From Minisyncoccia bacterium (GTDB taxonomy: Bacteria; Patescibacteriota; Minisyncoccia; Phycocordibacterales; UBA1006): a stretch of 64,000 bases of DNA. The notes beneath the pieces were generated by a model. It searched no databases. It worked only from the letters and a program-made list of their open reading frames with translations, and was not told the DNA's origin. The stretch is from assembly GCA_044229075.1 (NCBI GenBank), contig JBGATS010000001.1, forward strand, positions 275 through 64,274, read 5' to 3'. A program made the position numbers and the translations under genes. Shown piece by piece: positions 1 through 64,000 of the stretch (position 1 is the stretch's first letter; the number at the start of each line of letters is the position of its first letter).

Positions 1-85
1 AATCGCAGTATATCACTTTTTTCCCACCATTTCTAGATCTTTTCAAGATAAAAAGATTTGCTATACTGTATCAAAATTCTTTTAA

Positions 86-1060
86 ATGAAAACACATTAT
101 GTTAGGGTGCTGGCGTTGATATTCGCGTTGGCATTCTCTTGTGCACATGCGCAAGTAAAACCAGGGGTCGGAATTGGAACCGACAATCCGACAGGAGCCC
201 TGCTCCACATTGCTAATCCAGACTCTGTTGCAATGCCGTCGTTACGACTGGATTCAATTCCAAACATTTCACTCTCAACCTTGCGATACTTTCTGGCAGT
301 GGATACAGGTGGCAGGATTGTGGGGAAAGTTTCAGCAGATAGTATAGTAAAGAAGAAGCCAGAAATGGTTCCGGCTAATAATATTTGTTATGGATCAAAT
401 ATCTATTATCCGCTTTATAACAATTCCGATAATCTTTATATTGTAGTTACTAATAGTGCTACTGTTTGTTTTTATTCAGAATCATATGGACTTCAAAGGT
501 GTAGTTTAGATACCTTACTCGGGTATCCTGGTGCAACGTCTCTTAATTTAAGTGGTGCTTGTATTATTAATGGTAATGTTTATTTACTGATTAGAGGATA
601 TGTCTCAAGTATACCTCAAATGAAAGTAATCAAATTACCAATATCATCCTTTAATCATTCGTCAAGGCAAGAAATGATTTTTACAGGTGGAACTCTTGAT
701 GGAACATCATATATTCCCTATATGTCAGGAAATGGTAACTACCTTTATTTTAATTATAATGGCGGTTATGCTGGGAGTAATAATCTGATGGCAAAATACC
801 AAATATCAGGAGGAAATTTGAATAAAGTAACTACCATCACTTTATCAGGCACTATTGCTAGTTATAGTTATTTCCACATAAAAGACGATCAAACAATATG
901 GATATGTGATGTATCAAATCCGTTGAGAGTTTTTGACCAAACAGGGTCACTTATAAAAACATATCTATTTAATTATTACTTGCGAACAAATTCGATAAAT
1001 TGGAATAATACTTTTTATTGGTTAGGGGATGGTTTTTTACAAAAATTAAATATTTTTTAA
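86..1060 (+). CDS. hypothetical secreted protein (N-terminal signal peptide, N/Y/G-rich)
   Basis: ORF with MKTHYVRVLALIFALAFSCAHA signal-like N-terminus; no recognisable domain. Confidence 0.45.
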   Translation: MKTHYVRVLALIFALAFSCAHAQVKPGVGIGTDNPTGALLHIANPDSVAMPSLRLDSIPNISLSTLRYFLAVDTGGRIVGKVSADSIVKKKPEMVPANNICYGSNIYYPLYNNSDNLYIVVTNSATVCFYSESYGLQRCSLDTLLGYPGATSLNLSGACIINGNVYLLIRGYVSSIPQMKVIKLPISSFNHSSRQEMIFTGGTLDGTSYIPYMSGNGNYLYFNYNGGYAGSNNLMAKYQISGGNLNKVTTITLSGTIASYSYFHIKDDQTIWICDVSNPLRVFDQTGSLIKTYLFNYYLRTNSINWNNTFYWLGDGFLQKLNIF

Positions 1061-1066
1061 TCTTAA

Positions 1067-1092
1067 TCCAGGCATTTGCCTGGATTTTTTTA
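1067..1092 (+). terminator. rho-independent terminator (tccaggcatttgcctgga + T-run)
   Basis: perfect hairpin immediately after stop at 1060 followed by TTTTTTT. Confidence 0.6.
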
Positions 1093-1105
1093 TAAAAATT
1101 TCCCA

Positions 1106-1136
1106 AAACAAAAAACCCTTTCGGGTTTTTTGTTTT
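1106..1136. terminator. bidirectional hairpin terminator (aaaaccctttcgggtttt)
   Basis: A-run/hairpin/T-run just downstream of minus-strand gene ending at 1146. Confidence 0.55.
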
Positions 1137-1145
1137 CTTACTAGA

Positions 1146-3050
1146 TTATCGGTTAATTCCGAAGTACCCAGTTTGGTAAGTGTTAGCAGGTGTAAGAACT
1201 TGTTCAGTTGAAGTTCCAGCTGTAAGAGCTGCATCAACGAATGTTCGAATAGCTTCTGCTTGAACACGGAACTGAGCCTGAGCAGTACCAGTAGTTCCAC
1301 TTACAATTACAGTAAGAGTGAAATTACGAGTAGCACCAGAATCAACACGGTATGCAGAACCTTCTACTGGAGCATCATTTGAAGTAAATGTTGCATTAGC
1401 AGCAGTTGCTACAGCAGTACCAGTTGAGTCTTCGATACGGTATGCGATTGACTGAGCAGTAGTTGTAGTAGCTGCTTCAGCTGCAACCTGTGCAAGATAT
1501 ACACTTGAATCAAATGCTTTTACAGCAACTGGAATAGTGTAAGTTCGTGAAAGAACTTCACCGAGTTGGTTTGTAGTAGCAGTTGATGTAGCAGATCCCA
1601 TAGTTACTTGAACTCCTTCTGATCGTAGAGTCATATCAGCACCGTTAAGTGATCCTGTTCGGTTAGATACAGTGTCACCCATAGCATTGTCAAGTTCTAC
1701 AGTCATAGTAGATGAATCAACAGAAGCTTTAACCATGTCTCCATTATCAAGATCTGTTGAAGCAATTCCTGTGTTTTCAATATCATTTAGGTCAGCTTTA
1801 ACTTCGAATTTAACAGTTGCGTTTGATGCAATTGCGTAGTTAAGTTTAGTTGAGTTTCCAAATGTGAATGTTGCAGAAGCTGTTCCAGCTCCAGCAGTAG
1901 GAATTGATTCAGTAGCGAGAAGTGTTCCATTAGCGTAAAGTTTTACTGATTTAACAGCAGCTTCAACGTTTGGAGTTACACCATCAGCAAGACCGATAGT
2001 TGTAGCAACTACAACTGGTACACGTTGTACTTTCATAGCAGCGTTTTCAGCTTTCGCGTCAAATGCAGCAAGGAGTACATCGTTAGTATCAGAAGTGTTA
2101 GAAACTTGAACTGTCTGAGCAAGTGGGTTACTTGATGCAGTAGTTACTTTGAATTTCTGATCAGATGACACTGTTCCAGCTTTTTGAAAGTCCATAGTAG
2201 ACTGCGCAATAGCTGATCCGTAATCACGGTATCGTCCGTTTGGAGATACAGCAGAAACGAAGTTAGCAGTTCCAGATACAGATGTACCTACGTTAACTTT
2301 CCAAGCTTCAGCTGAAGCATCAGTAGAGTCGATAGAAGTGTTTCCAGATACAGCGATCAAGATTTGACCTTTTGCATCACGTGCAACAGTTCCGTTCATA
2401 CCAGTGAATCGATATACGTATACATCGTTAGCATCATCAGAGTATGAAGAAACTGATTTGCGTCCGATTTCTTTTCCATCTAACCATACAGAAATATCAG
2501 ATGCATATCGGATGAATTTTGCATTTGAAAGTCCTGCAGGAGTATTTTGGAATGAAACTACAAGTCCGTCGATTTTTTGATCAGCGTCACGAGCAGTAAC
2601 TTCGAATCCGTAAACAACTTTATCTTTATCTCCTTCCATGATCTTAGTACTGTTGTAAGAACCAAGTTTGTTAACGGAAGTTAAGATACCTTCAGCTCCT
2701 GAAGTTACAGTTGAAGTAGTAGTTGTAGTAGTTGTAGTAGTTGTAGTTCCAGCACAGTGAGCTACCAAAGCAGCTTTTGTCATTGGACCTACCAAACCAT
2801 CAGCTGAAAGAGCTTTTGAAACTTGGAAAGCTTTAACACCTGCCAAAGTTCCAGAACCGAAAACTCCGTCTTCTACTAATGATTGTCCAGCACATGCGTT
2901 AAGGTTCATTTGAAGAGCCTTAGCGTACATACCAGTTGAACCTTTTTTCAAGGTTGTTGTTCCCATATCTTGTGCAGTTGCTGCTGATGCTGTGAAAGCA
3001 AAAGCCATAGCAAACATTGCAAGAGATGAGATAATGAATTTGTTTTTCAT
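1146..3050 (-). CDS. cell-surface protein: signal peptide, peptidoglycan-binding (PG_binding_1-like) domain, poly-Thr linker, large beta-rich repeat body
   Basis: Likely true start MKNKFIISSLAMFAMAFAFTASAATA at 3050 (ORF track extends to 3182). It has an LKKGSTGMYAKALQMNLNACAG...GLVGPMTKAAL motif typical of PG-binding domains, followed by a TTTTTTTTTTTS linker. Confidence 0.6.
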   Translation of the reverse strand: MKNKFIISSLAMFAMAFAFTASAATAQDMGTTTLKKGSTGMYAKALQMNLNACAGQSLVEDGVFGSGTLAGVKAFQVSKALSADGLVGPMTKAALVAHCAGTTTTTTTTTTTSTVTSGAEGILTSVNKLGSYNSTKIMEGDKDKVVYGFEVTARDADQKIDGLVVSFQNTPAGLSNAKFIRYASDISVWLDGKEIGRKSVSSYSDDANDVYVYRFTGMNGTVARDAKGQILIAVSGNTSIDSTDASAEAWKVNVGTSVSGTANFVSAVSPNGRYRDYGSAIAQSTMDFQKAGTVSSDQKFKVTTASSNPLAQTVQVSNTSDTNDVLLAAFDAKAENAAMKVQRVPVVVATTIGLADGVTPNVEAAVKSVKLYANGTLLATESIPTAGAGTASATFTFGNSTKLNYAIASNATVKFEVKADLNDIENTGIASTDLDNGDMVKASVDSSTMTVELDNAMGDTVSNRTGSLNGADMTLRSEGVQVTMGSATSTATTNQLGEVLSRTYTIPVAVKAFDSSVYLAQVAAEAATTTTAQSIAYRIEDSTGTAVATAANATFTSNDAPVEGSAYRVDSGATRNFTLTVIVSGTTGTAQAQFRVQAEAIRTFVDAALTAGTSTEQVLTPANTYQTGYFGINR

Positions 3051-3484
3051 ATCTTGTTTAAATTTATGGTTAACAATTAAAATTATAATTTTAATTACCT
3101 GTATATCCAGTAGTAGTGGATAGTCAGATGATTGTTGTATGCGTACACAGAACGTCGTGTGTACAGAACCAACCAATGTCATCGAGACCGACTAGAGAGT
3201 TTGATTCATGGTGGCATACCCACCCGCGGTAATGATCCTGTTTTATAGGACGATCACTACCGCGTGCGGTGTTCGAGACGATGTCGAGACCATAGTCCGA
3301 ATATGCGGTACAGTATATCATAGAAAAAGAAAAAATGTCTATATTTATAAGAAATAATCTCTCAAGGACATGTTTTTCATTTGTAATGATGCTGACCTCT
3401 ACCCATACAGACGATTCTCGGGGAAAAATCTTACACGGAAACTGTTTTTATAATACCAGATATTCATCTATGTGGAGGGGTCGT

Positions 3485-4441
3485 TTAGCTGTTTTTCATA
3501 GCCAACATATAGACTGCCCATCGCTTTTCACCCTCGCGAGTTAATACGCCATGATGAATGAGTTCCTGTAAATCACGTTGAATAGTTTTTTCGCTACATC
3601 CATTTATATTTTCTGATATGTCTTTTATGGTGACACGACCCTTTGATCGAATGGTTCGCATAATAGCGTCACGGCGGTCTTTTTTATCCTCTCCAGAAGT
3701 AACCGGAGATTTTTTTGAAAGTGAGAAATTTTGGACAAAGAGGTCTTGTGGTTTTTTAACAGAAGATTGTTGTGTATTATGTTGTCCTTCATGATTTGGT
3801 AATGTCTTTTGTTCGCGATTACTCATCTGATGTGTTGATGGTTTTTCCTGAATATCTTTGTCTTTTATTGATTGGTCAATTTTCTGGTGATCTGATTTTT
3901 CTGAATATGTCCGTAATGATGGCGTTTCTGAAAAGAGTTGTTCAATTGAAATTTCTGATCTGTCCGTAATTGGTGCAGTAGCCCGAAATGGATATTCCAC
4001 CTGTCCGATACAATAGGTTTCGATACGATTAGTAAAAAATTCACGAACACGATCAAGTTCCGCTGCGAGGATTTCGTGATTCATGGGCGAGATAATTCCT
4101 GCAGCCGCACACCATTGTTGGTATTGAGCGATCTGTCGCATTCCAGTAGTAATCATTCTGATATCAGACACCGTCGCCTGTTCTGGGTGATATTCTACCT
4201 CATGAATAATAGACATGGTGGTAATTGCCTGTTGTACCCATGACTGTGTGAGGGTCTCATAATCAGTTGCAACCGCGCTAATCATAATGATGGCTTCGGT
4301 AATTTTTCCCATACGGACACTCATATGTGCTAATAATTCTGGTACAGTCGTTATCACAGACTCAACGACAGAGGAAGAATGTGGGAGGTTTTTCATATCA
4401 TGTATGATACAAAAATTACCCAAAAAGTCAAGGACATACAC
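3485..4441 (-). CDS. hypothetical protein with C-terminal DeoR-like winged HTH
   Basis: C-terminal ...RVTIKDISENINGCSEKTIQRDLQELIHHGVLTREG resembles DeoR-type HTH. A Q/S/K-rich disordered linker precedes it. Start may be the internal MKNLPHSS. Confidence 0.4.
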   Translation of the reverse strand: MYVLDFLGNFCIIHDMKNLPHSSSVVESVITTVPELLAHMSVRMGKITEAIIMISAVATDYETLTQSWVQQAITTMSIIHEVEYHPEQATVSDIRMITTGMRQIAQYQQWCAAAGIISPMNHEILAAELDRVREFFTNRIETYCIGQVEYPFRATAPITDRSEISIEQLFSETPSLRTYSEKSDHQKIDQSIKDKDIQEKPSTHQMSNREQKTLPNHEGQHNTQQSSVKKPQDLFVQNFSLSKKSPVTSGEDKKDRRDAIMRTIRSKGRVTIKDISENINGCSEKTIQRDLQELIHHGVLTREGEKRWAVYMLAMKNS

Positions 4442-4609
4442 CAGTTGAAACCATTCATAACAGGTGGTAGATAGTATAAAAACGACATGGAATTATGTAT
4501 CAAGGAAACGCTTAATAATAGGTCGCTTTTATTATGGTGAACAAAGGGTTTATGCTACACTCAATCTATTATTGATTACCAGTGTAATTATTTTCCAACC
4601 TATCTTTTT

Positions 4610-6847
4610 ATGGCAAAAAAAATCCCCGAAAAAAAATCTGACCGTATAAAAAAAGAAGTCCCTGAGACATCAGTAAACCCTCTTTTTCTGAAAATCATTG
4701 GTGCTGCCATCCTCTTTATTCTTGGATTTCTGTTCATTCTCGGAATTATTGGATCGGGTGGGAGTGTTGGCGGGTTTCTCTATACAAAAATCGCACTGGG
4801 ATTGTTCGGTTATCTGGGGATTATTGTTCCTGCGTTATGTATCTATGGATCTCTCCTAATCCTCTTTCCTGAAAAATTCCGTGTCCATTGGAGCGATTGG
4901 GTTACTGGCGTCCTTTTATTATTAATCAGTACTGGGTTATTAGAACTCTTTGTTCCGTCGATGTCACTCGGGGGTGCACTGGGAGGTGTTATAGGACACA
5001 TCTGTTCACAACTCTTTTCTCGTATCGGGGGAATATTTGTCCTTTTTATTTCGGGAATTATTGCAACACTCTTCCTCCTCAGAAATTCATTATCCGTAAC
5101 CGACTGGTTTCACCGTATTGTTGATACAGAAACATACGACGATTCAGAGGATTCCTACTGGGAAGAGGAAGAAGAACCTATCTATGAGGAAGTACCTGTC
5201 CCTGAAAAACCGGAAACACCCTCTGATCACGTATTTGAAATGTCCTTGAAAGAAACTGAAAAGCTTACCAAAGAAAAACCCGCCCCAGAAAAGGATGAAA
5301 CCCCAAACCTCTCGGTAGAGCCGATTCAATTCTCTGACGATTATACATTGCCACCGTTGTCCCTCTTGTCAAAAAGTGCTGGGAAACCGTCTGTAGGCGA
5401 CATCCGTGCCCGTGGTAATGTGATTAAACAAACCCTGGCAAATTTTGGAATCGATGTAGAAATGGACGAAGTTTCTGTTGGACCAACGGTAACACGGTAT
5501 GCAATGAAACCAGCCCAAGGGGTAAAACTGGCGCGTATTGTGGCGTTGAAACAAGATCTCGCGCTCTCACTCGCAGCACATCCGTTACGTATCGAGGCTC
5601 CTATCCCTGGAAAATCATTAGTGGGAATCGAAATTCCTAATATCAACAAATCATCGGTTGGATTGGGAAGTCTATTGGATAGTGATGAATTCCAAAGCTC
5701 ATCTGAACGATTATTGGTAGCACTTGGGAAAGGGGTTACTGGAAAATCCTACTATTATAATATTGCAAAAATGCCCCATCTATTGATTGCAGGTACTACC
5801 GGATCAGGAAAATCAGTAACGGTACACAACCTGATCATGTCGCTCCTCTATCGAAACACTCCTGACGAATTACGGCTGATCATGGTTGATCCAAAACGAG
5901 TAGAACTCACCCTGTATAACGATATTCCCCACTTGCTCACCCCAGTGATCAAGGAACCAAAGAAAGCGGTCCTCGCATTAAAATGGGCAGCAAAAGAAAT
6001 GGAACGACGCTATGACCTCTTGGAACAACATCGTGTTCGCGATATCAAGTCGTACCATGAAAATGTCGTCTACCCTGCATACGCATCAGCTGATGGCGAA
6101 GATGCAGAATCGCTGCCAGAAAAAATGCCGTATATTGTTGTCATTATCGACGAGTTGGCTGATATCATGCAAGCCTATCCACGCGAATTAGAGTCGGCAA
6201 TTGTTCGTCTGGCGCAAATGTCCCGAGCAACAGGAATTCACTTGATATTGAGTACCCAGCGTCCGTCGGTAAACGTTATTACCGGACTCATCAAGGCAAA
6301 CATTCCATCGCGATTAGCACTCCAGGTTGCAAGCCAAATCGATTCGCGAACTATTCTGGATACCCCGGGTGCAGAATCATTGCTGGGACGTGGTGATATG
6401 TTGTTCCAGGGTGCCGATATGTCAAAACCAGAACGTATGCAGGCAGCAAACATTCCCGAGGATGAGATCAAAAACATTGTTGCCTTTATCAAGAAAAAGA
6501 ATCCTCGACTCTCTGATCATATTATTATGAGTGAAACCCTCGAGGATGAAAAATCAATTGTTGGTATTAATTTTGATGATGATGTTGACAATGATGATCC
6601 GTTATATGAAGATGCAAAACGAGCTGTTGTTGAAGCAGGAAAAGCTTCGACCAGTTATTTACAACGAAAGCTCAAGGTTGGTTATTCACGCGCAGCACGG
6701 TTAATCGACCTGTTAGAAGAAAATGGTGTTGTTGGACCAGCAGACGGTGCAAAACCTCGGGAAATACTCTCTGGGAATCGACCTTCCCATACCTCTGAAT
6801 CAGTGTTAGATGATGAGGGATTGTTTGAGTCAAGTGATGAAGTGTAG
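4610..6847 (+). CDS. ftsK: DNA translocase FtsK/SpoIIIE
   Basis: N-terminal TM segments, Walker A GTTGSGKSV, C-terminal gamma winged-helix (YLQRKLKVGYSRAARLIDLLEENGVV). Confidence 0.9.
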   Translation: MAKKIPEKKSDRIKKEVPETSVNPLFLKIIGAAILFILGFLFILGIIGSGGSVGGFLYTKIALGLFGYLGIIVPALCIYGSLLILFPEKFRVHWSDWVTGVLLLLISTGLLELFVPSMSLGGALGGVIGHICSQLFSRIGGIFVLFISGIIATLFLLRNSLSVTDWFHRIVDTETYDDSEDSYWEEEEEPIYEEVPVPEKPETPSDHVFEMSLKETEKLTKEKPAPEKDETPNLSVEPIQFSDDYTLPPLSLLSKSAGKPSVGDIRARGNVIKQTLANFGIDVEMDEVSVGPTVTRYAMKPAQGVKLARIVALKQDLALSLAAHPLRIEAPIPGKSLVGIEIPNINKSSVGLGSLLDSDEFQSSSERLLVALGKGVTGKSYYYNIAKMPHLLIAGTTGSGKSVTVHNLIMSLLYRNTPDELRLIMVDPKRVELTLYNDIPHLLTPVIKEPKKAVLALKWAAKEMERRYDLLEQHRVRDIKSYHENVVYPAYASADGEDAESLPEKMPYIVVIIDELADIMQAYPRELESAIVRLAQMSRATGIHLILSTQRPSVNVITGLIKANIPSRLALQVASQIDSRTILDTPGAESLLGRGDMLFQGADMSKPERMQAANIPEDEIKNIVAFIKKKNPRLSDHIIMSETLEDEKSIVGINFDDDVDNDDPLYEDAKRAVVEAGKASTSYLQRKLKVGYSRAARLIDLLEENGVVGPADGAKPREILSGNRPSHTSESVLDDEGLFESSDEV

Positions 6848-6894
6848 TATACTATTACCAAGAATAATCGTGAGCAAAAAAACGTGTTTTATTT

Positions 6895-7287
6895 ATGCAA
6901 AAAAAATCTCACAAAAAAGTCTTCTACGCCCTGATTCCAGGAATGATTCTCTTGGCTGGTTTTATTGTGAGTCGTATTGTCCCTATTATTCGAGGATCCC
7001 ATATCACTCTGGACACCAATTTCCAAGGAGCCGAGATTACGCAACCAGATATTGTGTTGTCAGGAACTGTTTCTGATACGAAAAAATTTTCTCTCAATGG
7101 AACACCTATCCCCCTCTCTCCTGATGGAACTTTTTCTCAAAAGGTACTCCTCCAACCTGGTTATAATATGATTACTTTTGACACTACGGATACCCTGGGT
7201 AAAGAAAAGAAAGAAAGTTATGCGCTCCTCTTACAAGAAACAGATACAGGAACCTTTGCATTGTCAAGTATCCCGAATCAGAATTAA
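6895..7287 (+). CDS. hypothetical membrane-anchored protein
   Basis: single N-terminal TM helix; followed by hairpin terminator. Confidence 0.4.
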   Translation: MQKKSHKKVFYALIPGMILLAGFIVSRIVPIIRGSHITLDTNFQGAEITQPDIVLSGTVSDTKKFSLNGTPIPLSPDGTFSQKVLLQPGYNMITFDTTDTLGKEKKESYALLLQETDTGTFALSSIPNQN

Positions 7288-7312
7288 GCACGTTACTGCG
7301 TGCTTTTTTGAT
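7286..7312 (+). terminator. rho-independent terminator (aagcacgttactgcgtgctttttt)
   Basis: hairpin + T-run directly after stop. Confidence 0.6.
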
Positions 7313-7342
7313 AACAAAAATACTTGACTTTATAAGTGTAAT

Positions 7343-7627
7343 ATGCTACAATTAATTCATAAAATTAAAAATATGGCAGAAAAAATAGGTATTACCTTTA
7401 ATTTGAAACCAAATATCGCAGTAACGGTTTCACTGACTCGAGGTGCGTATGATCTTTTGGAACAAATAAAACCTTCAGGATTATTAAGTACTCCAAAACA
7501 AGCAACCCTTGGAGAAGACCACAATATGCAACTCTTGATTGAAAAATCGTTAGTTGAGAAAGTAAAAGGGGCAAAAAATACTTTTTACCAATTAACTACA
7601 TTTGGTAAAAAATTAGTTAATTATTAA
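7343..7627 (+). CDS. hypothetical small protein
   Basis: 94-aa ORF followed by hairpin terminator 7638-7672. Confidence 0.35.
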
Positions 7628-7637
7628 AAATATTTCC

Positions 7638-7672
7638 TCAAGAGGGTACCCTACTCTTTTGAGGTTTTTTAT
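7638..7672 (+). terminator. rho-independent terminator (cctcaagag...ctcttttgagg + T6)
   Basis: hairpin followed by TTTTTT. Confidence 0.55.
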
Positions 7673-7712
7673 TACTTCCCTGTTTTTAAATTACTTGGTA
7701 TACTTTATTCAT

Positions 7713-8813
7713 ATGCCTAAAAAAGTAACAAAACCAAAAAAAGAAAGTGGTGGTGATTTGGATGGAACATTAAAAATGATCCAGACGAAATTCGGTGAGG
7801 GTGCAATTATGAAATTAGGAGACGCCCCAAAGGTTGATATCGGAGTGGTGCCAACTGGGTCAATCGGGTTAGACGCAGCGCTGGGTATCGGAGGTCTTCC
7901 TCGTGGACGTGTTATCGAAATTTTTGGACCGGAATCATCTGGTAAAACAACATTAACACTCCATGTGATTGCAGAAGCACAAAAAAACGGTGGTATTTGT
8001 GCATTCATCGATGCAGAACACGCACTGGATCCAGAATATGCGAAAAAACTTGGTGTGAATATTAACGAATTACTCATTTCACAACCAGATACGGGTGAAC
8101 AAGCACTCGAAATTTGTGAAGCATTGGTTCGTTCTGGAAAAATCGATGTGGTGGTAGTAGACTCGGTAGCGGCACTCACCCCAAAAGATGAAATCGAGGG
8201 TGATATGGGTGCGCACCATGTGGGAAAACAGGCGCGATTAATGTCTCAAGCTCTCCGCAAATTAACTGCGATTTCAAGTAAAAGTAAAACGGCGATTATC
8301 TTTATCAACCAGATCCGTATGCAGATCGGCGTGATGTTTGGGAACCCAGAAACCACCCCAGGTGGAAAAGCGTTGAAATTCTATTCGTCAGTACGATTGG
8401 ATATCCGAAAAACTGCGCAGATCAAAAAAGGAGAAGATGTCGTCGGTGCACGAACAAAAGTAAAAGTAGTGAAAAACAAAGTTGCCGCACCGTTCAAAGT
8501 AACCGAATTCGATATTATCTATAACGAGGGAATTTCCATGGAAGGCGAGATGCTCGCACTCGGTGAAAAATTTGGCATCATTGGAAAATCGGGAGCAAGC
8601 TTCAGTTATATGGAAAAAGGTAAAGATGGCAAAGAAGAGAAAATATCTCTTGGTCGAGGATATGACGCAACGCGTCAGTTCCTCCGAACAAAAGAAGGAA
8701 AACAAATTCGTGATAAAATCTTGAAAGAAATTACTACACGAATCAAAAATGATGGATTATCGTTTACTGCATCTCCATCTGAATCTGATGAAGGAGCCGA
8801 GTCTGAAGAATAA
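7713..8813 (+). CDS. recA: recombinase RecA
   Basis: [20 protein letters not shown] Walker A and [18 protein letters not shown] match RecA; start placed at the MPKK ATG (7713) rather than the upstream ORF-track ATG. Confidence 0.93.
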
Positions 8814-8816
8814 TAA

Positions 8817-8846
8817 AAAACCGCAATTGCGGTTTTTTATTATTTA
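8817..8846 (+). terminator. rho-independent terminator (aaaaaccgcaattgcggtttttt)
   Basis: perfect hairpin + T-run after recA stop. Confidence 0.7.
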
Positions 8847-9028
8847 TTAATTTTATTTAGAATCCAATCTTTAACAGTTATTTTTTTATACCCACCCGCA
8901 CAAGAGCCCTCCACAAAACCGCAATTAGGATAAAAAACGTACTCTCCTTTTATAAAAGGTACTTTAAAAACAAAATATGCTATAGCAAAGACTGCGGTCA
9001 AGGTAAAGAATTGTTTTTTGTATTTCAT
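8840..9028 (-). CDS. hypothetical small membrane/secreted protein (62 aa, 3 Cys)
   Basis: hydrophobic N-terminus; weak. Confidence 0.25.
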   Translation of the reverse strand: MKYKKQFFTLTAVFAIAYFVFKVPFIKGEYVFYPNCGFVEGSCAGGYKKITVKDWILNKINK

Positions 9029-9105
9029 ATATATCTATTATATCACAAGAAGTGAATCACAACTAATACAATTACATGTCTGTTTCTATATTATTGATCA
9101 ATTGG

Positions 9106-9690
9106 TTAGTTCTTCTCCACTCGTTCATAATATTCACCTGTATCCGTGTTCACACGGACAACATCACCTTCATTGATAAACAATGGTACGGTGATTTCTG
9201 TTCCATTTTCCAGAACGACTACCTTTGATGCACCTTGTGCGGTATTCCCTTTTACTGCTGGCGCTGCCTCTTTTACTTTCAAATCCATTTTTACCGGAAT
9301 CGCAAGTCCAATGATTTGTTCGTTATCGTCGTCGTCAGTAAACACTACAGCGTTGTAGGTACCATTTGGAAGAATCCATTTTACCGTATCACCCAATGTA
9401 TCACGGGAAATAGTAAATCGATCTGCAGGCTTGCCATCATAATGGAACCAATATTCCCCTTTTGATTCAAAAATGAATTTTACAGGAAGTTTCCGCATGT
9501 CTGCCTCGTCAACCTTATCAGTTGCCTGAAATGATACTTCGACCACACGTCCCGTGATCAGGTTACGCAATTTTGTTGCGTTTACCGGTTTGCGCATTTG
9601 TTTACGAAACACGTGCGAAGTCAACACTTCATACGGTTCGTCATCATGGATAATATATTTTCTTGGGACAATTTCGTTATAATCGAGCAT
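9106..9690 (-). CDS. efp: elongation factor P
   Basis: KYIIHDDEPYEVL...KLRNLITGRVVEVSF...KVVVLENGTEITVPLFINEGD matches EF-P OB domains; start placed at MLDYNE (9690). Confidence 0.85.
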   Translation of the reverse strand: MLDYNEIVPRKYIIHDDEPYEVLTSHVFRKQMRKPVNATKLRNLITGRVVEVSFQATDKVDEADMRKLPVKFIFESKGEYWFHYDGKPADRFTISRDTLGDTVKWILPNGTYNAVVFTDDDDNEQIIGLAIPVKMDLKVKEAAPAVKGNTAQGASKVVVLENGTEITVPLFINEGDVVRVNTDTGEYYERVEKN

Positions 9691-9712
9691 ACAATTAGAA
9701 AGAGAAAATATG

Positions 9713-9793
9713 TGAGGTTTGAAAATCTGAGTACCTGCCGGAGCCTGACAAGGCGTGAGGTCGCTTGCGCTACGCAAGATTTGAAAACCTCAT
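9713..9793 (-). promoter_or_regulatory. 81-nt compound stem-loop in efp 5' leader (16-nt imperfect inverted repeat tgaggtttgaaaatct / agatttgaaaacctca enclosing GC-rich sub-hairpins)
   Basis: inverted repeat seen directly; sits between efp start and upstream terminator. Confidence 0.35.
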
Positions 9794-9861
9794 GTATTTT
9801 CCTTAACATGTTAATTTTTAATAATACCTTCTATCCTACCTTTTTTTCATTTTTTTTCAAG

Positions 9862-9891
9862 TAAAAAAGCCGTGCAAGGTTGCACGGCTTC
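9862..9891 (-). terminator. rho-independent terminator (agccgtgcaaggttgcacggct + T-run on minus strand)
   Basis: hairpin just downstream of minus-strand gene ending 9913. Confidence 0.65.
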
Positions 9892-9912
9892 TATTCCAGA
9901 AAACGAGACTTT

Positions 9913-11757
9913 CTACTGCAAAAGTATCTTCTGCGTAAAAATTCCGTCTTCGTTTTTAATGGTTAAAAAATAAATACCTTTCATATTCCCAGAAATATCT
10001 ATCTGATTCATTAAAGAATTTTGATAGATAATTTTTCCGGAAACATCAGTGACTGTAATTACTCCATTTTTTACGCCATCAATGGTAATAAAACCGTTTG
10101 ATGGGTTAGGGAAAACGGAAACACCCTCTAATCCTGTGGAGTTATTACGTACACCCGTAACAGTAATATTACGCGTATAATCACGAGCATAATTCGATGA
10201 CCCGTAATTATTCGTAATATTTGCAATCACTCGGTAATTTCCATTTGGGAAATTTGGGAGCGACACCTGTGTTTCATACAACTCAAACCCTACAGAAATG
10301 AGCGTGTCATACACAGACATTCCGGTTTGCATATTGATTACACGAACCTGAATCGTTGGTGCAGAACATCCACCGTGACCAGCTAATTGCATAACCGGTA
10401 TCGATGAAACCTGCATTCCGTCCCCTGGGAACGAAAATGCCACCGTAGGTGTGGTTCCTGTAACCGTCTGAATTGCCAACATAGATGATTTCCTTACGGA
10501 ATCATCCTTTGAAATACCTACCATAGAAATATAGTATGTATTCCCAGTGCTGGGAATTGACAGGTCTAGTGTTCCAGACTGATAATTTGCCATAATCATC
10601 AATCGTGACCATAACGTATCAGTTATAGTGTTCACCGTGTTTCCGCCCAGGATATACACCCGGGAAGTATCACCCGATACTGGGATTACGGAAACCCCAC
10701 CAATAGTCACCCGACCACAATTCGCAACCGGCGAGCTGCCAACCCACGAAATTGCAGGCGGAGCCGTTTTTGGCTTACGATTAGTTCTGAATACAAATCG
10801 AACAGAATCGCGGCCAACACTGTTATACGCAACAATTTCTGCTGTGTACTGCGTGTTCTGAACGAGATTCGTATGACGAAAATAATTCATCAGATTTGCG
10901 TTTACCGACTGTGTTGGCACCGTTGTAATCAATGTTGTTCCAGCAGAATCGAGTAGTCGGATAAAAACCCAATTACTATCCGTATTACCCTTGGTAACAC
11001 GCGTAATAATTTGAACCGTATCAACACCAACATTAATTGTTGGTGTATTCACCGTTGGTTTTGTGCCGCTTAATGGCGTTCCGTAATAGAATGAAGACAC
11101 TGTTGCGGGCATACCATTGGCTGGTAATAACCGAACCTGAATTTTGTGTGAAACAGTACTCAGGTTTGAAATTACCAGTGTATCAGTAAAACTACTAAAC
11201 ACACCGGATAACACATCAGTTTCAGATTGATATACCCAACCATTTCCTGTATAGGAAACCTGGTTAGCATACGCAACAAGATTTGATGTTGAGCCATTTG
11301 TGTTTCCTACAACAATTAATCGTAGCCCGCCAACAACCGGCTGAACAGTTACCGAAGTAATCGTACCTGATGCAGGCGTTGCGGTTGTGGTGAAATAATA
11401 TCCAGCTGCCGTAGTCTGGATTAAACTACTATCACCATATGATTTGTACAATTTGAATTCATAATAATACGTAGTAGACGGATTTAATGAATCCAAGGTA
11501 AACATCACGGGCACAGGATTAGTAAATCCAGTACCGATAACAACGATTGAATCATCTGGCACAAAATTCATGCTGGATGTTTTTTTCATCACTACAATTT
11601 TGTAATGAGCGCCAACTGCTCCGTAGAAATGGGCTAACACCTGTGCGGTACGGTCAGAAACCTGACCAGCACCGGTTGGGTTGGCGATGATGCTTTGAGC
11701 AAAACTGGTAACCACACTTCCAAGTGTAATTACCAAAAACAGTAACATTTTTTTCAT
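9913..11757 (-). CDS. secreted surface protein with FN3/Ig-like repeats and a C-terminal ~75-aa domain resembling the T9SS sorting domain (Por_Secre_tail)
   Basis: signal peptide MKKMLLFLVITLGSVVTSFAQS; C-terminus VSVFPNPSNGFITIDG...VTDVSGKIIYQNSL...GIYFLTIKNEDGIFTQKILLQ fits FPNP...YF..K CTD pattern. Confidence 0.55.
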   Translation of the reverse strand: MKKMLLFLVITLGSVVTSFAQSIIANPTGAGQVSDRTAQVLAHFYGAVGAHYKIVVMKKTSSMNFVPDDSIVVIGTGFTNPVPVMFTLDSLNPSTTYYYEFKLYKSYGDSSLIQTTAAGYYFTTTATPASGTITSVTVQPVVGGLRLIVVGNTNGSTSNLVAYANQVSYTGNGWVYQSETDVLSGVFSSFTDTLVISNLSTVSHKIQVRLLPANGMPATVSSFYYGTPLSGTKPTVNTPTINVGVDTVQIITRVTKGNTDSNWVFIRLLDSAGTTLITTVPTQSVNANLMNYFRHTNLVQNTQYTAEIVAYNSVGRDSVRFVFRTNRKPKTAPPAISWVGSSPVANCGRVTIGGVSVIPVSGDTSRVYILGGNTVNTITDTLWSRLMIMANYQSGTLDLSIPSTGNTYYISMVGISKDDSVRKSSMLAIQTVTGTTPTVAFSFPGDGMQVSSIPVMQLAGHGGCSAPTIQVRVINMQTGMSVYDTLISVGFELYETQVSLPNFPNGNYRVIANITNNYGSSNYARDYTRNITVTGVRNNSTGLEGVSVFPNPSNGFITIDGVKNGVITVTDVSGKIIYQNSLMNQIDISGNMKGIYFLTIKNEDGIFTQKILLQ

Positions 11758-11828
11758 TATTTTTAATTTTATTTAGTTTACAATATTTTTAACAGTCTAG
11801 CATAATTATTCATATATGTCAAATATTT

Positions 11829-12893
11829 TTGATTGTAAAGCGTGGTATACTACAAATTATGAAAAATACGTTATTACATAAGACTTATTTAATACTGATG
11901 ATTGCTGGGCTATCTATTGCAACACTCGTCATTGGGAAATCAATTCTAATCCCGTTGGCATTGGGGTTATTTCTTGCCTTGTCACTATCTCCATTAGTGG
12001 AAAAACTCTCCACCTGGAAAATACCAAAAGTCCCTTCGATCATTGTAGCTTTTCTGTGTACATTTATTATTATTGGCAGTATTGTTACTACGATTGGATT
12101 TGCAATTGGAGATTTTGCAGAAAAACTTCCTAACTATCAACAATCTATTCAAGTCAACGTCGCGGCAACAAAAAAAATTATCTTTGAAAAGCTTCCCTTG
12201 ATTGATCAAACGTTTATTGATTCAAATTTCTCATCAGATCAACTATCATCACTAGGTGTGGGTGCAGCAAAAAACATTGTATCTGCAACTACCAATATTG
12301 GGGCAACACTTGGGTTAACGTTGGTAATTACTTTTCTCTTATTACTCTACCGTAATCGCATGCGGAAATTTTCTCGAATGATCACCGATGAAGCAATGGG
12401 TGACCATGTCAGTGTTATTGTTCGTAAGTCCTTCTCGGTAATTCCTCGCTATCTTGGGGGGATGATGGTCGTAATTGTGATCATGACAATCTTGAATACG
12501 TTTGGATTTATGATTATTGGGACACCCAGTCCACTCTTCTGGGGGATGATGGTATCAATCTTGAATGTTGTCCCCTACGTTGGCCCTGCAATTGGGTTTG
12601 GGGCTGCTGCATTGTTCTCGTTATTAGTAGCAGGTCCTACTACCGCACTCTTGGCTATGGGAATGTTCCTTGTAATCCAGTTCATTGATAATAATTTGTT
12701 GACTCCACTGATTGCTGGAAGTCAGATTAATATCAATCCGTTAGCTGCCATCATTTCATTGGTTGTCTGGGGAATGATCTGGGGAATTGTTGGGATGATT
12801 TTGGCACTTCCCCTCTTGGGTCTCATGAAAATTATTTGCGATGAAATACCAGAACTTCGGCCGATCGGCTATTTGATTGGCGATAAAGAATAG
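11829..12893 (+). CDS. AI-2E family transporter (PerM/UPF0118)
   Basis: 8 TM topology and conserved VVPYVGP...GF motif characteristic of AI-2E family. Confidence 0.7.
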   Translation: MIVKRGILQIMKNTLLHKTYLILMIAGLSIATLVIGKSILIPLALGLFLALSLSPLVEKLSTWKIPKVPSIIVAFLCTFIIIGSIVTTIGFAIGDFAEKLPNYQQSIQVNVAATKKIIFEKLPLIDQTFIDSNFSSDQLSSLGVGAAKNIVSATTNIGATLGLTLVITFLLLLYRNRMRKFSRMITDEAMGDHVSVIVRKSFSVIPRYLGGMMVVIVIMTILNTFGFMIIGTPSPLFWGMMVSILNVVPYVGPAIGFGAAALFSLLVAGPTTALLAMGMFLVIQFIDNNLLTPLIAGSQININPLAAIISLVVWGMIWGIVGMILALPLLGLMKIICDEIPELRPIGYLIGDKE

Positions 12894-12961
12894 GGTATAC
12901 TATTTCTAATCGAATCACCTCTGGTACGATTATCATCATTATTTGTTAATTTTAAATTATT

Positions 12962-13645
12962 ATGTCTACACATCAAACATTTTTTGAAAAATACGCAACA
13001 CCTCTGTCTATTATTGTTGCGGGTGCATTGGTTGGGGTTGGAATCTGGCTCGGAAAAACTGGGCCAAACCAAAAGCCAAATCCTCAAAACCAAAACACAG
13101 AATCAGCGATTGACTTGAAAAAAGTTGTAAAAGGGGTTAACCAAAAATCTCTCGAGTCATGTATCGCAAATCAAGAAACAAAAGCAAAAGTTGAACGTGA
13201 TATCAAACTCGCAGCAGAAGCAAATATGCAAGGAACTCCTCATATGGTAGTTCTGGTAAAACAGGGTGATAAGACTGTTCAAGCAGTGCTTCCTGGTGCT
13301 CAACCAAAAGAAACTATCGAACAAGTCATTGCAACTATTGCTGACTATGCGGATACTACAGTACCTGCACAAGTAATCACCCCAGAAGACTATGTTCAGG
13401 GTGATCCTGCTACTGCGCCAGCAACTATTGTAGAATATTCTGATATTGACTGCCCGTTCTGTAAACGACTCCATCCTACCCTCCAAGCATTAGTTGATGA
13501 AGGAAAAATTGCGTGGGTATATCGTCATTCACCAATTCCACAACTTCATCCGGATGCCTATACCAAGGCAATCACTGCGGAGTGTGTAGGGAAATTGGGT
13601 GGTGTAGATGCATTTTGGAAATATCTGGAAGCAACAACAAAATAA
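12962..13645 (+). CDS. membrane-anchored DsbA-like thiol:disulfide oxidoreductase
   Basis: N-terminal TM, CPFC (CxxC) active site in thioredoxin-fold context. Confidence 0.7.
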   Translation: MSTHQTFFEKYATPLSIIVAGALVGVGIWLGKTGPNQKPNPQNQNTESAIDLKKVVKGVNQKSLESCIANQETKAKVERDIKLAAEANMQGTPHMVVLVKQGDKTVQAVLPGAQPKETIEQVIATIADYADTTVPAQVITPEDYVQGDPATAPATIVEYSDIDCPFCKRLHPTLQALVDEGKIAWVYRHSPIPQLHPDAYTKAITAECVGKLGGVDAFWKYLEATTK

Positions 13646-13659
13646 AAAATTTATTCAAA

Positions 13660-13690
13660 ATAACCTTAATATCACTAAGGTTATTTTTTA
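13660..13690 (+). terminator. rho-independent terminator (aaccttaatatcactaaggtt + T-run)
   Basis: hairpin + TTTTTT after stop. Confidence 0.6.
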
Positions 13691-13868
13691 TCGAGAAAAT
13701 GATTCTATAACAAAAAAACCGCGATCACCATATCAGAACTATGTGCACCACTGTGTGATGAAAATAGTTCTGATATGATAACCCGGTCTCCGACATCCAT
13801 AACTACAGGACAGGATCGGAAAGAACCTCGCGGTCTTACCGGATACAGTAGCACACTCATCGCTGGTG

Positions 13869-16406
13869 TCACTCTTTCGCAACAAGTTTTTCTATGGTGT
13901 TTCGTATATCCCGTAATTGAGATGCTACACCGATATTCGGACGGCGTGATTGGTGATCTTCCAATTTTTGTAAATCACGAACAATCTGCTCTACCTCATC
14001 ATGTACCCGATACCTGCGGTTGGCAGGTACCCATTCGGTGATGTGATGTTTACGCATGAGTTCAATAATCATTTCTTTTACCTCTGCAATTTTTACACGG
14101 ATTCCTGTTTCTGGATCACGGAGCTGTTCCTGCTCCAAGAGACGCAAGTAATCAACCAATACTTCCAATTCCCGTGCAGGGAGCGCGTGATCAATCGGTA
14201 ATTCAGCTGTTCCTGCAGGCATTACGGAAAAGTCATGTACCCATTCCTGCCAATCATTTGCGGTTTCTGTGGGTTGTGATTGATTCTGTAACAAATCTGC
14301 CAATGGGGGTACCTGACTGTGTTTTTCTACTACAGAGACAGGTTGTGGCTCTGGTGCAGGTGGAGGTAGTGGTCGCTCTTTTCGTTCTGGAATAGGGATC
14401 GTCTTGATACCTTGCGGTTGATCTTGTATTGGTGATACTGTGGGTGGTACTGAGTTTCCTATAGCAGATTGTGTCTGTATTTCTTGAATTTGTTTTGGGA
14501 TTGATTGGATGAGCTCTTCCAAATGATGCACCTCGTCATTGGTTGCATATCGAGAAAGATCAGGGACAGGTTGTGGTGGTACCGAAACAGAAATAACCGG
14601 CGGTGCAGCGTTGTAGTAATTCTGTGTTGATGGTGCCTGAACAGTATCCTGAACTGTGTTAAAAGATTCTGGCGCTACTGTGAATACACCCTGTGCCCAT
14701 CCCTCGGGAAGATCTTCTGCCATATCGACGGTGCCTTGGACTTCCTCGATACTGGTAATTCCTGACAAGATTTTCGCAACCCCATCTTCTACCATGGTGA
14801 ATATTCCTTGCCGTTGTGCAGCATGTTTGATCTGACGTTCGGTGGGATTATTGGCGATAATTTCTGCCAGATGATCATCCACCAGGATCGCCTCGAAGAG
14901 CCCCACACGCCCCTTGTATCCAATATGGTCACAGGCATCACATCCGACAGACTCATACACAGTCAGTGGTCCAGTGCTCGTAATATCCATATAGGAATAA
15001 TCTTTTCCGGTGAGTTCGGCATTTTTAATAATTGCACGAAAGAGCCGGTCTTCTGTTTCTGAGAGAATGTGTATCTGCTTACAGTCATTACACAATCGTC
15101 GCACCATTCGTTGTGCCATGGTGACCGTCAACGCATCCGGGAGGATTTTCGGATTCACCCCAAGTTCTGTCAAACGTGGAATTGCCCCTGCAGCATTGTT
15201 GGTGTGGAGTGTCGATAATACCAAGTGACCCGTCAGCGATGCATTGATAGCAGTACTCGCGGTTTCCTTGTCACGAATTTCTCCGACCATGATCACGTCG
15301 GGATCCTGACGCAGTGCCGCGCGGAGTCCCGAACTAAAATCGTACCCCTTTTCATGATCTACCTGTGTCTGGGTAATTCCTGGCAAGTGGTATTCGATAG
15401 GGTCCTCGATCGTAAGGATTTTAATTTCTGGGGTATATACTTTTTTCAAGATAGAATACAGGGTGGTCGTCTTTCCCGATCCTGTTGGACCGGTGGTGAT
15501 AATCATCCCGTTGGGTTTTTCGATTTCTTTTTGGAGTACCTCGAGAAATTTCACCGGGAATCCAAGTTTTTCAAAATCTACCGTGAGTCCCTCTGGATTC
15601 AAAATACGCATCACGATTGATTCACCATAGGGTCCCGGGATGAGTGAGGTACGAATCTCGATCTCGGTACCTTTGTATACAATCGTAAAACGACCGTCCT
15701 GCGCAGTTTCGGTACTCGTTAATTTCATCTCTGAAAGTAGTTTGATACGTGAATTGATATTCTTGTAAATATCAAGCGGAAATTCTACAATATCCTGTAA
15801 CACTCCATCCTGTCGGAATCGCAACCGTGCAAATTCCTCTGCTGCCTCGATATGCACGTCGGAAGATTTTGTACCGATCGCAGTACCGAAAATAATCTCC
15901 ATGAGTTTCGAAATTTTGTGATTTTCACCAGAATGCACCATCGTGAGGAATGCTTCACGAATATCGCTATTACTATGAACCATGGCCGCAAGTCGTTGGA
16001 GTTCTTCATCAGAGATATCCAATAATCCAGCTCGCGCGCGTAATGCCCCACTGACATCTGCATAGCGTGCCCATGCTTTTTCCAAACTTCGTTTTGAAAC
16101 GAGAAACAACTGTATCACAAACCCTTTTGTTTCCAATAAGTCGATTTGTTCAATAGTTTCCGGTGCTGTTGGGGATAGAACTGCTACATTAATTTTTTTT
16201 CCTACCATCGCAAAAACTGCCATTTGGGCATTACGAGAAACTTCCTCGGTGAGCAAGAGAAGTGCATCAGCATTGATACCAATTCCTGATAGGTCAACAT
16301 AACCAATACCGTAATCATCAGAGAGCGCCTTTACTGCAGATTCCTCTTGTCGGGCATGAATCTCTGCAAGTTTCTTATTTTGTTCTTCATCATGAAAGAC
16401 AGTCAT
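13869..16406 (-). CDS. pilB: type IV pilus assembly ATPase PilB/GspE with ~300-aa Pro/Gln-rich C-terminal extension
   Basis: N-terminal GspII domain, Walker A GPTGSGKTTTLYS, tetracysteine CNDC...CDAC motif; extension after the ATPase core has no recognisable domain. Confidence 0.85.
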   Translation of the reverse strand: MTVFHDEEQNKKLAEIHARQEESAVKALSDDYGIGYVDLSGIGINADALLLLTEEVSRNAQMAVFAMVGKKINVAVLSPTAPETIEQIDLLETKGFVIQLFLVSKRSLEKAWARYADVSGALRARAGLLDISDEELQRLAAMVHSNSDIREAFLTMVHSGENHKISKLMEIIFGTAIGTKSSDVHIEAAEEFARLRFRQDGVLQDIVEFPLDIYKNINSRIKLLSEMKLTSTETAQDGRFTIVYKGTEIEIRTSLIPGPYGESIVMRILNPEGLTVDFEKLGFPVKFLEVLQKEIEKPNGMIITTGPTGSGKTTTLYSILKKVYTPEIKILTIEDPIEYHLPGITQTQVDHEKGYDFSSGLRAALRQDPDVIMVGEIRDKETASTAINASLTGHLVLSTLHTNNAAGAIPRLTELGVNPKILPDALTVTMAQRMVRRLCNDCKQIHILSETEDRLFRAIIKNAELTGKDYSYMDITSTGPLTVYESVGCDACDHIGYKGRVGLFEAILVDDHLAEIIANNPTERQIKHAAQRQGIFTMVEDGVAKILSGITSIEEVQGTVDMAEDLPEGWAQGVFTVAPESFNTVQDTVQAPSTQNYYNAAPPVISVSVPPQPVPDLSRYATNDEVHHLEELIQSIPKQIQEIQTQSAIGNSVPPTVSPIQDQPQGIKTIPIPERKERPLPPPAPEPQPVSVVEKHSQVPPLADLLQNQSQPTETANDWQEWVHDFSVMPAGTAELPIDHALPARELEVLVDYLRLLEQEQLRDPETGIRVKIAEVKEMIIELMRKHHITEWVPANRRYRVHDEVEQIVRDLQKLEDHQSRRPNIGVASQLRDIRNTIEKLVAKE

Positions 16407-16686
16407 GCTGCCTCTAGTATAGCACGAAAAAATATTTGTTGTTATATTTTTATACTAAAAATCCCGTCACATCCTTCAAAAAATTTTAATGAGTATTACA
16501 ATGATACACTCTCAGTATTACAACGATGCCAGAAACTTTTGCGAAATAAAATTTTTTGAAGGATTAAACAAAAAAATAGTTTGCCATTCTGGAATTGAAA
16601 AATCCTTCCCGAAGGAAGGATTTTTCAATTCTGTGATTGAGCTCTCCGCCAGCTGGCGGATGGCAAGTCAATCTCATTCAAACACA

Positions 16687-16843
16687 GAAATCTCAAAGAC
16701 ATCTTTTCCACCCACAGGGGAGCAGAAATTGAGGAAAGGAGCAAGGAGGAACCCAGACATCATCTGTACTCAGCAGAAGCACCAGATAGTCCTACCCGCA
16801 AACCCCAGGAAGACCGCGAGATCCCGATCCCTTTGAGATTTCT
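16687..16843. repeat. 157-bp GC-rich element bounded by perfect 13-bp inverted repeats (agaaatctcaaag / ctttgagatttct); MITE-like or structured RNA
   Basis: IR seen directly; local GC well above flanks; only a spurious 115-aa ORF overlaps. Confidence 0.35.
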
Positions 16844-17010
16844 ATGTTCAAAAACAATTTCGTAACTTATTCAAGTATATCATATTTATATTTTTCTGTC
16901 AAGCGTTTTGTGCCTTGTTCGAAAAAATATAAAAAGCAACACGAATTCATAAGATATCATCTTTCGATAACTCTGACAATATACACCAACCAAAAAATAA
17001 CACAAGTGCG

Positions 17011-17053
17011 ATTTTGTCCAGTTTTCACCAAGTTATCCACATGGTTTTTCCAC
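17011..17053 (+). promoter_or_regulatory. cluster of four tandem DnaA-box-like 9-mers (TTTTGTCCA, GTTTTCACC, TTATCCACA, TTTTCCACA) next to a long AT-rich tract
   Basis: one perfect TTATCCACA consensus plus 3 near-matches in same orientation; 16850-17010 extremely AT-rich. Confidence 0.3.
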
Positions 17054-17103
17054 ATGTCAAATGTATGAAAATACGTTTATTTATAAAGGTATTTTGGTAA
17101 TTC

Positions 17104-17138
17104 AGGGGGGGCGCCTGCGGCGCCCCCCCTTTTTTTTT
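17104..17138 (+). terminator. strong rho-independent terminator (ggggggcgcctgcggcgcccccc + T9)
   Basis: 11-bp GC stem + TTTTTTTTT on plus strand with no annotated plus-strand gene upstream: implies unannotated transcript. Confidence 0.7.
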
Positions 17139-17263
17139 CATTTTTGAATTTTCCAAATCACCTGTTTTATACAATAACTATTTTCTATGATGAGCACAAT
17201 ACTAGTTATTGAGACTCTTTTTTAAAACTCTTTTTATAAACCATACCCAAAAACTTCATTCCT

Positions 17264-18268
17264 GTGGTATACTCGACCTATATGATACGTGATGGAAAAA
17301 TTGAACGATCGCTGGATGCAAATTTACGCCCGCATTCATGGGCAGAATATATTGGCCAGGAATCGATTAAAAAGAATCTCGATATTTTGATCCGTGCTGC
17401 AGAAAACCGTGCGCAAGTTGCGGAACATATCCTGTTCTATGGCCCACCAGGGTTAGGGAAAACAACCCTCGCCCATCTGATCGCAAAAGAAACAGGTCGC
17501 GCGATGAAAATCACCAGTGGTCCCGCCATTGAAAAGGTGGGCGACCTGGCGAGCATTCTGACCAACGTTCAACCAGGCGATATTGTGTTCATCGATGAAA
17601 TTCATCGCTTGAATAAAATGATTGAGGAAATCCTCTACCCTGCTATGGAATCCGGTGTTCTGGATATTATTATCGGAAAAGGACCGAGCGCACGAACCCT
17701 GCAATTAGAACTTCCACCATTCACCCTGATTGCAGCAACAACACGTCCCAGCCTGATGTCGTCACCGTTGCGATCGCGATTTTCAGGAGGAAGTTTCAAA
17801 ATGGAATTCTATACTGATCCAGAAATGGCACGCATTATTAAACAATCCGCAGAAAAATTGGGTGTTACCATTACCGATGATGCCCTCCATAATATTGCAA
17901 CCCGATGCCGCAAAACACCCCGAACCGCCAACCATTATCTGAAACGTATTCGTGATTATGCAGAGGTACATAACATCACCACTATCGACAGTCATGTTGT
18001 TGATCAGGCGCTCGACCTGATGGGAATCGATACGGTCGGACTGACACCATCTGATCGGTTGTTACTGATTACCCTGATCGAAAAATTCGACGGTGGACCG
18101 GTGGGAGTCAAGACGCTCGCTGCAGCAACAGGCGAGGAAGAAGATACGATCGAGGAAGTGATCGAACCATATCTGATCCAGACAGGATTACTCGAAAAAA
18201 CACCACGTGGACGCATGGCGACTGAAAAAGCATACACACATTTAGGGTTTGAATATGTGAAGGAATAA
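17264..18268 (+). CDS. ruvB: Holliday junction branch migration helicase RuvB
   Basis: AAA+ Walker A GPPGLGKTTLAHLIA, Walker B DIVFIDEIHRL, C-terminal winged helix. Confidence 0.95.
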   Translation: MVYSTYMIRDGKIERSLDANLRPHSWAEYIGQESIKKNLDILIRAAENRAQVAEHILFYGPPGLGKTTLAHLIAKETGRAMKITSGPAIEKVGDLASILTNVQPGDIVFIDEIHRLNKMIEEILYPAMESGVLDIIIGKGPSARTLQLELPPFTLIAATTRPSLMSSPLRSRFSGGSFKMEFYTDPEMARIIKQSAEKLGVTITDDALHNIATRCRKTPRTANHYLKRIRDYAEVHNITTIDSHVVDQALDLMGIDTVGLTPSDRLLLITLIEKFDGGPVGVKTLAAATGEEEDTIEEVIEPYLIQTGLLEKTPRGRMATEKAYTHLGFEYVKE

Positions 18269-18338
18269 AAAAGATAATTTGTATAAAAAAATTTCCCCAA
18301 TCAATTTGATTGGGGAATTATTTAGTTTTTGAATTAAA

Positions 18339-19166
18339 TTATAATTTTTCCCATCTCTCTTTTTTCTGGTCTAATTTTTTAACTTGAATGTTAAAATTTA
18401 AAGAGCCTGGGTTGAGAGCATTTACTGCGTCAGTATATTCTTTCCATGCAACATCTTTTTCATCCTTTCTTTGTCTCTCCTCCTCTTCTGTTTTCATCCT
18501 TAAGATCTCTCTTTTTTCAAAACCAGCTAGGTCTAATTTTTGAATAATTGAATTAGAGTCTAATTCTGATAAAAAAACAATTTCATTAGAAATGAGGTCC
18601 AGTTTTAAACCTCTATCAATTCTGGTCCAGATCTCAATAGTTCCGTAGAACACTTTGTTTTTAGAATCAAAACTTGCCTTTAGTTCTGCATTAATTTTAT
18701 TATAGAATGAATCTTTATTAGAAATATTCATTTGCTTTGCATAAAAATCTGTGAATTGTTGATTATCTCTAATAATCCAATTATACGTTTTGATGCCTGT
18801 ACTGTCGATAGAAAACTTTAGTTCTGAAGTTTCACTTATAAAATCAATTATTTTTTTATTTGATTCATACTTAAAATTAAAATCTTCACCGTCATCTTTA
18901 ATCCAATGCAAAATTGAAAAGTGGGAAAAAAATTTTAGCTTTTTTTGTTCCTTTTTAATTGATTCGGCTTGTTCATGGAATTTTTTAATACATTTAAATT
19001 TTTCATCACCTTCTAATTTACTAATATAACTTTTTTCAAGGATATAAAAATATCTTTGATAATGAATATCAGATAAAGCCAAATAATAAAAGGTCATGCA
19101 GAAAGAGTAAGTACCTACTACAATAATAGAAGTAAGCAGAATTCCGAGAAAATTAATTTTTTTCAT
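18339..19166 (-). CDS. hypothetical membrane-anchored K/E-rich protein
   Basis: start placed at MKKINFLGILLTSIIVVG (TM helix); very AT-rich, no domain recognised. Confidence 0.4.
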   Translation of the reverse strand: MKKINFLGILLTSIIVVGTYSFCMTFYYLALSDIHYQRYFYILEKSYISKLEGDEKFKCIKKFHEQAESIKKEQKKLKFFSHFSILHWIKDDGEDFNFKYESNKKIIDFISETSELKFSIDSTGIKTYNWIIRDNQQFTDFYAKQMNISNKDSFYNKINAELKASFDSKNKVFYGTIEIWTRIDRGLKLDLISNEIVFLSELDSNSIIQKLDLAGFEKREILRMKTEEEERQRKDEKDVAWKEYTDAVNALNPGSLNFNIQVKKLDQKKERWEKL

Positions 19167-19352
19167 GATTATAATTGTTTTAGTTACCAAAATCTCCATT
19201 TCTGATAGAACCTTTGGTAACCAAAACAATATTTGACAACGTACTTTCTTGATACTATTTTATCATATTTAGTATTTTTGTCAAGCGATTTTATACCTTA
19301 ATTTATAAAGACTTCTACAAAAAACCACCTTTTGGTGGATTTTTTGTAGGAA

Positions 19353-19952
19353 TTATTTTCCTCCTTTTCGACGAACACGAGCTTTCTTTTTCTCGTCTTC
19401 CTTTTTCAATGGGAATCCAAGATATTCAAAGAATGCGAGTGCTTCTGGTCGTGTTTTTGCCGTAGTTACTACGGTAATAGACATACCGAACACGTTTACG
19501 ATTTCCTCGTCACCTGTCTCTGGGAAAATGGTGTGTTCCTTGATTCCGATAGACATGTTGCCCAGTTCATTCGCAGACGATCGAGTAATTCCTCGGAAGT
19601 CTTTTGTTCGTGGGAGCGCAATGTGTACTAATTTATCAAGAAATTCGTACATACGCGCACCACGCAATGTTACCACCAATCCCACAGGATCACCTGCACG
19701 GATTTTGAATGATGCGATTGATTGTTTTGCCCCACGGATTGCTGGTTTTTGACCAGTAATTTTGAGCAAACGATCCGCAACAAAGGTGTTTTTATTACGA
19801 TCACGTTTCATCCCTGAACCAGTTCCTACTGATACGATTACCTTTTGGATGCGTGGTGCAGCCAGACGGTTCGTGTATCCAAACTGTTCTTTCAAGACTG
19901 TAAATGATGCTTCTTGTTTTTGTTTTATTGGTTGCATAATAGTCGTATTCAT
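19353..19952 (-). CDS. rplE: 50S ribosomal protein L5
   Basis: RLLKITGQKPAIRGAKQSIASFKIRAGDPVG... matches L5. Confidence 0.9.
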   Translation of the reverse strand: MNTTIMQPIKQKQEASFTVLKEQFGYTNRLAAPRIQKVIVSVGTGSGMKRDRNKNTFVADRLLKITGQKPAIRGAKQSIASFKIRAGDPVGLVVTLRGARMYEFLDKLVHIALPRTKDFRGITRSSANELGNMSIGIKEHTIFPETGDEEIVNVFGMSITVVTTAKTRPEALAFFEYLGFPLKKEDEKKKARVRRKGGK

Positions 19953-19985
19953 TTCTTATTACTCTGTATAAGAAATGATAATGTA

Positions 19986-20291
19986 TTAAGCAATATCTTT
20001 TCCACTTTTTCGTGCAACACGAACTTTCTTGTTCCCTTCTACACGAGTACCAACACGAGTTGGTTTTCCTGACGATGGATCAATCAGTGCAACACTTGAA
20101 ATATGGATAGGATAAGCTTTTTCGACCAACGTATGTTTTTCACCACGCATGCGAGCTTTTACCACATGTTTTTTGATGTTTACTCCTGCAACGATTACTT
20201 TTTGTTCGGTGCGAAGTACTTTTTCGATGGCACCTTTGGCACCCTTGTGTGATCCAGACAGGACCATCACGATATCTCCTTTTTTAATCAT
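19986..20291 (-). CDS. rplX: 50S ribosomal protein L24
   Basis: MIKKGDIVMVLSGSHKGAKG KOW motif. Confidence 0.9.
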   Translation of the reverse strand: MIKKGDIVMVLSGSHKGAKGAIEKVLRTEQKVIVAGVNIKKHVVKARMRGEKHTLVEKAYPIHISSVALIDPSSGKPTRVGTRVEGNKKVRVARKSGKDIA

Positions 20292-20305
20292 ACGAGTTTT
20301 TTAAA

Positions 20306-20677
20306 TTAGAGAACCTCTGGAGCAAGGGATACAATTTTTTGATACCCCTGTTCAGCGAGTTCCCGTGGAATAGGACCAAAGATACGACCTCCTTTTGGTT
20401 CTTTTGTTTTCTTGTCGAGGATAACTACTGCGTTATCATCGAATCGAATATAAGAACCGTCTTTTCGACGTAGTGCAGCACACTGGCGAACTACCACTGC
20501 GCGCAATACATCTTTTTTCTTAACTGATTTTCGTGGTTCAGCTGCTTTTACCGAGAGTACCACCACGTCACCTACGAATGCGTAGCGACGGTGTGAACCT
20601 CCGAGGATTTTAAACACGCGTGCCTTTTTTGCACCAGTGTTATCAGCGATGACCACATTTGTTCCAACTTGAATCAT
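20306..20677 (-). CDS. rplN: 50S ribosomal protein L14
   Basis: [21 protein letters not shown]... Confidence 0.92.
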
Positions 20678-20682
20678 ATCGG

Positions 20683-20928
20683 TTAGGCGGCAGTCACCAC
20701 TTCAAAATGTTTATCTTTTGAAAGTGGTCGACATTCGCGAATAGTTACTGCATCTCCGACCTTGTAATTGTTGGTTGCATCATGGGCCTTGTATCGTTTC
20801 GAAATTTTTTGGAATTTCTGATACTTTGGATGTTTTACAAATCGTTGTACTAATACAACAATTGTTTTATCCATCTTGTCAGAAACGACAGTCCCACGAA
20901 GGGTTTTTGGGTTGTTTGTTGTTTGCAT
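20683..20928 (-). CDS. rpsQ: 30S ribosomal protein S17
   Basis: [28 protein letters not shown]... Confidence 0.9.
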
Positions 20929-20937
20929 AATTTAGAT

Positions 20938-20966
20938 ATGAATAAAAATCTGAGATTTTTATTCAT
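20938..20966 (-). promoter_or_regulatory. 12-bp-stem hairpin (atgaataaaaat / atttttattcat) occupying the 45-nt rplP-rpsQ spacer where rpmC (L29) normally sits
   Basis: seen in sequence; no room for an L29 ORF. Confidence 0.3.
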
Positions 20967-20973
20967 GTATTGA

Positions 20974-21396
20974 TTACATGTCGTCTCGACTGATGGTTCG
21001 TGCGGTGATTGGCAATTTACATGCTGCTTTTCGCAACGCCTCTCGGGCAACTGCCTCTGATACGCCATCAACTTCAAAGATGATTCGACCTGGTTCTACC
21101 TCGAAACAATACGCTTTGAGATCTCCTTTTCCTTTACCCATACCTACCTCTGCAGCTTTTGCAGTGATGGGACGATCCGGGAAAATACGAATCCAATAAC
21201 GTCCTGTTTTACCGAGGGTTCGTGAAACTACCTTTCGGGCAGCTTCGATTTGATTAGAAAATACACGTGACCCAGCTAATGATCGCAGACCGAATGATCC
21301 GAATTGAAGCTTGGTTCCTCGTGTTGCCACCTTCTTGGAAAGATCTTTACGATCGGTTTGCCATTTGCGGTGTTTTACTTTTTTTGGAAATAACAT
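20974..21396 (-). CDS. rplP: 50S ribosomal protein L16
   Basis: MLFPKKVKHRKWQ... Confidence 0.92.
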   Translation of the reverse strand: MLFPKKVKHRKWQTDRKDLSKKVATRGTKLQFGSFGLRSLAGSRVFSNQIEAARKVVSRTLGKTGRYWIRIFPDRPITAKAAEVGMGKGKGDLKAYCFEVEPGRIIFEVDGVSEAVAREALRKAACKLPITARTISRDDM

Positions 21397-21423
21397 AGAT
21401 TCACAACAGAAAAATCTGCGAGA

Positions 21424-22095
21424 TTAGTTTTTTGTAGTAGCTTGGTCACGCATGTCTCCTTTATAGATCCATACCTTGATTCCAATACCACCGTAGGTCA
21501 TGCGGGCAGTGTCAGTACCAAAATCAATGTCTCCTCGCATAAACTGCAAAGGAATTCCACCGAGTTTGATTTCTTCACGCCGTGCCATATCAGCACCACC
21601 TAATCGACCTGATAATACGATTTTTGCACCTTTTACGCCGCGAGCTGCCATGATTTTTTCAATGGTTTGCTTCATAACACGACGAAATACGATTCGTTTT
21701 TCGAGTTGCTCTGCAATCATGTAAGCAACGATTTTTGCATCTGCGTCTGGGTTGCGTACCTCAACAATATCAATGGCAATTTGTTCGTTCAAGGCAATCC
21801 CTGATCGTTTTGCAAATTTGATGATGTCTTTTTTCAAGGTATCAACACCTTCACCTGATCGCCCGATCACCATTCCTGGACGAGCTGTAGTAATAACAAT
21901 TTTTGCTGTTTTTGAATTTCGTTCAAATTCAATACTTGAAATATATGCGGTGCGTAATTTTTTCTCGAGATATTCTCGGATCATGACGTCAGCACGCAAT
22001 GTTTCGCGATATTCTTTTCCAGAACGAAACCATCGAGATTTCCATCCACGGATGAGTGGTAATCGATGTGCATACGGGTGTACAATTTTTGACAT
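21424..22095 (-). CDS. rpsC: 30S ribosomal protein S3
   Basis: KH domain + S3 C-terminal domain. Confidence 0.92.
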   Translation of the reverse strand: MSKIVHPYAHRLPLIRGWKSRWFRSGKEYRETLRADVMIREYLEKKLRTAYISSIEFERNSKTAKIVITTARPGMVIGRSGEGVDTLKKDIIKFAKRSGIALNEQIAIDIVEVRNPDADAKIVAYMIAEQLEKRIVFRRVMKQTIEKIMAARGVKGAKIVLSGRLGGADMARREEIKLGGIPLQFMRGDIDFGTDTARMTYGGIGIKVWIYKGDMRDQATTKN

Positions 22096-22100
22096 AGAAT

Positions 22101-22463
22101 TTATGCGAGTTTCTTGTAACGAGCTTTGTGGTTTGGTTTTCCAGCCACAAGAACAATAGTTACAATACTGGTTCGTTTATTGATACGGTGTGCTCGACCA
22201 CGTGACACAGGGCGAATTCGTTTCAAGGTTGGACCCTTGGTAACAGAAACTTCTGATACAAAGAGTTTATCAGCTGATACCTTGAAATTATGCTGTGCAT
22301 TAGCAACTGCGCTGGCTAATAATTTATGAAACATACCTGTTGCACGTTTTGTGGTAAAGGTAAGCGCGTTTTCTGCATCAGCGACAGATTTTCCTCGGAT
22401 AAGATCAGCAATGAGCCGAACTTTTCGAGGACTCTGTCGATAGTTTTTTAGATAGGCTTTCAT
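22101..22463 (-). CDS. rplV: 50S ribosomal protein L22
   Basis: MKAYLKNYRQSPRKVRLIADLIRGKSV... Confidence 0.9.
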   Translation of the reverse strand: MKAYLKNYRQSPRKVRLIADLIRGKSVADAENALTFTTKRATGMFHKLLASAVANAQHNFKVSADKLFVSEVSVTKGPTLKRIRPVSRGRAHRINKRTSIVTIVLVAGKPNHKARYKKLA

Positions 22464-22465
22464 AC

Positions 22466-22822
22466 TTATTTTTTCTTGGCACCTGTTTTTGAGGCAGATG
22501 AAGCACTAGCAGCTTTAGCGGCTGCGATTTCAGCCTGCTTTTTCTTCTGATCAAGTTCTTTTTGCATTTTACCTCCGTGACGGTGGAAGGTTTTGGTAGG
22601 AGAAAATTCTCCTAATCGGTGACCAACCATATCCTCGGAAACGAGTACTTCGATGTGTTTTTTACCATTGTGAACACCGAAGGTAAATCCGATCATTTCC
22701 GGAGCAATCATAGACGCACGCGCCCATGTTTTAATAACCCCTGTTTCCAGAGGTTTTTTACCTTCGATTTTTTTCATCAATTTTACATCGACATACGGAC
22801 CTTTATATACAGATCGTGACAT
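22466..22822 (-). CDS. rpsS: 30S ribosomal protein S19 with ~30-aa Lys/Ala-rich C-terminal extension
   Basis: [12 protein letters not shown]... core plus [26 protein letters not shown] tail. Confidence 0.9.
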
Positions 22823-23173
22823 ATGAATGTGATTTGTGAATTAAATACTCCACCTGATTAACTACTAATCAGACGAAGGTAGCCTTGAAATAAAAAAATT
22901 CTGTAAAATGTTTATTTTCGTTCTCGAGTACGAACCCGCAGTTCACGAAGTGAACGTGAGGGACGCTTGCGGTTACGCAGAGAAAGAAAATAAATATTTG
23001 GAAGAATCTATTGTTTTCCAACTCCTTTGAAATGATCAAAGGGCGTGAAGATGATACTAATACAGCGTGAGAGTGCCATATCTGTATCATTTCTTCGGGC
23101 CGATAATAATAATATTATCTGCCTCAAGGGGATTGAGGAGACCCTGAATATACTACTTATATAAGGGTTTTTG

Positions 23174-23779
23174 TCAAGAAATAGCCCCTACACTCCTCAT
23201 CATCTGTGTCTCATCAAGAATTTTCTTGATCAAAGAAATTACTGATTTTTTATTATGCGCTACATATTCAAAGGTTTTACTCGAACTCTGTAATACCTCG
23301 TCTGTCCAATCAGAATTCCAATAACCCAAAATCCCCAATATACGCAACTGTACTACCAGTGTCATTATTTCCACATCACTATCAGAATCTACTGAGAGAA
23401 CATATTGAAAATAGGTACAAAAAGTAGAAAAAACATCAGGAAGAGGTATTCCGCTGGGAACCAAACGCTGCACTAATCCATATGATTGCTGTATACATCT
23501 CGTTCGAAATGGGGAAATTTTGATCAATGCCTGGTACACCGACTGCCACTGACCCACGCCGGTACATCGATAGTATTGTTTTCCAGCAACACAATCAATA
23601 ATACACCATGCATATCGGAATATATGATTGCGATGCTTGTTGACTATTTTCTTTACTCCTTGGATATGTACATATACCCTCCCCAGATCTCTGGTGAAAC
23701 ATTCTGCAATCACCGATTCCTCGCCATCAGGGAAGAGGTTCATAATAATTGCATCTGTAGTAATAATAGCGTATGCCAT
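23174..23779 (-). CDS. recO: DNA repair protein RecO-like
   Basis: N-terminal OB-fold pattern (AIITTDAIIMNLFPDGEESVIAECFTRDLGRVYV...) and LRILGILGYW resemble RecO; moderate. Confidence 0.5.
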   Translation of the reverse strand: MAYAIITTDAIIMNLFPDGEESVIAECFTRDLGRVYVHIQGVKKIVNKHRNHIFRYAWCIIDCVAGKQYYRCTGVGQWQSVYQALIKISPFRTRCIQQSYGLVQRLVPSGIPLPDVFSTFCTYFQYVLSVDSDSDVEIMTLVVQLRILGILGYWNSDWTDEVLQSSSKTFEYVAHNKKSVISLIKKILDETQMMRSVGAIS

Positions 23780-23810
23780 AATTCCCCAAGTCTACCATGT
23801 TCCCTGGTAC

Positions 23811-23838
23811 AAAAAAAGCACATGGGTGCTTATTTTTT
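23811..23838. terminator. bidirectional hairpin terminator (aagcacatgggtgctt flanked by A- and T-runs)
   Basis: seen in sequence. Confidence 0.55.
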
Positions 23839-23943
23839 GGTGGTCTTTTTTGGTTTTTTCACCTCTTTTTTTTGGCTATTATTTCCCTTTGCCATACATG
23901 ATTATATGAATTAGACTTGTAATATATGTAGTATAACATGTTT

Positions 23944-25197
23944 TTACAAGATGCAAGCACTCTTCCCTGCCACATATCCTGTCGTCCAACATAACTGTAA
24001 TCCGTATCCACCAGATGGACGATTAATATTCAAGAGATCGCCTGTAATATACAGATTATTAATCTTTTTTGATCGCATGGTCTTTGTATCAACCTCGGAC
24101 AAATGTATCCCACCGTCGGCAACCACTGCGCGATCAAATCCCATCAGTCCTGTAATCGTCACAGAAAGTGCTTTCAGCAACCGAACAATCTGTTTTCGTT
24201 CATCCTTTGTAACGCTGTGGACTTTTTTTGTAAAATCAATTTCGGGAAATAATAGTTCAAGTACAGACCCAGTTCCTGTTGGAACAAGTTCCTTGAACAC
24301 AGTTCGCAGGTTTTTATTTTTATTCGCATCAAATAATTCAATAACATCTTTCTCAAATATTCCAATGTCTTTACTTGGAAATAAATCAATGATCGCGGTA
24401 ACTGACCCAGAATAAAACAGATCGGAAACTTTACTTGCACTGTTCAAAATCGTCGGACCTGAGAGTCCAAAATGTGTGAACATGATTCTTCCTGTTTTTG
24501 AAAACTGTTTTTTACCGTCGAGTAAAAAGGTAATCCTTGCATCTGTGATCGTGATACCTGCCAATTTGTGAACCCATTCATCAGACACAGCAAGTGGCAC
24601 AATCGACGGTGTTGGGTCCTTTACGGTGTGACCGAGTTCTTTCAAGAATAAAAATCCATCACCGGTTGATCCTGTTTCCGGATGTGATAATCCACCTGTT
24701 GCGAGAATATAAGATGTTCCAGTAATAATTCCCTTTGTTGTTTCAACGCCAGTGATTAATTTTCCATCACGAAGTAATTTCTTCACGCTTGTTTGAGTTT
24801 TCACTTCCACGCCCAACTTTTCGATTTCATCTTTTAATAAGTTCGTCACGTCAGTTGCCTTTTCAGTTTTTGGAAATGTGCGCTTCAATGCCTGCACAAC
24901 CAACGGCATTCCGCGCGATTCAAAAAAATCAAACGTATCCTGTACGGAAAACTGGGAAAACGGCGAATGCAAAAATGGCACTGCATCACCATACACAGTC
25001 AATAATTTTTTCGTATCAAATTCTGCGTTCGTGATATTACACCGTCCGCCACCAGTAATATCCAACTTTTTCCCAAGTGATTTATTTTTCTCGAGTATTA
25101 CCACGCTTTTCCCAAGTTCTGCAGCAGAAATAGCAGCCATCATCCCTGATGCGCCGCCTCCGATTATTACTATGTCGAATTGTTTTGGTTGGTTCAT
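23944..25197 (-). CDS. HI0933/BaiN-family FAD-dependent flavoprotein (aminoacetone oxidase family)
   Basis: N-terminal Rossmann FDIVIIGGGASGMMAAISAA and GGGRCNITN motif typical of HI0933-like family. Confidence 0.8.
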   Translation of the reverse strand: MNQPKQFDIVIIGGGASGMMAAISAAELGKSVVILEKNKSLGKKLDITGGGRCNITNAEFDTKKLLTVYGDAVPFLHSPFSQFSVQDTFDFFESRGMPLVVQALKRTFPKTEKATDVTNLLKDEIEKLGVEVKTQTSVKKLLRDGKLITGVETTKGIITGTSYILATGGLSHPETGSTGDGFLFLKELGHTVKDPTPSIVPLAVSDEWVHKLAGITITDARITFLLDGKKQFSKTGRIMFTHFGLSGPTILNSASKVSDLFYSGSVTAIIDLFPSKDIGIFEKDVIELFDANKNKNLRTVFKELVPTGTGSVLELLFPEIDFTKKVHSVTKDERKQIVRLLKALSVTITGLMGFDRAVVADGGIHLSEVDTKTMRSKKINNLYITGDLLNINRPSGGYGLQLCWTTGYVAGKSACIL

Positions 25198-25235
25198 AAG
25201 TAGAGAATAGCATATTAGTTATATTTTGTGTTCAA

Positions 25236-25262
25236 AATAAAAAACCGCTCACGCGGTTTTAC
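25236..25262 (-). terminator. rho-independent terminator (aaaaccgctcacgcggtttt)
   Basis: hairpin overlapping ABC-F stop with T-run on minus strand. Confidence 0.6.
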
Positions 25263-26761
25263 TTATCCAAATCCAGTGTCTCATCAATGCGAATCTGCTC
25301 CACAAATTCAGGGACGTGGGAAACCAAAATCATCGCGCCCTGATAGTTCGACAAGGCTTTTGCAATAATCGGTAGGTGGCGGAAATTGATGTGGTTCGTT
25401 GGTTCATCCAGAATCAGAAGTCCTGGGCGCTGCAATACCAATCGCGCAAACGCAACTAATCCTTTCTGCCCTTCCGATAATGCACCGATGCGTGTGCGAA
25501 CAATTTCGCCTGTGATCAAAAAACCTGATGCAACAGATCGCATGAATTCTTCATCAAGCTTTGCGCCAGTTGATGTCAGCGCCTCGGCAAGTGATTCATA
25601 AACAGTATGATCAAAGTTTAGTGTCGAGAAATCCTGTCGGTAATATCCAACACGAACACCATCATGAATCTGCACACCTTCCGTTTCACCTTTTGCAAGT
25701 GTTTCCAGTAATGTTGATTTTCCAATTCCGTTGGGACCTTTCAACTGTAAATGATTGTTTCGCTTCAGCACAATGCTTGCCTTTTTATTTACGATCTTAT
25801 GATTTTTCATGATCGTAAAATTATTGATCGTAATCACCGGGCCAATCAAGTCGTCTTGTACTGGAATCTCGAATTTACGGATTGTTTTATCTTCGCGACG
25901 TACATCAACAATTTCTTCTTCGAGTTCTTCTGCTTTTTCACGCATCTGTTTTGCAACAAGTCGCATCTGTCCACCCTTGAATGCAAACTTATTGGCCTTT
26001 TCTTTTTTGGCAAGAATCTCTTTTTGCAACAATGCATTTTTACGGTTTTCTGCTTCTACTCGTGCAGTGATTTGTTTTACTACGTCAAAATAATTTCCAA
26101 CATAGTTCTCAATCTTTTTAGAAAATACATCCAGATACAATACGCCATCCGTAAACGAATTCAAAAATTCCGCATCATGGGAAATAACCATAACTGTGTT
26201 GGGATAAGACTTAATAAAGTCTTTCAAGTGTTCGATTCCTGCATGATCCAAATTATTTGTTGGCTCGTCGAGTAGTAGAAGGTCTGGATCTTGAATCAAT
26301 GCTGAAGCAAGCAATAATCGCGCCTGCTGTCCACCTGAAAAAGATTTCATCAATCGGTCGTGAACTTTTTCGTGACCAATCAAGTGAACCACTTCCAATA
26401 CGTCATCAATCTTTGGATCGATATCATACACTGGTTTATCAAAACATTTTTGAAAAAACTCTCGAACGGTCAGATCAAGCTGATCGCGAGGAATCACCTG
26501 ACGACTAATAGCAACACGAACACCACGAACAATGTTAATCTTTCCATCCTCTGGTTGCAGCGTTCCCGTAAGTAATCCAAATAACGTAGATTTTCCAGCT
26601 CCATTTTGTCCCATGAGTGTAATTTTCAGTCCACGACGAATCGCAAAACTCACCTCTTTGAGGATTGGTTTGTTTGCGCCATATTCAAATGACACATCTT
26701 CAAATCGTGCGATAATTTCATCTTTTGCCATAATGTGCTGACTGTACCTTATTTTCGACAA
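25259..26761 (-). CDS. ABC-F family ATPase (two ABC domains; translation-factor/ribosome-protection type)
   Basis: two Walker A motifs (GQNGAGKST, GPNGIGKST), two LSGG signatures, charged linker between domains, no TM domain. Confidence 0.85.
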   Translation of the reverse strand: MSKIRYSQHIMAKDEIIARFEDVSFEYGANKPILKEVSFAIRRGLKITLMGQNGAGKSTLFGLLTGTLQPEDGKINIVRGVRVAISRQVIPRDQLDLTVREFFQKCFDKPVYDIDPKIDDVLEVVHLIGHEKVHDRLMKSFSGGQQARLLLASALIQDPDLLLLDEPTNNLDHAGIEHLKDFIKSYPNTVMVISHDAEFLNSFTDGVLYLDVFSKKIENYVGNYFDVVKQITARVEAENRKNALLQKEILAKKEKANKFAFKGGQMRLVAKQMREKAEELEEEIVDVRREDKTIRKFEIPVQDDLIGPVITINNFTIMKNHKIVNKKASIVLKRNNHLQLKGPNGIGKSTLLETLAKGETEGVQIHDGVRVGYYRQDFSTLNFDHTVYESLAEALTSTGAKLDEEFMRSVASGFLITGEIVRTRIGALSEGQKGLVAFARLVLQRPGLLILDEPTNHINFRHLPIIAKALSNYQGAMILVSHVPEFVEQIRIDETLDLDK

Positions 26762-26780
26762 ATTGGAAAGAAAACAAAAA

Positions 26781-26847
26781 GTTTTTTATCAAGGATTTTG
26801 AGAATGTGGTGTGGGGTTTTAAAAGTAAAAAATAGAAACAAAAAAGG
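26781..26847 (+). repeat. copy 1 of ~67-bp repeat (ttttttatcaaggattttga..atgt.gtgtgg..ttttaaaagtaaaaaatagaaacaaaaaa), immediately followed by hairpin terminator
   Basis: ~88% identical to 30104-30170; same orientation. Confidence 0.6.
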
Positions 26848-26868
26848 CGGCATATGCCGCCTGTTTAT
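26840..26868. terminator. bidirectional terminator (ggcggcatatgccgcc)
   Basis: perfect 7-bp GC stem flanked by A-run and T-run. Confidence 0.65.
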
Positions 26869-27525
26869 TTAAAACTCTTTTATTGTTTTAAAATACAAAC
26901 CCAAGAAATAAAAAGTTTTTTGTATTATCTTTTTTTTCCCTGGGTACTCCTTGCCTTTAGTATATCTGCCGTAACGATTCTCATAACCAGAAGCTTCATA
27001 ATAAATTACTTTAATACTATGTATAAAATCTTCTAACCTGTCAGTGATTACATATTCAATCTTATAGTAAAATGGATCAACGTTACTAAATTTTACAGAC
27101 ATACGATTTTTATCTGCGTACATTATCCCTGCATGATCGAGGTTATCATTGCCGAAAATATCTTTATCACCCATATAATCAAGATACCCGAAGTAATCAA
27201 TCAATTTTCTAAAATCTGAATAATTTTTTTGGTTATTCTTTTTGATATCGTCGTCTTCGATAATAATTTCTTCTTTGTTCCAAAAAATTATAGACTTGGA
27301 AAGTTTATCACTTTCCTTTTTCTTTTCTCGATCTCGATCTTTTTTGTCTTGTTTTTTTGTTTTTTTGTCTTGTTCTTCTTTTTGTTTAATAATTTTTTCT
27401 TCAAAGGTTTTCTTTTCAAAAATAATTTCTTCGGTTGGTTCATTTTTGATTACCGCTATCATTAGTTTTTTATTAAAAAATAATCTTTTTTCTTTAATTT
27501 CAGATTCAGTTAAATAATTTCCCAT
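26869..27525 (-). CDS. hypothetical K/E/D-rich low-complexity protein
   Basis: 218-aa ORF, no recognisable domain. Confidence 0.4.
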   Translation of the reverse strand: MGNYLTESEIKEKRLFFNKKLMIAVIKNEPTEEIIFEKKTFEEKIIKQKEEQDKKTKKQDKKDRDREKKKESDKLSKSIIFWNKEEIIIEDDDIKKNNQKNYSDFRKLIDYFGYLDYMGDKDIFGNDNLDHAGIMYADKNRMSVKFSNVDPFYYKIEYVITDRLEDFIHSIKVIYYEASGYENRYGRYTKGKEYPGKKKIIQKTFYFLGLYFKTIKEF

Positions 27526-27586
27526 TTTTTTAAATTTTAATGTTTGGTCCTCATTATAAACAAAAACAACCCCTTGTCAAGGTGAT

Positions 27587-28393
27587 CTAATTTAATAAAT
27601 TCGTAAACAAACTCACCACTGTCACCGGTCCAACACCGCCTGGAACAGGTGTTATAAACGAAGATTTTTCAGCACAACTTGGATCTATATCACCTGCTAG
27701 TTTTCCACTACTCTCGCTCGTTCCTGCATCAATTAATATCACACCGTCTTTTACCATGTCCGGTTTGATCATGTGTGGAACTCCAACACCTGAAATAATA
27801 ATGTCTGCATTTAATAATTTTTCAGATCGTTCGATTGAACTTGTATCTTTATCAATGATCGAAAATGAAATATTTTCACGTGACAACAACATTCCGACAG
27901 GTTCGCCTACCAATTTTCCATTTCCAACAATCAAAATATTTTTATCTGTAATTGAAATATTTATCGATTTCAAAATTTCATACACTGCACCAGCAACAGG
28001 TGGAATCATATTTGATGTTTTGTTTTGATATGATTGCTTTGCCTGATCTGAGAGAACATCAATATCTTTTTCAACGGGAACACTGTTGATTATTTTTTCT
28101 GTATTCATGCCACCTGGTAATGGTAATTGAACAACTATTCCATCAAAATTTTGTTCGGCGATTTCTTGAATATTTTTTAAAGCATTATCAGTAGAAATTT
28201 CATTTGCATAATGAAATAATTTTGTCTCTATTCCAATCCGTTCCGCAACTCGTGATTTGATACTAATGAATTGCAGACTTGCCGGATCATTTCCAAACAA
28301 TACAAAAGCAACCGATTTTCTCGGTTCCATTTCTAATTTTTGTTTCAAATCTTGTTCGAGATGTTTTGCAAGTTGTGTTCCGTTGACAATCAT
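27587..28393 (-). CDS. folD: bifunctional methylenetetrahydrofolate dehydrogenase/cyclohydrolase FolD
   Basis: LIVGNGKLVGEPVGMLL, GGVGPVTVVSL motifs. Confidence 0.9.
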   Translation of the reverse strand: MIVNGTQLAKHLEQDLKQKLEMEPRKSVAFVLFGNDPASLQFISIKSRVAERIGIETKLFHYANEISTDNALKNIQEIAEQNFDGIVVQLPLPGGMNTEKIINSVPVEKDIDVLSDQAKQSYQNKTSNMIPPVAGAVYEILKSINISITDKNILIVGNGKLVGEPVGMLLSRENISFSIIDKDTSSIERSEKLLNADIIISGVGVPHMIKPDMVKDGVILIDAGTSESSGKLAGDIDPSCAEKSSFITPVPGGVGPVTVVSLFTNLLN

Positions 28394-28603
28394 AGACTGG
28401 TTTGTATTGTTCCCTCTCCTGATTCAGGAGAGGGTTAGGGTGAGGTCGTTGTATTCCTGCTGTCATCCTGGCGGATGCCAGGATCTTGAGATACCGGATC
28501 ACCACGTAGGCGATTGAGACAATCGAGTCCGGGATGACAATAAATACAAACGACCTCATCCGGCGTTCCGCCACCTTCTCCTAATTTAGGAGAAGGAAAT
28601 GCA
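28394..28603 (-). promoter_or_regulatory. GC-rich structured intergenic leader between glyA and folD (three perfect hairpins plus 9-bp long-range pairing gaggtcgtt/aacgacctc); riboswitch/attenuator candidate
   Basis: hairpins ccctctcctg-attc-caggagaggg, tcctggc-ggat-gccagga, ccttctcct-aattt-aggagaagg seen directly. Confidence 0.35.
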
Positions 28604-29785
28604 CTACCCCATTTCGCTTCTTAAAATCATATCAATATCTCGCGCAATTTTTATCATATCTTTTTCCTTTTTCCCGCGAGTCGTTTCTGCAGCGGTTCCA
28701 ATGCGGATTCCAGACGGATCGACAGGACTACGCTCGTCAAACGGAATCGTGTTTTTGTTTACGATGATATTATTTTTCTCGAGTATGTCGCTCGCGGTTT
28801 TACCTGAAATTCCCTTTCCATTCATCCATGTATCAACCAAAATCAAATGTGAATCCGTTCCACCTGATACCAATCGCCAACCTAGTTTCTGAAGTTCACT
28901 TGAAAGTGCCAGTGCATTTTTCACAACCTGTTGTGCGTATTTTTTAAATGCAGGCTGTGCAGCTTCATAAAGCGCAACCGCAACAGCTGCAATCTGATTC
29001 ATGTGTGGACCACCCTGGAGTCCTGGAAAGACTGCACGATCAATTTTTTCATGTATTTTGCGGTCATCGATTCTTGAAAAGATAAGCGCGCTGCGTGGGC
29101 CGCGCAATGTCTTGTGAACGGTTGTCATCACGGTGTCAGCATAATCAAACGGACTTGGATATACACCACCTGCAACCAGTCCTGCAACATGCGACATGTC
29201 GATATGCAAATGCGCATTAACTTTATCTGCAATTTTCCGAAACTGTTTCCAGTCAACAATACGTGGATATGCCGTAAAACCTGCAACGATCAAATCTGGT
29301 TTTTCTTGCAATGCAATATCTTGTAAATTCTTGTAATTCAAGACTTCTGTTTTTTTGTCCACTCCATAGGGAATTTGCTTCCACCATTTTCCGGTGACCG
29401 ATGCCTTGAATCCGTGTGTCAAATGTCCACCGTGATCCAAACTCATTCCCATAATTTTTGAACCGTATGGAAGTAGTGCAGTGTAGACAGCAAGGTTTGC
29501 TGGTGAACCAGAAAGTCCCTGAATATTCACTGCCCATTTTTTCGGATCAAGATTAAAAAGTTTTAACGCGCGTTCCTTTGTCAAATTCTCGAGTTCATCA
29601 ACAAATTCATTTCCACCGTAATAACGATGTGCAGGATAGCCTTCGGCATATTTATTGGTCAGCTCCGACCCAAGCGCTTTTAATACATCATCTGATACAT
29701 AGTTTTCAGATGCTACCAAATTAATCACCTTTTTCTGGCGTTTTTTCTCATTAATAAGAATTTTCTCGACTTTTTTATCTTTCAT
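28604..29785 (-). CDS. glyA: serine hydroxymethyltransferase
   Basis: full-length SHMT with PLP-lysine context (TTVHKTLRGPRS). Confidence 0.95.
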   Translation of the reverse strand: MKDKKVEKILINEKKRQKKVINLVASENYVSDDVLKALGSELTNKYAEGYPAHRYYGGNEFVDELENLTKERALKLFNLDPKKWAVNIQGLSGSPANLAVYTALLPYGSKIMGMSLDHGGHLTHGFKASVTGKWWKQIPYGVDKKTEVLNYKNLQDIALQEKPDLIVAGFTAYPRIVDWKQFRKIADKVNAHLHIDMSHVAGLVAGGVYPSPFDYADTVMTTVHKTLRGPRSALIFSRIDDRKIHEKIDRAVFPGLQGGPHMNQIAAVAVALYEAAQPAFKKYAQQVVKNALALSSELQKLGWRLVSGGTDSHLILVDTWMNGKGISGKTASDILEKNNIIVNKNTIPFDERSPVDPSGIRIGTAAETTRGKKEKDMIKIARDIDMILRSEMG

Positions 29786-29846
29786 ACACGGAGCATAGCA
29801 GAAAATTATATTTTTAGAAAATAGTTATTTTGAGTATACTTACACT

Positions 29847-30209
29847 ATGAAAACCTTTTCCCAAAAAGTCATCGAGCTCGCACTATCAATTCCATCTGGT
29901 CGCGTAGTCACCTATGGCACGCTGGCACATCGCGCAGGTGGTGGAACCATGGCATCACAAAGTATCACTAACATCCTAGGTAAGGCATATATGGCAGGTG
30001 TAAAAGATATTCCCTGGCACCGTATCGTGTATGCAGGTGGAAAAATTTGGATTGATGATGCGCATCGCACAGAACGGATGAAATTATCGAGAAAAATGGA
30101 AAATTTTTTATCAAGGATTTTGATGATGTCGTGTGGAATTTTAAAAGTAAAAAATAGAAACAAAAAAAGCGATCTCCTGAGGAATCGCTTTTTGAAATTA
30201 ATGAAATGA
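29847..30209 (+). CDS. alkyltransferase-like protein (MGMT-family DNA-binding domain with active-site Cys replaced by Trp: PWHRIV)
   Basis: VVTYGTLAHRAGGG...PWHRIV matches ATL proteins (PCHR to PWHR); the C-terminal ~35 aa is read-through into the 67-bp repeat. Confidence 0.7.
   Translation: MKTFSQKVIELALSIPSGRVVTYGTLAHRAGGGTMASQSITNILGKAYMAGVKDIPWHRIVYAGGKIWIDDAHRTERMKLSRKMENFLSRILMMSCGILKVKNRNKKSDLLRNRFLKLMK
30104..30170 (+). repeat. copy 2 of ~67-bp repeat, followed by hairpin terminator
   Basis: aligned by eye to 26781-26847. Confidence 0.6.
30166..30194 (+). terminator. rho-independent terminator (agcgatctcctgaggaatcgct + T5)
   Basis: seen in sequence. Confidence 0.6.
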
Positions 30210-30659
30210 AATTTGCTCATTAGTAGGGTCTTCTAATTCCCCTTCTAATAGCATAATTACATCGAGCACCTCCTGAGGTATTTCTCTACGATGACACGCA
30301 ATATAGTGAATACAGAGACTGTTTGTGACCACACGTCCAGCAGTTTTATTGCACTCTTTACTATTGAAAAAATCTCGAGGATTTTCATGCACCATTACTG
30401 ATGACTCTTCTGAATTTATTTTCAAGAGATAATCTGCATTACTACTGTGAGCCCCGCAAAAACATGTATGCCAACCCCTTGTAACAACACCCTCAGCAAA
30501 CTCTGCATTGACACCATGAGAATAATTACTACCTCCCATTGCAATAGCTTGGTTAAAAGCACCTGTAATTTTCTTGGTATACTGATCGATTATAGGACCA
30601 GTGCAAGGTTTTTGAGGTTCCATAAAAAGTAAGAAACCTAAATTATTATTTGTAGCCAT
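30198..30659 (-). CDS. hypothetical Cys/His-rich protein (possible metal-binding)
   Basis: 11 Cys/His in 153 aa incl. HTCFCGAHS; no family assigned. Confidence 0.4.
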   Translation of the reverse strand: MATNNNLGFLLFMEPQKPCTGPIIDQYTKKITGAFNQAIAMGGSNYSHGVNAEFAEGVVTRGWHTCFCGAHSSNADYLLKINSEESSVMVHENPRDFFNSKECNKTAGRVVTNSLCIHYIACHRREIPQEVLDVIMLLEGELEDPTNEQISFH

Positions 30660-30733
30660 ATTTTTAATTATTTATATACATAATACATAAAAAACACCTC
30701 TTGTCAAGGTGGTTTTTATATTTGTGATTTATT

Positions 30734-33700
30734 TTATTTCTTCTCTACTGTATTCCCTTCACTGTTCCAAATAATACTTTCTGCACCAACAGTCGTTAAT
30801 AACTCTTTTTGAAGTTCACTATTTGCAAACCATGCTGGTTCTGCAATTTCAAGATAAACGGTTACACGATCACTTGGCATCAGGTTTGCATCTTTTCGCA
30901 TATCCTGGATTGTGCGGACCATGTCACGCATATCGCCTTCGTTACGCAAATCATCGGTGATTTCTGTATCCAGTTCAACCGTTCCCTGTTCCAAAGAGTC
31001 TTTTACCAGAATTTCTTTTATATTCAACTCGTCTTTAATGATATCAAGATAATCATTTGGTAGGTTTAATTCTGAAACTGAGAGTTTTGAAAGGGGTTGG
31101 CGAACTTTAACGTTTGCTTTTTGTCGTGCTTCCAGTCCGAGTGTTACGATATCACGAACTGACTGCATATATGAGATTACATTTTTAAAATCATATTCTG
31201 CATCACGGCGATCAATCCACCATCCTAAATGTACTGACTCTGGGTCGCGTTGCCATTTCACCTTTTGCCAAATCTCTTCGGTAATGAAAGGTGTGAAAGG
31301 TGCCATTGTCAGAGATAGGTTTCTCAAAATTAACTGCGTTGTTCGTAATGCCTTTTTTCGATCCATTTCATCATTTGATTTAAACCGATCTCGCGATCGT
31401 CTAATATACCAAGTTGATAATTCATTGATAAAATCTCGAATTGCTCGTGCCGGCATTAATACATCGTATTCATCCAACCCTTGCGACACAGTTCTAGAAA
31501 GTATATCCAGCTGAGCAAGTATCCAAGTGTCTAATACATTGGTTGGATTAATATATGGATTATATTCATCTTCATCCAGACTTTCGTCTGTTTTATACAT
31601 CTCATAAAAACTCACCACATTCAACAATGGATTAAAGACTTTTTTCTTTACCTCATCCAATGACTTTTCATCAAAGTTTTTGGTTTCACCTGGCTGGTTT
31701 ACACTGTAGAACCAGAATCGTGCGACATCTGCGCCAAATTTTTCGAATACTTCCCATGGTGAGACAATATTCCCTTTTGATTTTGACATCTTTGTTCCGT
31801 CTGCCGCCATCAACAATCCTAAACAAATTACGTTTTTGTAGTTATTGGTCGGTTCATCGTTGAGCAAGTTTGCAATCGCGTGCATCGTATAAAACCATCC
31901 GCGTGTTTGGTCGACTCCTTCTGAAATGTAATCTGCTGGCAACGGCTTAAAATCTACCGGCTCGCCTAACTTGTGAGACTGTGCATACGCCATCGCTCCG
32001 GAATCGAACCATACATCCATGATTGCAGATGTGCGTGTTAATTTTTCACCATCAAGCTCGAGTTCAATCTGGTCGATATATGGTTTATGAAAATCAAGTT
32101 CGTAGTTTTCATTATGCGGAAGTGGTGTGAAATCAAGTTCGCGGATTTCTGCATTAATAAACGGATATTCTTTCGGAGGGTTTTTTAAAAGAGTTTCAAA
32201 AGTAAATCCTTCACTTGCAAGAACTAACGCACGAGCTGATGAATTATGACCAACAATTAAGATATTTTTACCTTGATATTTTAGATCTATTTCATGTAAA
32301 AACTCTCCGCATCGTTTAATTACATCCTGATATGATTCACCTCCTTCTGCTTTATAGGTATATCTATTTGGTGAAACATTTCGCATTTTCAAATATTCAT
32401 CAAGGTTTTTTTCTTGATATTCGTCTCCTACCTGCCATTCAATTATACGTGAATCGGTAATAATATTTTCTGGATTATATCCGATTGTCTCTGCAACAAT
32501 TTTTGCAGTTTCTTGAGTTCTTAAAATTGGAGACGCAATAATAATATCAACTTTGGTTGATTTTAATTGCTCTGCAGATTTTATTACCTGCTCTTTTCCT
32601 TCGTCGGTTAAATGATTATTTGGGTCACCTTTAAAATCCCAAACGTTTTTTATATTACTGTGTGCCTGACCATGTCGCATTAATAAATATTTATTCCCAG
32701 ATTTCTTTGAATATTTTTTAATATCATCAATCGAGCCAACCACGACACGTTTTGATCCGTCTGCAGTTTCCCACACCGGAATTGGTGTTCCCCAGTATCG
32801 TTCACGTGAAATTGCCCAATCCTTGATTCCGTCGAGCCATTCACCAAAACGTCCTTCCTTTATATGATCTGGTTCCCAGTTGATATTTTCATTTGCCTTT
32901 AAGAGTTTTTCTCGTAATGAAGACATTCGGAAATACCATGAACCACGTGCGTAATACAATAATGGAGTGTTGCATCGCCAACAATGCGGATAACTGTGCG
33001 CGTAGTTTTCTTTTTTGAATAACAAATTGCGTGCTGTCAGATCATTAATGATATCAATCGCAAGTGTTGGTTTTCCTGATTCATCAGATTCTTTTACATA
33101 GCGACCTGATAGTTTAATCGTGTCAGTATCACAACCATTAACATACTTTCCTTCCTCGTTCACAACGTGGAATTTTGGAAGATTATGTTTTGTTCCAAGC
33201 TCAAAGTCATCAGCTCCATACATGGGTGCAATATGCACAATTCCTGTTCCATCCGTTGTTGTTACAAAATCTGCTGCATACACCTGGAATGCATTTTCAA
33301 GTTTTGATTTCTGATCTGCTGGAAGCAAATCTGACAGAAATGGATAGAGTGGTTCGTATTTGAGACCAACAAGATCTGAGCCTTTCCGAGAAGGATAACT
33401 TATTGTTGTGCCAGATGCTCGTGCGTAAGTTAAATATGTTCCTATCTCATTAAAAAGAGAGTGTTTATTATCTCGAGATGCTTCAAAAATGTCTTCTGAG
33501 ATTAGAAGGGTTACGCCATTATAGTTCCATTGTTTATATTTAACATCTGCCCCAACAGCAAGCGCAACATTCCCTGGAAGTGTCCACGGTGTCGTCGTCC
33601 ACGCCATGATATATGTATTGTCATCCACCACAAAGTCACCAATTTTCTGATCTTTTTCAACTTTAAACTTCACATACGCCGTTACATCCTTTATATCCTG

Positions 33701-34348
33701 ATACGCGCCTGGTTGGTTCAATTCATGACTCGATAAAGCAGTTCCACATCGCGGACACCACGGCAGAATCTTAAAATCTTTGTACATTAAATCATTCCCT
33801 GCTGCATCCTTTCGTTCAGAAATTTTCTTTGCCACACCCCACAATGCCTCGATATAACTGTTTTCATACGTCACATACGGATTCTGCATATCGAGCCAAT
33901 AACCCATACGGTCGGTCAATGCTTCCCATTCGTGTTTATATTCCCAAACACTTTCTTTACATTTTTTGTTGTATGCAGCCACGCCATAGACTTCGATTTC
34001 CTTTTTTGATTTTAATCCAAGCGCTTTTTCAACTTGTAATTCTACTGGCAATCCGTGTGTATCCCAACCAGCCTTTCGTTTTACGTTAAAGCCGCGCATT
34101 GTTTTGTAACGCGGAATGATATCCTTGAATGATCGTGCGCCGACATGGTGAATTCCAGGGCGACCGTTTGCGGTTGGTGGACCTTCGAAAAATATGAAGT
34201 CACCTTGTGTTGATTCTTTTGCAAGGGTTTTTTCAAAAATCTGATTGTCTTTCCAGAACTGCAAAATAGCCTCTTCGCAAGCTGCAGTTTCAGATTTTTC
34301 CAGATTCTCTGGGATAAAGTTTTTTGGGTTTGGGTTCATAGTTGACAA
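30734..34348 (-). CDS. ileS: isoleucyl-tRNA synthetase with an internal histidine-phosphatase (PGAM/RHG-type) domain insertion
   Basis: HIGH-region PTANGRPGIHHV, WTTTPWTLPGNVALAV, KMSKS all present. An extra ~230 aa lies between PIPVWE and MDVWFDSG and contains LLMRHGQAHSN...IIASPILRTQETA...LIVGHNSSARAL. TTG start at 34348; first ATG at 34339. Confidence 0.88.
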   Translation of the reverse strand: MSTMNPNPKNFIPENLEKSETAACEEAILQFWKDNQIFEKTLAKESTQGDFIFFEGPPTANGRPGIHHVGARSFKDIIPRYKTMRGFNVKRKAGWDTHGLPVELQVEKALGLKSKKEIEVYGVAAYNKKCKESVWEYKHEWEALTDRMGYWLDMQNPYVTYENSYIEALWGVAKKISERKDAAGNDLMYKDFKILPWCPRCGTALSSHELNQPGAYQDIKDVTAYVKFKVEKDQKIGDFVVDDNTYIMAWTTTPWTLPGNVALAVGADVKYKQWNYNGVTLLISEDIFEASRDNKHSLFNEIGTYLTYARASGTTISYPSRKGSDLVGLKYEPLYPFLSDLLPADQKSKLENAFQVYAADFVTTTDGTGIVHIAPMYGADDFELGTKHNLPKFHVVNEEGKYVNGCDTDTIKLSGRYVKESDESGKPTLAIDIINDLTARNLLFKKENYAHSYPHCWRCNTPLLYYARGSWYFRMSSLREKLLKANENINWEPDHIKEGRFGEWLDGIKDWAISRERYWGTPIPVWETADGSKRVVVGSIDDIKKYSKKSGNKYLLMRHGQAHSNIKNVWDFKGDPNNHLTDEGKEQVIKSAEQLKSTKVDIIIASPILRTQETAKIVAETIGYNPENIITDSRIIEWQVGDEYQEKNLDEYLKMRNVSPNRYTYKAEGGESYQDVIKRCGEFLHEIDLKYQGKNILIVGHNSSARALVLASEGFTFETLLKNPPKEYPFINAEIRELDFTPLPHNENYELDFHKPYIDQIELELDGEKLTRTSAIMDVWFDSGAMAYAQSHKLGEPVDFKPLPADYISEGVDQTRGWFYTMHAIANLLNDEPTNNYKNVICLGLLMAADGTKMSKSKGNIVSPWEVFEKFGADVARFWFYSVNQPGETKNFDEKSLDEVKKKVFNPLLNVVSFYEMYKTDESLDEDEYNPYINPTNVLDTWILAQLDILSRTVSQGLDEYDVLMPARAIRDFINELSTWYIRRSRDRFKSNDEMDRKKALRTTQLILRNLSLTMAPFTPFITEEIWQKVKWQRDPESVHLGWWIDRRDAEYDFKNVISYMQSVRDIVTLGLEARQKANVKVRQPLSKLSVSELNLPNDYLDIIKDELNIKEILVKDSLEQGTVELDTEITDDLRNEGDMRDMVRTIQDMRKDANLMPSDRVTVYLEIAEPAWFANSELQKELLTTVGAESIIWNSEGNTVEKK

Positions 34349-34402
34349 TTTTGGTAAATTATGGATAATAATGAGTAAATATTTTTAACAATTAAATTAA
34401 TG
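34315..34402. repeat. direct repeat A (~88 bp; ileS promoter/5' end) duplicated at 35621-35712
   Basis: near-identical stretches taaagttttttgggtttgggttcatagttgacaa...ttatggataataatgagtaaatattttt at both sites. Confidence 0.7.
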
Positions 34403-34408
34403 TAGATT

Positions 34409-34765
34409 ATGATTACAACTAAAGTATTAGAGGATGCGTGCAACGGTATAAACTTGGATATTTTTCTAGAAAAAATTCAGGGTAAAAAATTAAAATTATC
34501 AAATGATTACAGTATTGTACTAGAACGTTTCCAAAGTTTTGGTGGGACTAATGATGAAATACAAATTAAATCAAAAATTTTATTTGCTCAAGTAGGTATA
34601 ATTTTTGAAGAAAAATCACAACCTTCACTCAGAGCAATACATCGCATTACAAATGAAAAGGTTGTATTACAATTAAGAGATGTTCAGGAGAGATGTTTTT
34701 ATATTTGCAATTCAATGTATTTTGCTAAGTTAATTAAACAAAAAACTATACGATTAGTTAAATAA
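34409..34765 (+). CDS. hypothetical protein (118 aa) inside inserted module
   Basis: ORF with own hairpin terminator 34793-34819. Confidence 0.35.
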   Translation: MITTKVLEDACNGINLDIFLEKIQGKKLKLSNDYSIVLERFQSFGGTNDEIQIKSKILFAQVGIIFEEKSQPSLRAIHRITNEKVVLQLRDVQERCFYICNSMYFAKLIKQKTIRLVK

Positions 34766-34792
34766 ACAAAAAACTCTTCATTACGCACAATT

Positions 34793-34819
34793 AAAGTATT
34801 CCTACGGGAATGCTTTTTT
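34793..34819 (+). terminator. rho-independent terminator (agtattcc-tacg-ggaatgct + T5)
   Basis: seen in sequence. Confidence 0.5.
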
Positions 34820-35654
34820 ATTGTAATCGTTTATTACTAGTCTTGCTTCCTACTTGCTTTTTCATAATTTTTTTAATATCTGGCTCCGCGGGTAATTTTT
34901 CTGGAATAATACCTCGTGACAAGAGGGCTTTTCGAGTTGTTTGAGAATTCTCGAGAACTTCACGAACAAGTCTTTCTTTACCAGAAATATTTTTTGTTTT
35001 AATATTATGATCAGTCATGGCAAGTGCAAAATCCTTTGCACGAAGCTCCACATCGCTATCAAAATCTGCAAGTGGTCTATTGTTTGGGATTTTCTTTTTT
35101 GCTTTTAGTTGTCGTGTTGTTAATCCACCATACAGCGCCTGTATGTGTTTATCTTTGAATCCTGCAAAATCTACTGATGTATTAATTCCTCGAGTATATA
35201 CCGTACCTCTAATATTCTTTTCTGTATCGGCAAGTTTTTTTCGTGAAGCAATTCTCTTATGCTCATATTCTGCAATTTGTAGCAATTCTTGTTTACGTGT
35301 TTGGGTGGCAAAATACATTTGTGCTTCAGCGATTTCAGGTTTTCGTGGATCGCCGTTTTGAGCAATAAGGTAACATGCGTAACGTGTTAAAAGAATATCA
35401 TCAACGGGACGCTTTGCTTTTGAACCTATGGCGACCATTTTGTCGGCGCCGACAAAATGGTCCGCACTATTTATATTTTGTGTGTCACAAGAATTCTTTG
35501 CACGAATAATTGCATCAGAAAATTTTCTCCATTCCTTATAACCAAGTAATGGGTGGAGTTCACGTGCAGACCAATACTCAAAATTATCTATTGTTTTTTT
35601 AATAGATTCCAGATGGTGTATAAAGTTTTTTGGGTTTGGGTTCATAGTTGACAA
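34818..35654 (-). CDS. DinD-like (DNA-damage-inducible protein D family) protein carrying a duplicated IleRS N-terminus
   Basis: EYWSARELHPLLGYKEWRKF resembles the DinD family's conserved N-terminal region (recalled from memory, not searched). The first 12 codons, MSTMNPNPKNFI, are identical to those of ileS. Confidence 0.5.
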   Translation of the reverse strand: MSTMNPNPKNFIHHLESIKKTIDNFEYWSARELHPLLGYKEWRKFSDAIIRAKNSCDTQNINSADHFVGADKMVAIGSKAKRPVDDILLTRYACYLIAQNGDPRKPEIAEAQMYFATQTRKQELLQIAEYEHKRIASRKKLADTEKNIRGTVYTRGINTSVDFAGFKDKHIQALYGGLTTRQLKAKKKIPNNRPLADFDSDVELRAKDFALAMTDHNIKTKNISGKERLVREVLENSQTTRKALLSRGIIPEKLPAEPDIKKIMKKQVGSKTSNKRLQ

Positions 35655-35712
35655 CTTGGATTAATTATGGATAATAATGAGTAAATATTTTTTAAATCTT
35701 TAAATTAAAAAT
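35621..35712. repeat. direct repeat B (copy of ileS promoter/5' end)
   Basis: see repeat A. Confidence 0.7.
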
Positions 35713-35713
35713 T

Positions 35714-35905
35714 ATGGGAATAAAAACGTTATTGTGGATTATTATTGCAATTCTTTGGATAGGAATTGGAGCAATAATATTAAAGGTTGAAATCGAAAGT
35801 GAAACCTTGGAATGTTTAATAAGAAACAAACCGCGACCTAAATCTATGCTGATTTCAAGACTAACAGCTATATTAATGTGGCCAATTGCACCTTTTCTAT
35901 CGTAG
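35714..35905 (+). CDS. hypothetical small membrane protein (63 aa)
   Basis: two hydrophobic helices. Confidence 0.3.
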   Translation: MGIKTLLWIIIAILWIGIGAIILKVEIESETLECLIRNKPRPKSMLISRLTAILMWPIAPFLS

Positions 35906-36050
35906 AACTTTAACTAACAAAAAACTCGTCTTCGCTCACGACTAAAAGTCATGTGCAAGGACGAGTTTTTCTTATCCGAACATTTGTAAAATGTTTTAGG
36001 ACAAAAATTCGTGGTACCACCTTGGTTTATTATACTCCTCCGTCCTTTGG

Positions 36051-36223
36051 ACACCCCCTCTACAAGAGGAGGAAGTTGCAGACATTGGTTCGATGACTCC
36101 TCTTGTAGAGAAGCTCCGCAAAGCAGTGAAGAGTATAACCTTGTTACAGCTATTACGGGCATACCCGTTGGGGTCTAGTTTCTGGGGCCGGGAAAAATGC
36201 GAAGCATTTTTCCCGGCCTTTTG
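36051..36223 (+). promoter_or_regulatory. structured GC-rich leader: 14-bp perfect stem (ctctacaagaggag/ctcctcttgtagag, 25-nt loop), small hairpin, then strong terminator ggccgggaaaaatgc-gaa-gcatttttcccggcc + T4 (36186-36223)
   Basis: seen directly; upstream of small membrane protein gene 36354-36590; attenuator/riboswitch-like arrangement. Confidence 0.4.
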
Positions 36224-36353
36224 ATTTCTTCCCAAGGCTCTGGAATGATGAGTTCCGTCTTCGCCATATACCATCATAGTATCATACCTCGTTATCCAGT
36301 GCAACGATTATCGAAAACTTTTCTTTTTATCAAAATACGTTATACTGTATCCG

Positions 36354-36590
36354 ATGACAGAAACACTTTGGAATTTTATAGAATGGTATGGAACCATTGC
36401 AATATTGGGTGCTTTTGGATTGGCGATGTTCGGCGTGTTTCAATGGGAGAGTAACGTGTTCATGGTATTGAATCTCTCTGGGGCGCTCGCATTAGTAATT
36501 TCTGGACTCTTCAAGCGTTCATGGCACAACGTGGTGTTCTATTTGATCTGGGGAGCAATCACCGCAATACAGTATTTTAATCTTTTCTAA
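36354..36590 (+). CDS. hypothetical small 2-TM membrane protein
   Basis: 78-aa ORF. Confidence 0.35.
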   Translation: MTETLWNFIEWYGTIAILGAFGLAMFGVFQWESNVFMVLNLSGALALVISGLFKRSWHNVVFYLIWGAITAIQYFNLF

Positions 36591-36619
36591 AAAACACACA
36601 GGTGTCCTGTGTGTTTTTG

Positions 36620-37750
36620 TTAATGTACATGATGTGCATGAACGTGTTCATCATCAGCAAGTGGTTTTCCGCGTGTTTTCTTGAAAAAAATAACTGCCAA
36701 CCATGTTGATAATGGTACGGTCATCATAAGACCTATTGACCCGAGTACGGTACGAATAATTTCTGAGGCAAAAATCTCTGAGTTTATCGTTTGACCAAAC
36801 GATGTAGTGCCGCCAGATGTGTAGAATAACAAGAGTGGTAATGCAACTCCAACATACGCCAATACAAGTGTGTTCACTAATGCAGAAACATGTTCTTTTC
36901 CTACTCGTAATGCTCGTGTAAAAATCTCTTTTGAGGAAAGATGTCCTGCTGCTGCATATAATTCACGAACAACAGCAACTTGGGTGACTGAAATATCGTC
37001 CAAAACTCCCAACATTCCGATAATAATACTCGCCAAAAATATTCCTACAAAATCAAGTGATCCTCCGGTATTAAAATTCAAATACACTGCTTCATGACTC
37101 GAAAAACCTGTCATACGGGACACAATAGTGACCATTCTTGCAAAAATACTGGTCACCGCAACCGATATTAATGTACTCCCAAATGCAATCCATGAAATCC
37201 TGTTCCATCCATGCGTAATTACAATCGCACAAAACAAAACAATCGAACCAACAAATACCGTTACCAACACAGGTGGATATCCTGCCAAGAGCATTGGGAG
37301 TAAGAGAAAAATAATTGCAAGAATCGAGAGCGTTAAACTTATAAGAGATCGCAACCCTTGCATTTTCCCTAACAAGAGTACTGCCAGAATAAATAGTATA
37401 ACCAGCCCAATCAATGCAGGTCTGCGTTCAAAATCCGAAACCGCAAAAAGTGTCGTCCCAGATTCATTGGTATGATACTGCCCCCAGAAACGATCTCCAA
37501 CCTGCATAGGCGAAACATCATTAATAATGGTAACGACTTGGTTGTCGAATATCCCAGAAGTGATTCGCGCACTTATTTCTTGAACCATTATCGCTGTAGT
37601 TGCATTGGGAAAGGTTTCCTGTTTTTGTCCGACAATTTTTTCCACTCGTGCATTGAATGTTCCTTGATTATCGGTAATCATGGCTGCCTCCTGTGCAAAT
37701 ACTGGAACACCTATCAAACAACAAAAAATAAATATGAGTATTTTTTTCAT
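36620..37750 (-). CDS. YibE/F-family membrane protein with His-rich C-terminal tail
   Basis: signal peptide + extracytoplasmic domain + multi-TM region typical of YibE/F; HVHAHHVH tail. Confidence 0.55.
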   Translation of the reverse strand: MKKILIFIFCCLIGVPVFAQEAAMITDNQGTFNARVEKIVGQKQETFPNATTAIMVQEISARITSGIFDNQVVTIINDVSPMQVGDRFWGQYHTNESGTTLFAVSDFERRPALIGLVILFILAVLLLGKMQGLRSLISLTLSILAIIFLLLPMLLAGYPPVLVTVFVGSIVLFCAIVITHGWNRISWIAFGSTLISVAVTSIFARMVTIVSRMTGFSSHEAVYLNFNTGGSLDFVGIFLASIIIGMLGVLDDISVTQVAVVRELYAAAGHLSSKEIFTRALRVGKEHVSALVNTLVLAYVGVALPLLLFYTSGGTTSFGQTINSEIFASEIIRTVLGSIGLMMTVPLSTWLAVIFFKKTRGKPLADDEHVHAHHVH

Positions 37751-37793
37751 AGAAATTTACTGTATCATGAAAAACATACAAAAAGAAGCCTTG

Positions 37794-38444
37794 TTATAGA
37801 CCTCTCGATGGAATAGTTTTTGATTTCTTTTTCTTGTGCAAAAAAATCCAAAAAACCGTACATACCACAATCATGATAATGCCAATTTTTTCCAAAACAT
37901 CGATACCACCTGAAACAGTATTCCCAACCAACCAACCAACCAACCCAAGTGCAGTTGCTCGAATAAAAACTCCAACAAACGACAAGACCATATATTTTAC
38001 AATATTCATTTCCACAATTCCTCCATAGATAGCAAACGCAATTGATGGAAATAGGGGAACTGCTCGCAAGAGGGTGAAAATAATTTCATCGTATCGGGAG
38101 TTTTGTAACCGAGCTTCTAACTTATTAATATCTTCATGACTCACCCCAATCCATGATCCGTATCGATCAATAATACGCAGTCCGAAAAAACGAGACGCCC
38201 ATACGTATGGTAATGACCCAAGGGAAACCCCCAATGCGGATGCAAATGGAACTTTCCACAGAAATTCAAAAAATGTTGCAAGAGAAAATGGAACTCCAAG
38301 AAACAAAATAGTCCCTGCAGCTCCCTGAACAATCGATGACGGAATCACCGAAATGAGTTCTTCTAATAACGACGCCCCGAAAACACCCAAAAATCCGTGG
38401 GCACTGATCCATGATTGTGCGATAGTAATAATTGATTCCATCAT
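37794..38444 (-). CDS. DedA/SNARE-associated family membrane protein
   Basis: topology and RAVPLFPSIAFAIYGG motif resemble DedA. Confidence 0.5.
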   Translation of the reverse strand: MMESIITIAQSWISAHGFLGVFGASLLEELISVIPSSIVQGAAGTILFLGVPFSLATFFEFLWKVPFASALGVSLGSLPYVWASRFFGLRIIDRYGSWIGVSHEDINKLEARLQNSRYDEIIFTLLRAVPLFPSIAFAIYGGIVEMNIVKYMVLSFVGVFIRATALGLVGWLVGNTVSGGIDVLEKIGIIMIVVCTVFWIFLHKKKKSKTIPSRGL

Positions 38445-38447
38445 ATA

Positions 38448-38807
38448 TTAAAAATGTGTAGAAACCTTACTGGCCAGGATAAAATCATTTTCCGAGAGAC
38501 CCCCAATCGAATGGGTCCACAGATCAAGTGTTACTCGATTATAAAAAATCTGTATATCGGGATGATGCCCCTCTGTTTCTGCAAGTTCTGCAACCTGATT
38601 CACCCATACTATTGCCGCACGGAAATCGGGAAAGAGTCGTTCCAATGAAATCCTGGTACCAACATCGTTCATTGTCCACCCCGTGAGAACTTCCTGATTT
38701 TCGTTGAGGTATTTTTTTGCTTCAGGATACGATAATGGCTGTAGTGTATTATCTTCACAAGGAATGCATTTTTTTTCGGAAAGTTTCATGCGACGAGTAT
38801 ACCACAA
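38448..38807 (-). CDS. phhB: pterin-4a-carbinolamine dehydratase
   Basis: EGHHPDIQIFYNRVTLDLWTHSIGGLSENDFILASK signature. Confidence 0.75.
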   Translation of the reverse strand: MWYTRRMKLSEKKCIPCEDNTLQPLSYPEAKKYLNENQEVLTGWTMNDVGTRISLERLFPDFRAAIVWVNQVAELAETEGHHPDIQIFYNRVTLDLWTHSIGGLSENDFILASKVSTHF

Positions 38808-38863
38808 AAGGTAATGACTATGAAGATTATGAGCGAGTGTTTGATTAGATTGTATTATGGAAC

Positions 38864-38890
38864 AAAAAATACCCCTTGGGTATTTTTTGT
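38864..38890. terminator. bidirectional terminator (aaaatacccc-tt-gggtatttt)
   Basis: hairpin with flanking A/T runs 55 bp upstream of phhB start; ends a minus-strand transcript coming from 38895-39220. Confidence 0.5.
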
Positions 38891-39220
38891 TTGTATCTCT
38901 ATTGTACCAAGTCCGAACCTATCTCCAAAATCGTAATCACTAGCATTCCCCGCGCATTACGCACCTCTGTGCGAAGCGCAGGGATTTCCAAGAATGAAAA
39001 GTGCGGGAGAACACTAAATGCAAATGTCGACTCGGTTTTTTGATTACAGGAAGTTTTTTTCTTTTTTTGGTGGACGAGCTAAAATAAAACCGCCTATTTT
39101 AAATAGTCGGTTTATGCGAGACCCTGCTTCCTCTGGGCTCTCCATTTCATTATGATAAAACGGGGACAAAATCAATACTCATGTCGATGACAATTCCTCA
39201 AGAGTGTGAGATTCATACTA

Positions 39221-39577
39221 CTACCGCAAATATCCGTTCGGAATAATATCCATAACTCTACAAGGGAAAAGTGTTACCTCTTTTACTTGTTCATCAAGAA
39301 TAAACCCAACAAGAATTTCTTGTGCTTGAACGAATTTTGCGTCAACGGTATGAATGAATGCTCGGTCGGCAGGACGAACAGCTATACTCACTCGTTTGGA
39401 AATAAGTTCCGAAGGGTCGTCTTTCTTTACGATAACCAGCTGTGCTTTTTGGTTATTTTCAGACATTACAACCTCTTGCTTAAACAGTATTTCGCAAGTA
39501 TCTATTGGAAGTATTATTGTTTCTTCTGAGATTTGAGTGAACATCACATGTTCTTTACCAATGTCTATTGTATGCAT
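39221..39577 (-). CDS. hypothetical protein
   Basis: 118-aa ORF. Confidence 0.35.
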   Translation of the reverse strand: MHTIDIGKEHVMFTQISEETIILPIDTCEILFKQEVVMSENNQKAQLVIVKKDDPSELISKRVSIAVRPADRAFIHTVDAKFVQAQEILVGFILDEQVKEVTLFPCRVMDIIPNGYLR

Positions 39578-39690
39578 AATGTACGATTTTTTGTTTGGAC
39601 ATATTATATCATATACAATTTATTTGTCAAACAAAAAACAGGGTGAAGAACCTGTTTTTTGAAATTTAAATTAGAGCTTATACATTAGCA

Positions 39691-40896
39691 TTACTCTTTC
39701 TCTTCTTTTTTCTCAAAATTCTTTCGTAATTTCATTGCAAAATCACCATCGGAATTTTTTAATACCCCTAAAGACTGTGCGTGCTGTATACCACTACTAA
39801 GTGGTAGTAATACTTTTTGTCTTGGGTTTATTCCTTGTTTATCTAACTTGTTGTGTCTATCAAAAATAATAGCAGTTTTTTCATCAATTGGTGATACATC
39901 ATTCAAATCATCTGCAACAAACTCTGGTTCGATATCTAATTCTGATTTTATTTTTTCAGATAAAATTATTGTAGGAAATAATAATTTTATCTTTTCTTCT
40001 TTAATTGCATCATCTATATAACCCTCTATTGTTTTACCTTCTCTAATGGCATATTCTTTGCTGTTGTCTTTAAATTCATCACTCCTATAATAGTTAACAT
40101 TTCTTGTTTTTTCAAGCAAGGCATCTAATTTTATCATTTTTTCTTTTAAAAAATCACTCTCTAGGAAATTTTTAGCTTTGTTTATTATTTCTTCTTTTTG
40201 ATCTACTGGAATATTATTATACATGTCTTCAATAGAGTATTTACTTGTCACATCACCTACATGATCTCCAATATTTGAAATAGCCAAAACGACACGGTTT
40301 ACTTCTGGAACCTGATCTTTAATAAGAGATACTACTTCCCCAGCGTCTACATCATCAAAAAGTCTTTTAAATTCATTACCTCGTTGTAATGAATTTGCAA
40401 CAACAGAATCAAGCTGACTTATTTCTATTCCTTTGTTTTTAAGAATATCGTTTAAAGTACCTCTCAAGTCAACTTCTCCATTGTCAGAATTTTTAAAATT
40501 AGTATTCTCTGGAAAATCATCTTCTGTTAGTTTTTTGTATCCAAATACAGCATTATAACAAGTATTATCAAGAGTAACTTTCGAATCTGAATGTTCTAAA
40601 ATCTCGTTCAAAATAACTTTTGCATTTGGCTCTTCTCCTGCTTGGAAAAGTGGTTCTATGTCTGGAAACATTTTATTATAAAGTGCATTTCCACGAAAAA
40701 TTGGGTAATATTCAAGCTCACCAAGTTTCTCTTTGTTTTCTCGATTTTCGTGATGAGCTCTTTTTGCTTCTTGATATTCTTCAGTCTGTTGCGCTTCTTC
40801 TAAAGTCTCCTGTGCTTTTTCAGGATCAGTTTTGCGAATCTCTTTTAAATCTTTCGCGAGGTTATCACGATATTCTTTTGCATTAAAATTTTCCAT
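39691..40896 (-). CDS. hypothetical acidic protein (~400 aa)
   Basis: start placed at MENFNAKEY; C8/G8 homopolymer 50 nt upstream. Confidence 0.45.
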   Translation of the reverse strand: MENFNAKEYRDNLAKDLKEIRKTDPEKAQETLEEAQQTEEYQEAKRAHHENRENKEKLGELEYYPIFRGNALYNKMFPDIEPLFQAGEEPNAKVILNEILEHSDSKVTLDNTCYNAVFGYKKLTEDDFPENTNFKNSDNGEVDLRGTLNDILKNKGIEISQLDSVVANSLQRGNEFKRLFDDVDAGEVVSLIKDQVPEVNRVVLAISNIGDHVGDVTSKYSIEDMYNNIPVDQKEEIINKAKNFLESDFLKEKMIKLDALLEKTRNVNYYRSDEFKDNSKEYAIREGKTIEGYIDDAIKEEKIKLLFPTIILSEKIKSELDIEPEFVADDLNDVSPIDEKTAIIFDRHNKLDKQGINPRQKVLLPLSSGIQHAQSLGVLKNSDGDFAMKLRKNFEKKEEKE

Positions 40897-41930
40897 ATAG
40901 TTTTTGTATAAAAAGTTAATAATAAAGTGGAGAGACAATACCATTTTACCCCCCCCCCGATACAAAGTCAATGTTATATTTTCCTTGCTATTTTTATCTA
41001 TTTTGTCAATATTCGGCAAAATCGGGGCAACCGGGAGTGGTCGCGCATTCGACACGCCCACGTATTGGCTCATTCAGAGCCTCTTAGTTCTGTTTTTGTG
41101 CGCGAGAGAGGACTTGGTCACACATAATTTTTCTGACGAAAAATTTGCTCGACCCTGCCTCGCGGCGTTCGCCTTTTCGCTTTCGCTCAAAACTCACGCA
41201 ACGCTCCAACTTTCAAGTCCTCACGTACGCAATGCAGGTTGCGTACTTCTCTAAACAAGTATACTAAAAACAGCGAAATAATCGCTGTTTTTAGTATATA
41301 GTGCCGGTACAGGAACTCAGCTTGAACTCCTCAATTCATTAGAATATATGCTCAATATGGATAAAAAGCTATCAGAATTTAGCGTATCTCTTACAGAAAT
41401 ATATGAAGGTAAGCATACAGTAAGTACACTACATATCCCTAACCTTATTTTATAGATCTTCATATTGTTCTGTATTTACACAACAATATACATATCTTGT
41501 AAATAGTTAGAAAAAAGAGTATACTTAACCATATGAACAAGAAAGATAATCTCTCTGAACTGGTCCAAATAGTGCAGGATCAGAAAAAGCCAGAACCTAA
41601 AAATGATACTCGTGTAATTACCAATGACGGGACCGTGGTTATTTTGGATACAAAATCTCCAAAAACTACATAGTTGTGTATCTACAGCATAATCTGTGTT
41701 TTTACCTCCTTAATTCCTTTGTTTTACAATGTATACGGGTAGTTGTATCTTGAACGTAGTGAAAGGTACCATACCCCAGGGAAAACGATTAAAAAGTTAC
41801 CGAAGTTTATTTCCTAAAATATCCATACATAGTAACTAAAAATTGAAAATATAGACCACACTTCGTGTAAAAATACACTTCAAAAAACTCTATTTTCTGA
41901 TATACTTTGAAGGTAAAATTTAATAAAAAA

Positions 41931-42104
41931 GACCTAACCCCTAGAAGTCATTTTAGGATATGGTCGCAAATCCAATCACGAATAAAGAACTCCTCGTCAG
42001 AGTTCCGTGATTGGTCGTGCAAGGAAACTTGTGCGGAGCCTATGGCTCGCTTCTGATGGGGAGCTTTTTGTTACCCAAATGAAGTTTAAATCCAATCACA
42101 TTTT
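41931..42104 (+). promoter_or_regulatory. conserved structured 5' leader, copy A (paralogous to 63250-63448)
   Basis: Shared gacctaacccc...tatggYgcaaatcc-X-aaaaa(c)ctcctcgtc.g.agt.c-X'-gg...ggaaac...ggggag...aaaYcc-X-ttttATGAAT. Segment X covaries between copies (aatcacg here, gctaaagtg in copy B). Confidence 0.5.
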
Positions 42105-42593
42105 ATGAATTCATTTTTTACATTTCTCCTATTAATTTCTGTAATAGGTTTCATTATTGGCTTAATTAAGCCGACGTTACTAAAACTACACTCTAGAAAA
42201 CAATCGGCTACTATTTTTGGTATAGCAATTATAATCCTTTTTATACTTGTTGGTGCAACAGCTAAAAAAGTACCGGTCCCTGTTGTTGTAGAAGAAGTAC
42301 CCAAGGTGACAGAAACTAAACCAGCTGAAACTGTAACCAGCACTACCACACCAAATACAACCAATCGTGAAAGTATCCTTGCCCTCCTAAAAACCACTGC
42401 AAAAGCAAAATGGGGAGACAATTACCAAATGGTGAAATACGAATATGATAATCAAGTAGAAGCGTATGACTGGGTTATAGCACAAACTGCGTACCCAGAT
42501 ATTATGACTACCGCAAAAAGTAAGTGGGGTAATAATTATCAGATGGTGAAGTATGAGTATGAGAACCAAGTGAAAGCATTTAAAAGTTTATAA
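42105..42593 (+). CDS. hypothetical membrane-anchored protein with Thr/Pro-rich linker and two KWGDNYQMVKYEY repeats
   Basis: N-terminal TM, internal tandem repeat. Confidence 0.45.
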   Translation: MNSFFTFLLLISVIGFIIGLIKPTLLKLHSRKQSATIFGIAIIILFILVGATAKKVPVPVVVEEVPKVTETKPAETVTSTTTPNTTNRESILALLKTTAKAKWGDNYQMVKYEYDNQVEAYDWVIAQTAYPDIMTTAKSKWGNNYQMVKYEYENQVKAFKSL

Positions 42594-42646
42594 ATAAAAA
42601 TAGCCACCTCAATTATGGGTGGCTATAATTTTTGAACATAATTCTA

Positions 42647-43135
42647 CTAAACTTCTTGCGGTGTTAATGCGATAAGTAGCGTGTTTGCCATCTTGATACC
42701 ATCGTCAGTATTTCTGAAAAACAATACGTCATCCGTAATATCCAACCAACCAACAAGTTTTTCATTTCTTAGTGGTTTACCTGAGACGATATCATTTAAG
42801 CCAGAATACTCACCGTGACCATCGTGATTAGGCGTCGTCCAGCTTTTAATTTTTTCAATATACTCATCTTTCTCAGATTTAGATATAAGTACTAAAAAGG
42901 TGGCACCACAAATTTCTTCAGTAAACAGCTCTTTATCTTTTTTATGAAAAATATTTTGAAGAGATTTAGGGATGGATCCAAATTCATATTCAGAAGCTCC
43001 CATATAATCAAAATCAACTATTTTTAGTAATTCTTTTTTTCCTTCGTTATTAAGTCCACGAAGAGGAGCAATACTGCCAAACGGATTTTCAAAACCTTTA
43101 GGAGGCATAAGTCTTTGAAGAAGATTTTTTCTCAT
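42647..43135 (-). CDS. hypothetical protein
   Basis: 162-aa ORF. Confidence 0.4.
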   Translation of the reverse strand: MRKNLLQRLMPPKGFENPFGSIAPLRGLNNEGKKELLKIVDFDYMGASEYEFGSIPKSLQNIFHKKDKELFTEEICGATFLVLISKSEKDEYIEKIKSWTTPNHDGHGEYSGLNDIVSGKPLRNEKLVGWLDITDDVLFFRNTDDGIKMANTLLIALTPQEV

Positions 43136-43266
43136 TTTTATTAATTTTTAATTTTATGAAATTTAAATATATATTAGCACGAAATAAATATAAAGTCAAC
43201 ACCATTTCATAAATTAAGCTTAGTATTTATATTCAAAAAATATCCCAAAAATGCTAAACTACCCGT

Positions 43267-44901
43267 ATGGAAAGCAATATAACCGTACAAGACCTTGCTA
43301 AACTCTTTCGTTCAGATATTGAACACAATGAAGCAACTCCTCAAACACTCAAATACGTAGTATATCTCCGTAAATCTACCGAAGAAAAAGGTAAGCAAAT
43401 CCGCTCTATTCCCGATCAAAAGAAAGAGTGTCTTGAATATGCAAAACGAGAAGGAATTAATGTTAAAGATATTGTCGTAGAAACACGATCCGCAAAAGAA
43501 AGTGGTACTCGTCCCTATTTTAAAAAAATGCTAGAGGATTTAAAAACTGGTAAATACAATGCAATCCTTGCGTGGCACCCCGATAGACTAGCTCGTAATA
43601 TGAAAGACGCGGGTGAGATTATAGATTTTTTAGATAGAGACTATATCCGTGATATGAAATTTGTCAGCTTTACCTTTTCAAATGACACGAGTGGTAAACT
43701 CTTACTCGGTATTACATTTGCAATGTCTAAAGAATACTCGGACAAGCTTTCTGATAACGTAACGCGTGGTAATACTCGAAAAATGGAAGAAGGTAAAATA
43801 GTAAGTTTTATTCCCAAAGGATATTACAAAGATAGCCGTGATTTTCCAAGACCAGACGGTGTGGCTTTTGAAGTTATTTCAAACGCCTTTCGTATGCGAC
43901 TAGAGGGTGAAACTATGGAAAGTATCGCGAAGAGTTTAAATACACAAGCACTACTCGTAAATAAAACTGCTGAAAATAAACTTGGAGTATATCGTAAACA
44001 GCAAGTAATGCGAATGTTAGAAAATCCATTTTATGCAGGTGTCTATTTACACGGAGAGAAAATAGAGATACTTGGTAATGGTTATGATTTCAAACCAATA
44101 ATTACCCCCGAAGAATATTTACTCATAAACAAGAAAACCGGAGAAAAGTCAGGTAAACTCAAACGGGTACTCCGTTTCTTTAAAAAAGAAGGAGTAAAAG
44201 CAGATCTATTACGCCAGTGTGTTTTATGTGCAGAATGTGGACACACTATGTCAGCTGGTATTATGACCAAAAAGACAAACAAAGGTATAGAGAATAGATT
44301 TCACTATCGGTGCGATCAGAAAGACTGTATATCGAGAAACAAGAATGTACGACCAAGTATCATAATTAGTTACGTAGCTGATTATATAGAAACTCACTTT
44401 AGTCCAAGTAGGGCAAAATGGGAGCATTATCAAGTAGAAGCCAAGAAAGACTTCGCACTACTCAAAAGTCGTCTTGTAGGTGAACTAACAGCTCTCACAG
44501 CCCATAAAACGGACCTTACAAACGGTATGACTGATACAAGACTAGAGTTACGTCGCTTAATAGAAGAAAATGGTAATGAGGAGCTACGAAAAGACTATGA
44601 AGTAGATTATATGAAAATGAGTAATGAACTTAAAGAGGTGGATCTTTTAATAACAGAATGTAAAGAAAAAACAAAAGAAAACCTTAAACTTCTGGACCAA
44701 ACAGAGTTTCTTGAACTTATGCAAAATCTCCCTAATTTTATTAGGAATACAAGAGATATGAAAGTTCTCGACGAAATCATTAGAAAAATCTTCTTGAACT
44801 TCACCGTAAACCAAAAAGGAGTAATAAGCTCAACACTTAATACTCCTTTCGATATGGTTTTAGGACCAAAAGTCCCATATAGTGCGCGAGAGAGGACTTG
44901 A
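43267..44901 (+). CDS. large serine recombinase (resolvase-domain + recombinase + zinc-ribbon)
   Basis: The YLRKSTEE catalytic-serine context and the resolvase N-domain match large serine recombinases. The C-terminal Cys pairs (CVLCAECGH...CDQKDC) fit a zinc-ribbon. It is paralogous to the 53397-54752 gene. Confidence 0.85.
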   Translation: MESNITVQDLAKLFRSDIEHNEATPQTLKYVVYLRKSTEEKGKQIRSIPDQKKECLEYAKREGINVKDIVVETRSAKESGTRPYFKKMLEDLKTGKYNAILAWHPDRLARNMKDAGEIIDFLDRDYIRDMKFVSFTFSNDTSGKLLLGITFAMSKEYSDKLSDNVTRGNTRKMEEGKIVSFIPKGYYKDSRDFPRPDGVAFEVISNAFRMRLEGETMESIAKSLNTQALLVNKTAENKLGVYRKQQVMRMLENPFYAGVYLHGEKIEILGNGYDFKPIITPEEYLLINKKTGEKSGKLKRVLRFFKKEGVKADLLRQCVLCAECGHTMSAGIMTKKTNKGIENRFHYRCDQKDCISRNKNVRPSIIISYVADYIETHFSPSRAKWEHYQVEAKKDFALLKSRLVGELTALTAHKTDLTNGMTDTRLELRRLIEENGNEELRKDYEVDYMKMSNELKEVDLLITECKEKTKENLKLLDQTEFLELMQNLPNFIRNTRDMKVLDEIIRKIFLNFTVNQKGVISSTLNTPFDMVLGPKVPYSARERT

Positions 44902-44965
44902 ACCTCCACCCCGTTGCCAGGACTACCACCTCAAGGTAGCTTGTCTACCAGTTTCAACACTCGCG
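44882..44965 (-). tRNA. tRNA-Leu (anticodon GAG), class II long variable arm
   Basis: Cloverleaf folded by hand: GCGCGAG acceptor, anticodon loop UUGAGGU, T-arm GGAGGTTCAAGTCCTCT. Confidence 0.8.
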
Positions 44966-45017
44966 CAATGAAGCCCAGTATACTGGGATTTATTTTTTTG
45001 TAAAGAAAAACTGCATT

Positions 45018-45467
45018 TTATGCAGTAGTTTCTGGAGTTTCTTCGATTACTTCGTCCATCATTTCTGATGCTGGTACAACCAGATCGTTTGATGATGAAA
45101 AGAAATCTTTGAAATTACGCATCTTGCGGCGGATCGCCTTGGTAACTTTATCTCGGATAAAGTATAATTTCGCACGGCGAACTTTTGCACGACGGATAAT
45201 ATCAATTTTTTCTATAGTTGGACTATAGAGTGGGAAAATTCTTTCCACCCCAACACCGTGAGAGATTTTGCGAACGGTGAATGTCGCACCTGCTTCTGTT
45301 CCATGTTTTCGAGCAATAACGAGACCTTCGAACATCTGTGTTCGAGTCTTGCCTTTTTCGACAATTTTTACATGGACGCGTACAGTATCTCCAACACGGA
45401 GATCCATCTCCTTGCGTACTGCAAGGGCTGCAGGAATGAATTGTGTATTTGTAATAACGGTATTCAT
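45018..45467 (-). CDS. rplS: 50S ribosomal protein L19 with ~30-aa acidic C-terminal extension
   Basis: start placed at MNTVITNTQ; [25 protein letters not shown] core. Confidence 0.85.
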
Positions 45468-45800
45468 AGCTGTGTGATTAAATAATAACCTGGTGACATT
45501 AGCATGGAATGGAAAAATAATCAAGTCGGTAGAAAAATCAACTCTGAAACAAAAAAAGACTGTACGAACACAGTCTTCAAATTTTAAACGTTTATAATAC
45601 TTAGTCCTTTCCAGGTCCGCCAAGAGTGTAAATATCACTCTCCTCTTGTTGTTCTGTTTTTCTAAACTCTTTTGCACATCTTTCAAGATTTTCTATGAGA
45701 AACTTGAGAAATTTTAAAGATTTTTCTTTTTCAGGAAATAGTTTTTCTATTTTTCTGGATAAATCAACTTTTTCTTTTGCCATATTATTTTTCTTTTAAT

Positions 45801-46553
45801 TTACACCGTATTAATATGTTTGTCAATTACTTGTTGAAAATCTGGTGGGAGCGGTGCCTCAACAGTAACTAACTCTTTGTCCAGATCTCTGAAGGTAATT
45901 TTGCGCGCATGGAGCGCCACTCGATCAAAATCGAGGAGTCCGACTGTTTTTGGTGAATACAATCCATCACTCAGAATGGGTCGCTGAATTGATTTCATAT
46001 GAACCCGTAATTGATGCGTTCGTCCTGTTTCTGGGAATAATGATACCATCGAGTATTTATTCCCGATATCATCGGTAAATTTCTTGTTCGTCATGTAACG
46101 AGTAACCGCAGGTCGCATCATACCACGCGCGCCACGACCAGTAGTCCACAATCGAATATCTTTTGGGTGGCGACCAATCGGTTCATTAATCATTCCACGA
46201 TCGTCTGTCCAACCTGACACAATCGCAACATATTCTTTTTTTATTGTGTGATCTTGAAACTGCTTTTTCAAGTGTTCATAGGATTCCTGTGTTTTTGCAA
46301 TAATCATTACGCCCGATGTTTCTCGATCTAATCGATGCACAATACCTGGACGATCAATGGTGACCTGTTCACCTTTATACTCTATTGATAACGGTTCCCC
46401 AACACCGGTAATTTCTGGGTATTGTTCCAAGATCCAGTCACACAACGAATATTCCTCGCGTTTCCCATCTGGATGCACTACCAAACCTGCTGGTTTATTA
46501 ATCACCAGAATGTCTGTAGTATCCAGAAGGATTTGAGGGCTGGGTTTTTCCAT
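45801..46553 (-). CDS. RluA-family pseudouridine synthase
   Basis: HRLDRETSGVMIIAKT catalytic Asp motif. Confidence 0.85.
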   Translation of the reverse strand: MEKPSPQILLDTTDILVINKPAGLVVHPDGKREEYSLCDWILEQYPEITGVGEPLSIEYKGEQVTIDRPGIVHRLDRETSGVMIIAKTQESYEHLKKQFQDHTIKKEYVAIVSGWTDDRGMINEPIGRHPKDIRLWTTGRGARGMMRPAVTRYMTNKKFTDDIGNKYSMVSLFPETGRTHQLRVHMKSIQRPILSDGLYSPKTVGLLDFDRVALHARKITFRDLDKELVTVEAPLPPDFQQVIDKHINTV

Positions 46554-46628
46554 AATGTAAAGTATGCATGAAAATAATTTTTTTACAAAAAAATAGTATA
46601 TTAATACTATTTTTTAGAATATATCTTA

Positions 46629-47990
46629 TCAAAGTGGTTTTTCTAGTTTTGAAAAATCTACTAATAATTCATTAAGTCGGTTACTAACAGGATCAGTAGT
46701 ATTATCTTCTAATAAATTTTTAATCTCTGGATATTTCCAGGAAAGTTCTGTTAACGAATTAATCATTGCGTCATATCGACGAAATACACTGTTTTGGGAA
46801 TTTTCGGCAAATTCAGAAAGAATACGACATTGATGAATAATTTGTTTCATTATCTTTAATTTTTGAGGATTTTTATAAAATGTTTCAAATAATTCTATAT
46901 TTTCTGAATTTTGTAATATTAACACTAACTCTTTTACGTCTTCCAACTGAAAACATATTAATATTTTTGGAACAATAAATTCGCTCAATAAATTTCCTTG
47001 GTAATCCATACCATATTTTATCTTTGTTTTGTATCCCTGTTGAATAGAGGAAAGTAGTCCAAAAAACTTTTGACGAAATTCCTCACTTTCAAGACCGCGA
47101 AAAGTTACGTCAATTCCAAGCCCAAGAAAATCACTCGATTCATCATGTTTTACAATTTCTAACGTACTATCAACCCCACGCTTTATATCGTCAAATTCTG
47201 AAGCGAGATTCATTTTAACCTCGTCACCAAAACATTTTACTTGATCAATAAGAAAAACCAACGCTCGTTCTGTTAATGTTGCAATTTTCTTTGCCTGTTC
47301 AAGTTTTCTCTGCTGATCTTTTTCTGGATGTTGTTTTTGGGTGAATAACTCTTTGGTTTTTTGAAGACTCTCGAAATCCTGTTTTGCCTCTTCTTCGCCG
47401 TTTTTCAACAATCCTCTCTCTGCAAATTTTGTGTAATATTCTAGACTTCCAGTATTGTTAATTGATTCTAGAAAACTAGTTTTCTTGTACAATCTTTCGA
47501 GTTCCTCTTGATTTTTAAAAATATTAGCTTTTGCAATTTCTTCATCCAAAAGGTTTGCTTCTATGATCTTTAATTGGTCTTGGCTAATTTCTGCTTGCTG
47601 TATTCCACTTAATTGAAAATATTCAGTTTTTACTTCTTGGAACACTTTTTCTACTTTTTGTTTCTTTTCTTTAATTGGTTCAGTAATAATTCCTGCGTTT
47701 CTGAGGGTGTCAATCACTTCTTCTGTATGTGCAGCTGGGTGTAGTTTTTTTATAATACCTGATATATATTCTGAAAGTTTTATAATGTTTTCTGGTGTAT
47801 CAAAAAAAGAAAAGTTGTTCATTTGTCCGGTCACGATGTATTTTTCAAAAAATTTCTTCGCAGCGAGCCACGAACTGGATGACGCTGTATCAGCGAAAAA
47901 ATTATGCGCATTCTCGATATCTTTATCAGAAAAAATATTTTGCGCGACCGACTTGTTGTTAAAAGGGTTTAAAAAATTTGAAGATAACAT
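46629..47990 (-). CDS. hypothetical protein (453 aa, helical/acidic)
   Basis: long ORF, no domain recognised. Confidence 0.45.
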   Translation of the reverse strand: MLSSNFLNPFNNKSVAQNIFSDKDIENAHNFFADTASSSSWLAAKKFFEKYIVTGQMNNFSFFDTPENIIKLSEYISGIIKKLHPAAHTEEVIDTLRNAGIITEPIKEKKQKVEKVFQEVKTEYFQLSGIQQAEISQDQLKIIEANLLDEEIAKANIFKNQEELERLYKKTSFLESINNTGSLEYYTKFAERGLLKNGEEEAKQDFESLQKTKELFTQKQHPEKDQQRKLEQAKKIATLTERALVFLIDQVKCFGDEVKMNLASEFDDIKRGVDSTLEIVKHDESSDFLGLGIDVTFRGLESEEFRQKFFGLLSSIQQGYKTKIKYGMDYQGNLLSEFIVPKILICFQLEDVKELVLILQNSENIELFETFYKNPQKLKIMKQIIHQCRILSEFAENSQNSVFRRYDAMINSLTELSWKYPEIKNLLEDNTTDPVSNRLNELLVDFSKLEKPL

Positions 47991-48055
47991 ATATTGTAAT
48001 TATATCACCTTTCAATTTTTTGTCATCCATGGTATGGTTCCATTATTGTTACCCT

Positions 48056-48127
48056 CTCCCTGTAGTTCAATGGATAGAACAGGAGACTTCTAAGCTCTTA
48101 ATAGAGGTTCGATTCCTCTCGGGGGGA
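48056..48127 (+). tRNA. tRNA-Arg (anticodon TCT)
   Basis: hand-folded cloverleaf: acceptor CTCCCTG/CGGGGGG, anticodon loop CUUCUAA, T-arm AGAGGTTCGATTCCTCT. Confidence 0.7.
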
Positions 48128-48177
48128 CTTTACTTGCAATTTCTGTGTTTTTTGCTAATATGATTATTATACCAATT

Positions 48178-48250
48178 GCGGGATTAGCTCAGTTGGTAGA
48201 GCAACTCATTTACACTGAGAAGGTCGGGGGTTCGAGTCCCTCATCCCGCA
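48178..48250 (+). tRNA. tRNA-Val (anticodon TAC)
   Basis: GCGGGAT acceptor, D-arm GCTCAGTTGGTAGAGC, anticodon loop TTTACAC, T-arm GGGGGTTCGAGTCCCTC. Confidence 0.85.
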
Positions 48251-48450
48251 CAAAACAGTATGTCTGGACGCGATAGCGTTCAGGCATTTTGTTTTGTCGC
48301 AAGGGGTAGGGACGAGAAAAACGGAGGCGGTTTACGAAATTTCGAAGTATGAGAAATTTTGTCGCCGAGTTGGGGTCGCGAGTCAAAAATCAATGAGCTC
48401 GCGAATATGATTTTTGAGACTTGTGACCGAGTCTCTCATCCCGCACAAAA
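48251..48450 (+). repeat. ~200-bp tRNA-Val-flanking mini-element ending in 23-bp copy of tRNA-Val 3' end (cgagtctctcatcccgcacaaaa)
   Basis: internal ~140 nt homologous to the element after tRNA-Ser (shared gcggtttacgaaatt.cga...gagaattttgtcgc motif; 9-bp IR near right end). Confidence 0.55.
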
Positions 48451-48476
48451 TAAAAAACCACCCAGGTGGTTTTTTA
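48451..48476. terminator. bidirectional terminator (aaccacccaggtggtt + T-run)
   Basis: seen in sequence. Confidence 0.6.
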
Positions 48477-48890
48477 TTTATTCTTAACCTCTTCCAATAT
48501 CTTGAAAATTTTATCCAGCTTATCATCCTCGATCCGTGCGAGCCTGATTTGGAGTTCTTCGATTTCTTGTTTTGCGGCAATATTAGTTTCAAAATCTGCC
48601 TGTGCCTGGGCACGATCACGATCAGATTGTCGGTTTTGAGACATCATGATAATTGGTGCCGCATATGCTGCCTGCGTTGAAAAAAGTAAATTCAAGAGAA
48701 TAAACGGAAACGGATCCCAATGCTGCATAATGCCGATCACGTTCAATGTCATCCATACCGCAACAATTATTGTCTGAATAATAATAAATTTCCATGAACC
48801 CATTCCCGACGCTACCGCATCTGCCAAACATTCACCAAAAGTTCGTTCATCAATGTATTTTTTATGCCAATTTTTTTTACGAGTTTCCAT
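48474..48890 (-). CDS. DUF1003-like membrane protein
   Basis: 2 TM helices followed by charged coiled-coil tail; family assignment from memory, moderate. Confidence 0.45.
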   Translation of the reverse strand: METRKKNWHKKYIDERTFGECLADAVASGMGSWKFIIIQTIIVAVWMTLNVIGIMQHWDPFPFILLNLLFSTQAAYAAPIIMMSQNRQSDRDRAQAQADFETNIAAKQEIEELQIRLARIEDDKLDKIFKILEEVKNK

Positions 48891-48893
48891 AAT

Positions 48894-49982
48894 TTATTCA
48901 AGAAGATATGCGAGCGCAGTGCTCATTACGGGTAAATACAGAGGAAGTTCCTCTGCAGGAATCTGGATAATTATTTCATCATCCATTAATTCCGTAGGAA
49001 TAACATCAATTGGGGTGACCATACTTCCAGAACGAATACCGAGATATTGCGCAATTCCAGGAATACTTGCACCGATCCCATAGAGGTACCACTGATTTGG
49101 TGCCCCGTGATAAAATGGATGGTTGTACACTTTTGAAGAACAGCTTTCAATTGCTTGATGTAGTCCTGTTACTAATGGTTGGAGTGTATCTCTGAGTGCG
49201 TGTAAAATTAATGGGTCGGGATGTGTTTGGAGTACTCCATAATGAGTAATAATTTTCTGTGCCTCGCGCAACGGTATTGAAAGTTTTTCTTGAAGTGTCT
49301 GCAGAAGTTGTTCGCTCCCTATTTGACACCAGGACGATGCGATAATTTTACCAGAACGGATAACGCTGATTTGTGTGTCTCGCCCTGCAATTGCAATCGT
49401 TCCGTACAGAGCTCCTTGATTCATGTATTGTGCAACTCGATGAATAGCAAAACTGGTTATATCAATATGTCCGATCGTAAATCCAGCAGACTCGAGTATT
49501 TCTGGAAAAAATCGAAACTGATCTGGGTGCGCCACTGATACGTGAATATGATACCCTTCATCTGATTCTTGGATTACTTCATAATCACTGATGATGTCGC
49601 TGGCAGTAAACTGTGGGTGGCTCTGGATTACTTTTTGCAAATATAACTCAATAATTTTTTGGAGTGAGTTCTGATTGGTAGTAGTTCCTGTTTTTATCAC
49701 TGTGTGTGGCATTACGGTATGGAACACGGTAATGTATCGATCAGGAATAACAAGGTGGATATTAGTAAACCTATGTTTTTTTCGCAAACCACGCAATCGT
49801 TGAATAATAATTGGGTCAACCATGATTCTCTCGTCCTGGGTTATAAATTGATCGGCAATACGTTCACTAAAAAATTGCTTCACGGTTATATCGGTTCCCT
49901 TTTTTGATACATGAAAAAAACGCAATGTTCGATCGTCGAACATACATGCAACAGAATCACGAACAGGATGTAAAAATGACAT
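48894..49982 (-). CDS. PilM-like actin-fold protein (type IV pilus assembly)
   Basis: C-terminal LYGIGASIPGIAQYLGIRSG resembles PilM/FtsA-fold terminus; moderate. Confidence 0.45.
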   Translation of the reverse strand: MSFLHPVRDSVACMFDDRTLRFFHVSKKGTDITVKQFFSERIADQFITQDERIMVDPIIIQRLRGLRKKHRFTNIHLVIPDRYITVFHTVMPHTVIKTGTTTNQNSLQKIIELYLQKVIQSHPQFTASDIISDYEVIQESDEGYHIHVSVAHPDQFRFFPEILESAGFTIGHIDITSFAIHRVAQYMNQGALYGTIAIAGRDTQISVIRSGKIIASSWCQIGSEQLLQTLQEKLSIPLREAQKIITHYGVLQTHPDPLILHALRDTLQPLVTGLHQAIESCSSKVYNHPFYHGAPNQWYLYGIGASIPGIAQYLGIRSGSMVTPIDVIPTELMDDEIIIQIPAEELPLYLPVMSTALAYLLE

Positions 49983-50093
49983 ATTGAATACAGTATATCA
50001 CTGGTTTCATTGTTTTCCAAGTGAATACTCAATTTTTTCCAAACACTTGACAAAAAAAGAGAACTGGGTAATATACCGATCAAACAATATCAT

Positions 50094-50402
50094 ATGGTGG
50101 AAGTCTTAATTATTGGGTGTATTGGCACAGTCTCAGCCTGTGTGCACACTATTGCCCAAAATATTGAAAAAGAAATAATTTTAGTTCGTCTCGAAAAAGA
50201 GCCAGTTGGAATTGAAACTTCAAGAGAAAAAAGTTTGGTAATCACAAGATTACCAAATGTTATCATTTCTGAGATTGTTTACGATCTTAAAAAAGAAGTT
50301 TTTATAAAATTAAAAAATATTTTTTCACAGATTAAAATTGCAGCACTATCTTCAAGATCGCTACTAAACTTAATCTATAAAAAATATAGACACCCACCAT
50401 AG
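50094..50402 (+). CDS. hypothetical small protein
   Basis: preceded by TTGACA-17-TAATAT promoter-like sequence at 50048-50082. Confidence 0.3.
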   Translation: MVEVLIIGCIGTVSACVHTIAQNIEKEIILVRLEKEPVGIETSREKSLVITRLPNVIISEIVYDLKKEVFIKLKNIFSQIKIAALSSRSLLNLIYKKYRHPP

Positions 50403-50466
50403 TTGGGTTAGGTAAAATTTTAAATTTATAAAGACTGAAAACCTCTTTCGAAAGAAAGAGGGTTTT

Positions 50467-50838
50467 TTATCGAACAGCACTTCCTGGGGCAACAGGAGAT
50501 TCTGGGACCAGAAATATTGGCGCTCCGTCACCTACCGCCAATAACATTCCATGACTTTCCAATCCTCGAATGGTGCGTGGTTCCAGGTTCACGATATAGA
50601 GAACTTGTTTACCAATGAGTTCCTGGTAACCAGGGTAATATTCCCGGATACCTGACAAGATCTGTCGTACTGGAACAATGGTTCCATCGGGTAGTTCAAG
50701 ATCTTGAGTCTTTAACTCCTCGGTAAATTGGATCAAGAATTTCAAAAGCTTGTCAGCGCCTTCTATTTCTTCGACATGGCGTATTATTCCAATACGGATG
50801 TCCATTTTTTTAAATTCATCATAGGTTACATATTCCAT
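50467..50838 (-). CDS. tRNA-binding domain protein (CsaA/EMAP-like OB fold)
   Basis: IGKQVLYIVNLEPRTIRGLESHGMLLA pattern. Confidence 0.6.
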   Translation of the reverse strand: MEYVTYDEFKKMDIRIGIIRHVEEIEGADKLLKFLIQFTEELKTQDLELPDGTIVPVRQILSGIREYYPGYQELIGKQVLYIVNLEPRTIRGLESHGMLLAVGDGAPIFLVPESPVAPGSAVR

Positions 50839-50870
50839 AGACTATCTATAGCATGAAATAAAAAAAAATT

Positions 50871-51296
50871 CTATTGATGTCTCTCTAAAAAACGCTGGAG
50901 AATGCTTGCAGCTGCTTGTGCGTCAATTGATGTTGTAGAAGTTTTTTTCGTCCTCTGTCGAGATATTGGTTTTTCAATACTTTTTGTAAAATCTAAACTT
51001 TTCAAGAAATGCGAGGTGAATCGTTCGTCTTCCAACGAAACAGTCACACCTGATAGTTTCTGAAGCTCCTCTACGAATGCGTCAATATCATCCATAATTC
51101 CATTGCGGGCACCTGATGTGGTGAGTGACTTTCCTACCACAATTCCTGTGATTGATTCTGTGGCAATGATCGAGAGGATATTCGAAAAGAGCGCGCGATC
51201 ATTTTCAAGTACTTGTTTTGGAAATGCAATCACCCCTTGTTCATCAGAAACAGCAATACCAACGCGTTTTGATCCATAATCAATTCCCATGTATTT
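50871..51296 (-). CDS. ruvX: Holliday junction resolvase-like RuvX/YqgF
   Basis: MKYMGIDYGSKRVGIAVSD RNase H-fold motif. Confidence 0.8.
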   Translation of the reverse strand, partial: KYMGIDYGSKRVGIAVSDEQGVIAFPKQVLENDRALFSNILSIIATESITGIVVGKSLTTSGARNGIMDDIDAFVEELQKLSGVTVSLEDERFTSHFLKSLDFTKSIEKPISRQRTKKTSTTSIDAQAAASILQRFLERHQ

Positions 51297-51397
51297 CATA
51301 TTTTTTATACTACCATGTTTACTCATGATTTTCCAACCAACCTCTTGTCTTTTCTCGGAAATCTGATAGAGTAAAGAAGCTTCGAGAGAAGACGCTT

Positions 51398-51482
51398 GGA
51401 GGCGTGGATGAGTGGTTTAAATCAACAGTCTTGAAAACTGTCGACTCGAAAGGGTCCGTGAGTTCGAATCTCACCGCCTCCG
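51398..51482 (+). tRNA. tRNA-Ser (anticodon TGA), class II
   Basis: GGAGGCG acceptor, anticodon loop CTTGAAA, long variable arm, T-arm GTGAGTTCGAATCTCAC. Confidence 0.85.
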
Positions 51483-51683
51483 CTATAACATAATGAACCC
51501 AGCACGAAAGTGTTGGGTGATTTATGTTACCGGAAAGGCGTGAGATGAGAAAAGAGCGAAGCGGTTTACGAAATTCGAGGAACGAGAATTTTGTCGCGAG
51601 CGGCGGGGCCGAGCGAGTGAGATATTTTATGAGCGAAGCGAAATAAAATATCCACGAGGGTGGCCGAATCTCACCGCCTCCGC
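51483..51683 (+). repeat. ~200-bp tRNA-Ser-flanking mini-element ending in 18-bp copy of tRNA-Ser 3' end (gaatctcaccgcctccgc)
   Basis: homologous to element after tRNA-Val. Confidence 0.55.
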
Positions 51684-51785
51684 ATTGACAACCTGGTAGA
51701 TACATGACCCATGTACCTATGAAAGTTGTACGACCCACAAAGGTTGAGCACTAAACAAAAAGAGCGACTATTGTCGCTCTTTTTG

Positions 51786-52640
51786 TCATCGAACCTCTTT
51801 CAAGAAATCATTTCCATCTTCTATTTTTCCAGTGATAGGTTTTGAAGAAATCCACATTAATTCAAATTGAGTGGAAAGCATTTCTACTAATTCTTTACTT
51901 TCAATAATGAAACCGAATGCCTCTTTCTTTGACGAGATAAAAGCAACCTTTTTTCCATAAATCCAGTAGCCCATAAAGAAAGATATATTTTTGGGAGCAA
52001 TGCGAATCTCTCTTAAAAACTCTTTACCAAACCCAAGGTAGGGATGTTTTTTAATATCTAATTTTTGAGATTCAGGCCATATAGCTCTAGTATATATTTT
52101 TCTTTGAATTCGTTCTTTATTGAGATCTCGAAAAAAAGATTCCGATAAAATATCAACCATAGATTTTATAGGCCAATACGCTTTTGTCTCAATATCACGA
52201 TACAGCATCATATCTTTCAAAATCTGCTTGAGACCTTCTTTACCTTCAAAAAGTTGAAAACGTGGATTACTTGCTGATCCATGAATAGCTATTTGTTCGT
52301 AGAGATCTGCGATCTGATTTTTGCCAGCTTCAAGATCTTTAATTTTTTCACTAAATAATTTCTCTATTTTTTCTTTCGAGCACGCATGGAATGTTTTGAC
52401 ACCATTCTTTTGTGATTCAGTAACTAGCCCTATATCTTTTAGTTTTCTCACAAACCCATACAAAGAGGGACGCGAAAGTCCCGTCTTCTTTGCAAGATTG
52501 CCTGCTGTTTGCTCACCTTGCTCAATAAGAAAAACAAATGTTTTTATCTCATCCTCGCGTAAGCCGAATTGTACGAGTATTTTTTCGATCATGAGTGGAT
52601 GGTAGCAAAATATGTCATTGTTGTCAAGACTGTACAACAA
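51786..52640 (-). CDS. TrmB-family transcriptional regulator
   Basis: N-terminal wHTH (LIEQGEQTAGNLAKKTGLSRPSLYGFVRKLKDIGLV) + C-terminal effector domain. Confidence 0.55.
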   Translation of the reverse strand: MLYSLDNNDIFCYHPLMIEKILVQFGLREDEIKTFVFLIEQGEQTAGNLAKKTGLSRPSLYGFVRKLKDIGLVTESQKNGVKTFHACSKEKIEKLFSEKIKDLEAGKNQIADLYEQIAIHGSASNPRFQLFEGKEGLKQILKDMMLYRDIETKAYWPIKSMVDILSESFFRDLNKERIQRKIYTRAIWPESQKLDIKKHPYLGFGKEFLREIRIAPKNISFFMGYWIYGKKVAFISSKKEAFGFIIESKELVEMLSTQFELMWISSKPITGKIEDGNDFLKEVR

Positions 52641-52709
52641 TATTTACATATTATCTGTATCGACTATAGTTAAATTAAATTTTTCTTTTAACAAAAAAAT
52701 GATTTTATT

Positions 52710-53363
52710 ATGCAAAAGATTCAATCACATGACTGGATTATTCTTCCTGGTGGGAAGAATGCAATCCTTAGATTTCCGTTTCATGGGGAACTAAAACAAT
52801 TAGGTACTCCAACTACTGGTTCGTACCGCTTGGCCACTCACGTAGAAGTCCTTGTTGTAGCCACTTCTCCGTATCCTTGGGGATTCATGCCTGAAAACAC
52901 GAATCCGACAAAGATTTGGAAAGAAAAAAGGATCGGCTATGGTGGACTTGTGCATTCTGCATGGTTCATCTTACAAAGTGATGAGCGTATCGGTGGAGCA
53001 CCAAATGTTCCTGAGGTAGGTCCAGGTGCGATGCGTCACTATCTCCTAACTTCAGGTGGTATTGATAATTCTCATCAACTCAACGACAACGAAGGATATG
53101 CAGTTGTTTGGGAAGATATTCCTGCTTGTAATGACCAGGTATATAGAACCATTCATGCTCATGTTTCAAAACATGTTACCGCAGATCGTGGCGGGGTTGT
53201 TATCTCACCCGTACAAAAAGAAACTGATATAATTCATGTTGGTTTCACTGGTAGATGTATGACCTGCCCAAATCCTGAAAGGATTTCAGTCAACGCATTG
53301 AAAGATGCTTGCTCGAAATTTTCTATTGAACTACATCCTGATTGGAAAGATTGGGTTTTGTAA
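52710..53363 (+). CDS. hypothetical protein with NifU/Nfu-like C-terminal CxxC motif
   Basis: GFTGRCMTCPNPERISVNALKDA resembles the Nfu C-terminal domain (pattern recalled from memory); N-terminal part unknown. Confidence 0.35.
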   Translation: MQKIQSHDWIILPGGKNAILRFPFHGELKQLGTPTTGSYRLATHVEVLVVATSPYPWGFMPENTNPTKIWKEKRIGYGGLVHSAWFILQSDERIGGAPNVPEVGPGAMRHYLLTSGGIDNSHQLNDNEGYAVVWEDIPACNDQVYRTIHAHVSKHVTADRGGVVISPVQKETDIIHVGFTGRCMTCPNPERISVNALKDACSKFSIELHPDWKDWVL

Positions 53364-53396
53364 AATGAAACCGACTTATATTAATAGGTCGGTTTT

Positions 53397-54752
53397 TTAC
53401 TTTAATAAAGTTATTTTCTTCTCTTTCAGTATCAACCTACTCCTTAAATGTCCCATAAGTTCACGCTTTTCAAGTGGTGTACCTTCTCGCAATACATACT
53501 TAGCATACTCTCTGGTATTCACATCATCCTCGTTGATGCTGTATTTTGGTGTACCTTTTGTTGCTAGTCTTTGTAGTCTATTGAATCGCTTTATTTCTTC
53601 CTCGAGCTTCATTCGCATACCTAACTCATTAATACTCACTTTATCTATGACCTTGAATAGTTCCTCGATAAGTTCCTCCTCTCGTATGTATTTGTTCTTA
53701 CAATTTCTATCTTTTGCCTTAGAGCATGAGTAGTAGATATATTTTGCATTGGTTCCATCTTTGAGCAACTTGTATTTTTCTTGAGCTGTTATACCTGACT
53801 GGCACATTCCGCATGTAAATAATTTCGTAAAGGCAAACTCTCGATTTTCTCGAACAATTTTATCTCGCTTTAGATGTTCTTGTGCTTTTTTAAACAACTC
53901 TTCATCAATTATTGGCTCATGACTTCCTTGGTACCAATTACCGCTATTTTTAGGATATTCGAATGGTCCATAATATATCGGCATATCAAATATACGATAA
54001 ACCCCTGAGAGTGTCAGGGGTTTGTTTCCTCGAGTATAAAAATTTAACTCAAATCGCAACCAGTTGTATACCTTGCGACCACTCCAATTTTCATAGGCAA
54101 CCTTTTCAAACATTTTTTTGATTATTGGGGCTCGCTCTGGATCAATGGCGAGCTGACATTTTCGATCCATAATTTTCTGGTTGAGATATCCAAGTGGTGC
54201 CATTCCAGGCCAGAGACCCATTTCTACTCGTGTACGAAGTCCGCGCTTCACATTGATACCTCGGTTATCGTTCTCAAGTTTTGCTTGCGATCCGAGAATC
54301 ATTAGGAGAAATTTCTCATTTGGATTATTTGAAAACGTCTGTCCGAAAGTTCGTATTTGGAGGAGTTTACCTGCATCCATCAGGTCTACGATTTTTCCTA
54401 GATCTCCGGCGTTTCTGGAAATACGATCTGGTGCCCATGTCAGAATCGCATTATATTTACCATCTCGAATTTCCTCTACGATTTCATTAAATACGGGTCG
54501 TTGTCCAGTTTCTTTTGCGCTGTGACTTTCTCGTTTCATAGCTACAATCTCTAGTCCTTCACGTTCGGCGAGTGCAAGCATTTCATTAATTTGAGAGTCT
54601 ATTGAAAGTACCTGTCTCTCCTCAGACTCTGTCGACTTTCTTGCATAAAGGCAATATTTCGCCTTTATTATATTTTGCTCTACTGGGGCTATTTCATAGC
54701 CATTTGGTGCATTTATTTTCATACACCTAACTAATGCCGCAGGACGTCCCAT
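53397..54752 (-). CDS. large serine recombinase (paralog of 43267-44901)
   Basis: YARKSTESEERQV...DRISRN catalytic domain, recombinase domain, C-terminal Cys cluster. Confidence 0.85.
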   Translation of the reverse strand: MGRPAALVRCMKINAPNGYEIAPVEQNIIKAKYCLYARKSTESEERQVLSIDSQINEMLALAEREGLEIVAMKRESHSAKETGQRPVFNEIVEEIRDGKYNAILTWAPDRISRNAGDLGKIVDLMDAGKLLQIRTFGQTFSNNPNEKFLLMILGSQAKLENDNRGINVKRGLRTRVEMGLWPGMAPLGYLNQKIMDRKCQLAIDPERAPIIKKMFEKVAYENWSGRKVYNWLRFELNFYTRGNKPLTLSGVYRIFDMPIYYGPFEYPKNSGNWYQGSHEPIIDEELFKKAQEHLKRDKIVRENREFAFTKLFTCGMCQSGITAQEKYKLLKDGTNAKYIYYSCSKAKDRNCKNKYIREEELIEELFKVIDKVSINELGMRMKLEEEIKRFNRLQRLATKGTPKYSINEDDVNTREYAKYVLREGTPLEKRELMGHLRSRLILKEKKITLLK

Positions 54753-54793
54753 AAGTCTAGGTTCTTTGAAAAATAACTGTTGGTAACTAAATA

Positions 54794-55426
54794 TTGCAAA
54801 AGCTTGCTTTTATTTTAAAAGTGCAGTATACTCTTTACATGCAAAAGAAATTGAGTCAATTAGCAACCATAGTTTCAGGGTACACATTCCGTGGATCTAT
54901 AGAAAACGACCCAAATGGAGATATTTTTGTGCTCCAAGCTAAAAATATACAAACGAGTCGAGATATTGAGGATGTATTTGATTTTACAACAATTTCAGAT
55001 AAGTCTTTAAGAAATCCCTACTTCCTCCAATACAATGACATCTTGCTTGTTTCTAGAGGGTCAGGACTGGGTTCATTCAGATCTGCAGTTTTTATATCAA
55101 ACGAACCAAACGTGATGCCATCATCTTCAGTCCATGTAATACGAATTCATGATGTCACAGTCCTCCCTAAATATATATCGCTTTATCTCAACTCAGAAGT
55201 CGGACAAAAAGCATTATCTCAAATAGTTACAGGCGCTTCCTATATACAAAGTATCCTCGTAAAGAATCTAATAGATTTTGAAATTCTTATACCCCCGATC
55301 CATATACAAAAATCTATTATCTCACTACACGAAAATATTACAGACCAAGAACGGATACTAAAAAGAAAACAGGAACTACAAAAAAACATTATCAATGCAT
55401 CGTTTACTAACCTAATTAATAACTAA
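54794..55426 (+). CDS. hsdS: type I RM specificity subunit, half-size (single TRD)
   Basis: 210 aa with one TRD + conserved helical region; directly abuts hsdM. Confidence 0.65.
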   Translation: MQKLAFILKVQYTLYMQKKLSQLATIVSGYTFRGSIENDPNGDIFVLQAKNIQTSRDIEDVFDFTTISDKSLRNPYFLQYNDILLVSRGSGLGSFRSAVFISNEPNVMPSSSVHVIRIHDVTVLPKYISLYLNSEVGQKALSQIVTGASYIQSILVKNLIDFEILIPPIHIQKSIISLHENITDQERILKRKQELQKNIINASFTNLINN

Positions 55427-55427
55427 T

Positions 55428-56939
55428 ATGACTAATCAAAAATACACACAAGAAGACTTAAACAAAATCCTCTGGCAAGCAGCGGATTCTTCTCGCATAC
55501 AAGTTGACGCAGGTGTTTACAAAGACTACGTACTTGCAATGCTTTTCTTTAAATATCTTAGCGACCTTTCAAAAAAGAAACGAAATGAATACAAAGAACG
55601 TTTTGGTAATGATGAAAAACGTACTGAAGAAAAAATGAAGCTTGATCGCTTCTATCTTCCTCCAAAGTCTTCTTTTGATTATATCTATTCTATCCTCGAA
55701 CAAGACAATCTTGGTGAAGAAATAAACAAAGCACTTCATCGTATTGAAGATGCCAACAAGGAAAAACTTGATGGTGTATTTTCTGTAGACTTCAATTCTG
55801 AATCAACTTTAGGAAAACTTGCAGAGCGAAACAAAATGCTCCGTCATCTAGTACAAGACTTTGCAAAAATGGATCTCTCGGATGTAAATGACGATATTAT
55901 TGGTAATTCATATATGTACATGATTGAGCGCTTTGGAGCCGATGCAGGCAAAAAAGCAGGAGAATTTTTCACTGTGCGTAACGTTGCTCATCTTGTAGCA
56001 AGACTAGCTGAACCAAAAGTAGGTGCACGTATTTGTGATCCATGTTGTGGTTCTGGAGGACTACTACTGCTTGCAGGTGAAGAAGTAGAAAAACAAGGTT
56101 CAAAAAACTATGCTCTTTACGGTCAAGAATCTACAGGATCAACCTACCAACTCGCTCGTATGAACATGTTCCTCCATGGAAAAGACTCTGCACGACTTGA
56201 ATGGGGCGACACATTAAATAATCCTCTTCTTGTAGAAAATGATCACTTAATGAAGTTCGACACCATTGTTGCCAATCCTCCGTTTTCTCTTAAAAAATGG
56301 GGTGCTGAACATGCAGAGGCTGATAAGTATAAACGCTTCTTGCGTGGTGTTCCACCAAAAGACAAAGGTGACTTTGCTTTTATTACTCATATGGTAGAGA
56401 CACTTAAACCAAAGACTGGTCGCATGGCAGTAGTTGTTCCTCATGGTGTTCTCTTCCGTGGAGGAGCAGAAGGAAAAATCCGTGAGCAACTTCTTAAAGA
56501 GAATATCGTTGAAGCTGTTATCGGACTTCCTGCAGGGTTGTTCCAAACAACTGGTATTCCTGTAGCAATTCTTATACTTGATCGCTCACGAGAAAAAGGA
56601 GGAGAAAATGAAAACAAAAAAGATGTATTCTTTATCGAAGCATCAAAAGAGTTCAAATCTAACAAAGCGCAAAATATTCTTACTGATGAAAATATCGAGA
56701 AGATTTATTCTACTTACAAAACTCGTAAGGATGTAGAAAAATTTGCTCGTAAAGTAAGCCTTAAAGAAATTGAGGAAAATGATTTCAATCTCAACATCAC
56801 TCGTTATGTAGATACATTCACAGAAGAAGCTCCTGTAGATATCAAAGCAAATTTGAAAGAGCTTGCTGAGCTTGAACCACAGCTAGAGAAGCTTGAGAAA
56901 CAAATGGTCGTATATCTAAAGGAGCTAGGAATTAAATAA
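55428..56939 (+). CDS. hsdM: type I RM N6-adenine DNA methyltransferase subunit
   Basis: NPPF motif (IVANPPFSLKKW), AdoMet motif I DPCCGSGG. Confidence 0.9.
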   Translation: MTNQKYTQEDLNKILWQAADSSRIQVDAGVYKDYVLAMLFFKYLSDLSKKKRNEYKERFGNDEKRTEEKMKLDRFYLPPKSSFDYIYSILEQDNLGEEINKALHRIEDANKEKLDGVFSVDFNSESTLGKLAERNKMLRHLVQDFAKMDLSDVNDDIIGNSYMYMIERFGADAGKKAGEFFTVRNVAHLVARLAEPKVGARICDPCCGSGGLLLLAGEEVEKQGSKNYALYGQESTGSTYQLARMNMFLHGKDSARLEWGDTLNNPLLVENDHLMKFDTIVANPPFSLKKWGAEHAEADKYKRFLRGVPPKDKGDFAFITHMVETLKPKTGRMAVVVPHGVLFRGGAEGKIREQLLKENIVEAVIGLPAGLFQTTGIPVAILILDRSREKGGENENKKDVFFIEASKEFKSNKAQNILTDENIEKIYSTYKTRKDVEKFARKVSLKEIEENDFNLNITRYVDTFTEEAPVDIKANLKELAELEPQLEKLEKQMVVYLKELGIK

Positions 56940-56943
56940 ATAT

Positions 56944-58071
56944 ATGAAAAACTTTGATTATAAAATTGTAGAACAAAAGTACCCTGACAGTTTAAGCCAG
57001 AATGGTTTTGATTTGATATTTAAAAATCCAGATCATGGGGCTTTAAATTTTTCGGAAATCGAAGCAGAATTTGTTGAATATTATGATATGTTTTTTGAAT
57101 TAGAAAAACTTGATTACAAAAATTCTCTATATCAGGAAGAAATTAATAACGTAGATAGAATAAGAAACGAACTAATAAATATATTTAACCAAATACAACA
57201 ATTTTCTATATCTGTACCAAACCCAACTCATGTTAAACAAAATATAATTAATCAGTTTAGAGATCAGATAAATAGAAATTCAAAACCTATAGAAGATTTC
57301 ATTTTAAAAATTAAATCAAAGAAATTCTTTGATTCTTCTGAAGGATCTAAAGCATTTGAAGAGATTCAAAAAGAAAAAGATTTAATTATTATCGAAAAAA
57401 ATAAGATTGAAAAAATTTCAGAGGAAATTGAAAGATATAGAGATGAATTAAAAGAGAAAATTAAAAACACTCAATTTGAAAAAATAGTTCAAACAGAGAG
57501 AACTAGCGGCGAACTAGAGTCAGCATCATTCTTTGAAGAGCAATCCTTAATTCATAAATTAAACGCTGATCAAATTGAAAATGAATTAGGGTGGCTACAA
57601 AAAAGAACAAAATTTGAAAAATATATTTACTGGCTTTTAGGGATTAGTGCGGGATTATTTTTGCTTAGTTTTGTTTTCTTAGTTATCTGGGGTGGCGTAA
57701 ATGAAGATGTACAAATTATTGATGCGATTAAGGTATGGGAAGCGTTCTGGGATATAAGAGCTGGACTTTTTATTCTTTCTTTGCTTTCTATTTTTTACAC
57801 GGGTTTATATTTTGCTACTAAAAATTATTCAAGAGAAAAAGACTTTGAGTATCAAAATAAGAATAAATCAAATATAGTAAAAAGTGTTGGATTATTTTCA
57901 TCTGGATCATCTGATCAAATTAGGCAGAATATTTATGAGATTGCCGCACGAACAATCTTTTCTGCCTACTCATCGTTTAATGAAGTAGATAAAAATCAAA
58001 ATTCTCAAATAAATCTTTCAGCTTCAACCGCTGACATAACTAAAAAGATTACATCAGCACATGAAAACTAA
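56944..58071 (+). CDS. RM-embedded hypothetical protein: ~220-aa coiled-coil N-domain + two C-terminal TM helices
   Basis: It is translationally coupled, 4 nt after the hsdM stop and overlapping the hsdS start by 11 nt. TM helices at YIYWLLGISAGLFLLSFVFLVIWGG and AGLFILSLLSIFYTGLYFA. Confidence 0.5.
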   Translation: MKNFDYKIVEQKYPDSLSQNGFDLIFKNPDHGALNFSEIEAEFVEYYDMFFELEKLDYKNSLYQEEINNVDRIRNELINIFNQIQQFSISVPNPTHVKQNIINQFRDQINRNSKPIEDFILKIKSKKFFDSSEGSKAFEEIQKEKDLIIIEKNKIEKISEEIERYRDELKEKIKNTQFEKIVQTERTSGELESASFFEEQSLIHKLNADQIENELGWLQKRTKFEKYIYWLLGISAGLFLLSFVFLVIWGGVNEDVQIIDAIKVWEAFWDIRAGLFILSLLSIFYTGLYFATKNYSREKDFEYQNKNKSNIVKSVGLFSSGSSDQIRQNIYEIAARTIFSAYSSFNEVDKNQNSQINLSASTADITKKITSAHEN

Positions 58072-59242
58072 TCAACCACAAAAAAATATTTCTTCAGATT
58101 GGCAACAAGTAAAGCTTGGTGCGGTTTGTGATATTTCAGCTGGCGGTACACCATCTACTGACATTTTAGAATATTGGGAAAATGGAAGTATTCCTTGGGC
58201 AAATTCTGCAGAGATAAATAAAAGAGATATTTATAAAACTAATAATTTTATTACACAAAGTGGTTTAGATAATTCATCTGCAAAAATTGTCCCAGAAAAT
58301 AGTGTTTTAATTGCACTTGCAGGACAGGGTTCCACTCGTGGTAAGGTTGCAGTTAATAAAATACCTTTATCAACAAATCAGTCTCTTGCTTTTTTTGTGC
58401 CTAAAAAAGATGTTGATTACCGATTTTTAAGATCAGTTCTTGAAATGAGATATCAAGAATTAAGATCTATTTCTACAGGTGATGGCGGTCGCGGTGGTTT
58501 AAATTTACAAATATTAAAATCACTAAAGATAAAACTCCCACCTCTCCCTGAACAAAACCGGATAGTTTCAGTCCTTGAAACTTGGGATAAATCTATTGAG
58601 AAACTCGCACGGAAAATTGAAGTAAAAAAACAAATCAAGAAAGCTTTGATGGATCAATATGTCTACAAAAGGAAAGATTCAACTGAGTATTTTATTGATA
58701 GTTTATTCGAACTCGGAAGGGGGCGTGTTATCGCTAGGGGTGAGATAGAAAATAATCCCGGTATATATCCTGTTTATTCTTCTCAGACATCAAATAGTGG
58801 AATATTCGGGAACATTTCTACATATGATTTTGAGGGTGAATATCTTACTTGGACAACTGACGGTGCTAATGCTGGGAGGGTTTTTTACAGAACTGGAAAG
58901 TTTAATTGTACGAATGTCTGTGGTACAGCAAAACTGAAAAAAGATTTAAAGGTTAATTTATATTTTGTCTATTCATATTTGAACTACATAACAAAGAATT
59001 ATGTTTCTTATGTTGGTAACCCCAAACTGATGAACGGTGTTTTTGGGAAAATTCAAATCAAACTACCAGATATCGAAGAGCAGGATAAAATTAGTAAAAT
59101 TTTAATTGTCTCAGACAAAGAAATAACCGAACTCGAAAAGAAATTATCCATTATCAGAGAACAGAAACGTTATCTCCTCAACAATTTAATCACTGGCACA
59201 ATTCGTACACCAGATACATTATCAACCAATAAACTCATATAA
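58061..59242 (+). CDS. hsdS: type I RM specificity subunit (two TRDs)
   Basis: 393 aa, duplicated TRD + conserved coiled-coil spacer architecture. Confidence 0.85.
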   Translation: MKTNQPQKNISSDWQQVKLGAVCDISAGGTPSTDILEYWENGSIPWANSAEINKRDIYKTNNFITQSGLDNSSAKIVPENSVLIALAGQGSTRGKVAVNKIPLSTNQSLAFFVPKKDVDYRFLRSVLEMRYQELRSISTGDGGRGGLNLQILKSLKIKLPPLPEQNRIVSVLETWDKSIEKLARKIEVKKQIKKALMDQYVYKRKDSTEYFIDSLFELGRGRVIARGEIENNPGIYPVYSSQTSNSGIFGNISTYDFEGEYLTWTTDGANAGRVFYRTGKFNCTNVCGTAKLKKDLKVNLYFVYSYLNYITKNYVSYVGNPKLMNGVFGKIQIKLPDIEEQDKISKILIVSDKEITELEKKLSIIREQKRYLLNNLITGTIRTPDTLSTNKLI

Positions 59243-59246
59243 ATAT

Positions 59247-62200
59247 ATGTTAGAAAAAGTAAATTTTGATGAAGCACGACAGTCACAGCTCCCATTCATA
59301 GAGCTTCTCTTGAACATGGGCTATACATATATTCCTGCAGAGGAAGCACTACGACAACGCGGTGGTGATACTTCTAATTTCATTCTCGCTGACATAGCGA
59401 CTGAAAAGTTGATGGAAATAAATGGTTATGAGGTTGGTGGGACTGAATACAAATTCAGTGAGAAAGACGTACGAGATGCTATCGATGAATTAGAGCATAT
59501 CCAATATGAAGGACTCATTGATACTGCACAAAAGATCTACAACACCATCATGCCAACAAGCGGCGGTAAGACTGTTAAGGTAAATCATGGCGGTAAAAAA
59601 GTATCAAAGAATTTCAAATTCATTGATTTTGAAAACCCAAAAAATAATTCATTCCACGTAACTGCTGAGTTCGTCGCTAGTGGTAAGCAAAATATTCGTC
59701 CAGATATTGTATGTTTTGTGAATGGTATTCCTTTCGTAGTTATTGAAAACAAGAAGTCAGGTGTTGCTGTTGTAGAAGCACTTAACCAGATGAACCGCAA
59801 TCAAGGTCCTGAGTATTGTCCAAAACTATATACCTACACACAGCTTCTTGTTGGTACAAATGGTAAAGATTTACAATACGGCACAACTGGTACACCAAAC
59901 AAGTTCTATGCTGTGTGGAAAGAGAAAGGCACAGACGAAGACGTATTGAATGGAGAAATATCTAAACTCATACAAAAAGAAATAGATGCTACTACTTACT
60001 CGGAAATTTTACAGGATCTCAACGGATACACAGATGGTCACAAACAAAGAACAGACCGCCTTCCTACTGAACAAGACCGAGGAGTGTTTTCACTTTTTGA
60101 ACCTGTGAGACTTCTTGATCTTACAAAGAACTATATTCTCTTTGATGCAGGAGTAAAGAAACTTTCTCGCTATCAACAATACTTTGCTATCCATAAAATG
60201 CTCAAGCGTGTTGAAGAGGAAGAAACTACCGAACAAGGTATCACTCGCCGAAAGGGTGGGCTTGTTTGGCATACGCAAGGATCTGGTAAATCACTAACGA
60301 TGGTGATGTTTGTTAAGGCTCTCATTGAAGATCCTCATATCCTTAACCCTCGTGTGATTATTGTTACTGACCGTCGAGATTTGGATAAACAAATCAAAGA
60401 CACATTCAAGAACTGTAACCTAAAAAAGGAAGTTATTCAGGCTACAAGTGGTCAAAACCTCATTGATCTTATTAAAGAGAAAAATCTAGCAGTTATTACT
60501 ACTCTGGTACAAAAGTTTGAATCAGCTGCAAAAAAGAGTGCTGGGTTTGTTGATACTGATGAAAATATTTTCGTACTTATCGACGAAGCTCACCGAAGTC
60601 AGAATGGTGTCGCCAACTTTGAAATGGGTCGCATTATTCCGAATGCATCTTATATCGGATTCACAGGTACTCCACTCATGAAGGATGAGAAAGAAAGTTG
60701 GAGAAAGTTTGGAGGATATATCGATAAATATACTATTGATGACGCTTTAGCCGACAACATAATCCTGCCTCTTATCTATGAAGGTCGCTATGTTGATCTT
60801 ATTCAAAATGCTGAGCAAATCGATCGTCATGTTGAGCGTATCACTGAAGGTTTGAACGAAAAACAAAAAAAAGAATTACAACGTTATATTGGAAGTAAGA
60901 TCATTAAAGACAATCCTCAGCGTATTGTTGAGATTGCGTATGATATTGAAAAACACTTCATGTCTAACTTCCAAGACACAGGGCTTAAGGCACAAATTGT
61001 TGCCCCATCAAAATACTCTGCTATTTTATTCCAGAAGTTTTTTGAAACACGAGGGAAAATAAGAACTGCCGTCATTATCTCTGATGAGCATGAGGATGGT
61101 GATGAAGAAAACCTTCATAAAAAAGAAGTGGTTGCTTACCTAGAAGGTGTCCGAAAAAACCATAGTAGCGTCGATAAGTATGAGAAAGATGTTGTTGAAA
61201 GTTTCAAGTATAACGATGATGGAATCGAAGTCATCATTGTTTGTGACAAACTACTCACGGGTTTTGATGCACCTAGAAATACCGTCCTATATCTTGCTAA
61301 AGACTTACGCGATCATAATCTTTTGCAGGCTATCGCTCGTGTAAACCGTTTGTTTGAGAATAAGAAAGAAAAACCAAAGACTGCTGGCTACATAATGGAC
61401 TACTCAGAGAATGCTAAGAATATCGATACTGCGATGAAGCTCTTTGGTAACTATGATGAGAATGATGTAAAAGGCACTCTTATTGATGTTGCAGAAAAGA
61501 TTCAAGAACTTGAGCAAAGTTATTCTCTTGTTCACGATATTTTTAAGGAAGTCAAAGGATCATCTGATGATGAGGTATATTTACAGTTCCTTTCTGATCA
61601 ACCAAAGCGAGAAACGTTCTACAAAACCCTCAATGCTTTCATTAAGAATCTAAGTGAATGTTTTGTATTGCAGGACTTTGTTCATGAGTTCAAACATCTT
61701 GATTTGTACAAGCGTGAACTCAAGAAATTTGCTGAACTTCGTAAGGCAGCTAGTTTGCAATATGCAGACCGTGTTGATCTATTAGAATACAAACAATCAC
61801 TTGTTAATATTCTCGATAAATATGTTGATGCTCGTGGAGTTGAACTTCTTACAAAACAAGTAAACATTACCGACCGAAAACTTTTTGAGGAAGCTGTCGA
61901 GAATCTCGGATCTGATAAATCAAAAGCTGAAGCTATCGCTGCACAAACTCAAAAAACTATCACTGAAAAACTTGATACTGATCCTGAGTTTTACGAAAAG
62001 TTTTCTAAAAAGATTTCTGAGATTCTTGAAAAAATGAGGCTCGGTAAGCTTGCCGATGTTGAAGCATTAAAACAAATGAAGTTAATTCGAGATGATGTTG
62101 TAAATAAGAAAGATGAAAGCCTTCCAGGAAAAATTGACTCACAAAAAGGATCGGATGTCTTTTATCGTAACTTACGAACACAATTCGATAGTCTAAAACT

Positions 62201-62438
62201 TAACGAAGAAGTATATATATCTATCATTCTTGATATCTTTACTATCATAAAAAATGAAGCAATTGTGGATTGGTATAAGAATATGGATGTTAAGCGTAAG
62301 ATGCGAAATAGTATAGACGATTATCTTTATGATGTTGTTAAAGGTGAAAAAGGTCTCGAAATAGATAATGATCAGATAAAAAGTATTATTGATAGTGTGA
62401 TGGTATTAGCAGAGAATAACTTTGATTTATTTATCTAA
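59247..62438 (+). CDS. hsdR: type I RM restriction endonuclease/helicase subunit
   Basis: helicase motifs TQGSGKSLTM, DEAH box LIDEAHRSQ, N-terminal nuclease domain. Confidence 0.9.
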   Translation: MLEKVNFDEARQSQLPFIELLLNMGYTYIPAEEALRQRGGDTSNFILADIATEKLMEINGYEVGGTEYKFSEKDVRDAIDELEHIQYEGLIDTAQKIYNTIMPTSGGKTVKVNHGGKKVSKNFKFIDFENPKNNSFHVTAEFVASGKQNIRPDIVCFVNGIPFVVIENKKSGVAVVEALNQMNRNQGPEYCPKLYTYTQLLVGTNGKDLQYGTTGTPNKFYAVWKEKGTDEDVLNGEISKLIQKEIDATTYSEILQDLNGYTDGHKQRTDRLPTEQDRGVFSLFEPVRLLDLTKNYILFDAGVKKLSRYQQYFAIHKMLKRVEEEETTEQGITRRKGGLVWHTQGSGKSLTMVMFVKALIEDPHILNPRVIIVTDRRDLDKQIKDTFKNCNLKKEVIQATSGQNLIDLIKEKNLAVITTLVQKFESAAKKSAGFVDTDENIFVLIDEAHRSQNGVANFEMGRIIPNASYIGFTGTPLMKDEKESWRKFGGYIDKYTIDDALADNIILPLIYEGRYVDLIQNAEQIDRHVERITEGLNEKQKKELQRYIGSKIIKDNPQRIVEIAYDIEKHFMSNFQDTGLKAQIVAPSKYSAILFQKFFETRGKIRTAVIISDEHEDGDEENLHKKEVVAYLEGVRKNHSSVDKYEKDVVESFKYNDDGIEVIIVCDKLLTGFDAPRNTVLYLAKDLRDHNLLQAIARVNRLFENKKEKPKTAGYIMDYSENAKNIDTAMKLFGNYDENDVKGTLIDVAEKIQELEQSYSLVHDIFKEVKGSSDDEVYLQFLSDQPKRETFYKTLNAFIKNLSECFVLQDFVHEFKHLDLYKRELKKFAELRKAASLQYADRVDLLEYKQSLVNILDKYVDARGVELLTKQVNITDRKLFEEAVENLGSDKSKAEAIAAQTQKTITEKLDTDPEFYEKFSKKISEILEKMRLGKLADVEALKQMKLIRDDVVNKKDESLPGKIDSQKGSDVFYRNLRTQFDSLKLNEEVYISIILDIFTIIKNEAIVDWYKNMDVKRKMRNSIDDYLYDVVKGEKGLEIDNDQIKSIIDSVMVLAENNFDLFI

Positions 62439-62443
62439 ATTAT

Positions 62444-63151
62444 ATGAAAGAATTCATATTTGGAACATTTGTATATGAATATCAACTTATAAAACAAGAT
62501 CGTAAAACACTGTCTCTCACTGTCACGCCAGACTTACGTATTGTTCTTAAGTGTCCAGTACAAACTGATAATGAAAGAATAGAAACTTTTTTACAGAAAA
62601 AGTGGTTCTGGTTGGAAAAACAACTTTCGTTCTTTAAAAAATATCAACGGAAGATTTATGAGAAAGAATATATTTCAGGAGAAGGATATTTATATCTTGG
62701 TAGGCAATACAAACTAATTGTACGACGCGGGAAAGAAGATCTTGTTTCATTAACAAGAGGACTTTTAACGATTTACACCACAAAAGAGGTCTCAAATAGT
62801 CACCATAATAAAAAACTTATAGACTCCTGGTTCGAAGCAAAAACAGAAAGTGTTTTCCAGGATAGATTTAGGGAAATGTTAGGTAAGTTCGAATACAAAA
62901 ATACACCTATTCTTGCTATTCGAGAAATGAAAAAGCGTTGGGGTAGTTTTCTTAATAAGGATAAAATATTACTTAATCCAAAACTTATTCATACACCAAA
63001 AGAATGCATTGATTATGTTATTGTTCATGAACTATGTCACCTAAAGTATAAAAATCATAACTCCAATTTTTGGAAACTTTTAGAAGAGAAACACCCTAGG
63101 TGGGAAAAGGTTAAAGATAAACTTGAAACTATTGGTGCCAGCACCTGTTAA
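62444..63151 (+). CDS. YgjP/DUF45-like metal-dependent hydrolase (HExxH)
   Basis: VIVHELCHLKYKNH zinc-binding motif. This family commonly neighbours type I hsdR genes (association recalled from memory, not searched). Confidence 0.7.
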   Translation: MKEFIFGTFVYEYQLIKQDRKTLSLTVTPDLRIVLKCPVQTDNERIETFLQKKWFWLEKQLSFFKKYQRKIYEKEYISGEGYLYLGRQYKLIVRRGKEDLVSLTRGLLTIYTTKEVSNSHHNKKLIDSWFEAKTESVFQDRFREMLGKFEYKNTPILAIREMKKRWGSFLNKDKILLNPKLIHTPKECIDYVIVHELCHLKYKNHNSNFWKLLEEKHPRWEKVKDKLETIGASTC

Positions 63152-63249
63152 AACTGTTGGTAAATTCACTACACAACGTCTTAAAGTTAAGCTAAAGTAC
63201 CCAAGTACCTCCTTTTGAGGTATAATATCTTCGACATCTGAATAAAGTC

Positions 63250-63448
63250 GACCTAACCCCTAAAAAACCTTGTTTTCTAGGGTATGGCGCAAATCCGCTA
63301 AAGTGTAAAAACCTCCTCGTCTGGAGTCACTTTAGTGGTCATGTCTGGAAACGGATATGGGTAGAGTAATCTACCATAACAGGCGGGGAGATTTTTGCTA
63401 TCTCCGATCTGTTTTTATCATAAAGCAAAACAAAACCGCTAAAGTTTT
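63250..63448 (+). promoter_or_regulatory. conserved structured 5' leader, copy B (paralogous to 41931-42104)
   Basis: see copy A; includes hairpin ggagat-ttttgct-atctcc followed by T-rich run; preceded by TATAAT at 63221. Confidence 0.5.
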
Positions 63449-63838
63449 ATGAATAAATATTTAACCTATATTATAGGTATTTCCTGTATAGTTATTACAG
63501 GAGCAGTAGCATATTATTTCTTTTCATATTTGCCTAGTAAAAATGCATTACTCGGACAGAAAGAATGTCGAAATATGGCACTCAATAAATTTGAAAAAGA
63601 TCAGTCTGGCACTTCAGAACCTGAGTTTGTTTTTGATGAGAAAGGAAGATGTTTGTACAAGTTGGTAGAAGTTCATTCTTCTGAAGGCATATCAGTTATA
63701 ATGTTTTACATAATTGATTTGTACACTAACCAACAAGTTGCTGGATATACCGAAACTTACAAAGATGGAAACAAAACAACATTAGGCAATCAGTCTATTT
63801 TTGATTCTATAGATAAGAAATATTTTAAAGAGCAATAA
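63449..63838 (+). CDS. hypothetical membrane-anchored small protein
   Basis: N-terminal TM; followed by hairpin terminator aaccacgctttgtgcgtggtt. Confidence 0.4.
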   Translation: MNKYLTYIIGISCIVITGAVAYYFFSYLPSKNALLGQKECRNMALNKFEKDQSGTSEPEFVFDEKGRCLYKLVEVHSSEGISVIMFYIIDLYTNQQVAGYTETYKDGNKTTLGNQSIFDSIDKKYFKEQ

Positions 63839-63868
63839 AACCACGCTTTGTGCGTGGTTTTATTGCTA
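63839..63868 (+). terminator. rho-independent terminator
   Basis: aaccacgc-tttgt-gcgtggtt + T-run. Confidence 0.55.
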
Positions 63869-64000
63869 GGCGTTTTCTGAATCCTGCTTCTTGTTCCTTT
63901 CGTTTATGATTTCTGAGAATTTTCCACTGCGGACCATCTCAACCAGATCCTCAACTTCTTCTGGTAGTATTTCACCATCACGTATTGCACTTTTAATGTC

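What the first reader, a model, noticed from the sequence alone, without database searches (positions are those of the whole stretch)
41931..42104. Paralogous ~180-nt structured leader with compensatory stem changes upstream of two unrelated small membrane-protein genes (second copy 63250-63448)
Two copies share a conserved scaffold: gacctaacccc, hairpin 1, tatggYgcaaatcc, hairpin 2 with a conserved CU-rich loop (aaaaaCCUCCUCGUC.g.agu), ggaaac, a GGGGAG box plus hairpins, then aaaYcc-X-ttttATG. Segment X differs between copies (aatcacg vs gctaaagtg). In each copy it recurs at three places: the 5' strand of hairpin 2, its reverse complement on the 3' strand, and again directly over the RBS/start codon. 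That is covariation consistent with RNA structure. It also suggests alternative X'/X pairings that could occlude or free the start codon. Copy B carries a terminator-like hairpin plus T-run. Both copies sit ~25 nt downstream of a -10-like box (tgaTATACT at 41902; TATAAT at 63221). I cannot match the motif to any riboswitch class from memory.
Basis: seen in the sequence. Interest (0 to 1): 0.72.

Follow-up and report, generated by a model that had tools for sequence, protein, structure and literature searches.

The report
LOOT RNA leaders before variable genes
Both copies belong to the already catalogued but functionally unexplained LOOT RNA family; here it sits as a promoter-driven leader before variable, mostly membrane-protein genes of ultra-small (Patescibacteria) bacteria and looks built to hide or expose the start codon.

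Summary
Both copies (41931-42104, 63250-63448) match Rfam LOOT RNA (RF03000) over the full model at 73 and 76 bits (gathering score 46.4). So this is a known family, typed as an sRNA of unknown function, not an unmatched riboswitch class.

- The CU-rich loop of hairpin 2 (L) pairs with the "GGGGAG box" (L') after P4. This 9-19 bp covarying long-range helix lies outside the 121-nt Rfam model.
- In the window's clade, the 5' strand of P2 (AAAWCC+X) recurs next to the start codon (X2) in 77 of 107 loci, against 0 of 104 controls. There are 28 different X sequences. X2 usually ends 2-4 nt before the AUG, and sometimes covers or follows it.
- Blocking X makes anti-X pair with X2 in 71 of 74 modelled leaders, at about 3 kcal/mol.
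- A -10 box lies upstream, and a same-strand ORF almost always follows.

Hosts are nearly all Patescibacteria, often beside serine recombinases. The window genome is Shine-Dalgarno-poor and largely leaderless.

Best reading: a cis-acting, two-state translational leader with an unknown trigger (confidence about 0.5).

The parts
41901..41906 (+). Copy A -10 box TATACT (TG at 41898-41899)
   Evidence: Promoter scan. TATAAT-like hexamers are enriched 25-35 nt upstream of the motif in 100 relatives.
41931..42048 (+). Copy A LOOT core (P1-P4) as modelled by Rfam
   Evidence: cmscan RF03000, 73.4 bits against a gathering score of 46.4, model 1-121. Fold z-score -5.6.
41931..41965 (+). Copy A P1 hairpin with internal loop CCUAAC / UAUGG, which resembles the GAAA-tetraloop receptor
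   Evidence: Sequence. The 11-nt receptor is CCUAAG/UAUGG (PMC11381326).
41968..41980 (+). Copy A AAAUCC + X (5' strand of P2)
   Evidence: P2 pair counts.
41990..42002 (+). Copy A L: P2 loop strand CUCCUCGUCAGAG, which pairs with L'
42006..42014 (+). Copy A anti-X (3' strand of P2; alternative partner of X2)
42016..42048 (+). Copy A P3 (GAAA loop) and P4 hairpins
42051..42074 (+). Copy A L' (UUCUGAUGGGGAG) plus U-rich tract CUUUUUGUUAC; lies outside the Rfam model
42088..42099 (+). Copy A X2: second copy of AAAUCC+X, ending 5 nt before the AUG
42105..42593 (+). Copy A downstream ORF: 162 aa, two N-terminal hydrophobic segments, no Pfam match
63221..63226 (+). Copy B -10 box TATAAT
   Evidence: Conserved in L132.
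63234..63244 (+). Copy B 5' leader motif ACAUCUGAAUA (family consensus ACAAYUGAAUA); the transcript probably starts here
   Evidence: The start site itself is inferred.
63250..63375 (+). Copy B LOOT core (P1-P4)
   Evidence: cmscan RF03000, 76.1 bits. Fold z-score -6.1.
63291..63305 (+). Copy B AAAUCC + X (CCGCUAAAGUG)
63313..63323 (+). Copy B L (CUCCUCGUCUG)
63328..63338 (+). Copy B anti-X (CACUUUAGUGG)
63380..63405 (+). Copy B L' (CAGGCGGGGAG), U-rich tract, and the local alternative hairpin GGAGAU..AUCUCC
63432..63445 (+). Copy B X2 (AAAACCGCUAAAGU), ending 3 nt before the AUG
63449..63838 (+). Copy B downstream ORF: 129 aa, N-terminal hydrophobic segment, no Pfam match

Best explanation
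Each copy is a promoter-driven 5' leader of about 190-215 nt from the LOOT RNA family. It acts in cis on translation initiation of the ORF directly behind it.

The leader has two mutually exclusive folds:
- LOOT fold: X pairs with anti-X (P2). The P2 loop strand L pairs with L' after P4, forming a pseudoknot-like long-range helix. The P3 GAAA loop probably docks into the receptor-like internal loop of P1. X2 and the start codon stay single-stranded, so the ORF can be translated.
- Alternative fold: anti-X pairs with X2, which lies within the ribosome's landing zone. L' can pair with a downstream L''. The start region is then occluded.

What is shown: family membership, both helices, the three-way covariation, the position of X2 relative to the AUG, near iso-energetic alternatives, the upstream -10 box and the downstream ORF.

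What is inferred: that the RNA actually switches, the polarity (LOOT fold = ON), and the existence of a trigger (ligand, ion, protein, temperature or 5' decay). The trigger is unknown.
For: - **Family membership.** Rfam LOOT hits lie well above the gathering score in the window and in 17 of 17 sampled relatives.
- **L:L' helix.** It spans 9-19 contiguous bp in 103 of 107 clade-1 loci and at least 9 bp in 77 of 85 seed-type loci, against 5-8 bp in shuffles. RNAalifold selects it with many compensatory pairs and a near-invariant U-G wobble, which points to RNA on the + strand.
- **X2 recurrence.** It is present with at most 1 mismatch in 77 of 107 loci against 0 of 104 upstream controls, across 28 distinct X 7-mers.
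- **Pair counts.** P2 is 84.3% paired and anti-X:X2 is 83.8% paired, with covariation scores of 0.62 and 0.60 against 0.16 in shuffles.
- **A systematic X/X2 difference.** X2 carries A where X carries U, opposite a U. This adds an A-U pair in anti-X:X2 only: 40 of 57 against 12 of 57.
- **Position of X2.** The helix would end 2-4 nt before the AUG in 56 of 75 leaders. In other subtypes X2 contains the AUG (L089) or lies in codons 3-7 (L021, L072, L075). So it is always within the initiation footprint.
- **X2 is a conserved island.** The flanking spacers are variable.
- **Energetics.** Blocking or deleting X makes anti-X:X2 form in 71 of 74 leaders, at a mean cost of 3.0 kcal/mol (1.2 kcal/mol for copy A).
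- **Transcription context.** A -10 box is enriched 25-35 nt upstream. An ORF of at least 40 aa starts 20-60 nt after L' in most seed-type loci.
- **No trans targets.** No other copy of either X exists in the 64 kb window.
Against: - No transcript data are available.
- X has no alternative partner, so P2 (local, and 1-3 bp longer at its distal end) should dominate unless something intervenes. For copy B, the modelled alternative did not form when X was blocked.
- Only about 12% of seed-type LOOT RNAs have X2, and their start regions show no excess complementarity to the RNA. X2 therefore cannot be the whole mechanism of the family.
- The downstream genes are functionally heterogeneous, which is unusual for a metabolite riboswitch.
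- The rows used for the anti-X:X2 pair count were pre-selected for having X2.
- Rfam types the family as an sRNA.
Confidence: 0.5

Rival explanations
1. LOOT is a stand-alone small RNA, as Rfam types it. The L:L' helix followed by the U-rich tract would be an unusual long-range intrinsic terminator or attenuator. The ORF would be expressed only by read-through. X2 would be a site where the abundant LOOT RNA acts on read-through mRNA, in cis or in trans.
For: - Rfam type is 'Gene; sRNA'.
- A GC-rich helix strand L' is immediately followed by YUUUUUG or CUUUGUGUU in nearly all members.
- An upstream A-tract pairs with the U-tract, as in some terminators.
- The simple scan flags terminator-like sites at 42049-42064 and 63387-63405.
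Against: - The terminator stem would enclose 60-75 nt containing P3 and P4.
- The U-tract is itself predicted to be paired, or to lie in the loop of the L':L'' hairpin.
- The spacer before the ORF has no room for a promoter, yet the ORFs are intact and conserved across species.
- Anti-X is buried in P2, which makes it a poor trans-acting seed.
- The same X type occurs before different genes in one genome (L074 and L078).
Confidence: 0.2
2. LOOT is an RNA stability or processing module. The compact 5' fold would protect the mRNA from 5'-end-dependent nucleases. Once the 5' part (P1-X) is removed, anti-X would re-pair with X2, either forming a new protective 5' helix or switching off translation of decaying mRNA.
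For: - Deleting the RNA up to X makes anti-X:X2 form in 71 of 74 models.
- Both 5' strands (X and L) have downstream duplicates (X2 and L''), so the 3' part can refold without the 5' part.
- The genome is otherwise leaderless, so a long leader needs a rationale.
Against: - No cleavage motif is conserved in the 2-4 nt between X2 and the AUG.
- X2 can lie inside the ORF or cover the AUG, which does not fit a processing site.
- L'' is only moderately supported: 34% against 12% in shuffles for helices of at least 8 bp.
Confidence: 0.12
3. The X/X2 direct repeats and the X/anti-X inverted repeat are DNA-level recombination sites of a mobile gene-cassette system, driven by a serine recombinase or by microhomology. 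They would place variable cargo genes behind a portable promoter-leader.
For: - Large serine recombinases are divergent neighbours in 13 loci, and two lie in the window.
- P2 is almost purely Watson-Crick.
- L040 carries a copy with an exact deletion between X and X2.
- Window copy B and L132 are about 96% identical up to ATGAATAA and unrelated after that.
- A CTGTTGGTAAC box recurs at module borders.
Against: - The G-U wobbles and the invariant U-G in L:L', the GAAA loop and the receptor-like loop are RNA features of the + strand.
- X2 is an isolated conserved island flanked by variable sequence, not the edge of a homology block.
- X2 differs from X in the direction that improves pairing with anti-X.
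- Large serine recombinases do not create 12-14 bp direct repeats (established knowledge).
- Most loci have no recombinase nearby.
Confidence: 0.08

Closest known systems
LOOT RNA motif (Rfam RF03000; Weinberg et al. 2017, PMC5737381; Rfam 14, PMC7779021)
   Same: Both copies match the whole 121-position model (P1 to P4) at 73-76 bits. They show the same hypervariable P2, which fits the many 'cross-covariations' noted for LOOT (PMC7657543).
   Different: The published model stops at P4 and the family is typed as a metagenome-based sRNA. Here the RNA continues with L', a U-rich tract and (in this clade) X2. It has its own -10 box and sits directly before an ORF. Its hosts can be named as Patescibacteria.
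Translational riboswitches and leaders with three-strand expression platforms (anti-anti-RBS / anti-RBS / RBS, for example the thiM TPP riboswitch; from general knowledge)
   Same: A structured 5' domain holds a strand (anti-X) that can pair either within the domain (X) or with the translation start region (X2). As a result, X and X2 look alike.
   Different: No ligand or conserved pocket has been identified. The sequestered element is not a Shine-Dalgarno sequence but a hypervariable 9-12 nt next to the AUG. The regulated genes are heterogeneous and sit on mobile or variable islands.
11-nt GAAA tetraloop receptor (CCUAAG/UAUGG; PMC11381326)
   Same: The P1 internal loop reads CCUAAC / UAUGG (10 of 11 positions identical), and P3 carries a near-invariant GAAA loop.
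   Different: Position 6 is C in the window's clade (A in the Rfam consensus), and seed-type LOOT has CAUGG. Docking has not been tested.
Putative mobile promoters / portable promoter-leader modules (from general knowledge)
   Same: A nearly identical promoter plus leader is found in front of unrelated genes in different genomes, with homology ending at the start codon.
   Different: The module carries a large structured RNA with internal covariation, not just a promoter.

Membership tests
LOOT RNA (Rfam RF03000) | Covariance-model score at or above the curated gathering score (46.4 bits) over the full model | tested here: met
   73.4 and 76.1 bits, model positions 1-121, E about 1e-12.
LOOT RNA (Rfam RF03000) | Multi-hairpin architecture: two-part P1, two-part P2, P3 and P4 with GNRA-type loops | tested here: met
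   Minimum-free-energy folds of both copies give P1-P4. RNAalifold and pair counts support P1, P3 and P2.
LOOT RNA (Rfam RF03000) | Annotation as a trans-acting small RNA gene | tested here: inconclusive
   A same-strand ORF follows within 20-60 nt of L' in most of the 85 seed-type loci, and X2 is tied to the AUG in 77 of 107 clade-1 loci. This argues for a cis role, but no transcript ends are known.
Riboswitch / cis-regulatory mRNA leader | Conserved structured domain in the 5' UTR, transcribed from its own promoter, directly upstream of the regulated ORF | tested here: met
   Enrichment of a -10 box; ORF adjacency. Transcription itself is inferred.
Riboswitch / cis-regulatory mRNA leader | Mutually exclusive alternative pairing that involves the translation initiation region | tested here: met
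   The anti-X:X2 helix of 9-12 bp ends 2-4 nt from the AUG or overlaps it. Its modelled cost is about 3 kcal/mol. Applies to 72% of clade-1 and 12% of seed-type members.
Riboswitch / cis-regulatory mRNA leader | Specific binding of a small-molecule or ion ligand | not testable with these tools
   Needs in-line probing or binding assays.
Riboswitch / cis-regulatory mRNA leader | Downstream genes share a coherent pathway or function | tested here: not met
   The 82 downstream ORFs fall into 45 clusters. 61 of 82 have an N-terminal hydrophobic segment, but VRR-NUC, C5-methyltransferase, NucS-like and zinc-ribbon proteins also occur.
Intrinsic terminator / attenuator | GC-rich hairpin immediately followed by a U-tract | tested here: inconclusive
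   L' is followed by a U-rich tract, but its partner L lies 60-75 nt upstream. Local hairpins are weak and not conserved.
GAAA tetraloop / 11-nt receptor pair | CCUAAG/UAUGG internal loop plus a GAAA loop elsewhere in the RNA | tested here: inconclusive
   CCUAAC/UAUGG in P1 and GAAA in P3 are near-invariant. Part of that invariance was imposed by the search pattern. Docking is not testable here.
DNA recombination site (integron attC-like or serine-recombinase att) | Site adjacent to its recombinase; structure needed only at the DNA level | tested here: not met
   A recombinase is the upstream neighbour in only 13 of 89 loci. Strand-specific G-U pairs and RNA tertiary motifs are present.

The most novel reading that the evidence does not exclude
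LOOT would not be a trans-acting sRNA. It would be a new class of bistable cis-regulatory leader, specific to Patescibacteria mobile or variable gene modules. It would gate translation of leadered genes, mostly for membrane or surface proteins, in genomes that otherwise use leaderless mRNAs. The mechanism would be a programmable strand swap (X/anti-X/X2, with L/L'/L'') in response to a still unknown signal.
Probability: 0.4. Interest if true: 0.75.

Novelty: new member of a known kind. Interest (0 to 1): 0.5.

Why it matters
LOOT has been an orphan motif since 2017, known from metagenomes only and filed as an sRNA. The analysis adds four things:
- Named hosts. Nearly all named hosts are Patescibacteria (CPR), often next to serine recombinases, ParB-methylases and defence genes.
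- A fuller anatomy. The RNA has a 3' extension with a covarying long-range helix, and a start-codon-linked copy of the P2 strand.
- A concrete, falsifiable mechanism.
- A regulatory role. The RNA would be one of the first regulatory RNAs assigned to this poorly understood, largely uncultured group, and a handle on how leadered genes are translated in genomes that lack Shine-Dalgarno sequences and mostly use leaderless mRNAs.

Genetic tools now exist for Saccharibacteria (PMC10633639), so the hypothesis can be tested.

Tried and rejected
- **Phage origin.** Megablast of 41000-46000 against phage records found nothing. Only 2 of 15 viral-contig pattern hits were true LOOT.
- **Fixed-distance promoter.** There is no position-fixed -10 in a column profile. 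Enrichment appears only when the distance is allowed to vary.
- **X2 as a leaderless promoter.** The hexamers in X2 lie too close to the ATG and lack the T/A/T positions (inspection against the window's own leaderless genes).
- **Trans targets.** No further copies of either X exist in the window.
- **Complementarity in members without X2.** Pairing between the start region and the LOOT RNA does not differ from shuffles.
- **Shine-Dalgarno between LOOT and the ATG.** Present in only 7 of 72 seed-type members, and several of those are doubtful.
- **Leader homology extending into the ORF.** Shared prefixes after the ATG are what AT-rich codon use would give.
- **Additional or degenerate LOOT copies in the window.** None found down to E 0.5.
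- **Literature on function.** Nothing on LOOT function or on Patescibacteria regulatory RNAs was found. The supplement of the discovery paper is not held.
- **X types as orthogonal labels within a genome.** Rejected, because the same X type precedes different genes in one MAG (L074 and L078; L101 and L128).

Full report
**1. What is there**

Both are full-length matches to a single Rfam family, LOOT RNA (RF03000):
- 41931-42048: 73.4 bits, E 6.7e-12.
- 63250-63375: 76.1 bits, E 1.6e-12.

The gathering score is 46.4 bits. A permissive scan finds no further copies in the window. A shared sequence pattern occurs exactly twice in the window, against zero hits in 100 shuffles. Thermodynamic folding reproduces P1-P4, with z-scores of -5.6 and -6.1.

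LOOT was described in 2017 (PMC5737381). Rfam 14 lists it among "metagenomic-based RNAs" (PMC7779021). Rfam types it "Gene; sRNA". The only other remark I found is that its roughly 43 base pairs in six helices show 28 "cross-covariations" (PMC7657543). I found nothing on its function.

**2. Relatives**

Nearly all are Patescibacteria/CPR metagenome-assembled genomes: Nomura-, Paceibacterota, Saccharibacteria, Parcu-, Doudna-, Lloyd-, Yanofsky-, Kaiser-, Moran-, Staskawicz-, Berkel-, Levyi- and Minisyncoccia. A few are evident chance hits or mis-binned contigs.
- All 17 loci sampled from both sets carry one LOOT hit at 68-93 bits, at the expected place.

After filtering for an intact P2, I analysed 107 "clade-1" loci (the window's type) and 85 unique "seed-type" loci.

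**3. Anatomy beyond the Rfam model**

(a) *Long-range helix L:L'.*
- The pyrimidine-rich strand in the P2 loop (L; CUCCUCGUC in the window) is complementary to the purine-rich "GGGGAG box" after P4 (L').
- The contiguous helix is 9-19 bp in 103 of 107 clade-1 loci and at least 9 bp in 77 of 85 seed-type loci. Shuffled sequences give 5-8 bp.
- RNAalifold on 73 full leaders chooses this helix. It has many double-sided changes: columns 77-156 are CG in 38 and AU in 33; 78-155 are GC in 51 and AU in 20; 68-163 are AU in 45 and GC in 22.
- A near-invariant U-G wobble sits at columns 79-154 (69 of 73). A strand-specific wobble is evidence for RNA on the + strand.
- L' lies outside the 121-nt Rfam model, whose hits end at 42048 and 63375.
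- L' is always followed by a U-rich tract (YUUUUUG or CUUUGUGUU), which can pair with the A-rich stretch 5' of L.

(b) *X2.*
- In clade-1, the 10-mer CC+X recurs downstream with at most one mismatch in 77 of 107 loci, against 0 of 104 equal-length upstream controls.
- It always carries the AAA(A/U)CC prefix.
- There are 28 distinct X 7-mers among 64 unique leaders.
- Formal pair counts give 84.3% paired cells and a covariation score of 0.62 for X:anti-X, and 83.8% and 0.60 for anti-X:X2. Shuffles give about 61% and 0.16; slid registers give 26-44%. The rows were chosen for having X2, so the independent test is the 77 of 107 against 0 of 104 comparison.
- X2 is not a plain duplicate. The base before CC is U in X (58 of 75) but A in X2 (54 of 75), opposite a U (69 of 75). 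That gives the alternative helix an extra A-U pair that P2 lacks.

(c) *Position of X2.*
- The alternative helix would end 2-4 nt before the AUG in 56 of 75 leaders.
- In the CAACGAAG subtype, X2 lies in codons 3-7 and imposes "NPTKK" on unrelated proteins. In L089 the AUG is inside X2.
- X2 is therefore tied to the initiation footprint, not to a fixed junction.
- It is a conserved island between variable spacers.

(d) *Upstream region.*
- TGnTAYAAT-like -10 boxes are enriched 25-35 nt before the motif. In the window these are TATACT at 41901-41906 and TATAAT at 63221-63226.
- The -10 box is followed by a conserved ACAAYUGAAUA segment.

(e) *Tertiary contact (a lead, not a test).* The P1 internal loop reads CCUAAC/UAUGG, which is 10 of 11 positions of the GAAA-tetraloop receptor CCUAAG/UAUGG (PMC11381326). 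P3 has a near-invariant GAAA loop. A tetraloop-receptor contact is plausible but untested, and part of the P1 conservation was imposed by my search pattern.

**4. Context**

- The window has 37.8% G+C.
- Only 7 of 52 long ORFs have a Shine-Dalgarno-like motif. Many have a TATACT or TATAAT box 6-10 nt before the ATG, meaning they are probably leaderless. The LOOT-linked genes are thus unusual in having long leaders without a Shine-Dalgarno sequence.
- The two downstream proteins are unrelated. Neither has a Pfam match. Both start with hydrophobic segments.
- Across relatives, the 82 downstream ORFs fall into 45 clusters, and 61 have an N-terminal hydrophobic segment. The rest include VRR-NUC, NucS-like, C5-methyltransferase and zinc-ribbon proteins.
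- Divergent large serine recombinases (13 loci) and ParB-methylases (8 loci) are the commonest upstream neighbours.
- The window itself has two large serine recombinases and a type I restriction-modification operon between the copies.
- Copy B and L132 are about 96% identical from the -10 box to ATGAATAA and unrelated after that. They include a compensatory A-U to G-C change in P3. The promoter-leader is therefore a portable module.

**5. Mechanism**

- In nested-structure modelling of 74 leaders, P2 forms in 52 and anti-X:X2 already forms in 17.
- If X is blocked or the RNA is truncated after X, anti-X:X2 forms in 71 of 74. The mean cost is 3.0 kcal/mol (1.2 kcal/mol for copy A). For copy B the alternative did not form in the model.
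- L' also has a moderately supported local partner L'': helices of at least 8 bp occur in 34% of leaders, against 12% in shuffles.
- Both 5' strands of the LOOT fold therefore have downstream stand-ins.
- I read this as a two-state cis-acting leader. In the LOOT fold (X:anti-X, L:L') the start region is free. In the alternative fold (anti-X:X2, with or without L':L'') it is occluded.
- The helices, the covariation, the positions and the energetics are shown. The switching, its polarity and its trigger are inferred.

Weak points:
- X has no alternative partner.
- P2 is almost purely Watson-Crick (8 G-U in 1155 cells).
- Only 10 of 85 seed-type members have X2, and the rest show no start-region complementarity. 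X2 is therefore an elaboration of a more general, still unexplained, LOOT function.

**6. Rivals**

- *Stand-alone sRNA or attenuator that ends at L' plus the U-tract.* This fits the Rfam type and the U-tract. However, it needs a 60-75 nt terminator "loop", and it leaves intact ORFs without promoters.
- *Stability or processing module.* This fits the refolding after 5' truncation. However, no cleavage motif is conserved, and X2 can lie inside ORFs.
- *DNA-level cassette recombination site.* This fits the recombinase neighbours, the exact X-X2 deletion in L040 and the homology break at the ATG. However, it conflicts with the RNA-specific wobbles and with X2 being an isolated conserved island.

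**7. Verdict**

The two copies are new members of the known LOOT family, not a new class.

The added value is threefold: an extended anatomy, a host assignment and a testable cis-regulatory model. Confidence in that model is about 0.5.

Noticed in passing
window, whole (for example 7713, 11859, 17282, 29847, 46629, 54839): Only 7 of 52 long ORFs have a Shine-Dalgarno-like motif. Many have TATACT or TATAAT 6-10 nt before the ATG, so most mRNAs are probably leaderless.
   Followed up: partly
window 54777-54787 and 63154-63164; also L012, L026, L071, L095, L097, L121: The box CTGTTGGTAA(C/A) occurs 26 nt from the start of the serine recombinase gene (53397-54752, minus strand) and again just after the YgjP stop codon, about 95 nt before LOOT copy B. 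The two direct repeats bracket the type I restriction-modification operon. The same box lies 95-120 nt upstream of LOOT in about 40 of 107 loci and recurs every few kb on one strand. It may be a cassette border or att-like site.
   Followed up: partly
window 43267-44901 (+) and 53397-54752 (-): Two large serine recombinases (Resolvase + Recombinase + zinc-ribbon domains) lie between the two LOOT copies, with core genes (L19, a pseudouridine synthase, tRNAs, PilM-like) in between.
   Followed up: partly
window 42079-42108: Copy A has a 9-codon upstream ORF (MKFKSNHIL*) that contains X2. Its UGA stop overlaps the main start codon (AUGA). Copy B has no equivalent.
   Followed up: no
L040 7158-7215 (+); also L148, L187, L194: Short forms of the leader exist. 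P1 and AAAUCC+X are joined directly to the ATG, as if the about 130 nt between X and X2 had been deleted precisely.
   Followed up: partly
L135, L138, L155, L214, L234, L237, L238: A 'mini' relative exists: the same receptor-like hairpin (UUCCUAAACCC..GGGCAUGGAAG) followed by AAAACC and a short GCAA-loop hairpin. In L135 it sits directly upstream of a serine recombinase ORF.
   Followed up: no
L021, L072, L075, L089: In the CAACGAAG subtype, X2 lies inside the ORF and encodes NPTKK at residues 4-8 of unrelated proteins. In L089 the AUG is part of X2.
   Followed up: yes
window 63187-63200; many loci about 60-70 nt upstream of LOOT: A conserved CTAAGCTA(A/G)(A/G)GT motif, plus a covarying short inverted repeat that overlaps the -10 box (for example TACCA..TGGTATAAT, TAGCAA..TTGCTACAAT), lie upstream of the leader.
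   Followed up: no
window 42105-42593: The ORF behind copy A ends in two tandem repeats: KWGDNYQMVKYEYDNQVEAY and KWGNNYQMVKYEYENQVKAF. Its N-terminal FxxLLLxSxxGxIxGLIKP segment is shared with the LOOT-linked ORFs of L083, L030 and L054.
   Followed up: partly
window 34818-35645 (-) and 51398-51482 (+): A BRO-N domain protein, typical of phages and mobile elements, and a long-variable-arm tRNA among three tRNA genes.
   Followed up: no
window 17024-17141 (+): A sub-threshold match to the ribosomal protein L20 leader (32.6 bits against a gathering score of 58.7, E 0.016). It lies just upstream of the ORF that starts at 17282.
   Followed up: no

What the first reader, a model, noticed from the sequence alone, without database searches (positions are those of the whole stretch)
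48251..48450. Homologous ~200-bp mini-elements inserted at the 3' ends of tRNA-Val and tRNA-Ser, each terminated by a copy of the tRNA 3' end (second copy 51483-51683)
After tRNA-Val there is a 200-bp segment ending in cgagtctctcatcccgcacaaaa (23/23 with one mismatch to the tRNA 3' end). After tRNA-Ser there is a ~200-bp segment ending in gaatctcaccgcctccgc (18/18). The two inserts share an internal core (ga.gagaaaa...gcggtttacgaaatt.cga...gagaattttgtcgc.gag...). Each has a 9-bp inverted repeat with spacer next to the duplicated tRNA end. The signature is att-like, as for tRNA-targeting integrative elements, but without cargo. They could be miniature non-autonomous elements mobilised in trans, or deletion remnants. 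The two paralogous serine recombinases in the window may be the mobilising enzymes. tRNA-Leu in the same window carries a full 3.8-kb version.
Basis: seen in the sequence. Interest (0 to 1): 0.55.

Follow-up and report, generated by a model that had tools for sequence, protein, structure and literature searches.

The report
Gene-less mini-insertions behind tRNA genes
Three tRNA genes in this candidate-phyla-radiation bacterium are each followed by a roughly 200-base, gene-less inserted element that is present or absent between near-identical strains, and each element carries both an inverted and a direct copy of its tRNA's tail, which together close a conserved folded structure of unknown function.

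Summary
The segments after tRNA-Val (48252-48450) and tRNA-Ser (51484-51683) are homologous (z = 18), and each ends in a copy of the tRNA 3' end (22/23 and 19/19). They are discrete insertions. A strain with 98% identical flanks (L061) lacks exactly the 200 bp at tRNA-Ser. A second presence/absence case exists at tRNA-Val (L091 against L089, L090 and L092).

The same module follows tRNA-Ser genes in other CPR assemblies. A divergent third copy closes the 3.8-kb tRNA-Leu island.

Each element also holds an inverted copy of its own tRNA's 3' end. This pairs with the terminal direct copy to close a three-way junction. The fold shows heavy covariation (21 of 40 pairs changed on both sides), invariant G-U pairs, and stability only on the tRNA-sense strand. 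No Rfam family matches.

My best reading is a non-autonomous, tRNA-targeting integrative mini-element that carries a structured strand-specific module, most likely RNA and possibly a folded single-strand attachment site. The mobilising enzyme was not identified. Elements of four homologues of the window's large serine recombinase lack the module, so the link to the serine recombinases is unproven.

I class it as a new variant of a known kind, with a small chance of a new targeting principle.

The parts
48178..48251 (+). tRNA-Val(tac). Its last 19 nt plus 4 flanking nt (48233-48255) form the proximal direct repeat.
48253..48294 (+). Val element, hairpin 1: a terminator-like stem-loop with a GATA loop and a U-rich tail, directly after the tRNA.
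   Evidence: covaries with the L091 copy
48295..48313 (+). Val element, IR-left: an inverted copy of the tRNA-Val 3' end (UGU-C-GC-AA-GGGGU-AGGGAC).
48314..48430 (+). Val element, conserved core. P2 hairpin at 48334-48343/48353-48362. P3 at 48374-48428, including the 10-bp stem 48383-48392/48408-48417.
48431..48450 (+). Val element, IR-right: the distal direct copy of the tRNA-Val 3' end (the repeat spans 48428-48450). It pairs with IR-left.
51398..51483 (+). tRNA-Ser(tga). Its last 19 nt (51465-51483) form the proximal direct repeat.
51486..51529 (+). Ser element, hairpin 1 (terminator-like, GAAA loop).
51531..51546 (+). Ser element, IR-left: an inverted copy of the tRNA-Ser 3' end (CGGA-AA-GGCG-UGAGAU).
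51547..51664 (+). Ser element, conserved core. P2 at 51568-51576/51586-51594. P3 at 51607-51665, including the stem 51621-51630/51643-51652.
51665..51683 (+). Ser element, IR-right: the distal direct copy of the tRNA-Ser 3' end. The 200 bp 51465-51664 (equivalently 51484-51683) are absent from strain L061.
41098..41298 (-). Third, divergent module at the far end of the tRNA-Leu island. Terminator hairpin at 41260-41298. IR-left is GAGA (41248-41251) plus GAGGACUUG (41214-41222), split by an extra hairpin. The core follows. IR-right, the copy of the tRNA-Leu 3' end, is at 41098-41116.
41301..41332 (-). Relic attachment-like site (GAGGAGTTCAAGCT | GAGTTCCTGTACCGGCAC) between the recombinase element and the Leu module.
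   Evidence: one search compared
43267..44901 (+). Large serine recombinase LSR1 (544 aa). Its last codons overlap the 3' end of tRNA-Leu(gag) at 44882-44966 (minus strand). It is a candidate, unproven, trans-acting enzyme.
53397..54752 (-). Second large serine recombinase LSR2 (451 aa), in an island that starts about 65 nt after the Ser element. A candidate only.

Best explanation
These are small (about 190-200 bp), gene-less, non-autonomous integrative elements that target the T-loop-to-3'-end segment of tRNA genes in this CPR/Patescibacteria lineage.

Anatomy, shown:
1. A replacement tRNA 3' end that keeps the tRNA intact.
2. A terminator-like hairpin.
3. IR-left, an inverted copy of the 3' end of that particular tRNA. 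It carries the same two irregularities in every Ser/Val copy: one bulged base opposite position 65/66 and an A/AA insertion.
4. A conserved core of about 120 nt that folds into two hairpins.
5. IR-right, a direct copy of the tRNA 3' end starting at T-loop position C56.

IR-left and IR-right pair and close a three-way junction that is stable only in the tRNA-sense strand.

Inferred: the element enters by site-specific recombination inside the block of identity, which is the classical T-loop sublocation. This duplicates the tRNA tail. The recombinase is supplied in trans. The folded module is either an RNA read through from the strongly transcribed tRNA gene (favoured, because of invariant G-U pairs and conserved unpaired purines) or a cis-acting folded attachment structure.

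The mobilising enzyme has not been identified. The two large serine recombinases in the window are the only recombinases seen there, but nothing links them to the module.
For: Insertion status:
- Window against L061: flanks 98.1% and 98.8% identical, with one clean 200-bp indel bounded by the 19-bp repeat.
- L091 carries a Val-type module plus a cassette. L089, L090 and L092 have an identical neighbouring protein and L089 has 98-100% identical flanks, yet all three are empty. L088 and L064 are also empty.

Family: homologous modules lie behind tRNA-Ser(tga) and tRNA-Ser(gct) in other CPR assemblies: L006, L018, L035, L050 and L051.

Structure:
- RNAalifold and counts on the covariance-model alignment give 94-95% of cells paired, against 33-51% when partners are slid.
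- 19-21 of 40 pairs have changes on both sides. P1 has 5 of 7 and P3b has 10-11 of 12.
- Single-sequence z-scores are -7.2, -6.7 and -6.4.
- An indel in one P2 strand is compensated in the other (Val against Ser), and AA/UU becomes CG/CG in L091.

Strand: the tRNA-sense strand folds 12-21 kcal/mol better than its complement in all six copies.

Target matching: in a duplex-energy matrix, IR-left pairs best with its own tRNA in every row and column.

Non-coding: indels are not multiples of three.

Sublocation: homologues of the serine recombinase sit at the same tRNA sublocation in Leu(caa) and Val(tac).
Against: - No recombinase is linked to any mini-element.
- The elements of four LSR1 homologues (L053, L054, L085, L086) and 17 viral-contig loci with distant serine-recombinase relatives have no module.
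- The mini-element's arm next to the crossover (GTGRC) differs from the GTTCAAGYW motif at the distal sites of those recombinase elements.
- An empty site can also arise by precise deletion between the direct repeats, so gain is not proven.
- Hairpin 1 looks like a terminator and no sigma-70-like promoter precedes the core, so transcription of the core is not assured.
- Only about 7 distinct sequences are known, and the structure counts were made on alignments fitted to the model.
- A 200-bp circle is a poor substrate for double-strand recombinases.
Confidence: 0.5

Rival explanations
1. The module is a folded single-strand attachment site, or a nucleic-acid guide. IR-left and IR-right fold, in single-stranded DNA or RNA of the tRNA-sense strand, into a duplex that reproduces the target (the tRNA gene 3' end). 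That folded copy specifies where the element inserts. This would resemble the CTXphi attP(+) hairpin or an integron attC site, or a bridge-RNA-like guide.
For: - The architecture DR - body - IR - about 120-nt spacer - DR is what CTXphi leaves after integration. CTXphi has two inversely oriented attP sites 90 bp apart that fold in the (+) strand (PMC4246890).
- Folding is strand-specific under both RNA and DNA parameters.
- The bulge and AA loop are conserved within the IR-left/IR-right helix.
- IR-left is a variable, target-matched cassette between conserved flanks.
- IR-left still matches the full tRNA tail in L035 and L006, where IR-right is truncated.
Against: - No tyrosine recombinase, HUH enzyme or DEDD transposase was found among 30 window ORFs.
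- There is no evidence of a single-stranded replicative form.
- The conserved unpaired nucleotides and invariant G-U pairs fit an RNA gene as well.
- Co-variation of IR-left with the tRNA can be explained by ordinary selection to keep a closing helix.
Confidence: 0.2
2. The segments are inert scars. On this view they are what remains after internal deletion of full-size recombinase elements, like decayed cis-mobilizable elements, with no function of their own.
For: - Decay to att-flanked remnants and tandem accretion are well documented (PMC5704250).
- The tRNA-Leu island shows a module in tandem with a recombinase element.
- Other short tRNA-tail duplications exist, for example after tRNA-Ser(act) in L051.
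Against: - Unit boundaries are the same in independent genomes and at three different tRNAs.
- Compensatory changes are extensive, and stems keep pairing while their sequence changes completely.
- Cores are 86-97% identical across assemblies whose tRNA-Ser genes differ.
- No parent element carrying the module next to a recombinase gene was found, apart from the composite Leu island.
Confidence: 0.15
3. The module is a host non-coding RNA gene that is vertically inherited downstream of certain tRNAs and co-transcribed with them. On this view the empty sites are precise losses by recombination between the direct repeats.
For: - It has an RNA-like structure on the tRNA-sense strand.
- Ser-type copies resemble each other more than the Val copy in the same genome, as orthologues and paralogues would.
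- wVal and the L091 module are 82% identical, similar to overall genome divergence.
Against: - The distribution is patchy, with strain-level polymorphism at two sites among 98-100% identical flanks.
- The module and its terminator hairpin are more conserved between the window and L035 than the adjacent tRNA-Ser genes are.
- Cores at two different tRNA-Ser loci of one MAG are about 97% identical although their flanking arms differ.
- A copy lies at the edge of a mobile island.
Confidence: 0.1

Closest known systems
tRNA-gene-targeting integrative elements with a T-loop crossover (genomic islands, prophages; own knowledge: Williams 2002 sublocation classes)
   Same: [quoted passage not shown]
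- The element supplies a replacement 3' end, and the displaced copy lies at the far junction.
- Related strains have precise empty sites.
   Different: - The element has no integrase and no cargo and is only about 200 bp long.
- It carries an extra inverted copy of the target and a conserved, covarying folded core. Neither is part of the known scheme.
Cis-mobilizable elements (CIMEs) and tandem accretion at tRNA genes (PMC5704250)
   Same: - The element is flanked by att-like repeats and lacks recombination and transfer genes.
- At tRNA-Leu it lies in tandem with a recombinase-bearing element.
   Different: - CIMEs are kilobase-scale decayed ICEs or IMEs.
- Here the unit is uniform, tiny, structurally conserved, and found alone at several tRNAs.
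- Derivation from a larger parent element is not shown.
CTXphi-type folded attP(+) of Xer-exploiting elements and integron attC sites (PMC4246890, PMC4792948)
   Same: - Two inverted target-like sequences are separated by a spacer of about 100 nt.
- They form a duplex in only one strand.
- The helix has conserved irregularities, and the spacer itself folds.
   Different: - The target is a tRNA gene tail, not dif or attI.
- No tyrosine recombinase was seen in the window.
- A single-stranded intermediate is not shown.
- The spacer is highly conserved in sequence, unlike the variable terminal structure of attC.
Large serine recombinase elements of CPR bacteria (homologues of the window ORF 43267-44901)
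   Same: - They occupy the same tRNA sublocation.
- The recombinase gene's 3' end overlaps the tRNA 3' end at Leu(gag), Leu(caa) and Val(tac).
- They are present in the same genomes.
   Different: - Their distal junction has a GTTCAAGYW arm and no module.
- The mini-elements have a GTGRC arm that is part of helix P3a.
Bridge / seek RNAs of IS110-family elements (own knowledge)
   Same: A conserved structured non-coding scaffold contains short variable segments that match the insertion target.
   Different: - There is no DEDD recombinase.
- The matching segments cover the same target positions on both strands and pair with each other, rather than sitting in two internal loops.
- There is no Rfam or sequence similarity.

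Membership tests
Site-specific integrative element at a tRNA gene | Direct repeats made of the tRNA 3' segment at both junctions | tested here: met
   Repeats of 22/23 and 19/19. The Leu copy is 19/19.
Site-specific integrative element at a tRNA gene | A precise empty site in a related genome | tested here: met
   L061 against the window shows a clean 200-bp indel with 98% identical flanks. L089, L090 and L092 are empty where L091 is occupied. L064 and L088 are also empty.
Site-specific integrative element at a tRNA gene | Encodes its own integrase | tested here: not met
   No conserved ORF is present, and indels are not multiples of three. If it is mobile, it is therefore non-autonomous.
Site-specific integrative element at a tRNA gene | An excised circular form or a recombined attB/attP can be detected | not testable with these tools
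   This needs read-level data or PCR.
Cis-mobilizable element (CIME) | [quoted passage not shown] | tested here: met
   definition from PMC5704250
Cis-mobilizable element (CIME) | Derived by decay of an autonomous element, shown by homology to the ends of a parent | tested here: inconclusive
   Only the composite tRNA-Leu island carries a module, at 22.5 bits. Four homologous recombinase elements lack it.
Large serine recombinase attachment site | The junction arm resembles the distal arm of elements carrying homologous recombinases | tested here: not met
   The mini-elements end in GTGRC. L053, L054, L086 and the window relic site have GTTCAAGYW.
Folded single-strand attachment site (CTXphi attP(+), integron attC) | Two inverted target-like sites that pair in one strand only | tested here: met
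   IR-left and IR-right pair. The strand asymmetry is 12-21 kcal/mol.
Folded single-strand attachment site (CTXphi attP(+), integron attC) | A cognate tyrosine recombinase and a single-stranded DNA intermediate | tested here: inconclusive
   No Phage_integrase domain was found in 30 window ORFs. The rest of the genome was not seen, and the single-stranded form is not testable here.
Any described RNA family (Rfam 15) | Covariance-model match at or near the gathering score | tested here: not met
   Only tRNA and LOOT match in the window. Nothing relevant lies over the modules even at E <= 10.
MITE / transposase-mobilised miniature element | Terminal inverted repeats at the very ends plus a fixed-length target duplication | tested here: not met
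   The inserted unit includes hairpin 1 outside the inverted repeats. The duplication is 11-23 bp and always starts at T-loop C56.
IS110-type bridge RNA | An adjacent DEDD/RuvC-like transposase, and two internal loops carrying target and donor guides | tested here: not met
   There is no such gene. The RuvX gene next to tRNA-Ser is a syntenic host gene that is also present at empty sites. The matching segments form the closing helix, not loops.

The most novel reading that the evidence does not exclude
The element may carry a folded copy of its own target. IR-left, about 16 nt between conserved flanks, is an exchangeable specificity segment. Together with IR-right it reproduces the tRNA tail, either as an RNA guide or as a folded single-strand attachment site. 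Insertion behind a given tRNA would then be specified by nucleic-acid complementarity rather than by a linked, sequence-specific integrase. That would be a new targeting principle for a gene-less bacterial mobile element.
Probability: 0.17. Interest if true: 0.85.

Novelty: new variant of a known kind. Interest (0 to 1): 0.6.

Why it matters
If these are active elements, they are among the smallest site-specific insertions known in bacteria. They would show how a tRNA gene can be invaded without being damaged, because the element supplies both a replacement tail and a terminator.

The target-matched inverted arm set between conserved scaffold sequences is the signature expected of a programmable recognition segment. 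If it determines where the element inserts, it would add a new, very compact targeting system.

Even on the conservative reading, the work defines an undescribed structured RNA-like motif of CPR bacteria. A covariance model is now available to find more copies. It also shows that tRNA loci in these reduced genomes are active recombination hot spots that can differ between 98-100% identical strains.

Tried and rejected
- **Rfam.** Searches at the gathering threshold and at E <= 10 found no family over the modules.
- **Coding potential.** A 33-codon frame in the Ser copy is not conserved, because of frame-breaking indels.
- **tmRNA or tRNA-like gene.** ARAGORN finds none there.
- **T-arm duplicate with an insertion.** Rejected. 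IR-left is complementary to T-loop positions 59-60, and in the Leu copy to positions 56-60, instead of repeating T54/T55. In L035 it pairs better than the real T-stem does.
- **Retroviral-type primer-binding site.** Rejected. IR-left matches the genomic flank after the discriminator (CA in the Val copy), not CCA.
- **MITE, retron, group I intron, hammerhead.** The anatomy or the core motifs do not fit.
- **More copies in phage, plasmid and viral-contig collections.** None found.
- **Metagenome pattern scan.** Gave only two further copies.
- **Elements of recombinase homologues, examined for the module.** Absent.
- **L060, a related strain.** It shows the recombinase island joined to a different site. 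I could not reconstruct a single recombination event that explains it.
- **An exact-sequence cluster look-up of six window ORFs.** Returned nothing, probably because my ORF starts differ from the called genes.
- **Second recombinase LSR2.** It has no tRNA remnant at its 3' end.

Full report
**1. Observation**

ARAGORN finds four tRNA genes: tRNA-Leu(gag) at 44882-44966 (minus strand), tRNA-Arg at 48056-48128, tRNA-Val(tac) at 48178-48251 and tRNA-Ser(tga) at 51398-51483.

- 48233-48255 against 48428-48450, 22 of 23.
- 51465-51483 against 51665-51683, 19 of 19.

With the tRNA-derived ends removed, the two interiors align with a local score of 60. A thousand mononucleotide shuffles gave 16.6 +/- 2.4, so z = 18 and no shuffle reached the observed score. 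The 15-mer GCGGTTTACGAAATT occurs only in these two places in the window.

The modules are 44-47% G+C, against 38% for the window.

**2. The segments are discrete insertions**

I fetched syntenic loci through the neighbouring DUF1003 protein.

tRNA-Ser site:
- Strain L061 has flanks that are 98.1% and 98.8% identical to the window.
- There, tRNA-Ser is followed directly by the sequence that in the window follows the distal repeat.
- The only difference is one clean 200-bp indel.
- L061 and L067 do carry the Val element.

tRNA-Val site:
- L091 carries a divergent Val-type module, 65.5 bits and 82% identical to the window copy, plus a 163-codon cassette.
- L089, L090 and L092 encode the identical DUF1003 protein, and L089 has 98-100% identical flanks. 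All three have tRNA-Val directly followed by a terminator.
- More distant syntenic relatives L064 and L088 are empty at Val. L064 is also empty at Ser and at Leu.

The units are therefore gained or lost as blocks bounded by the tRNA-tail repeats, between near-identical strains.

**3. The family elsewhere**

Pattern scans found homologous modules in other CPR assemblies:
- Behind tRNA-Ser(gct) in a 'Saccharibacteria' MAG (L006) and in two metagenome contigs (L050, L051).
- In a second contig of the same MAG, where the upstream tRNA is cut off by the contig end (L018).
- Behind tRNA-Ser(tga) in a 'Paceibacterota' MAG (L035).

Ser-type cores are 86-92% identical to the window copy. The tRNA-Ser genes of L035 and the window differ far more than that.

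Within one MAG, the cores at two different loci, L006 behind tRNA-Ser(gct) and L018, are about 97% identical. Their flanking arms and first hairpins are unrelated.

Nothing was found in the phage, plasmid or viral-contig collections.

**4. Anatomy**

Every copy has the same order:

| Order | Part |
|---|---|
| 1 | Live tRNA |
| 2 | Hairpin 1, a terminator-like stem-loop flagged |
| 3 | A short linker |
| 4 | IR-left |
| 5 | A core of about 120 nt |
| 6 | IR-right, a direct copy of the tRNA from T-loop C56 onward |

RNAalifold on a plain MAFFT alignment predicts a three-way junction:
- **P1** is IR-left paired with IR-right.
- **P2** is GCG..ACGAAAUU(U)C / GA(A)AUUUUGU..CGC.
- **P3a** is GGYCG/UGRCC. 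Its last C is tRNA position 56.
- **P3b** is an A/U-rich stem whose sequence differs completely between copies.

Single-sequence folds of the Ser, Val and Leu copies each give this architecture independently, with z-scores of -7.2, -6.7 and -6.4. In these folds IR-left pairs with the whole tRNA tail (positions 59-73). The Ser, Val, L035 and L006 copies share one bulged base at position 65/66 and an A/AA internal loop.

Counts on alignments fitted to the covariance model:
- 94-95% of cells are paired, against 33-51% when partners are slid.
- 19-21 of 40 pairs have changes on both sides.
- No shuffle reaches the observed covariation score.

The caveat is that these alignments are fitted to the model and contain only 9-11 sequences.

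Independent signs of structure are visible in raw alignments. A one-base insertion in the 5' strand of P2 in the Val copy is matched by one in the 3' strand. In L091, AA/UU becomes CG/CG.

G-U pairs are invariant in P2 and P3a. The tRNA-sense strand folds 12-21 kcal/mol better than its complement in all six copies.

Indels are not multiples of three, so the module is non-coding.

**5. Target matching**

In a duplex-energy matrix of IR-left against tRNA tails, the cognate pair is the strongest in every row and column: -18 to -21 kcal/mol against -8 to -16. This holds for L035 and L006 even though their IR-right is truncated to 11-12 nt.

Each element therefore carries its tRNA's tail three times:
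- in the live gene;
- inverted, as IR-left;
- direct, as IR-right.

IR-left sits between conserved flanks, like an exchangeable cassette.

**6. Relation to the serine recombinases**

ORF 43267-44901 is a large serine recombinase with Resolvase, Recombinase and zinc-ribbon domains. Its last codons overlap the tRNA-Leu 3' end. It has more than 900 homologues, mostly in CPR bacteria.

In four homologous elements the recombinase gene abuts a tRNA tail in the same way:
- L053, L054 and L085 at tRNA-Leu(caa).
- L086 at tRNA-Val(tac).

This is shown. Their distal junctions read ..GTTCAAGTA|AAGT.. and there is no module.

The covariance model, built from Ser copies only, scores the far end of the window's Leu island at 22.5 bits (E 2.6e-4, with rough calibration). 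That is the third-best window hit, well above background. This copy has the same P1, P3a and P3b logic.

Just inside it, at 41301-41332 on the minus strand, lies GAGGAGTTCAAGCT|GAGTTCCTGTACCGGCAC followed by a terminator hairpin. That is a relic junction of the type seen in the homologous elements.

The 3.8-kb island therefore looks like a recombinase element and a mini-element in tandem, as described for accretion of cis-mobilizable elements (PMC5704250). It does not look like a 'full-length version' of the mini-elements.

A second recombinase at 53397-54752 lies in an island that begins about 65 nt after the Ser element. It has no tRNA remnant at its end. No tyrosine recombinase was found among 30 window ORFs.

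**7. Interpretation**

Shown:
- The unit is discrete, gene-less and tRNA-linked.
- It is polymorphic between near-identical strains.
- It has a conserved, strand-specific fold whose closing helix is made of inverted and direct copies of the target.

Inferred:
- It inserts by site-specific recombination in the T-loop-to-3'-end identity block, which is the classical sublocation.
- It brings a replacement tail and a terminator.
- It relies on an enzyme supplied in trans.

The function of the fold is open.
- I favour an RNA made by read-through from the tRNA promoter, because of the invariant G-U pairs and conserved unpaired purines.
- The DR-IR-spacer-DR layout is also what a CTXphi-type folded attP(+) leaves after integration (PMC4246890).
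- The variable IR-left between constant flanks is what a guide segment would look like.

Against simple decay: the boundaries are uniform and the structure covaries. Against a purely vertical host RNA: the distribution is patchy at strain level, the module is conserved more than the tRNA across lineages, and cores at different loci of one MAG are near-identical.

**8. Verdict**

I class the finding as a new variant of a known kind, a cargo-less integrative element, with an undescribed structured module. There is a modest probability, about 0.17, that it represents nucleic-acid-specified targeting. Interest is 0.6.

Noticed in passing
window 41931-42048 (+) and 63250-63375 (+); L053 6299-6418, L054 5600-5716, L035 6382-6506: LOOT RNA (Rfam RF03000, 73-85 bits) lies inside the serine-recombinase islands at tRNA-Leu in the window, L053 and L054. 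Both window copies are followed by an ORF of about 130-170 codons with no Pfam match, and the L035 copy by an unscanned ORF of about 168 codons. LOOT appears to be a regular component of these CPR integrative elements.
   Followed up: partly
window 38896-38925 (+); L060 8770-8804: An att-like remnant, TCTCTATTGTAC|CAAGTCCGAACCTATCTC, pairs an arm resembling the module end with a tRNA-tail-like sequence. In the related strain L060 the recombinase gene's 3' end is joined to this site instead of to tRNA-Leu, giving a 547-aa protein rather than 544 aa. I could not reconstruct the rearrangement.
   Followed up: partly
window 36591-37825 and 38829-41090, compared with L060: Two window segments are absent from the related strain L060. 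One holds a YibE/F-like gene (36620-37750). The other is a 2.3-kb stretch with a 460-codon ORF that has no Pfam match (39691-41073). L060 also carries the 162-codon ORF of the island on the other side of the module.
   Followed up: partly
window 43267-44901 and tRNA-Leu 44882-44966: The recombinase reading frame runs through the attachment site into the tRNA gene on the opposite strand. Its C-terminal residues therefore depend on where the element is integrated. The same overlap is seen in L053, L054, L085 and L086.
   Followed up: partly
L051 247-332 (-); L006 and L050 contig ends: A tRNA-Ser with the unusual anticodon ACT lies just downstream of the tRNA-Ser(gct) module. In L051 this tRNA is itself followed by an insert of about 75 nt ending in a 10-nt copy of its 3' end (CCTCCGCAAA), which is another mini att-like duplication.
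   Followed up: no
L051 333-674 compared with L050 73-96; L091 2611-3195: Small ORF-bearing cassettes, of about 90 and 163 codons, sit immediately after a truncated IR-right in some strains and are absent in close relatives. The L091 cassette is flanked by a 10-nt repeat, AGTAAAAATA. The site next to the module appears to accept further insertions.
   Followed up: partly
window about 51748 onward; 53397-62438: Synteny with strain L061 ends about 65 nt after the Ser element. The window then carries an island with a TrmB-like regulator, the second serine recombinase and a type I restriction-modification system (HsdS 54794-55426, HsdM 55428-56939). L061 has copper-resistance genes at that position instead.
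   Followed up: partly
L035 1671-1743 (+) and ORF 1711-3219 (-): A 502-codon ORF overlaps the 3' end of tRNA-Arg(gcg) in convergent orientation, the same arrangement as the serine recombinases at tRNA-Leu and tRNA-Val. The protein was not scanned.
   Followed up: no
L089 5481-7026: In a relative, tRNA-Leu(gag) is followed by a serine recombinase that is split into two ORFs (Resolvase; Recombinase plus zinc ribbon). It may be a decaying copy of the same kind of island.
   Followed up: no

Follow-up and report, generated by a model that had tools for sequence, protein, structure and literature searches.

A family of two-transmembrane helical proteins embedded in restriction-modification operons: a candidate membrane-acting partner of restriction enzymes

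Results

The type I restriction-modification operon

We analysed a 64,000-nucleotide stretch of a Minisyncoccia bacterium contig (JBGATS010000001.1), hereafter the window, which carries a complete type I restriction-modification (RM) operon. The operon begins with a half-size HsdS that has one target-recognition domain (TRD) (54839..55426 (+); one Methylase_S domain in Pfam), followed by HsdM, a type I N6-adenine methyltransferase (55428..56939 (+)). HsdM contains the Pfam domains HsdM_N and N6_Mtase (PF12161, E = 2.1e-21; PF02384, E = 3.5e-101) and matched MTase_I in PADLOC (E = 2.7e-125). Next comes the gene studied here, X (56944..58071 (+)), which encodes a 375-aa member of an unnamed family of two-transmembrane (2-TM) helical proteins. 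Downstream lie a full-length HsdS with two TRDs (58061..59242 (+); Methylase_S twice in Pfam, E = 8.2e-55), the restriction/translocase subunit HsdR (59247..62438 (+)) and a YgjP/DUF45-like metallopeptidase (62444..63151 (+); PF01863, E = 1.1e-53). HsdR comprises HSDR_N (E = 1.2e-35), SWI2_SNF2 (E = 1.4e-76), T1R_D3 and C-terminal domains, and matched REase_I in PADLOC (E = 9.9e-150). The operon therefore has the HsdM domains, the two-TRD HsdS, and the HsdR nuclease and SF2 motor that define a type I system.

The spacers measured 1 nt between half-hsdS and hsdM, 4 nt between hsdM and X, 4 nt between hsdS and hsdR, and 5 nt between hsdR and the YgjP gene, whereas X and hsdS overlap by 11 nt (X stop codon 58069–58071; hsdS ATG 58061). 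X is probably translationally coupled to hsdS, and its product should therefore be co-produced with the core RM proteins. At 27.6%, the GC content of X is below that of the operon (34.4%) and of the window (37.8%). These results agree with the initial annotation, which had described this gene order with the same open reading frame coordinates, spacers of 1–5 nt, the 11-nt overlap and an AT-rich X; Pfam and PADLOC identified the genes flanking X.

The half-hsdS gene had been annotated as encoding 210 aa, and about 40 bp had been given as the distance between hsdS and the divergent recombinase. The gene itself is present, but its most likely start is ATG 54839, rather than the formally possible TTG 54794, because an alignment with its homolog at locus L003 begins at that Met. 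The protein would thus be 195 aa long, and the gap to the recombinase start becomes 86 nt. Half-HsdS is 35% identical to a 189-aa half-S at the equivalent position in L003, and a YgjP/DUF45 gene also follows hsdR in L003, L008 and L019. We looked in the window for repeats linking the half and full hsdS genes and found none; phase-variable shuffling of hsdS by the recombinase (a shufflon) was therefore rejected.

The recombinase is a large serine recombinase upstream of the operon and divergent from it (53397..54752 (−); Resolvase, Recombinase and Zn_ribbon_recom domains). A paralog noted earlier was confirmed at 43267–44901 (phmmer E = 1.9e-35). The window's recombinase is 73% identical to the one at the equivalent position in L019, which adjoins tRNA-Ser (113 nt from the recombinase 3′ end) and flanks a similar RM operon with X; the flanking sequences of the two loci are also similar. 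A tRNA-Ser (tga) predicted by ARAGORN in the window (51398..51483 (+)) is a possible integration landmark of the island, and related tRNA-adjacent serine recombinases accompany several X loci. The L019 comparison supports the earlier suggestion that the locus is a mobile island.

Architecture of X

The AF2 model of X is all-helical (pLDDT 90.5), with helices at residues 37–55, 64–85, 94–130 and 132–209. Residues 1–215 (56944..57588 (+)) form a predicted cytoplasmic helical domain, a bundle that contains one K/E-rich helix of 78 residues (aa 132–209) and in which G32, F36, F87 and F197 are conserved according to the family conservation profile. TM1 spans aa 227–250 (57622..57693 (+); Kyte-Doolittle peak 2.48), and TM2, which hydropathy places at aa 273–292 (57760..57819 (+)), is well conserved across the family. 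About 80 residues follow TM2. The first of these, residues 293–340 (57820..57963 (+)), make up a conserved membrane-proximal segment with the family signature KNY...N.[HN][RK].N...T...F...F. This segment has the highest information content in an alignment of 103 sequences, and conservation across the family is strongest in TM2 together with the following tail. The initial annotation was right about two TM helices and a long Lys/Glu-rich cytoplasmic domain, but not about a C-terminal position for the former or a simple coiled coil for the latter.

The N-terminal side of TM1 is K/R-rich, which argues for an N-in topology. The hairpin has K/R-rich cytoplasmic flanks, a small-residue GxxxG pattern in TM1 and conserved S/T/G/Y residues in TM2; in the full-length members examined it is predicted to be tight and N-in/C-in. 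Judged by the hydropathy of 103 members, several family alignments and the conservation profile, about 100 full-length members share one architecture, in which ~215 aa of cytoplasmic helical domain precede a tight 2-TM hairpin and ~80 aa of conserved tail follow it. X itself has the N-terminal helical domain, the hairpin and the tail motif KNY...N.[HN][RK].N...T...F.

The X family

An exhaustive profile search collected 704 cluster representatives of the X family (~700 clusters at 50% identity), and every named member is annotated 'hypothetical protein'. BLAST comparison gave one connected cluster of 145. When the 103-sequence profile was used in a further, word-indexed search, one more usable protein was recovered, and a motif scan of genomes, using a hand-made motif from the signature segment inside X, yielded nine genuine X-family loci. 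Patterns from close relatives of X found no close relatives among 185,579 GTDB species genomes; tblastn of X itself against plasmids gave no match, and no homologs were found in viral contigs or phage genomes. The family is patchy and rare in reference genomes.

Searches of Pfam, NCBIfam, PADLOC and PHROGs returned nothing for X at E ≤ 0.01, and noise above that threshold. In Pfam at E ≤ 10 there was again only noise, with no match to SLATT or DUF4231, the families against which a comparison had been proposed; X matches no other known 2-TM effector family either, and neither X nor its family matched any housekeeping family. PADLOC matches across the family to JetC, LmuB and DndD were judged to be coiled-coil noise. 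A sequence-profile search of the PDB gave coiled-coil noise alone, and the N-terminal extension of one X subfamily has no PDB relative. Fold searches with X returned generic helical matches, with no significant pore former or effector by fold or by sequence; the matches leaned weakly, and not significantly, towards pore formers of the ClyA type (ClyA, AhlB, SmhB, YaxAB). We concluded that X represents a new family of proteins that fits a known paradigm.

Genomic contexts of X homologs

In 18 of the 25 distinct loci examined, X lies inside an RM operon, on the same strand as M, S or R and directly adjacent to one of them. Nine of the 25 loci were found only through the motif inside X, so their neighbours had not been selected for. 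The usual slot is directly after the methyltransferase gene or overlapping hsdS. The type I order M-X-S-R occurs in the window, L003, L008, L019, L026, L030 and L042, all with intact hsdR, and M-X or X-S pairs lie at contig edges in L027, L028, L035, L038, L014–L017, L039 and L024. L006 is an M-X-S-like locus without hsdR, the only one among loci with enough flanking sequence, and P0007 is a type III Mod-X-Res locus. An overlap of 4 or 11 nt with hsdS is conserved across loci, the 11-nt form recurring in L008, L014–L017 and L042. The RM-embedded slot is kept at ~17–25% X identity in Patescibacteria, Saccharibacteria, Gammaproteobacteria and WOR-1. Conservation of the neighbourhood, which the initial annotation had put forward as a check, was thus strongly positive, with homologs of this divergence next to hsdM/hsdS in several phyla; X homologs did not occur mostly outside RM or defence contexts. 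We concluded that the X gene is an accessory cassette of RM operons, placed after the methyltransferase gene.

Five loci (L001, L011, L013, L036, L041) have no RM gene near X. There X lies beside Fic (L001), among GmrSD and Thoeris genes (L011), beside a Panacea antitoxin-like gene (L013), in the cassette array of a Vibrio integron that also contains Hhe, AbiH and a HEPN-associated gene (L041), or next to GNAT and beta-lactamase genes only (L036). Altogether, 24 of the 25 contexts are RM-, defence- or toxin-related. Because copies outside RM operons lie mostly among defence and toxin genes, X can probably work alone, like single-gene Abi proteins.

Unrelated defence genes insert frequently in these operons, with the M-S and S-R gaps as hot spots. 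RhuM and a 93-aa ORF precede X in L042, and the gaps hold an SduA_C gene in L008 and a reverse transcriptase in L030; TgvAB is a further defence insertion of this kind in an RM operon of V. cholerae (PMC11411939). Small ORFs 3′ of X in some loci showed no mutual homology when compared. A specific pairing of X with GIY-YIG proteins was rejected, as the GIY-YIG genes adjoining X in three loci are mutually unrelated.

The X gene behaves like a swappable, fast-evolving cassette whose alleles, by identity comparison, have been exchanged between RM backbones. L008 and L019 are 74% identical in M and 74% in R, but 32% in X. The window and L008 share 39% identity in M and 29% in R, but 49% in X; for the window and L003 the values are 74% in M and 49% in X. 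The partner methyltransferases differ widely and include N6_N4_Mtase and an Eco57I-like enzyme of 652 aa.

Discussion

Comparison with known systems

PrrC and RloC, both soluble ABC-ATPase tRNases, exemplify the RM guardian set off by a block to restriction. They share with X a gene embedded in a type I RM operon, EcoprrI in the case of PrrC (PMC12707154), but X is an all-helical membrane protein that has no P-loop or nuclease domain and no PADLOC, Pfam or NCBIfam match. For a membrane effector tied to the methyltransferase core of a type I system, RonA of Ronin (E. coli ECOR55) offers the best mechanistic precedent. This 61-aa TM toxin, linked to hsdS/hsdM, is proposed to be kept inactive by HsdMS until Ocr or ArdA releases it, leading to growth arrest (bioRxiv 10.1101/2023.04.06.535777). 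Both are membrane proteins encoded tightly with hsdM/hsdS. Their architectures are clearly different: RonA has one TM helix, whereas the 375-aa X has two, along with an extensive helical domain and a conserved tail. Nor is X a small single-TM toxin in a system without hsdR; Ronin usually lacks hsdR, whereas X occurs mostly in complete RM operons, including one type III locus.

SLATT proteins are associated with nucleotide-signalling systems rather than with RM. SLATT/DUF4231 proteins resemble X in their two-TM hairpin, defence contexts and presumed membrane-perturbing role, but their profile over the 2-TM region matched neither X nor 10 core members. The single weak SLATT_4 match in the family (P0034, E = 0.0044) falls in the soluble N-terminal region, outside the TM region. 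AbiZ of Lactococcus is a membrane-acting abortive-infection protein thought to raise membrane permeability (PMC13064643). Like X, it is a single-gene product of similar size with no recognisable domain, but it is not RM-embedded; in PADLOC, the AbiZ model did not match X, and of 103 family members two scored at about 1e-3. A membrane component with cytoplasmic helical parts is also a feature of Kiwa (KwaA/KwaB) and Zorya (ZorAB), where it pairs with a cytosolic DNA-targeting partner (PMC11785009). They differ from X in TM number and partners and show no homology to it: the PADLOC KwaA/ZorA models did not match X, a few family members giving noise of the coiled-coil type.

Two further leads were rejected as weak and absent from X and the core members. 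DUF6161 proteins are a predicted defence family without known homology (bioRxiv 10.1101/2025.01.08.631966). PF19658 (DUF6161) matched five of 103 family members weakly (best E = 4.6e-5), but neither X nor 10 core members even at E ≤ 1, so that any relationship would be distant at best. LeoBC matched 11 of 103 members weakly (best 1.1e-6); one match viewed in detail aligned helix plus TM to profile positions 353–535 (E = 0.037). Unlike LeoBC, a bacterial dynamin-like protein with a GTPase domain, stalk and membrane paddle, X has no GTPase domain.

Possible roles of X

Because X keeps its M-S position across distant bacteria, we regard the X family as a strong candidate for a membrane-acting partner of restriction enzymes. 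X is probably an RM-linked, membrane-located defence accessory of some kind. 'Guilt by embedding' validated seven of nine candidates in another study (bioRxiv 10.1101/2024.01.29.577857). As the most likely mechanism, and by analogy with RonA and PrrC, we tentatively propose that X may be a membrane-acting back-up or abortive-infection effector, a reading that we place somewhat short of even odds and whose defence activity, membrane permeabilisation and trigger we infer. X would stay silent in the inner membrane until a phage anti-restriction protein blocks the RM complex or X detects infection through its own cytoplasmic domain. Once fired, it would oligomerise and permeabilise or depolarise the membrane, and phage production would stop.

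Several observations sit uneasily with an effector. Where enough sequence is available, most X loci have a complete hsdR, in contrast to Ronin, which mostly lacks it, and the exchange of alleles between unrelated M backbones is a poor fit to a tightly co-adapted guard complex. No known pore former or effector matched significantly, and the same contexts suit non-lethal roles, for instance tethering, sensing or blocking injection. Given the standalone cassette copies in L041 and L036, an unregulated toxin is unlikely, and any toxicity must be self-controlled.

A serious rival, to which we give somewhat less weight, is that X anchors the RM enzyme or senses for it, its helical domain binding M2S or the nuclease subunit so that the complex is held or activated at the inner membrane, the entry point of phage or plasmid DNA, with no killing of the cell. 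The conserved slot beside M, with its overlap into S (or, in the type III locus, flanked by Mod and Res), the intact hsdR of most loci and the 78-residue cytoplasmic helix leading towards TM1 all agree with such a role, and EcoKI is reportedly membrane-associated. The logic would resemble that of Kiwa or Zorya, Kiwa being a supercomplex embedded in the membrane that detects phage-induced changes there (PMC11785009). Against it stand the five loci where X has no RM gene nearby and the exchange of alleles between very different methyltransferases, which leaves no obvious specific docking interface.

We find it still less probable that X is an independent membrane defence, acting by superinfection exclusion or injection block, which rides in the variable M-S slot for co-expression and co-transfer and has no functional link to RM. 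Unrelated defence genes do occupy these gaps, standalone copies occur in defence islands and an integron array, and alleles swap between backbones; yet the persistence of the slot at such low identity across four lineages, together with the conserved hsdS overlap, suggests more than hitch-hiking. It is very improbable that X is a non-defence membrane protein for housekeeping or mobile-element maintenance, such as an island addiction or stabilisation factor. Such a role could account for the neighbours of X in L036 and for the serine recombinases and tRNA genes adjoining several loci, but it fits poorly with the 24 RM-, defence- or toxin-related contexts, the patchy and rare distribution and the lack of a match to any housekeeping family.

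Significance

RM systems are the most common prokaryotic defence, and to our knowledge few RM-embedded accessory genes are understood (PrrC, RonA and TgvAB). The X family is large, nameless in every library searched, and wired into the M-S junction across distant phyla, among them many uncultured CPR lineages. Homologs occur in cultured Vibrio and Photobacterium (WP_272788435.1, WP_102425633.1), so the question is directly testable. Should X prove to be a membrane effector, RM guardians would gain a new class; an anchor or sensor would instead alter current thinking on how RM enzymes encounter incoming DNA. A bolder and rather doubtful idea is that the family represents an unrecognised 'fourth subunit' class: as a membrane-embedded sensor or anchor, it would link type I and type III RM complexes, perhaps along with other nucleases, to where and when foreign DNA enters, either localising restriction or switching to membrane-mediated abortive infection. 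If this were true, RM systems would gain a spatial or guard layer so far undescribed for them.

The restriction-modification operon

We checked the operon layout by ORF list, junction sequence, and Pfam and PADLOC scans, and these bore out the type I RM operon and tight packing proposed in the initial annotation. Pfam/PADLOC identified a large serine recombinase (53397–54752, − strand), a one-TRD HsdS (half-hsdS, with a single target-recognition domain; 54794/54839–55426), HsdM (55428–56939), a two-TRD HsdS (58061–59242), HsdR (59247–62438) and a YgjP/DUF45 metallopeptidase (62444–63151). X, taken from the ORF list, lies at 56944–58071. Spacers in the operon were 1, 4, 4 and 5 nt, and X overlapped hsdS by 11 nt; such tight junctions make joint expression of X and the RM core probable. 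GC content was 27.6% in X versus 34.4% in the operon and 37.8% in the window. Half-hsdS had been assigned a TTG start at 54794; the true start is most likely the ATG at 54839, because the homolog in locus L003 aligns from that methionine.

Half-size HsdS genes with one TRD occurred 5' of hsdM in two related operons (window, 54839–55426; L003, 4311–4880), each of which has a full hsdS as well. Two specificities may be in use, one from a half-S homodimer and one from full S. No repeats joining the two window hsdS genes were found when looked for. Downstream of the YgjP gene lies an ORF of 129 aa (63449–63838) that has a hydrophobic helix at its N-terminus and matched no family; a perfect 16-nt inverted repeat (63831–63867), probably a terminator, follows it.

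The X protein family

X is a genuine, conserved gene encoding a membrane protein. In Pfam, NCBIfam, PADLOC and PHROGs it had no match at any useful threshold, and a word-indexed search of 5.8 billion proteins returned only 10 relatives. An exhaustive HMM search with an alignment of these relatives gave 704 representatives at E ≤ 1e-3, of which 108 also passed E ≤ 1e-10. Full-length matches were mostly 320–375 aa and aligned end to end, and all 145 of these full-length matches formed one BLAST-connected cluster. Publicly named members were all ‘hypothetical protein’ or ‘uncharacterized protein’, and ten core members matched no Pfam family. Among the hosts are Patescibacteria, Saccharibacteria, Gammaproteobacteria, WOR-1 and Eisenbacteria; viral contigs and phage genomes yielded no member.

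Among full-length members, the 103 analysed shared a helical N-domain of ~200 aa, two hydrophobic segments and an ~80-aa tail, the second segment falling under the hydropathy threshold in some. The TM helices of X span aa 227–250 and 273–292; they are not C-terminal, as had been claimed, because ~80 residues come after them. Nor is the N-terminal part a plain coiled coil; it is a helical domain in which a single helix runs for 78 residues. An AlphaFold2 model built from the 103-sequence alignment was all-helical (pLDDT 90.5). Conservation was highest in TM2 and the membrane-proximal tail, which carries the signature KNY...N.[HN][RK].N...T...F...F. The external loop between the TM helices was short or absent in most members, and charged flanks indicate a predicted N-in/C-in topology. 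One X-like subfamily (P0078, P0080, P0103, P0115, P0152, P0140) had a conserved N-terminal extension of ~130 aa, with motifs LSQSLLIW and GFIDLL and no sequence relative in the PDB.

Comparison with known families gave no home for X. Membership in SLATT, a family put forward for comparison in the initial annotation, and in PrrC/RloC, AbiZ, DUF6161, LeoBC, KwaA or ZorA was rejected on tests or comparisons. LeoBC matches were weak, and DUF6161, a predicted defence family of no known homology (bioRxiv 10.1101/2025.01.08.631966), was weakly matched by 5 of 103 members. PADLOC matches to SMC-like proteins were discarded as coiled-coil noise. RonA, a 61-aa TM toxin, was set apart by its differing architecture. 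Accessory defence genes embedded in RM operons are already a known paradigm. The X family, its architecture, and its M-S and Mod-Res placement were not found in the libraries and literature searched, and X was absent from the PADLOC embedded candidates.

Genomic context of X homologs

The neighbourhood survey called for in the initial annotation placed X within an RM operon at 18 of 25 distinct loci collected. Because a random gene would adjoin hsdM roughly once in thousands, this linkage is far commoner than chance. Among close relatives, the orders were half-S-M-X-S-(76 aa)-R-YgjP (L003), MerR-M-X-S-SduA_C-R-YgjP (L008), MerR-M-RhuM-(93 aa)-X-S-(197 aa)-R (L042) and recombinase/HTH-M-X-(155 aa)-S-...-R-YgjP (L019). 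Three loci (L014, L016, L017) carried X-S with the 11-nt overlap seen in the window, and L039 was a further X-S pair. In L006, X came after an Eco57I-like 652-aa methyltransferase and was followed by a 100-aa ORF and then an S-like gene; no hsdR lay within 12 kb. Homolog P0007 lay in an N6_N4_Mtase-X-ResIII/RE_endonuc arrangement, that is, type III Mod-X-Res.

For distant relatives, we searched 185,579 species genomes using the tail motif alone, written as a degenerate DNA pattern; 9 of 15 matches encoded true members. An hsdM homolog was directly upstream of X at six of these nine (L026, L027, L028, L030, L035, L038). The others were an X-hsdR pair at a contig edge (L024), X near a LexA-methyltransferase fusion (L034) and X with no defence context (L036).

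Elsewhere, X occurred with GmrSD and Thoeris genes (L011), a Panacea-type antitoxin gene (L013), Fic (L001), or type III RM, a recombinase and a T4SS pilin (L021). A full-length member (HMM E = 6e-80) was present on Vibrio tubiashii plasmid pFP31 (L041; NZ_CP117031.1, 2600–15300) in an integron cassette array, whose same-strand genes are parted by ~130-nt attC/VCR-like repeats; Hhe, AbiH, HEPN-associated and GIY-YIG genes were its neighbours. With no repeat copy detected to separate them, the X homolog and the GIY-YIG gene may form one two-gene cassette. GIY-YIG nuclease genes lay 3' of X or of an X-hsdR pair in three unrelated loci (L011, 7158–7415; L041, 9519–10175; L024, 4122–4958); the three proteins showed no similarity to each other, so the pairing is probably coincidence.

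Small ORFs directly 3' of X (L006, 8871–9173; L019, 11153–11620; L038, 90–500) had predicted N-terminal or internal hydrophobic helices and were not homologous to one another. A LexA-like module (LexA_DNA_bind and Peptidase_S24) was located at L006 4728–5366, just 5' of the X-adjacent methyltransferase, and such a module was fused to an N6 methyltransferase in a 619-aa protein at L034 3614–5473, which hints at SOS-linked control.

Exchange and mobility

Pairwise identities revealed no simple co-divergence of X with its operon. L008 and L019 shared 74% in both M and R and 32% in X; the window shared 39% (M), 29% (R) and 49% (X) with L008, 74%, 57% and 49% with L003, and 26% (M) and 45% (X) with L006. 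These identities mark X as a fast-evolving, exchangeable cassette whose slot is nevertheless kept. Gene content varied in both the X slot and the S-R gap: RhuM lay between hsdM and X (L042, 1847–2875), and Shedu SduA_C (L008, 4512–5663) or a reverse transcriptase (RVT_1; L030, 1069–2388) between hsdS and hsdR. Such variable slots agree with the ‘guilt by embedding’ picture (PMC11411939; bioRxiv 10.1101/2024.01.29.577857). A 226-aa protein in L019 (12835–13933) had a 48%-identical homolog beside hsdS in L028 (3–752).

The window recombinase was 73% identical to its same-position counterpart in L019, and L008 began with a related recombinase fragment. In L019 this recombinase abuts tRNA-Ser, and in L021 a recombinase abuts tRNA-Tyr; in the window, tRNA-Ser is 1.9 kb away. 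The paralog implied by the initial annotation, a second large serine recombinase, was located at 43267–44901 (+; 544 aa), its 3' end overlapping a tRNA-Leu gene (44882–44966, −). Recombinases abutting tRNA genes in the window, L019 and L021 suggest that these genomes carry related integrative elements that target tRNA genes and make up a family. The earlier idea of a mobile island, here a tRNA-targeting one carried by the serine recombinase, is well supported by the L019 and L008 relatives and the adjoining tRNA genes.

Possible function of X

We infer what X does, and tentatively rank first a role as a membrane-acting abortive-infection or back-up effector. RonA offers a precedent, as a TM toxin that HsdMS keeps in check and anti-restriction proteins release (bioRxiv 10.1101/2023.04.06.535777); the occurrence of X alone in defence islands and its defence-cassette-like evolution also favour this role. 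Somewhat less probable is that X anchors the RM complex at the membrane or acts as its sensor there, a role paralleled by the membrane-embedded Kiwa complex (PMC11785009): this would fit the conserved slot, the long cytoplasmic helix, the type III locus and the hsdR genes left intact, but accounts less well for standalone X copies and allele swapping. That X is an independent membrane defence hitch-hiking in these operons is unlikely, and a role outside defence is very unlikely. The question is testable, as homologs of X occur in cultured Vibrio and Photobacterium.
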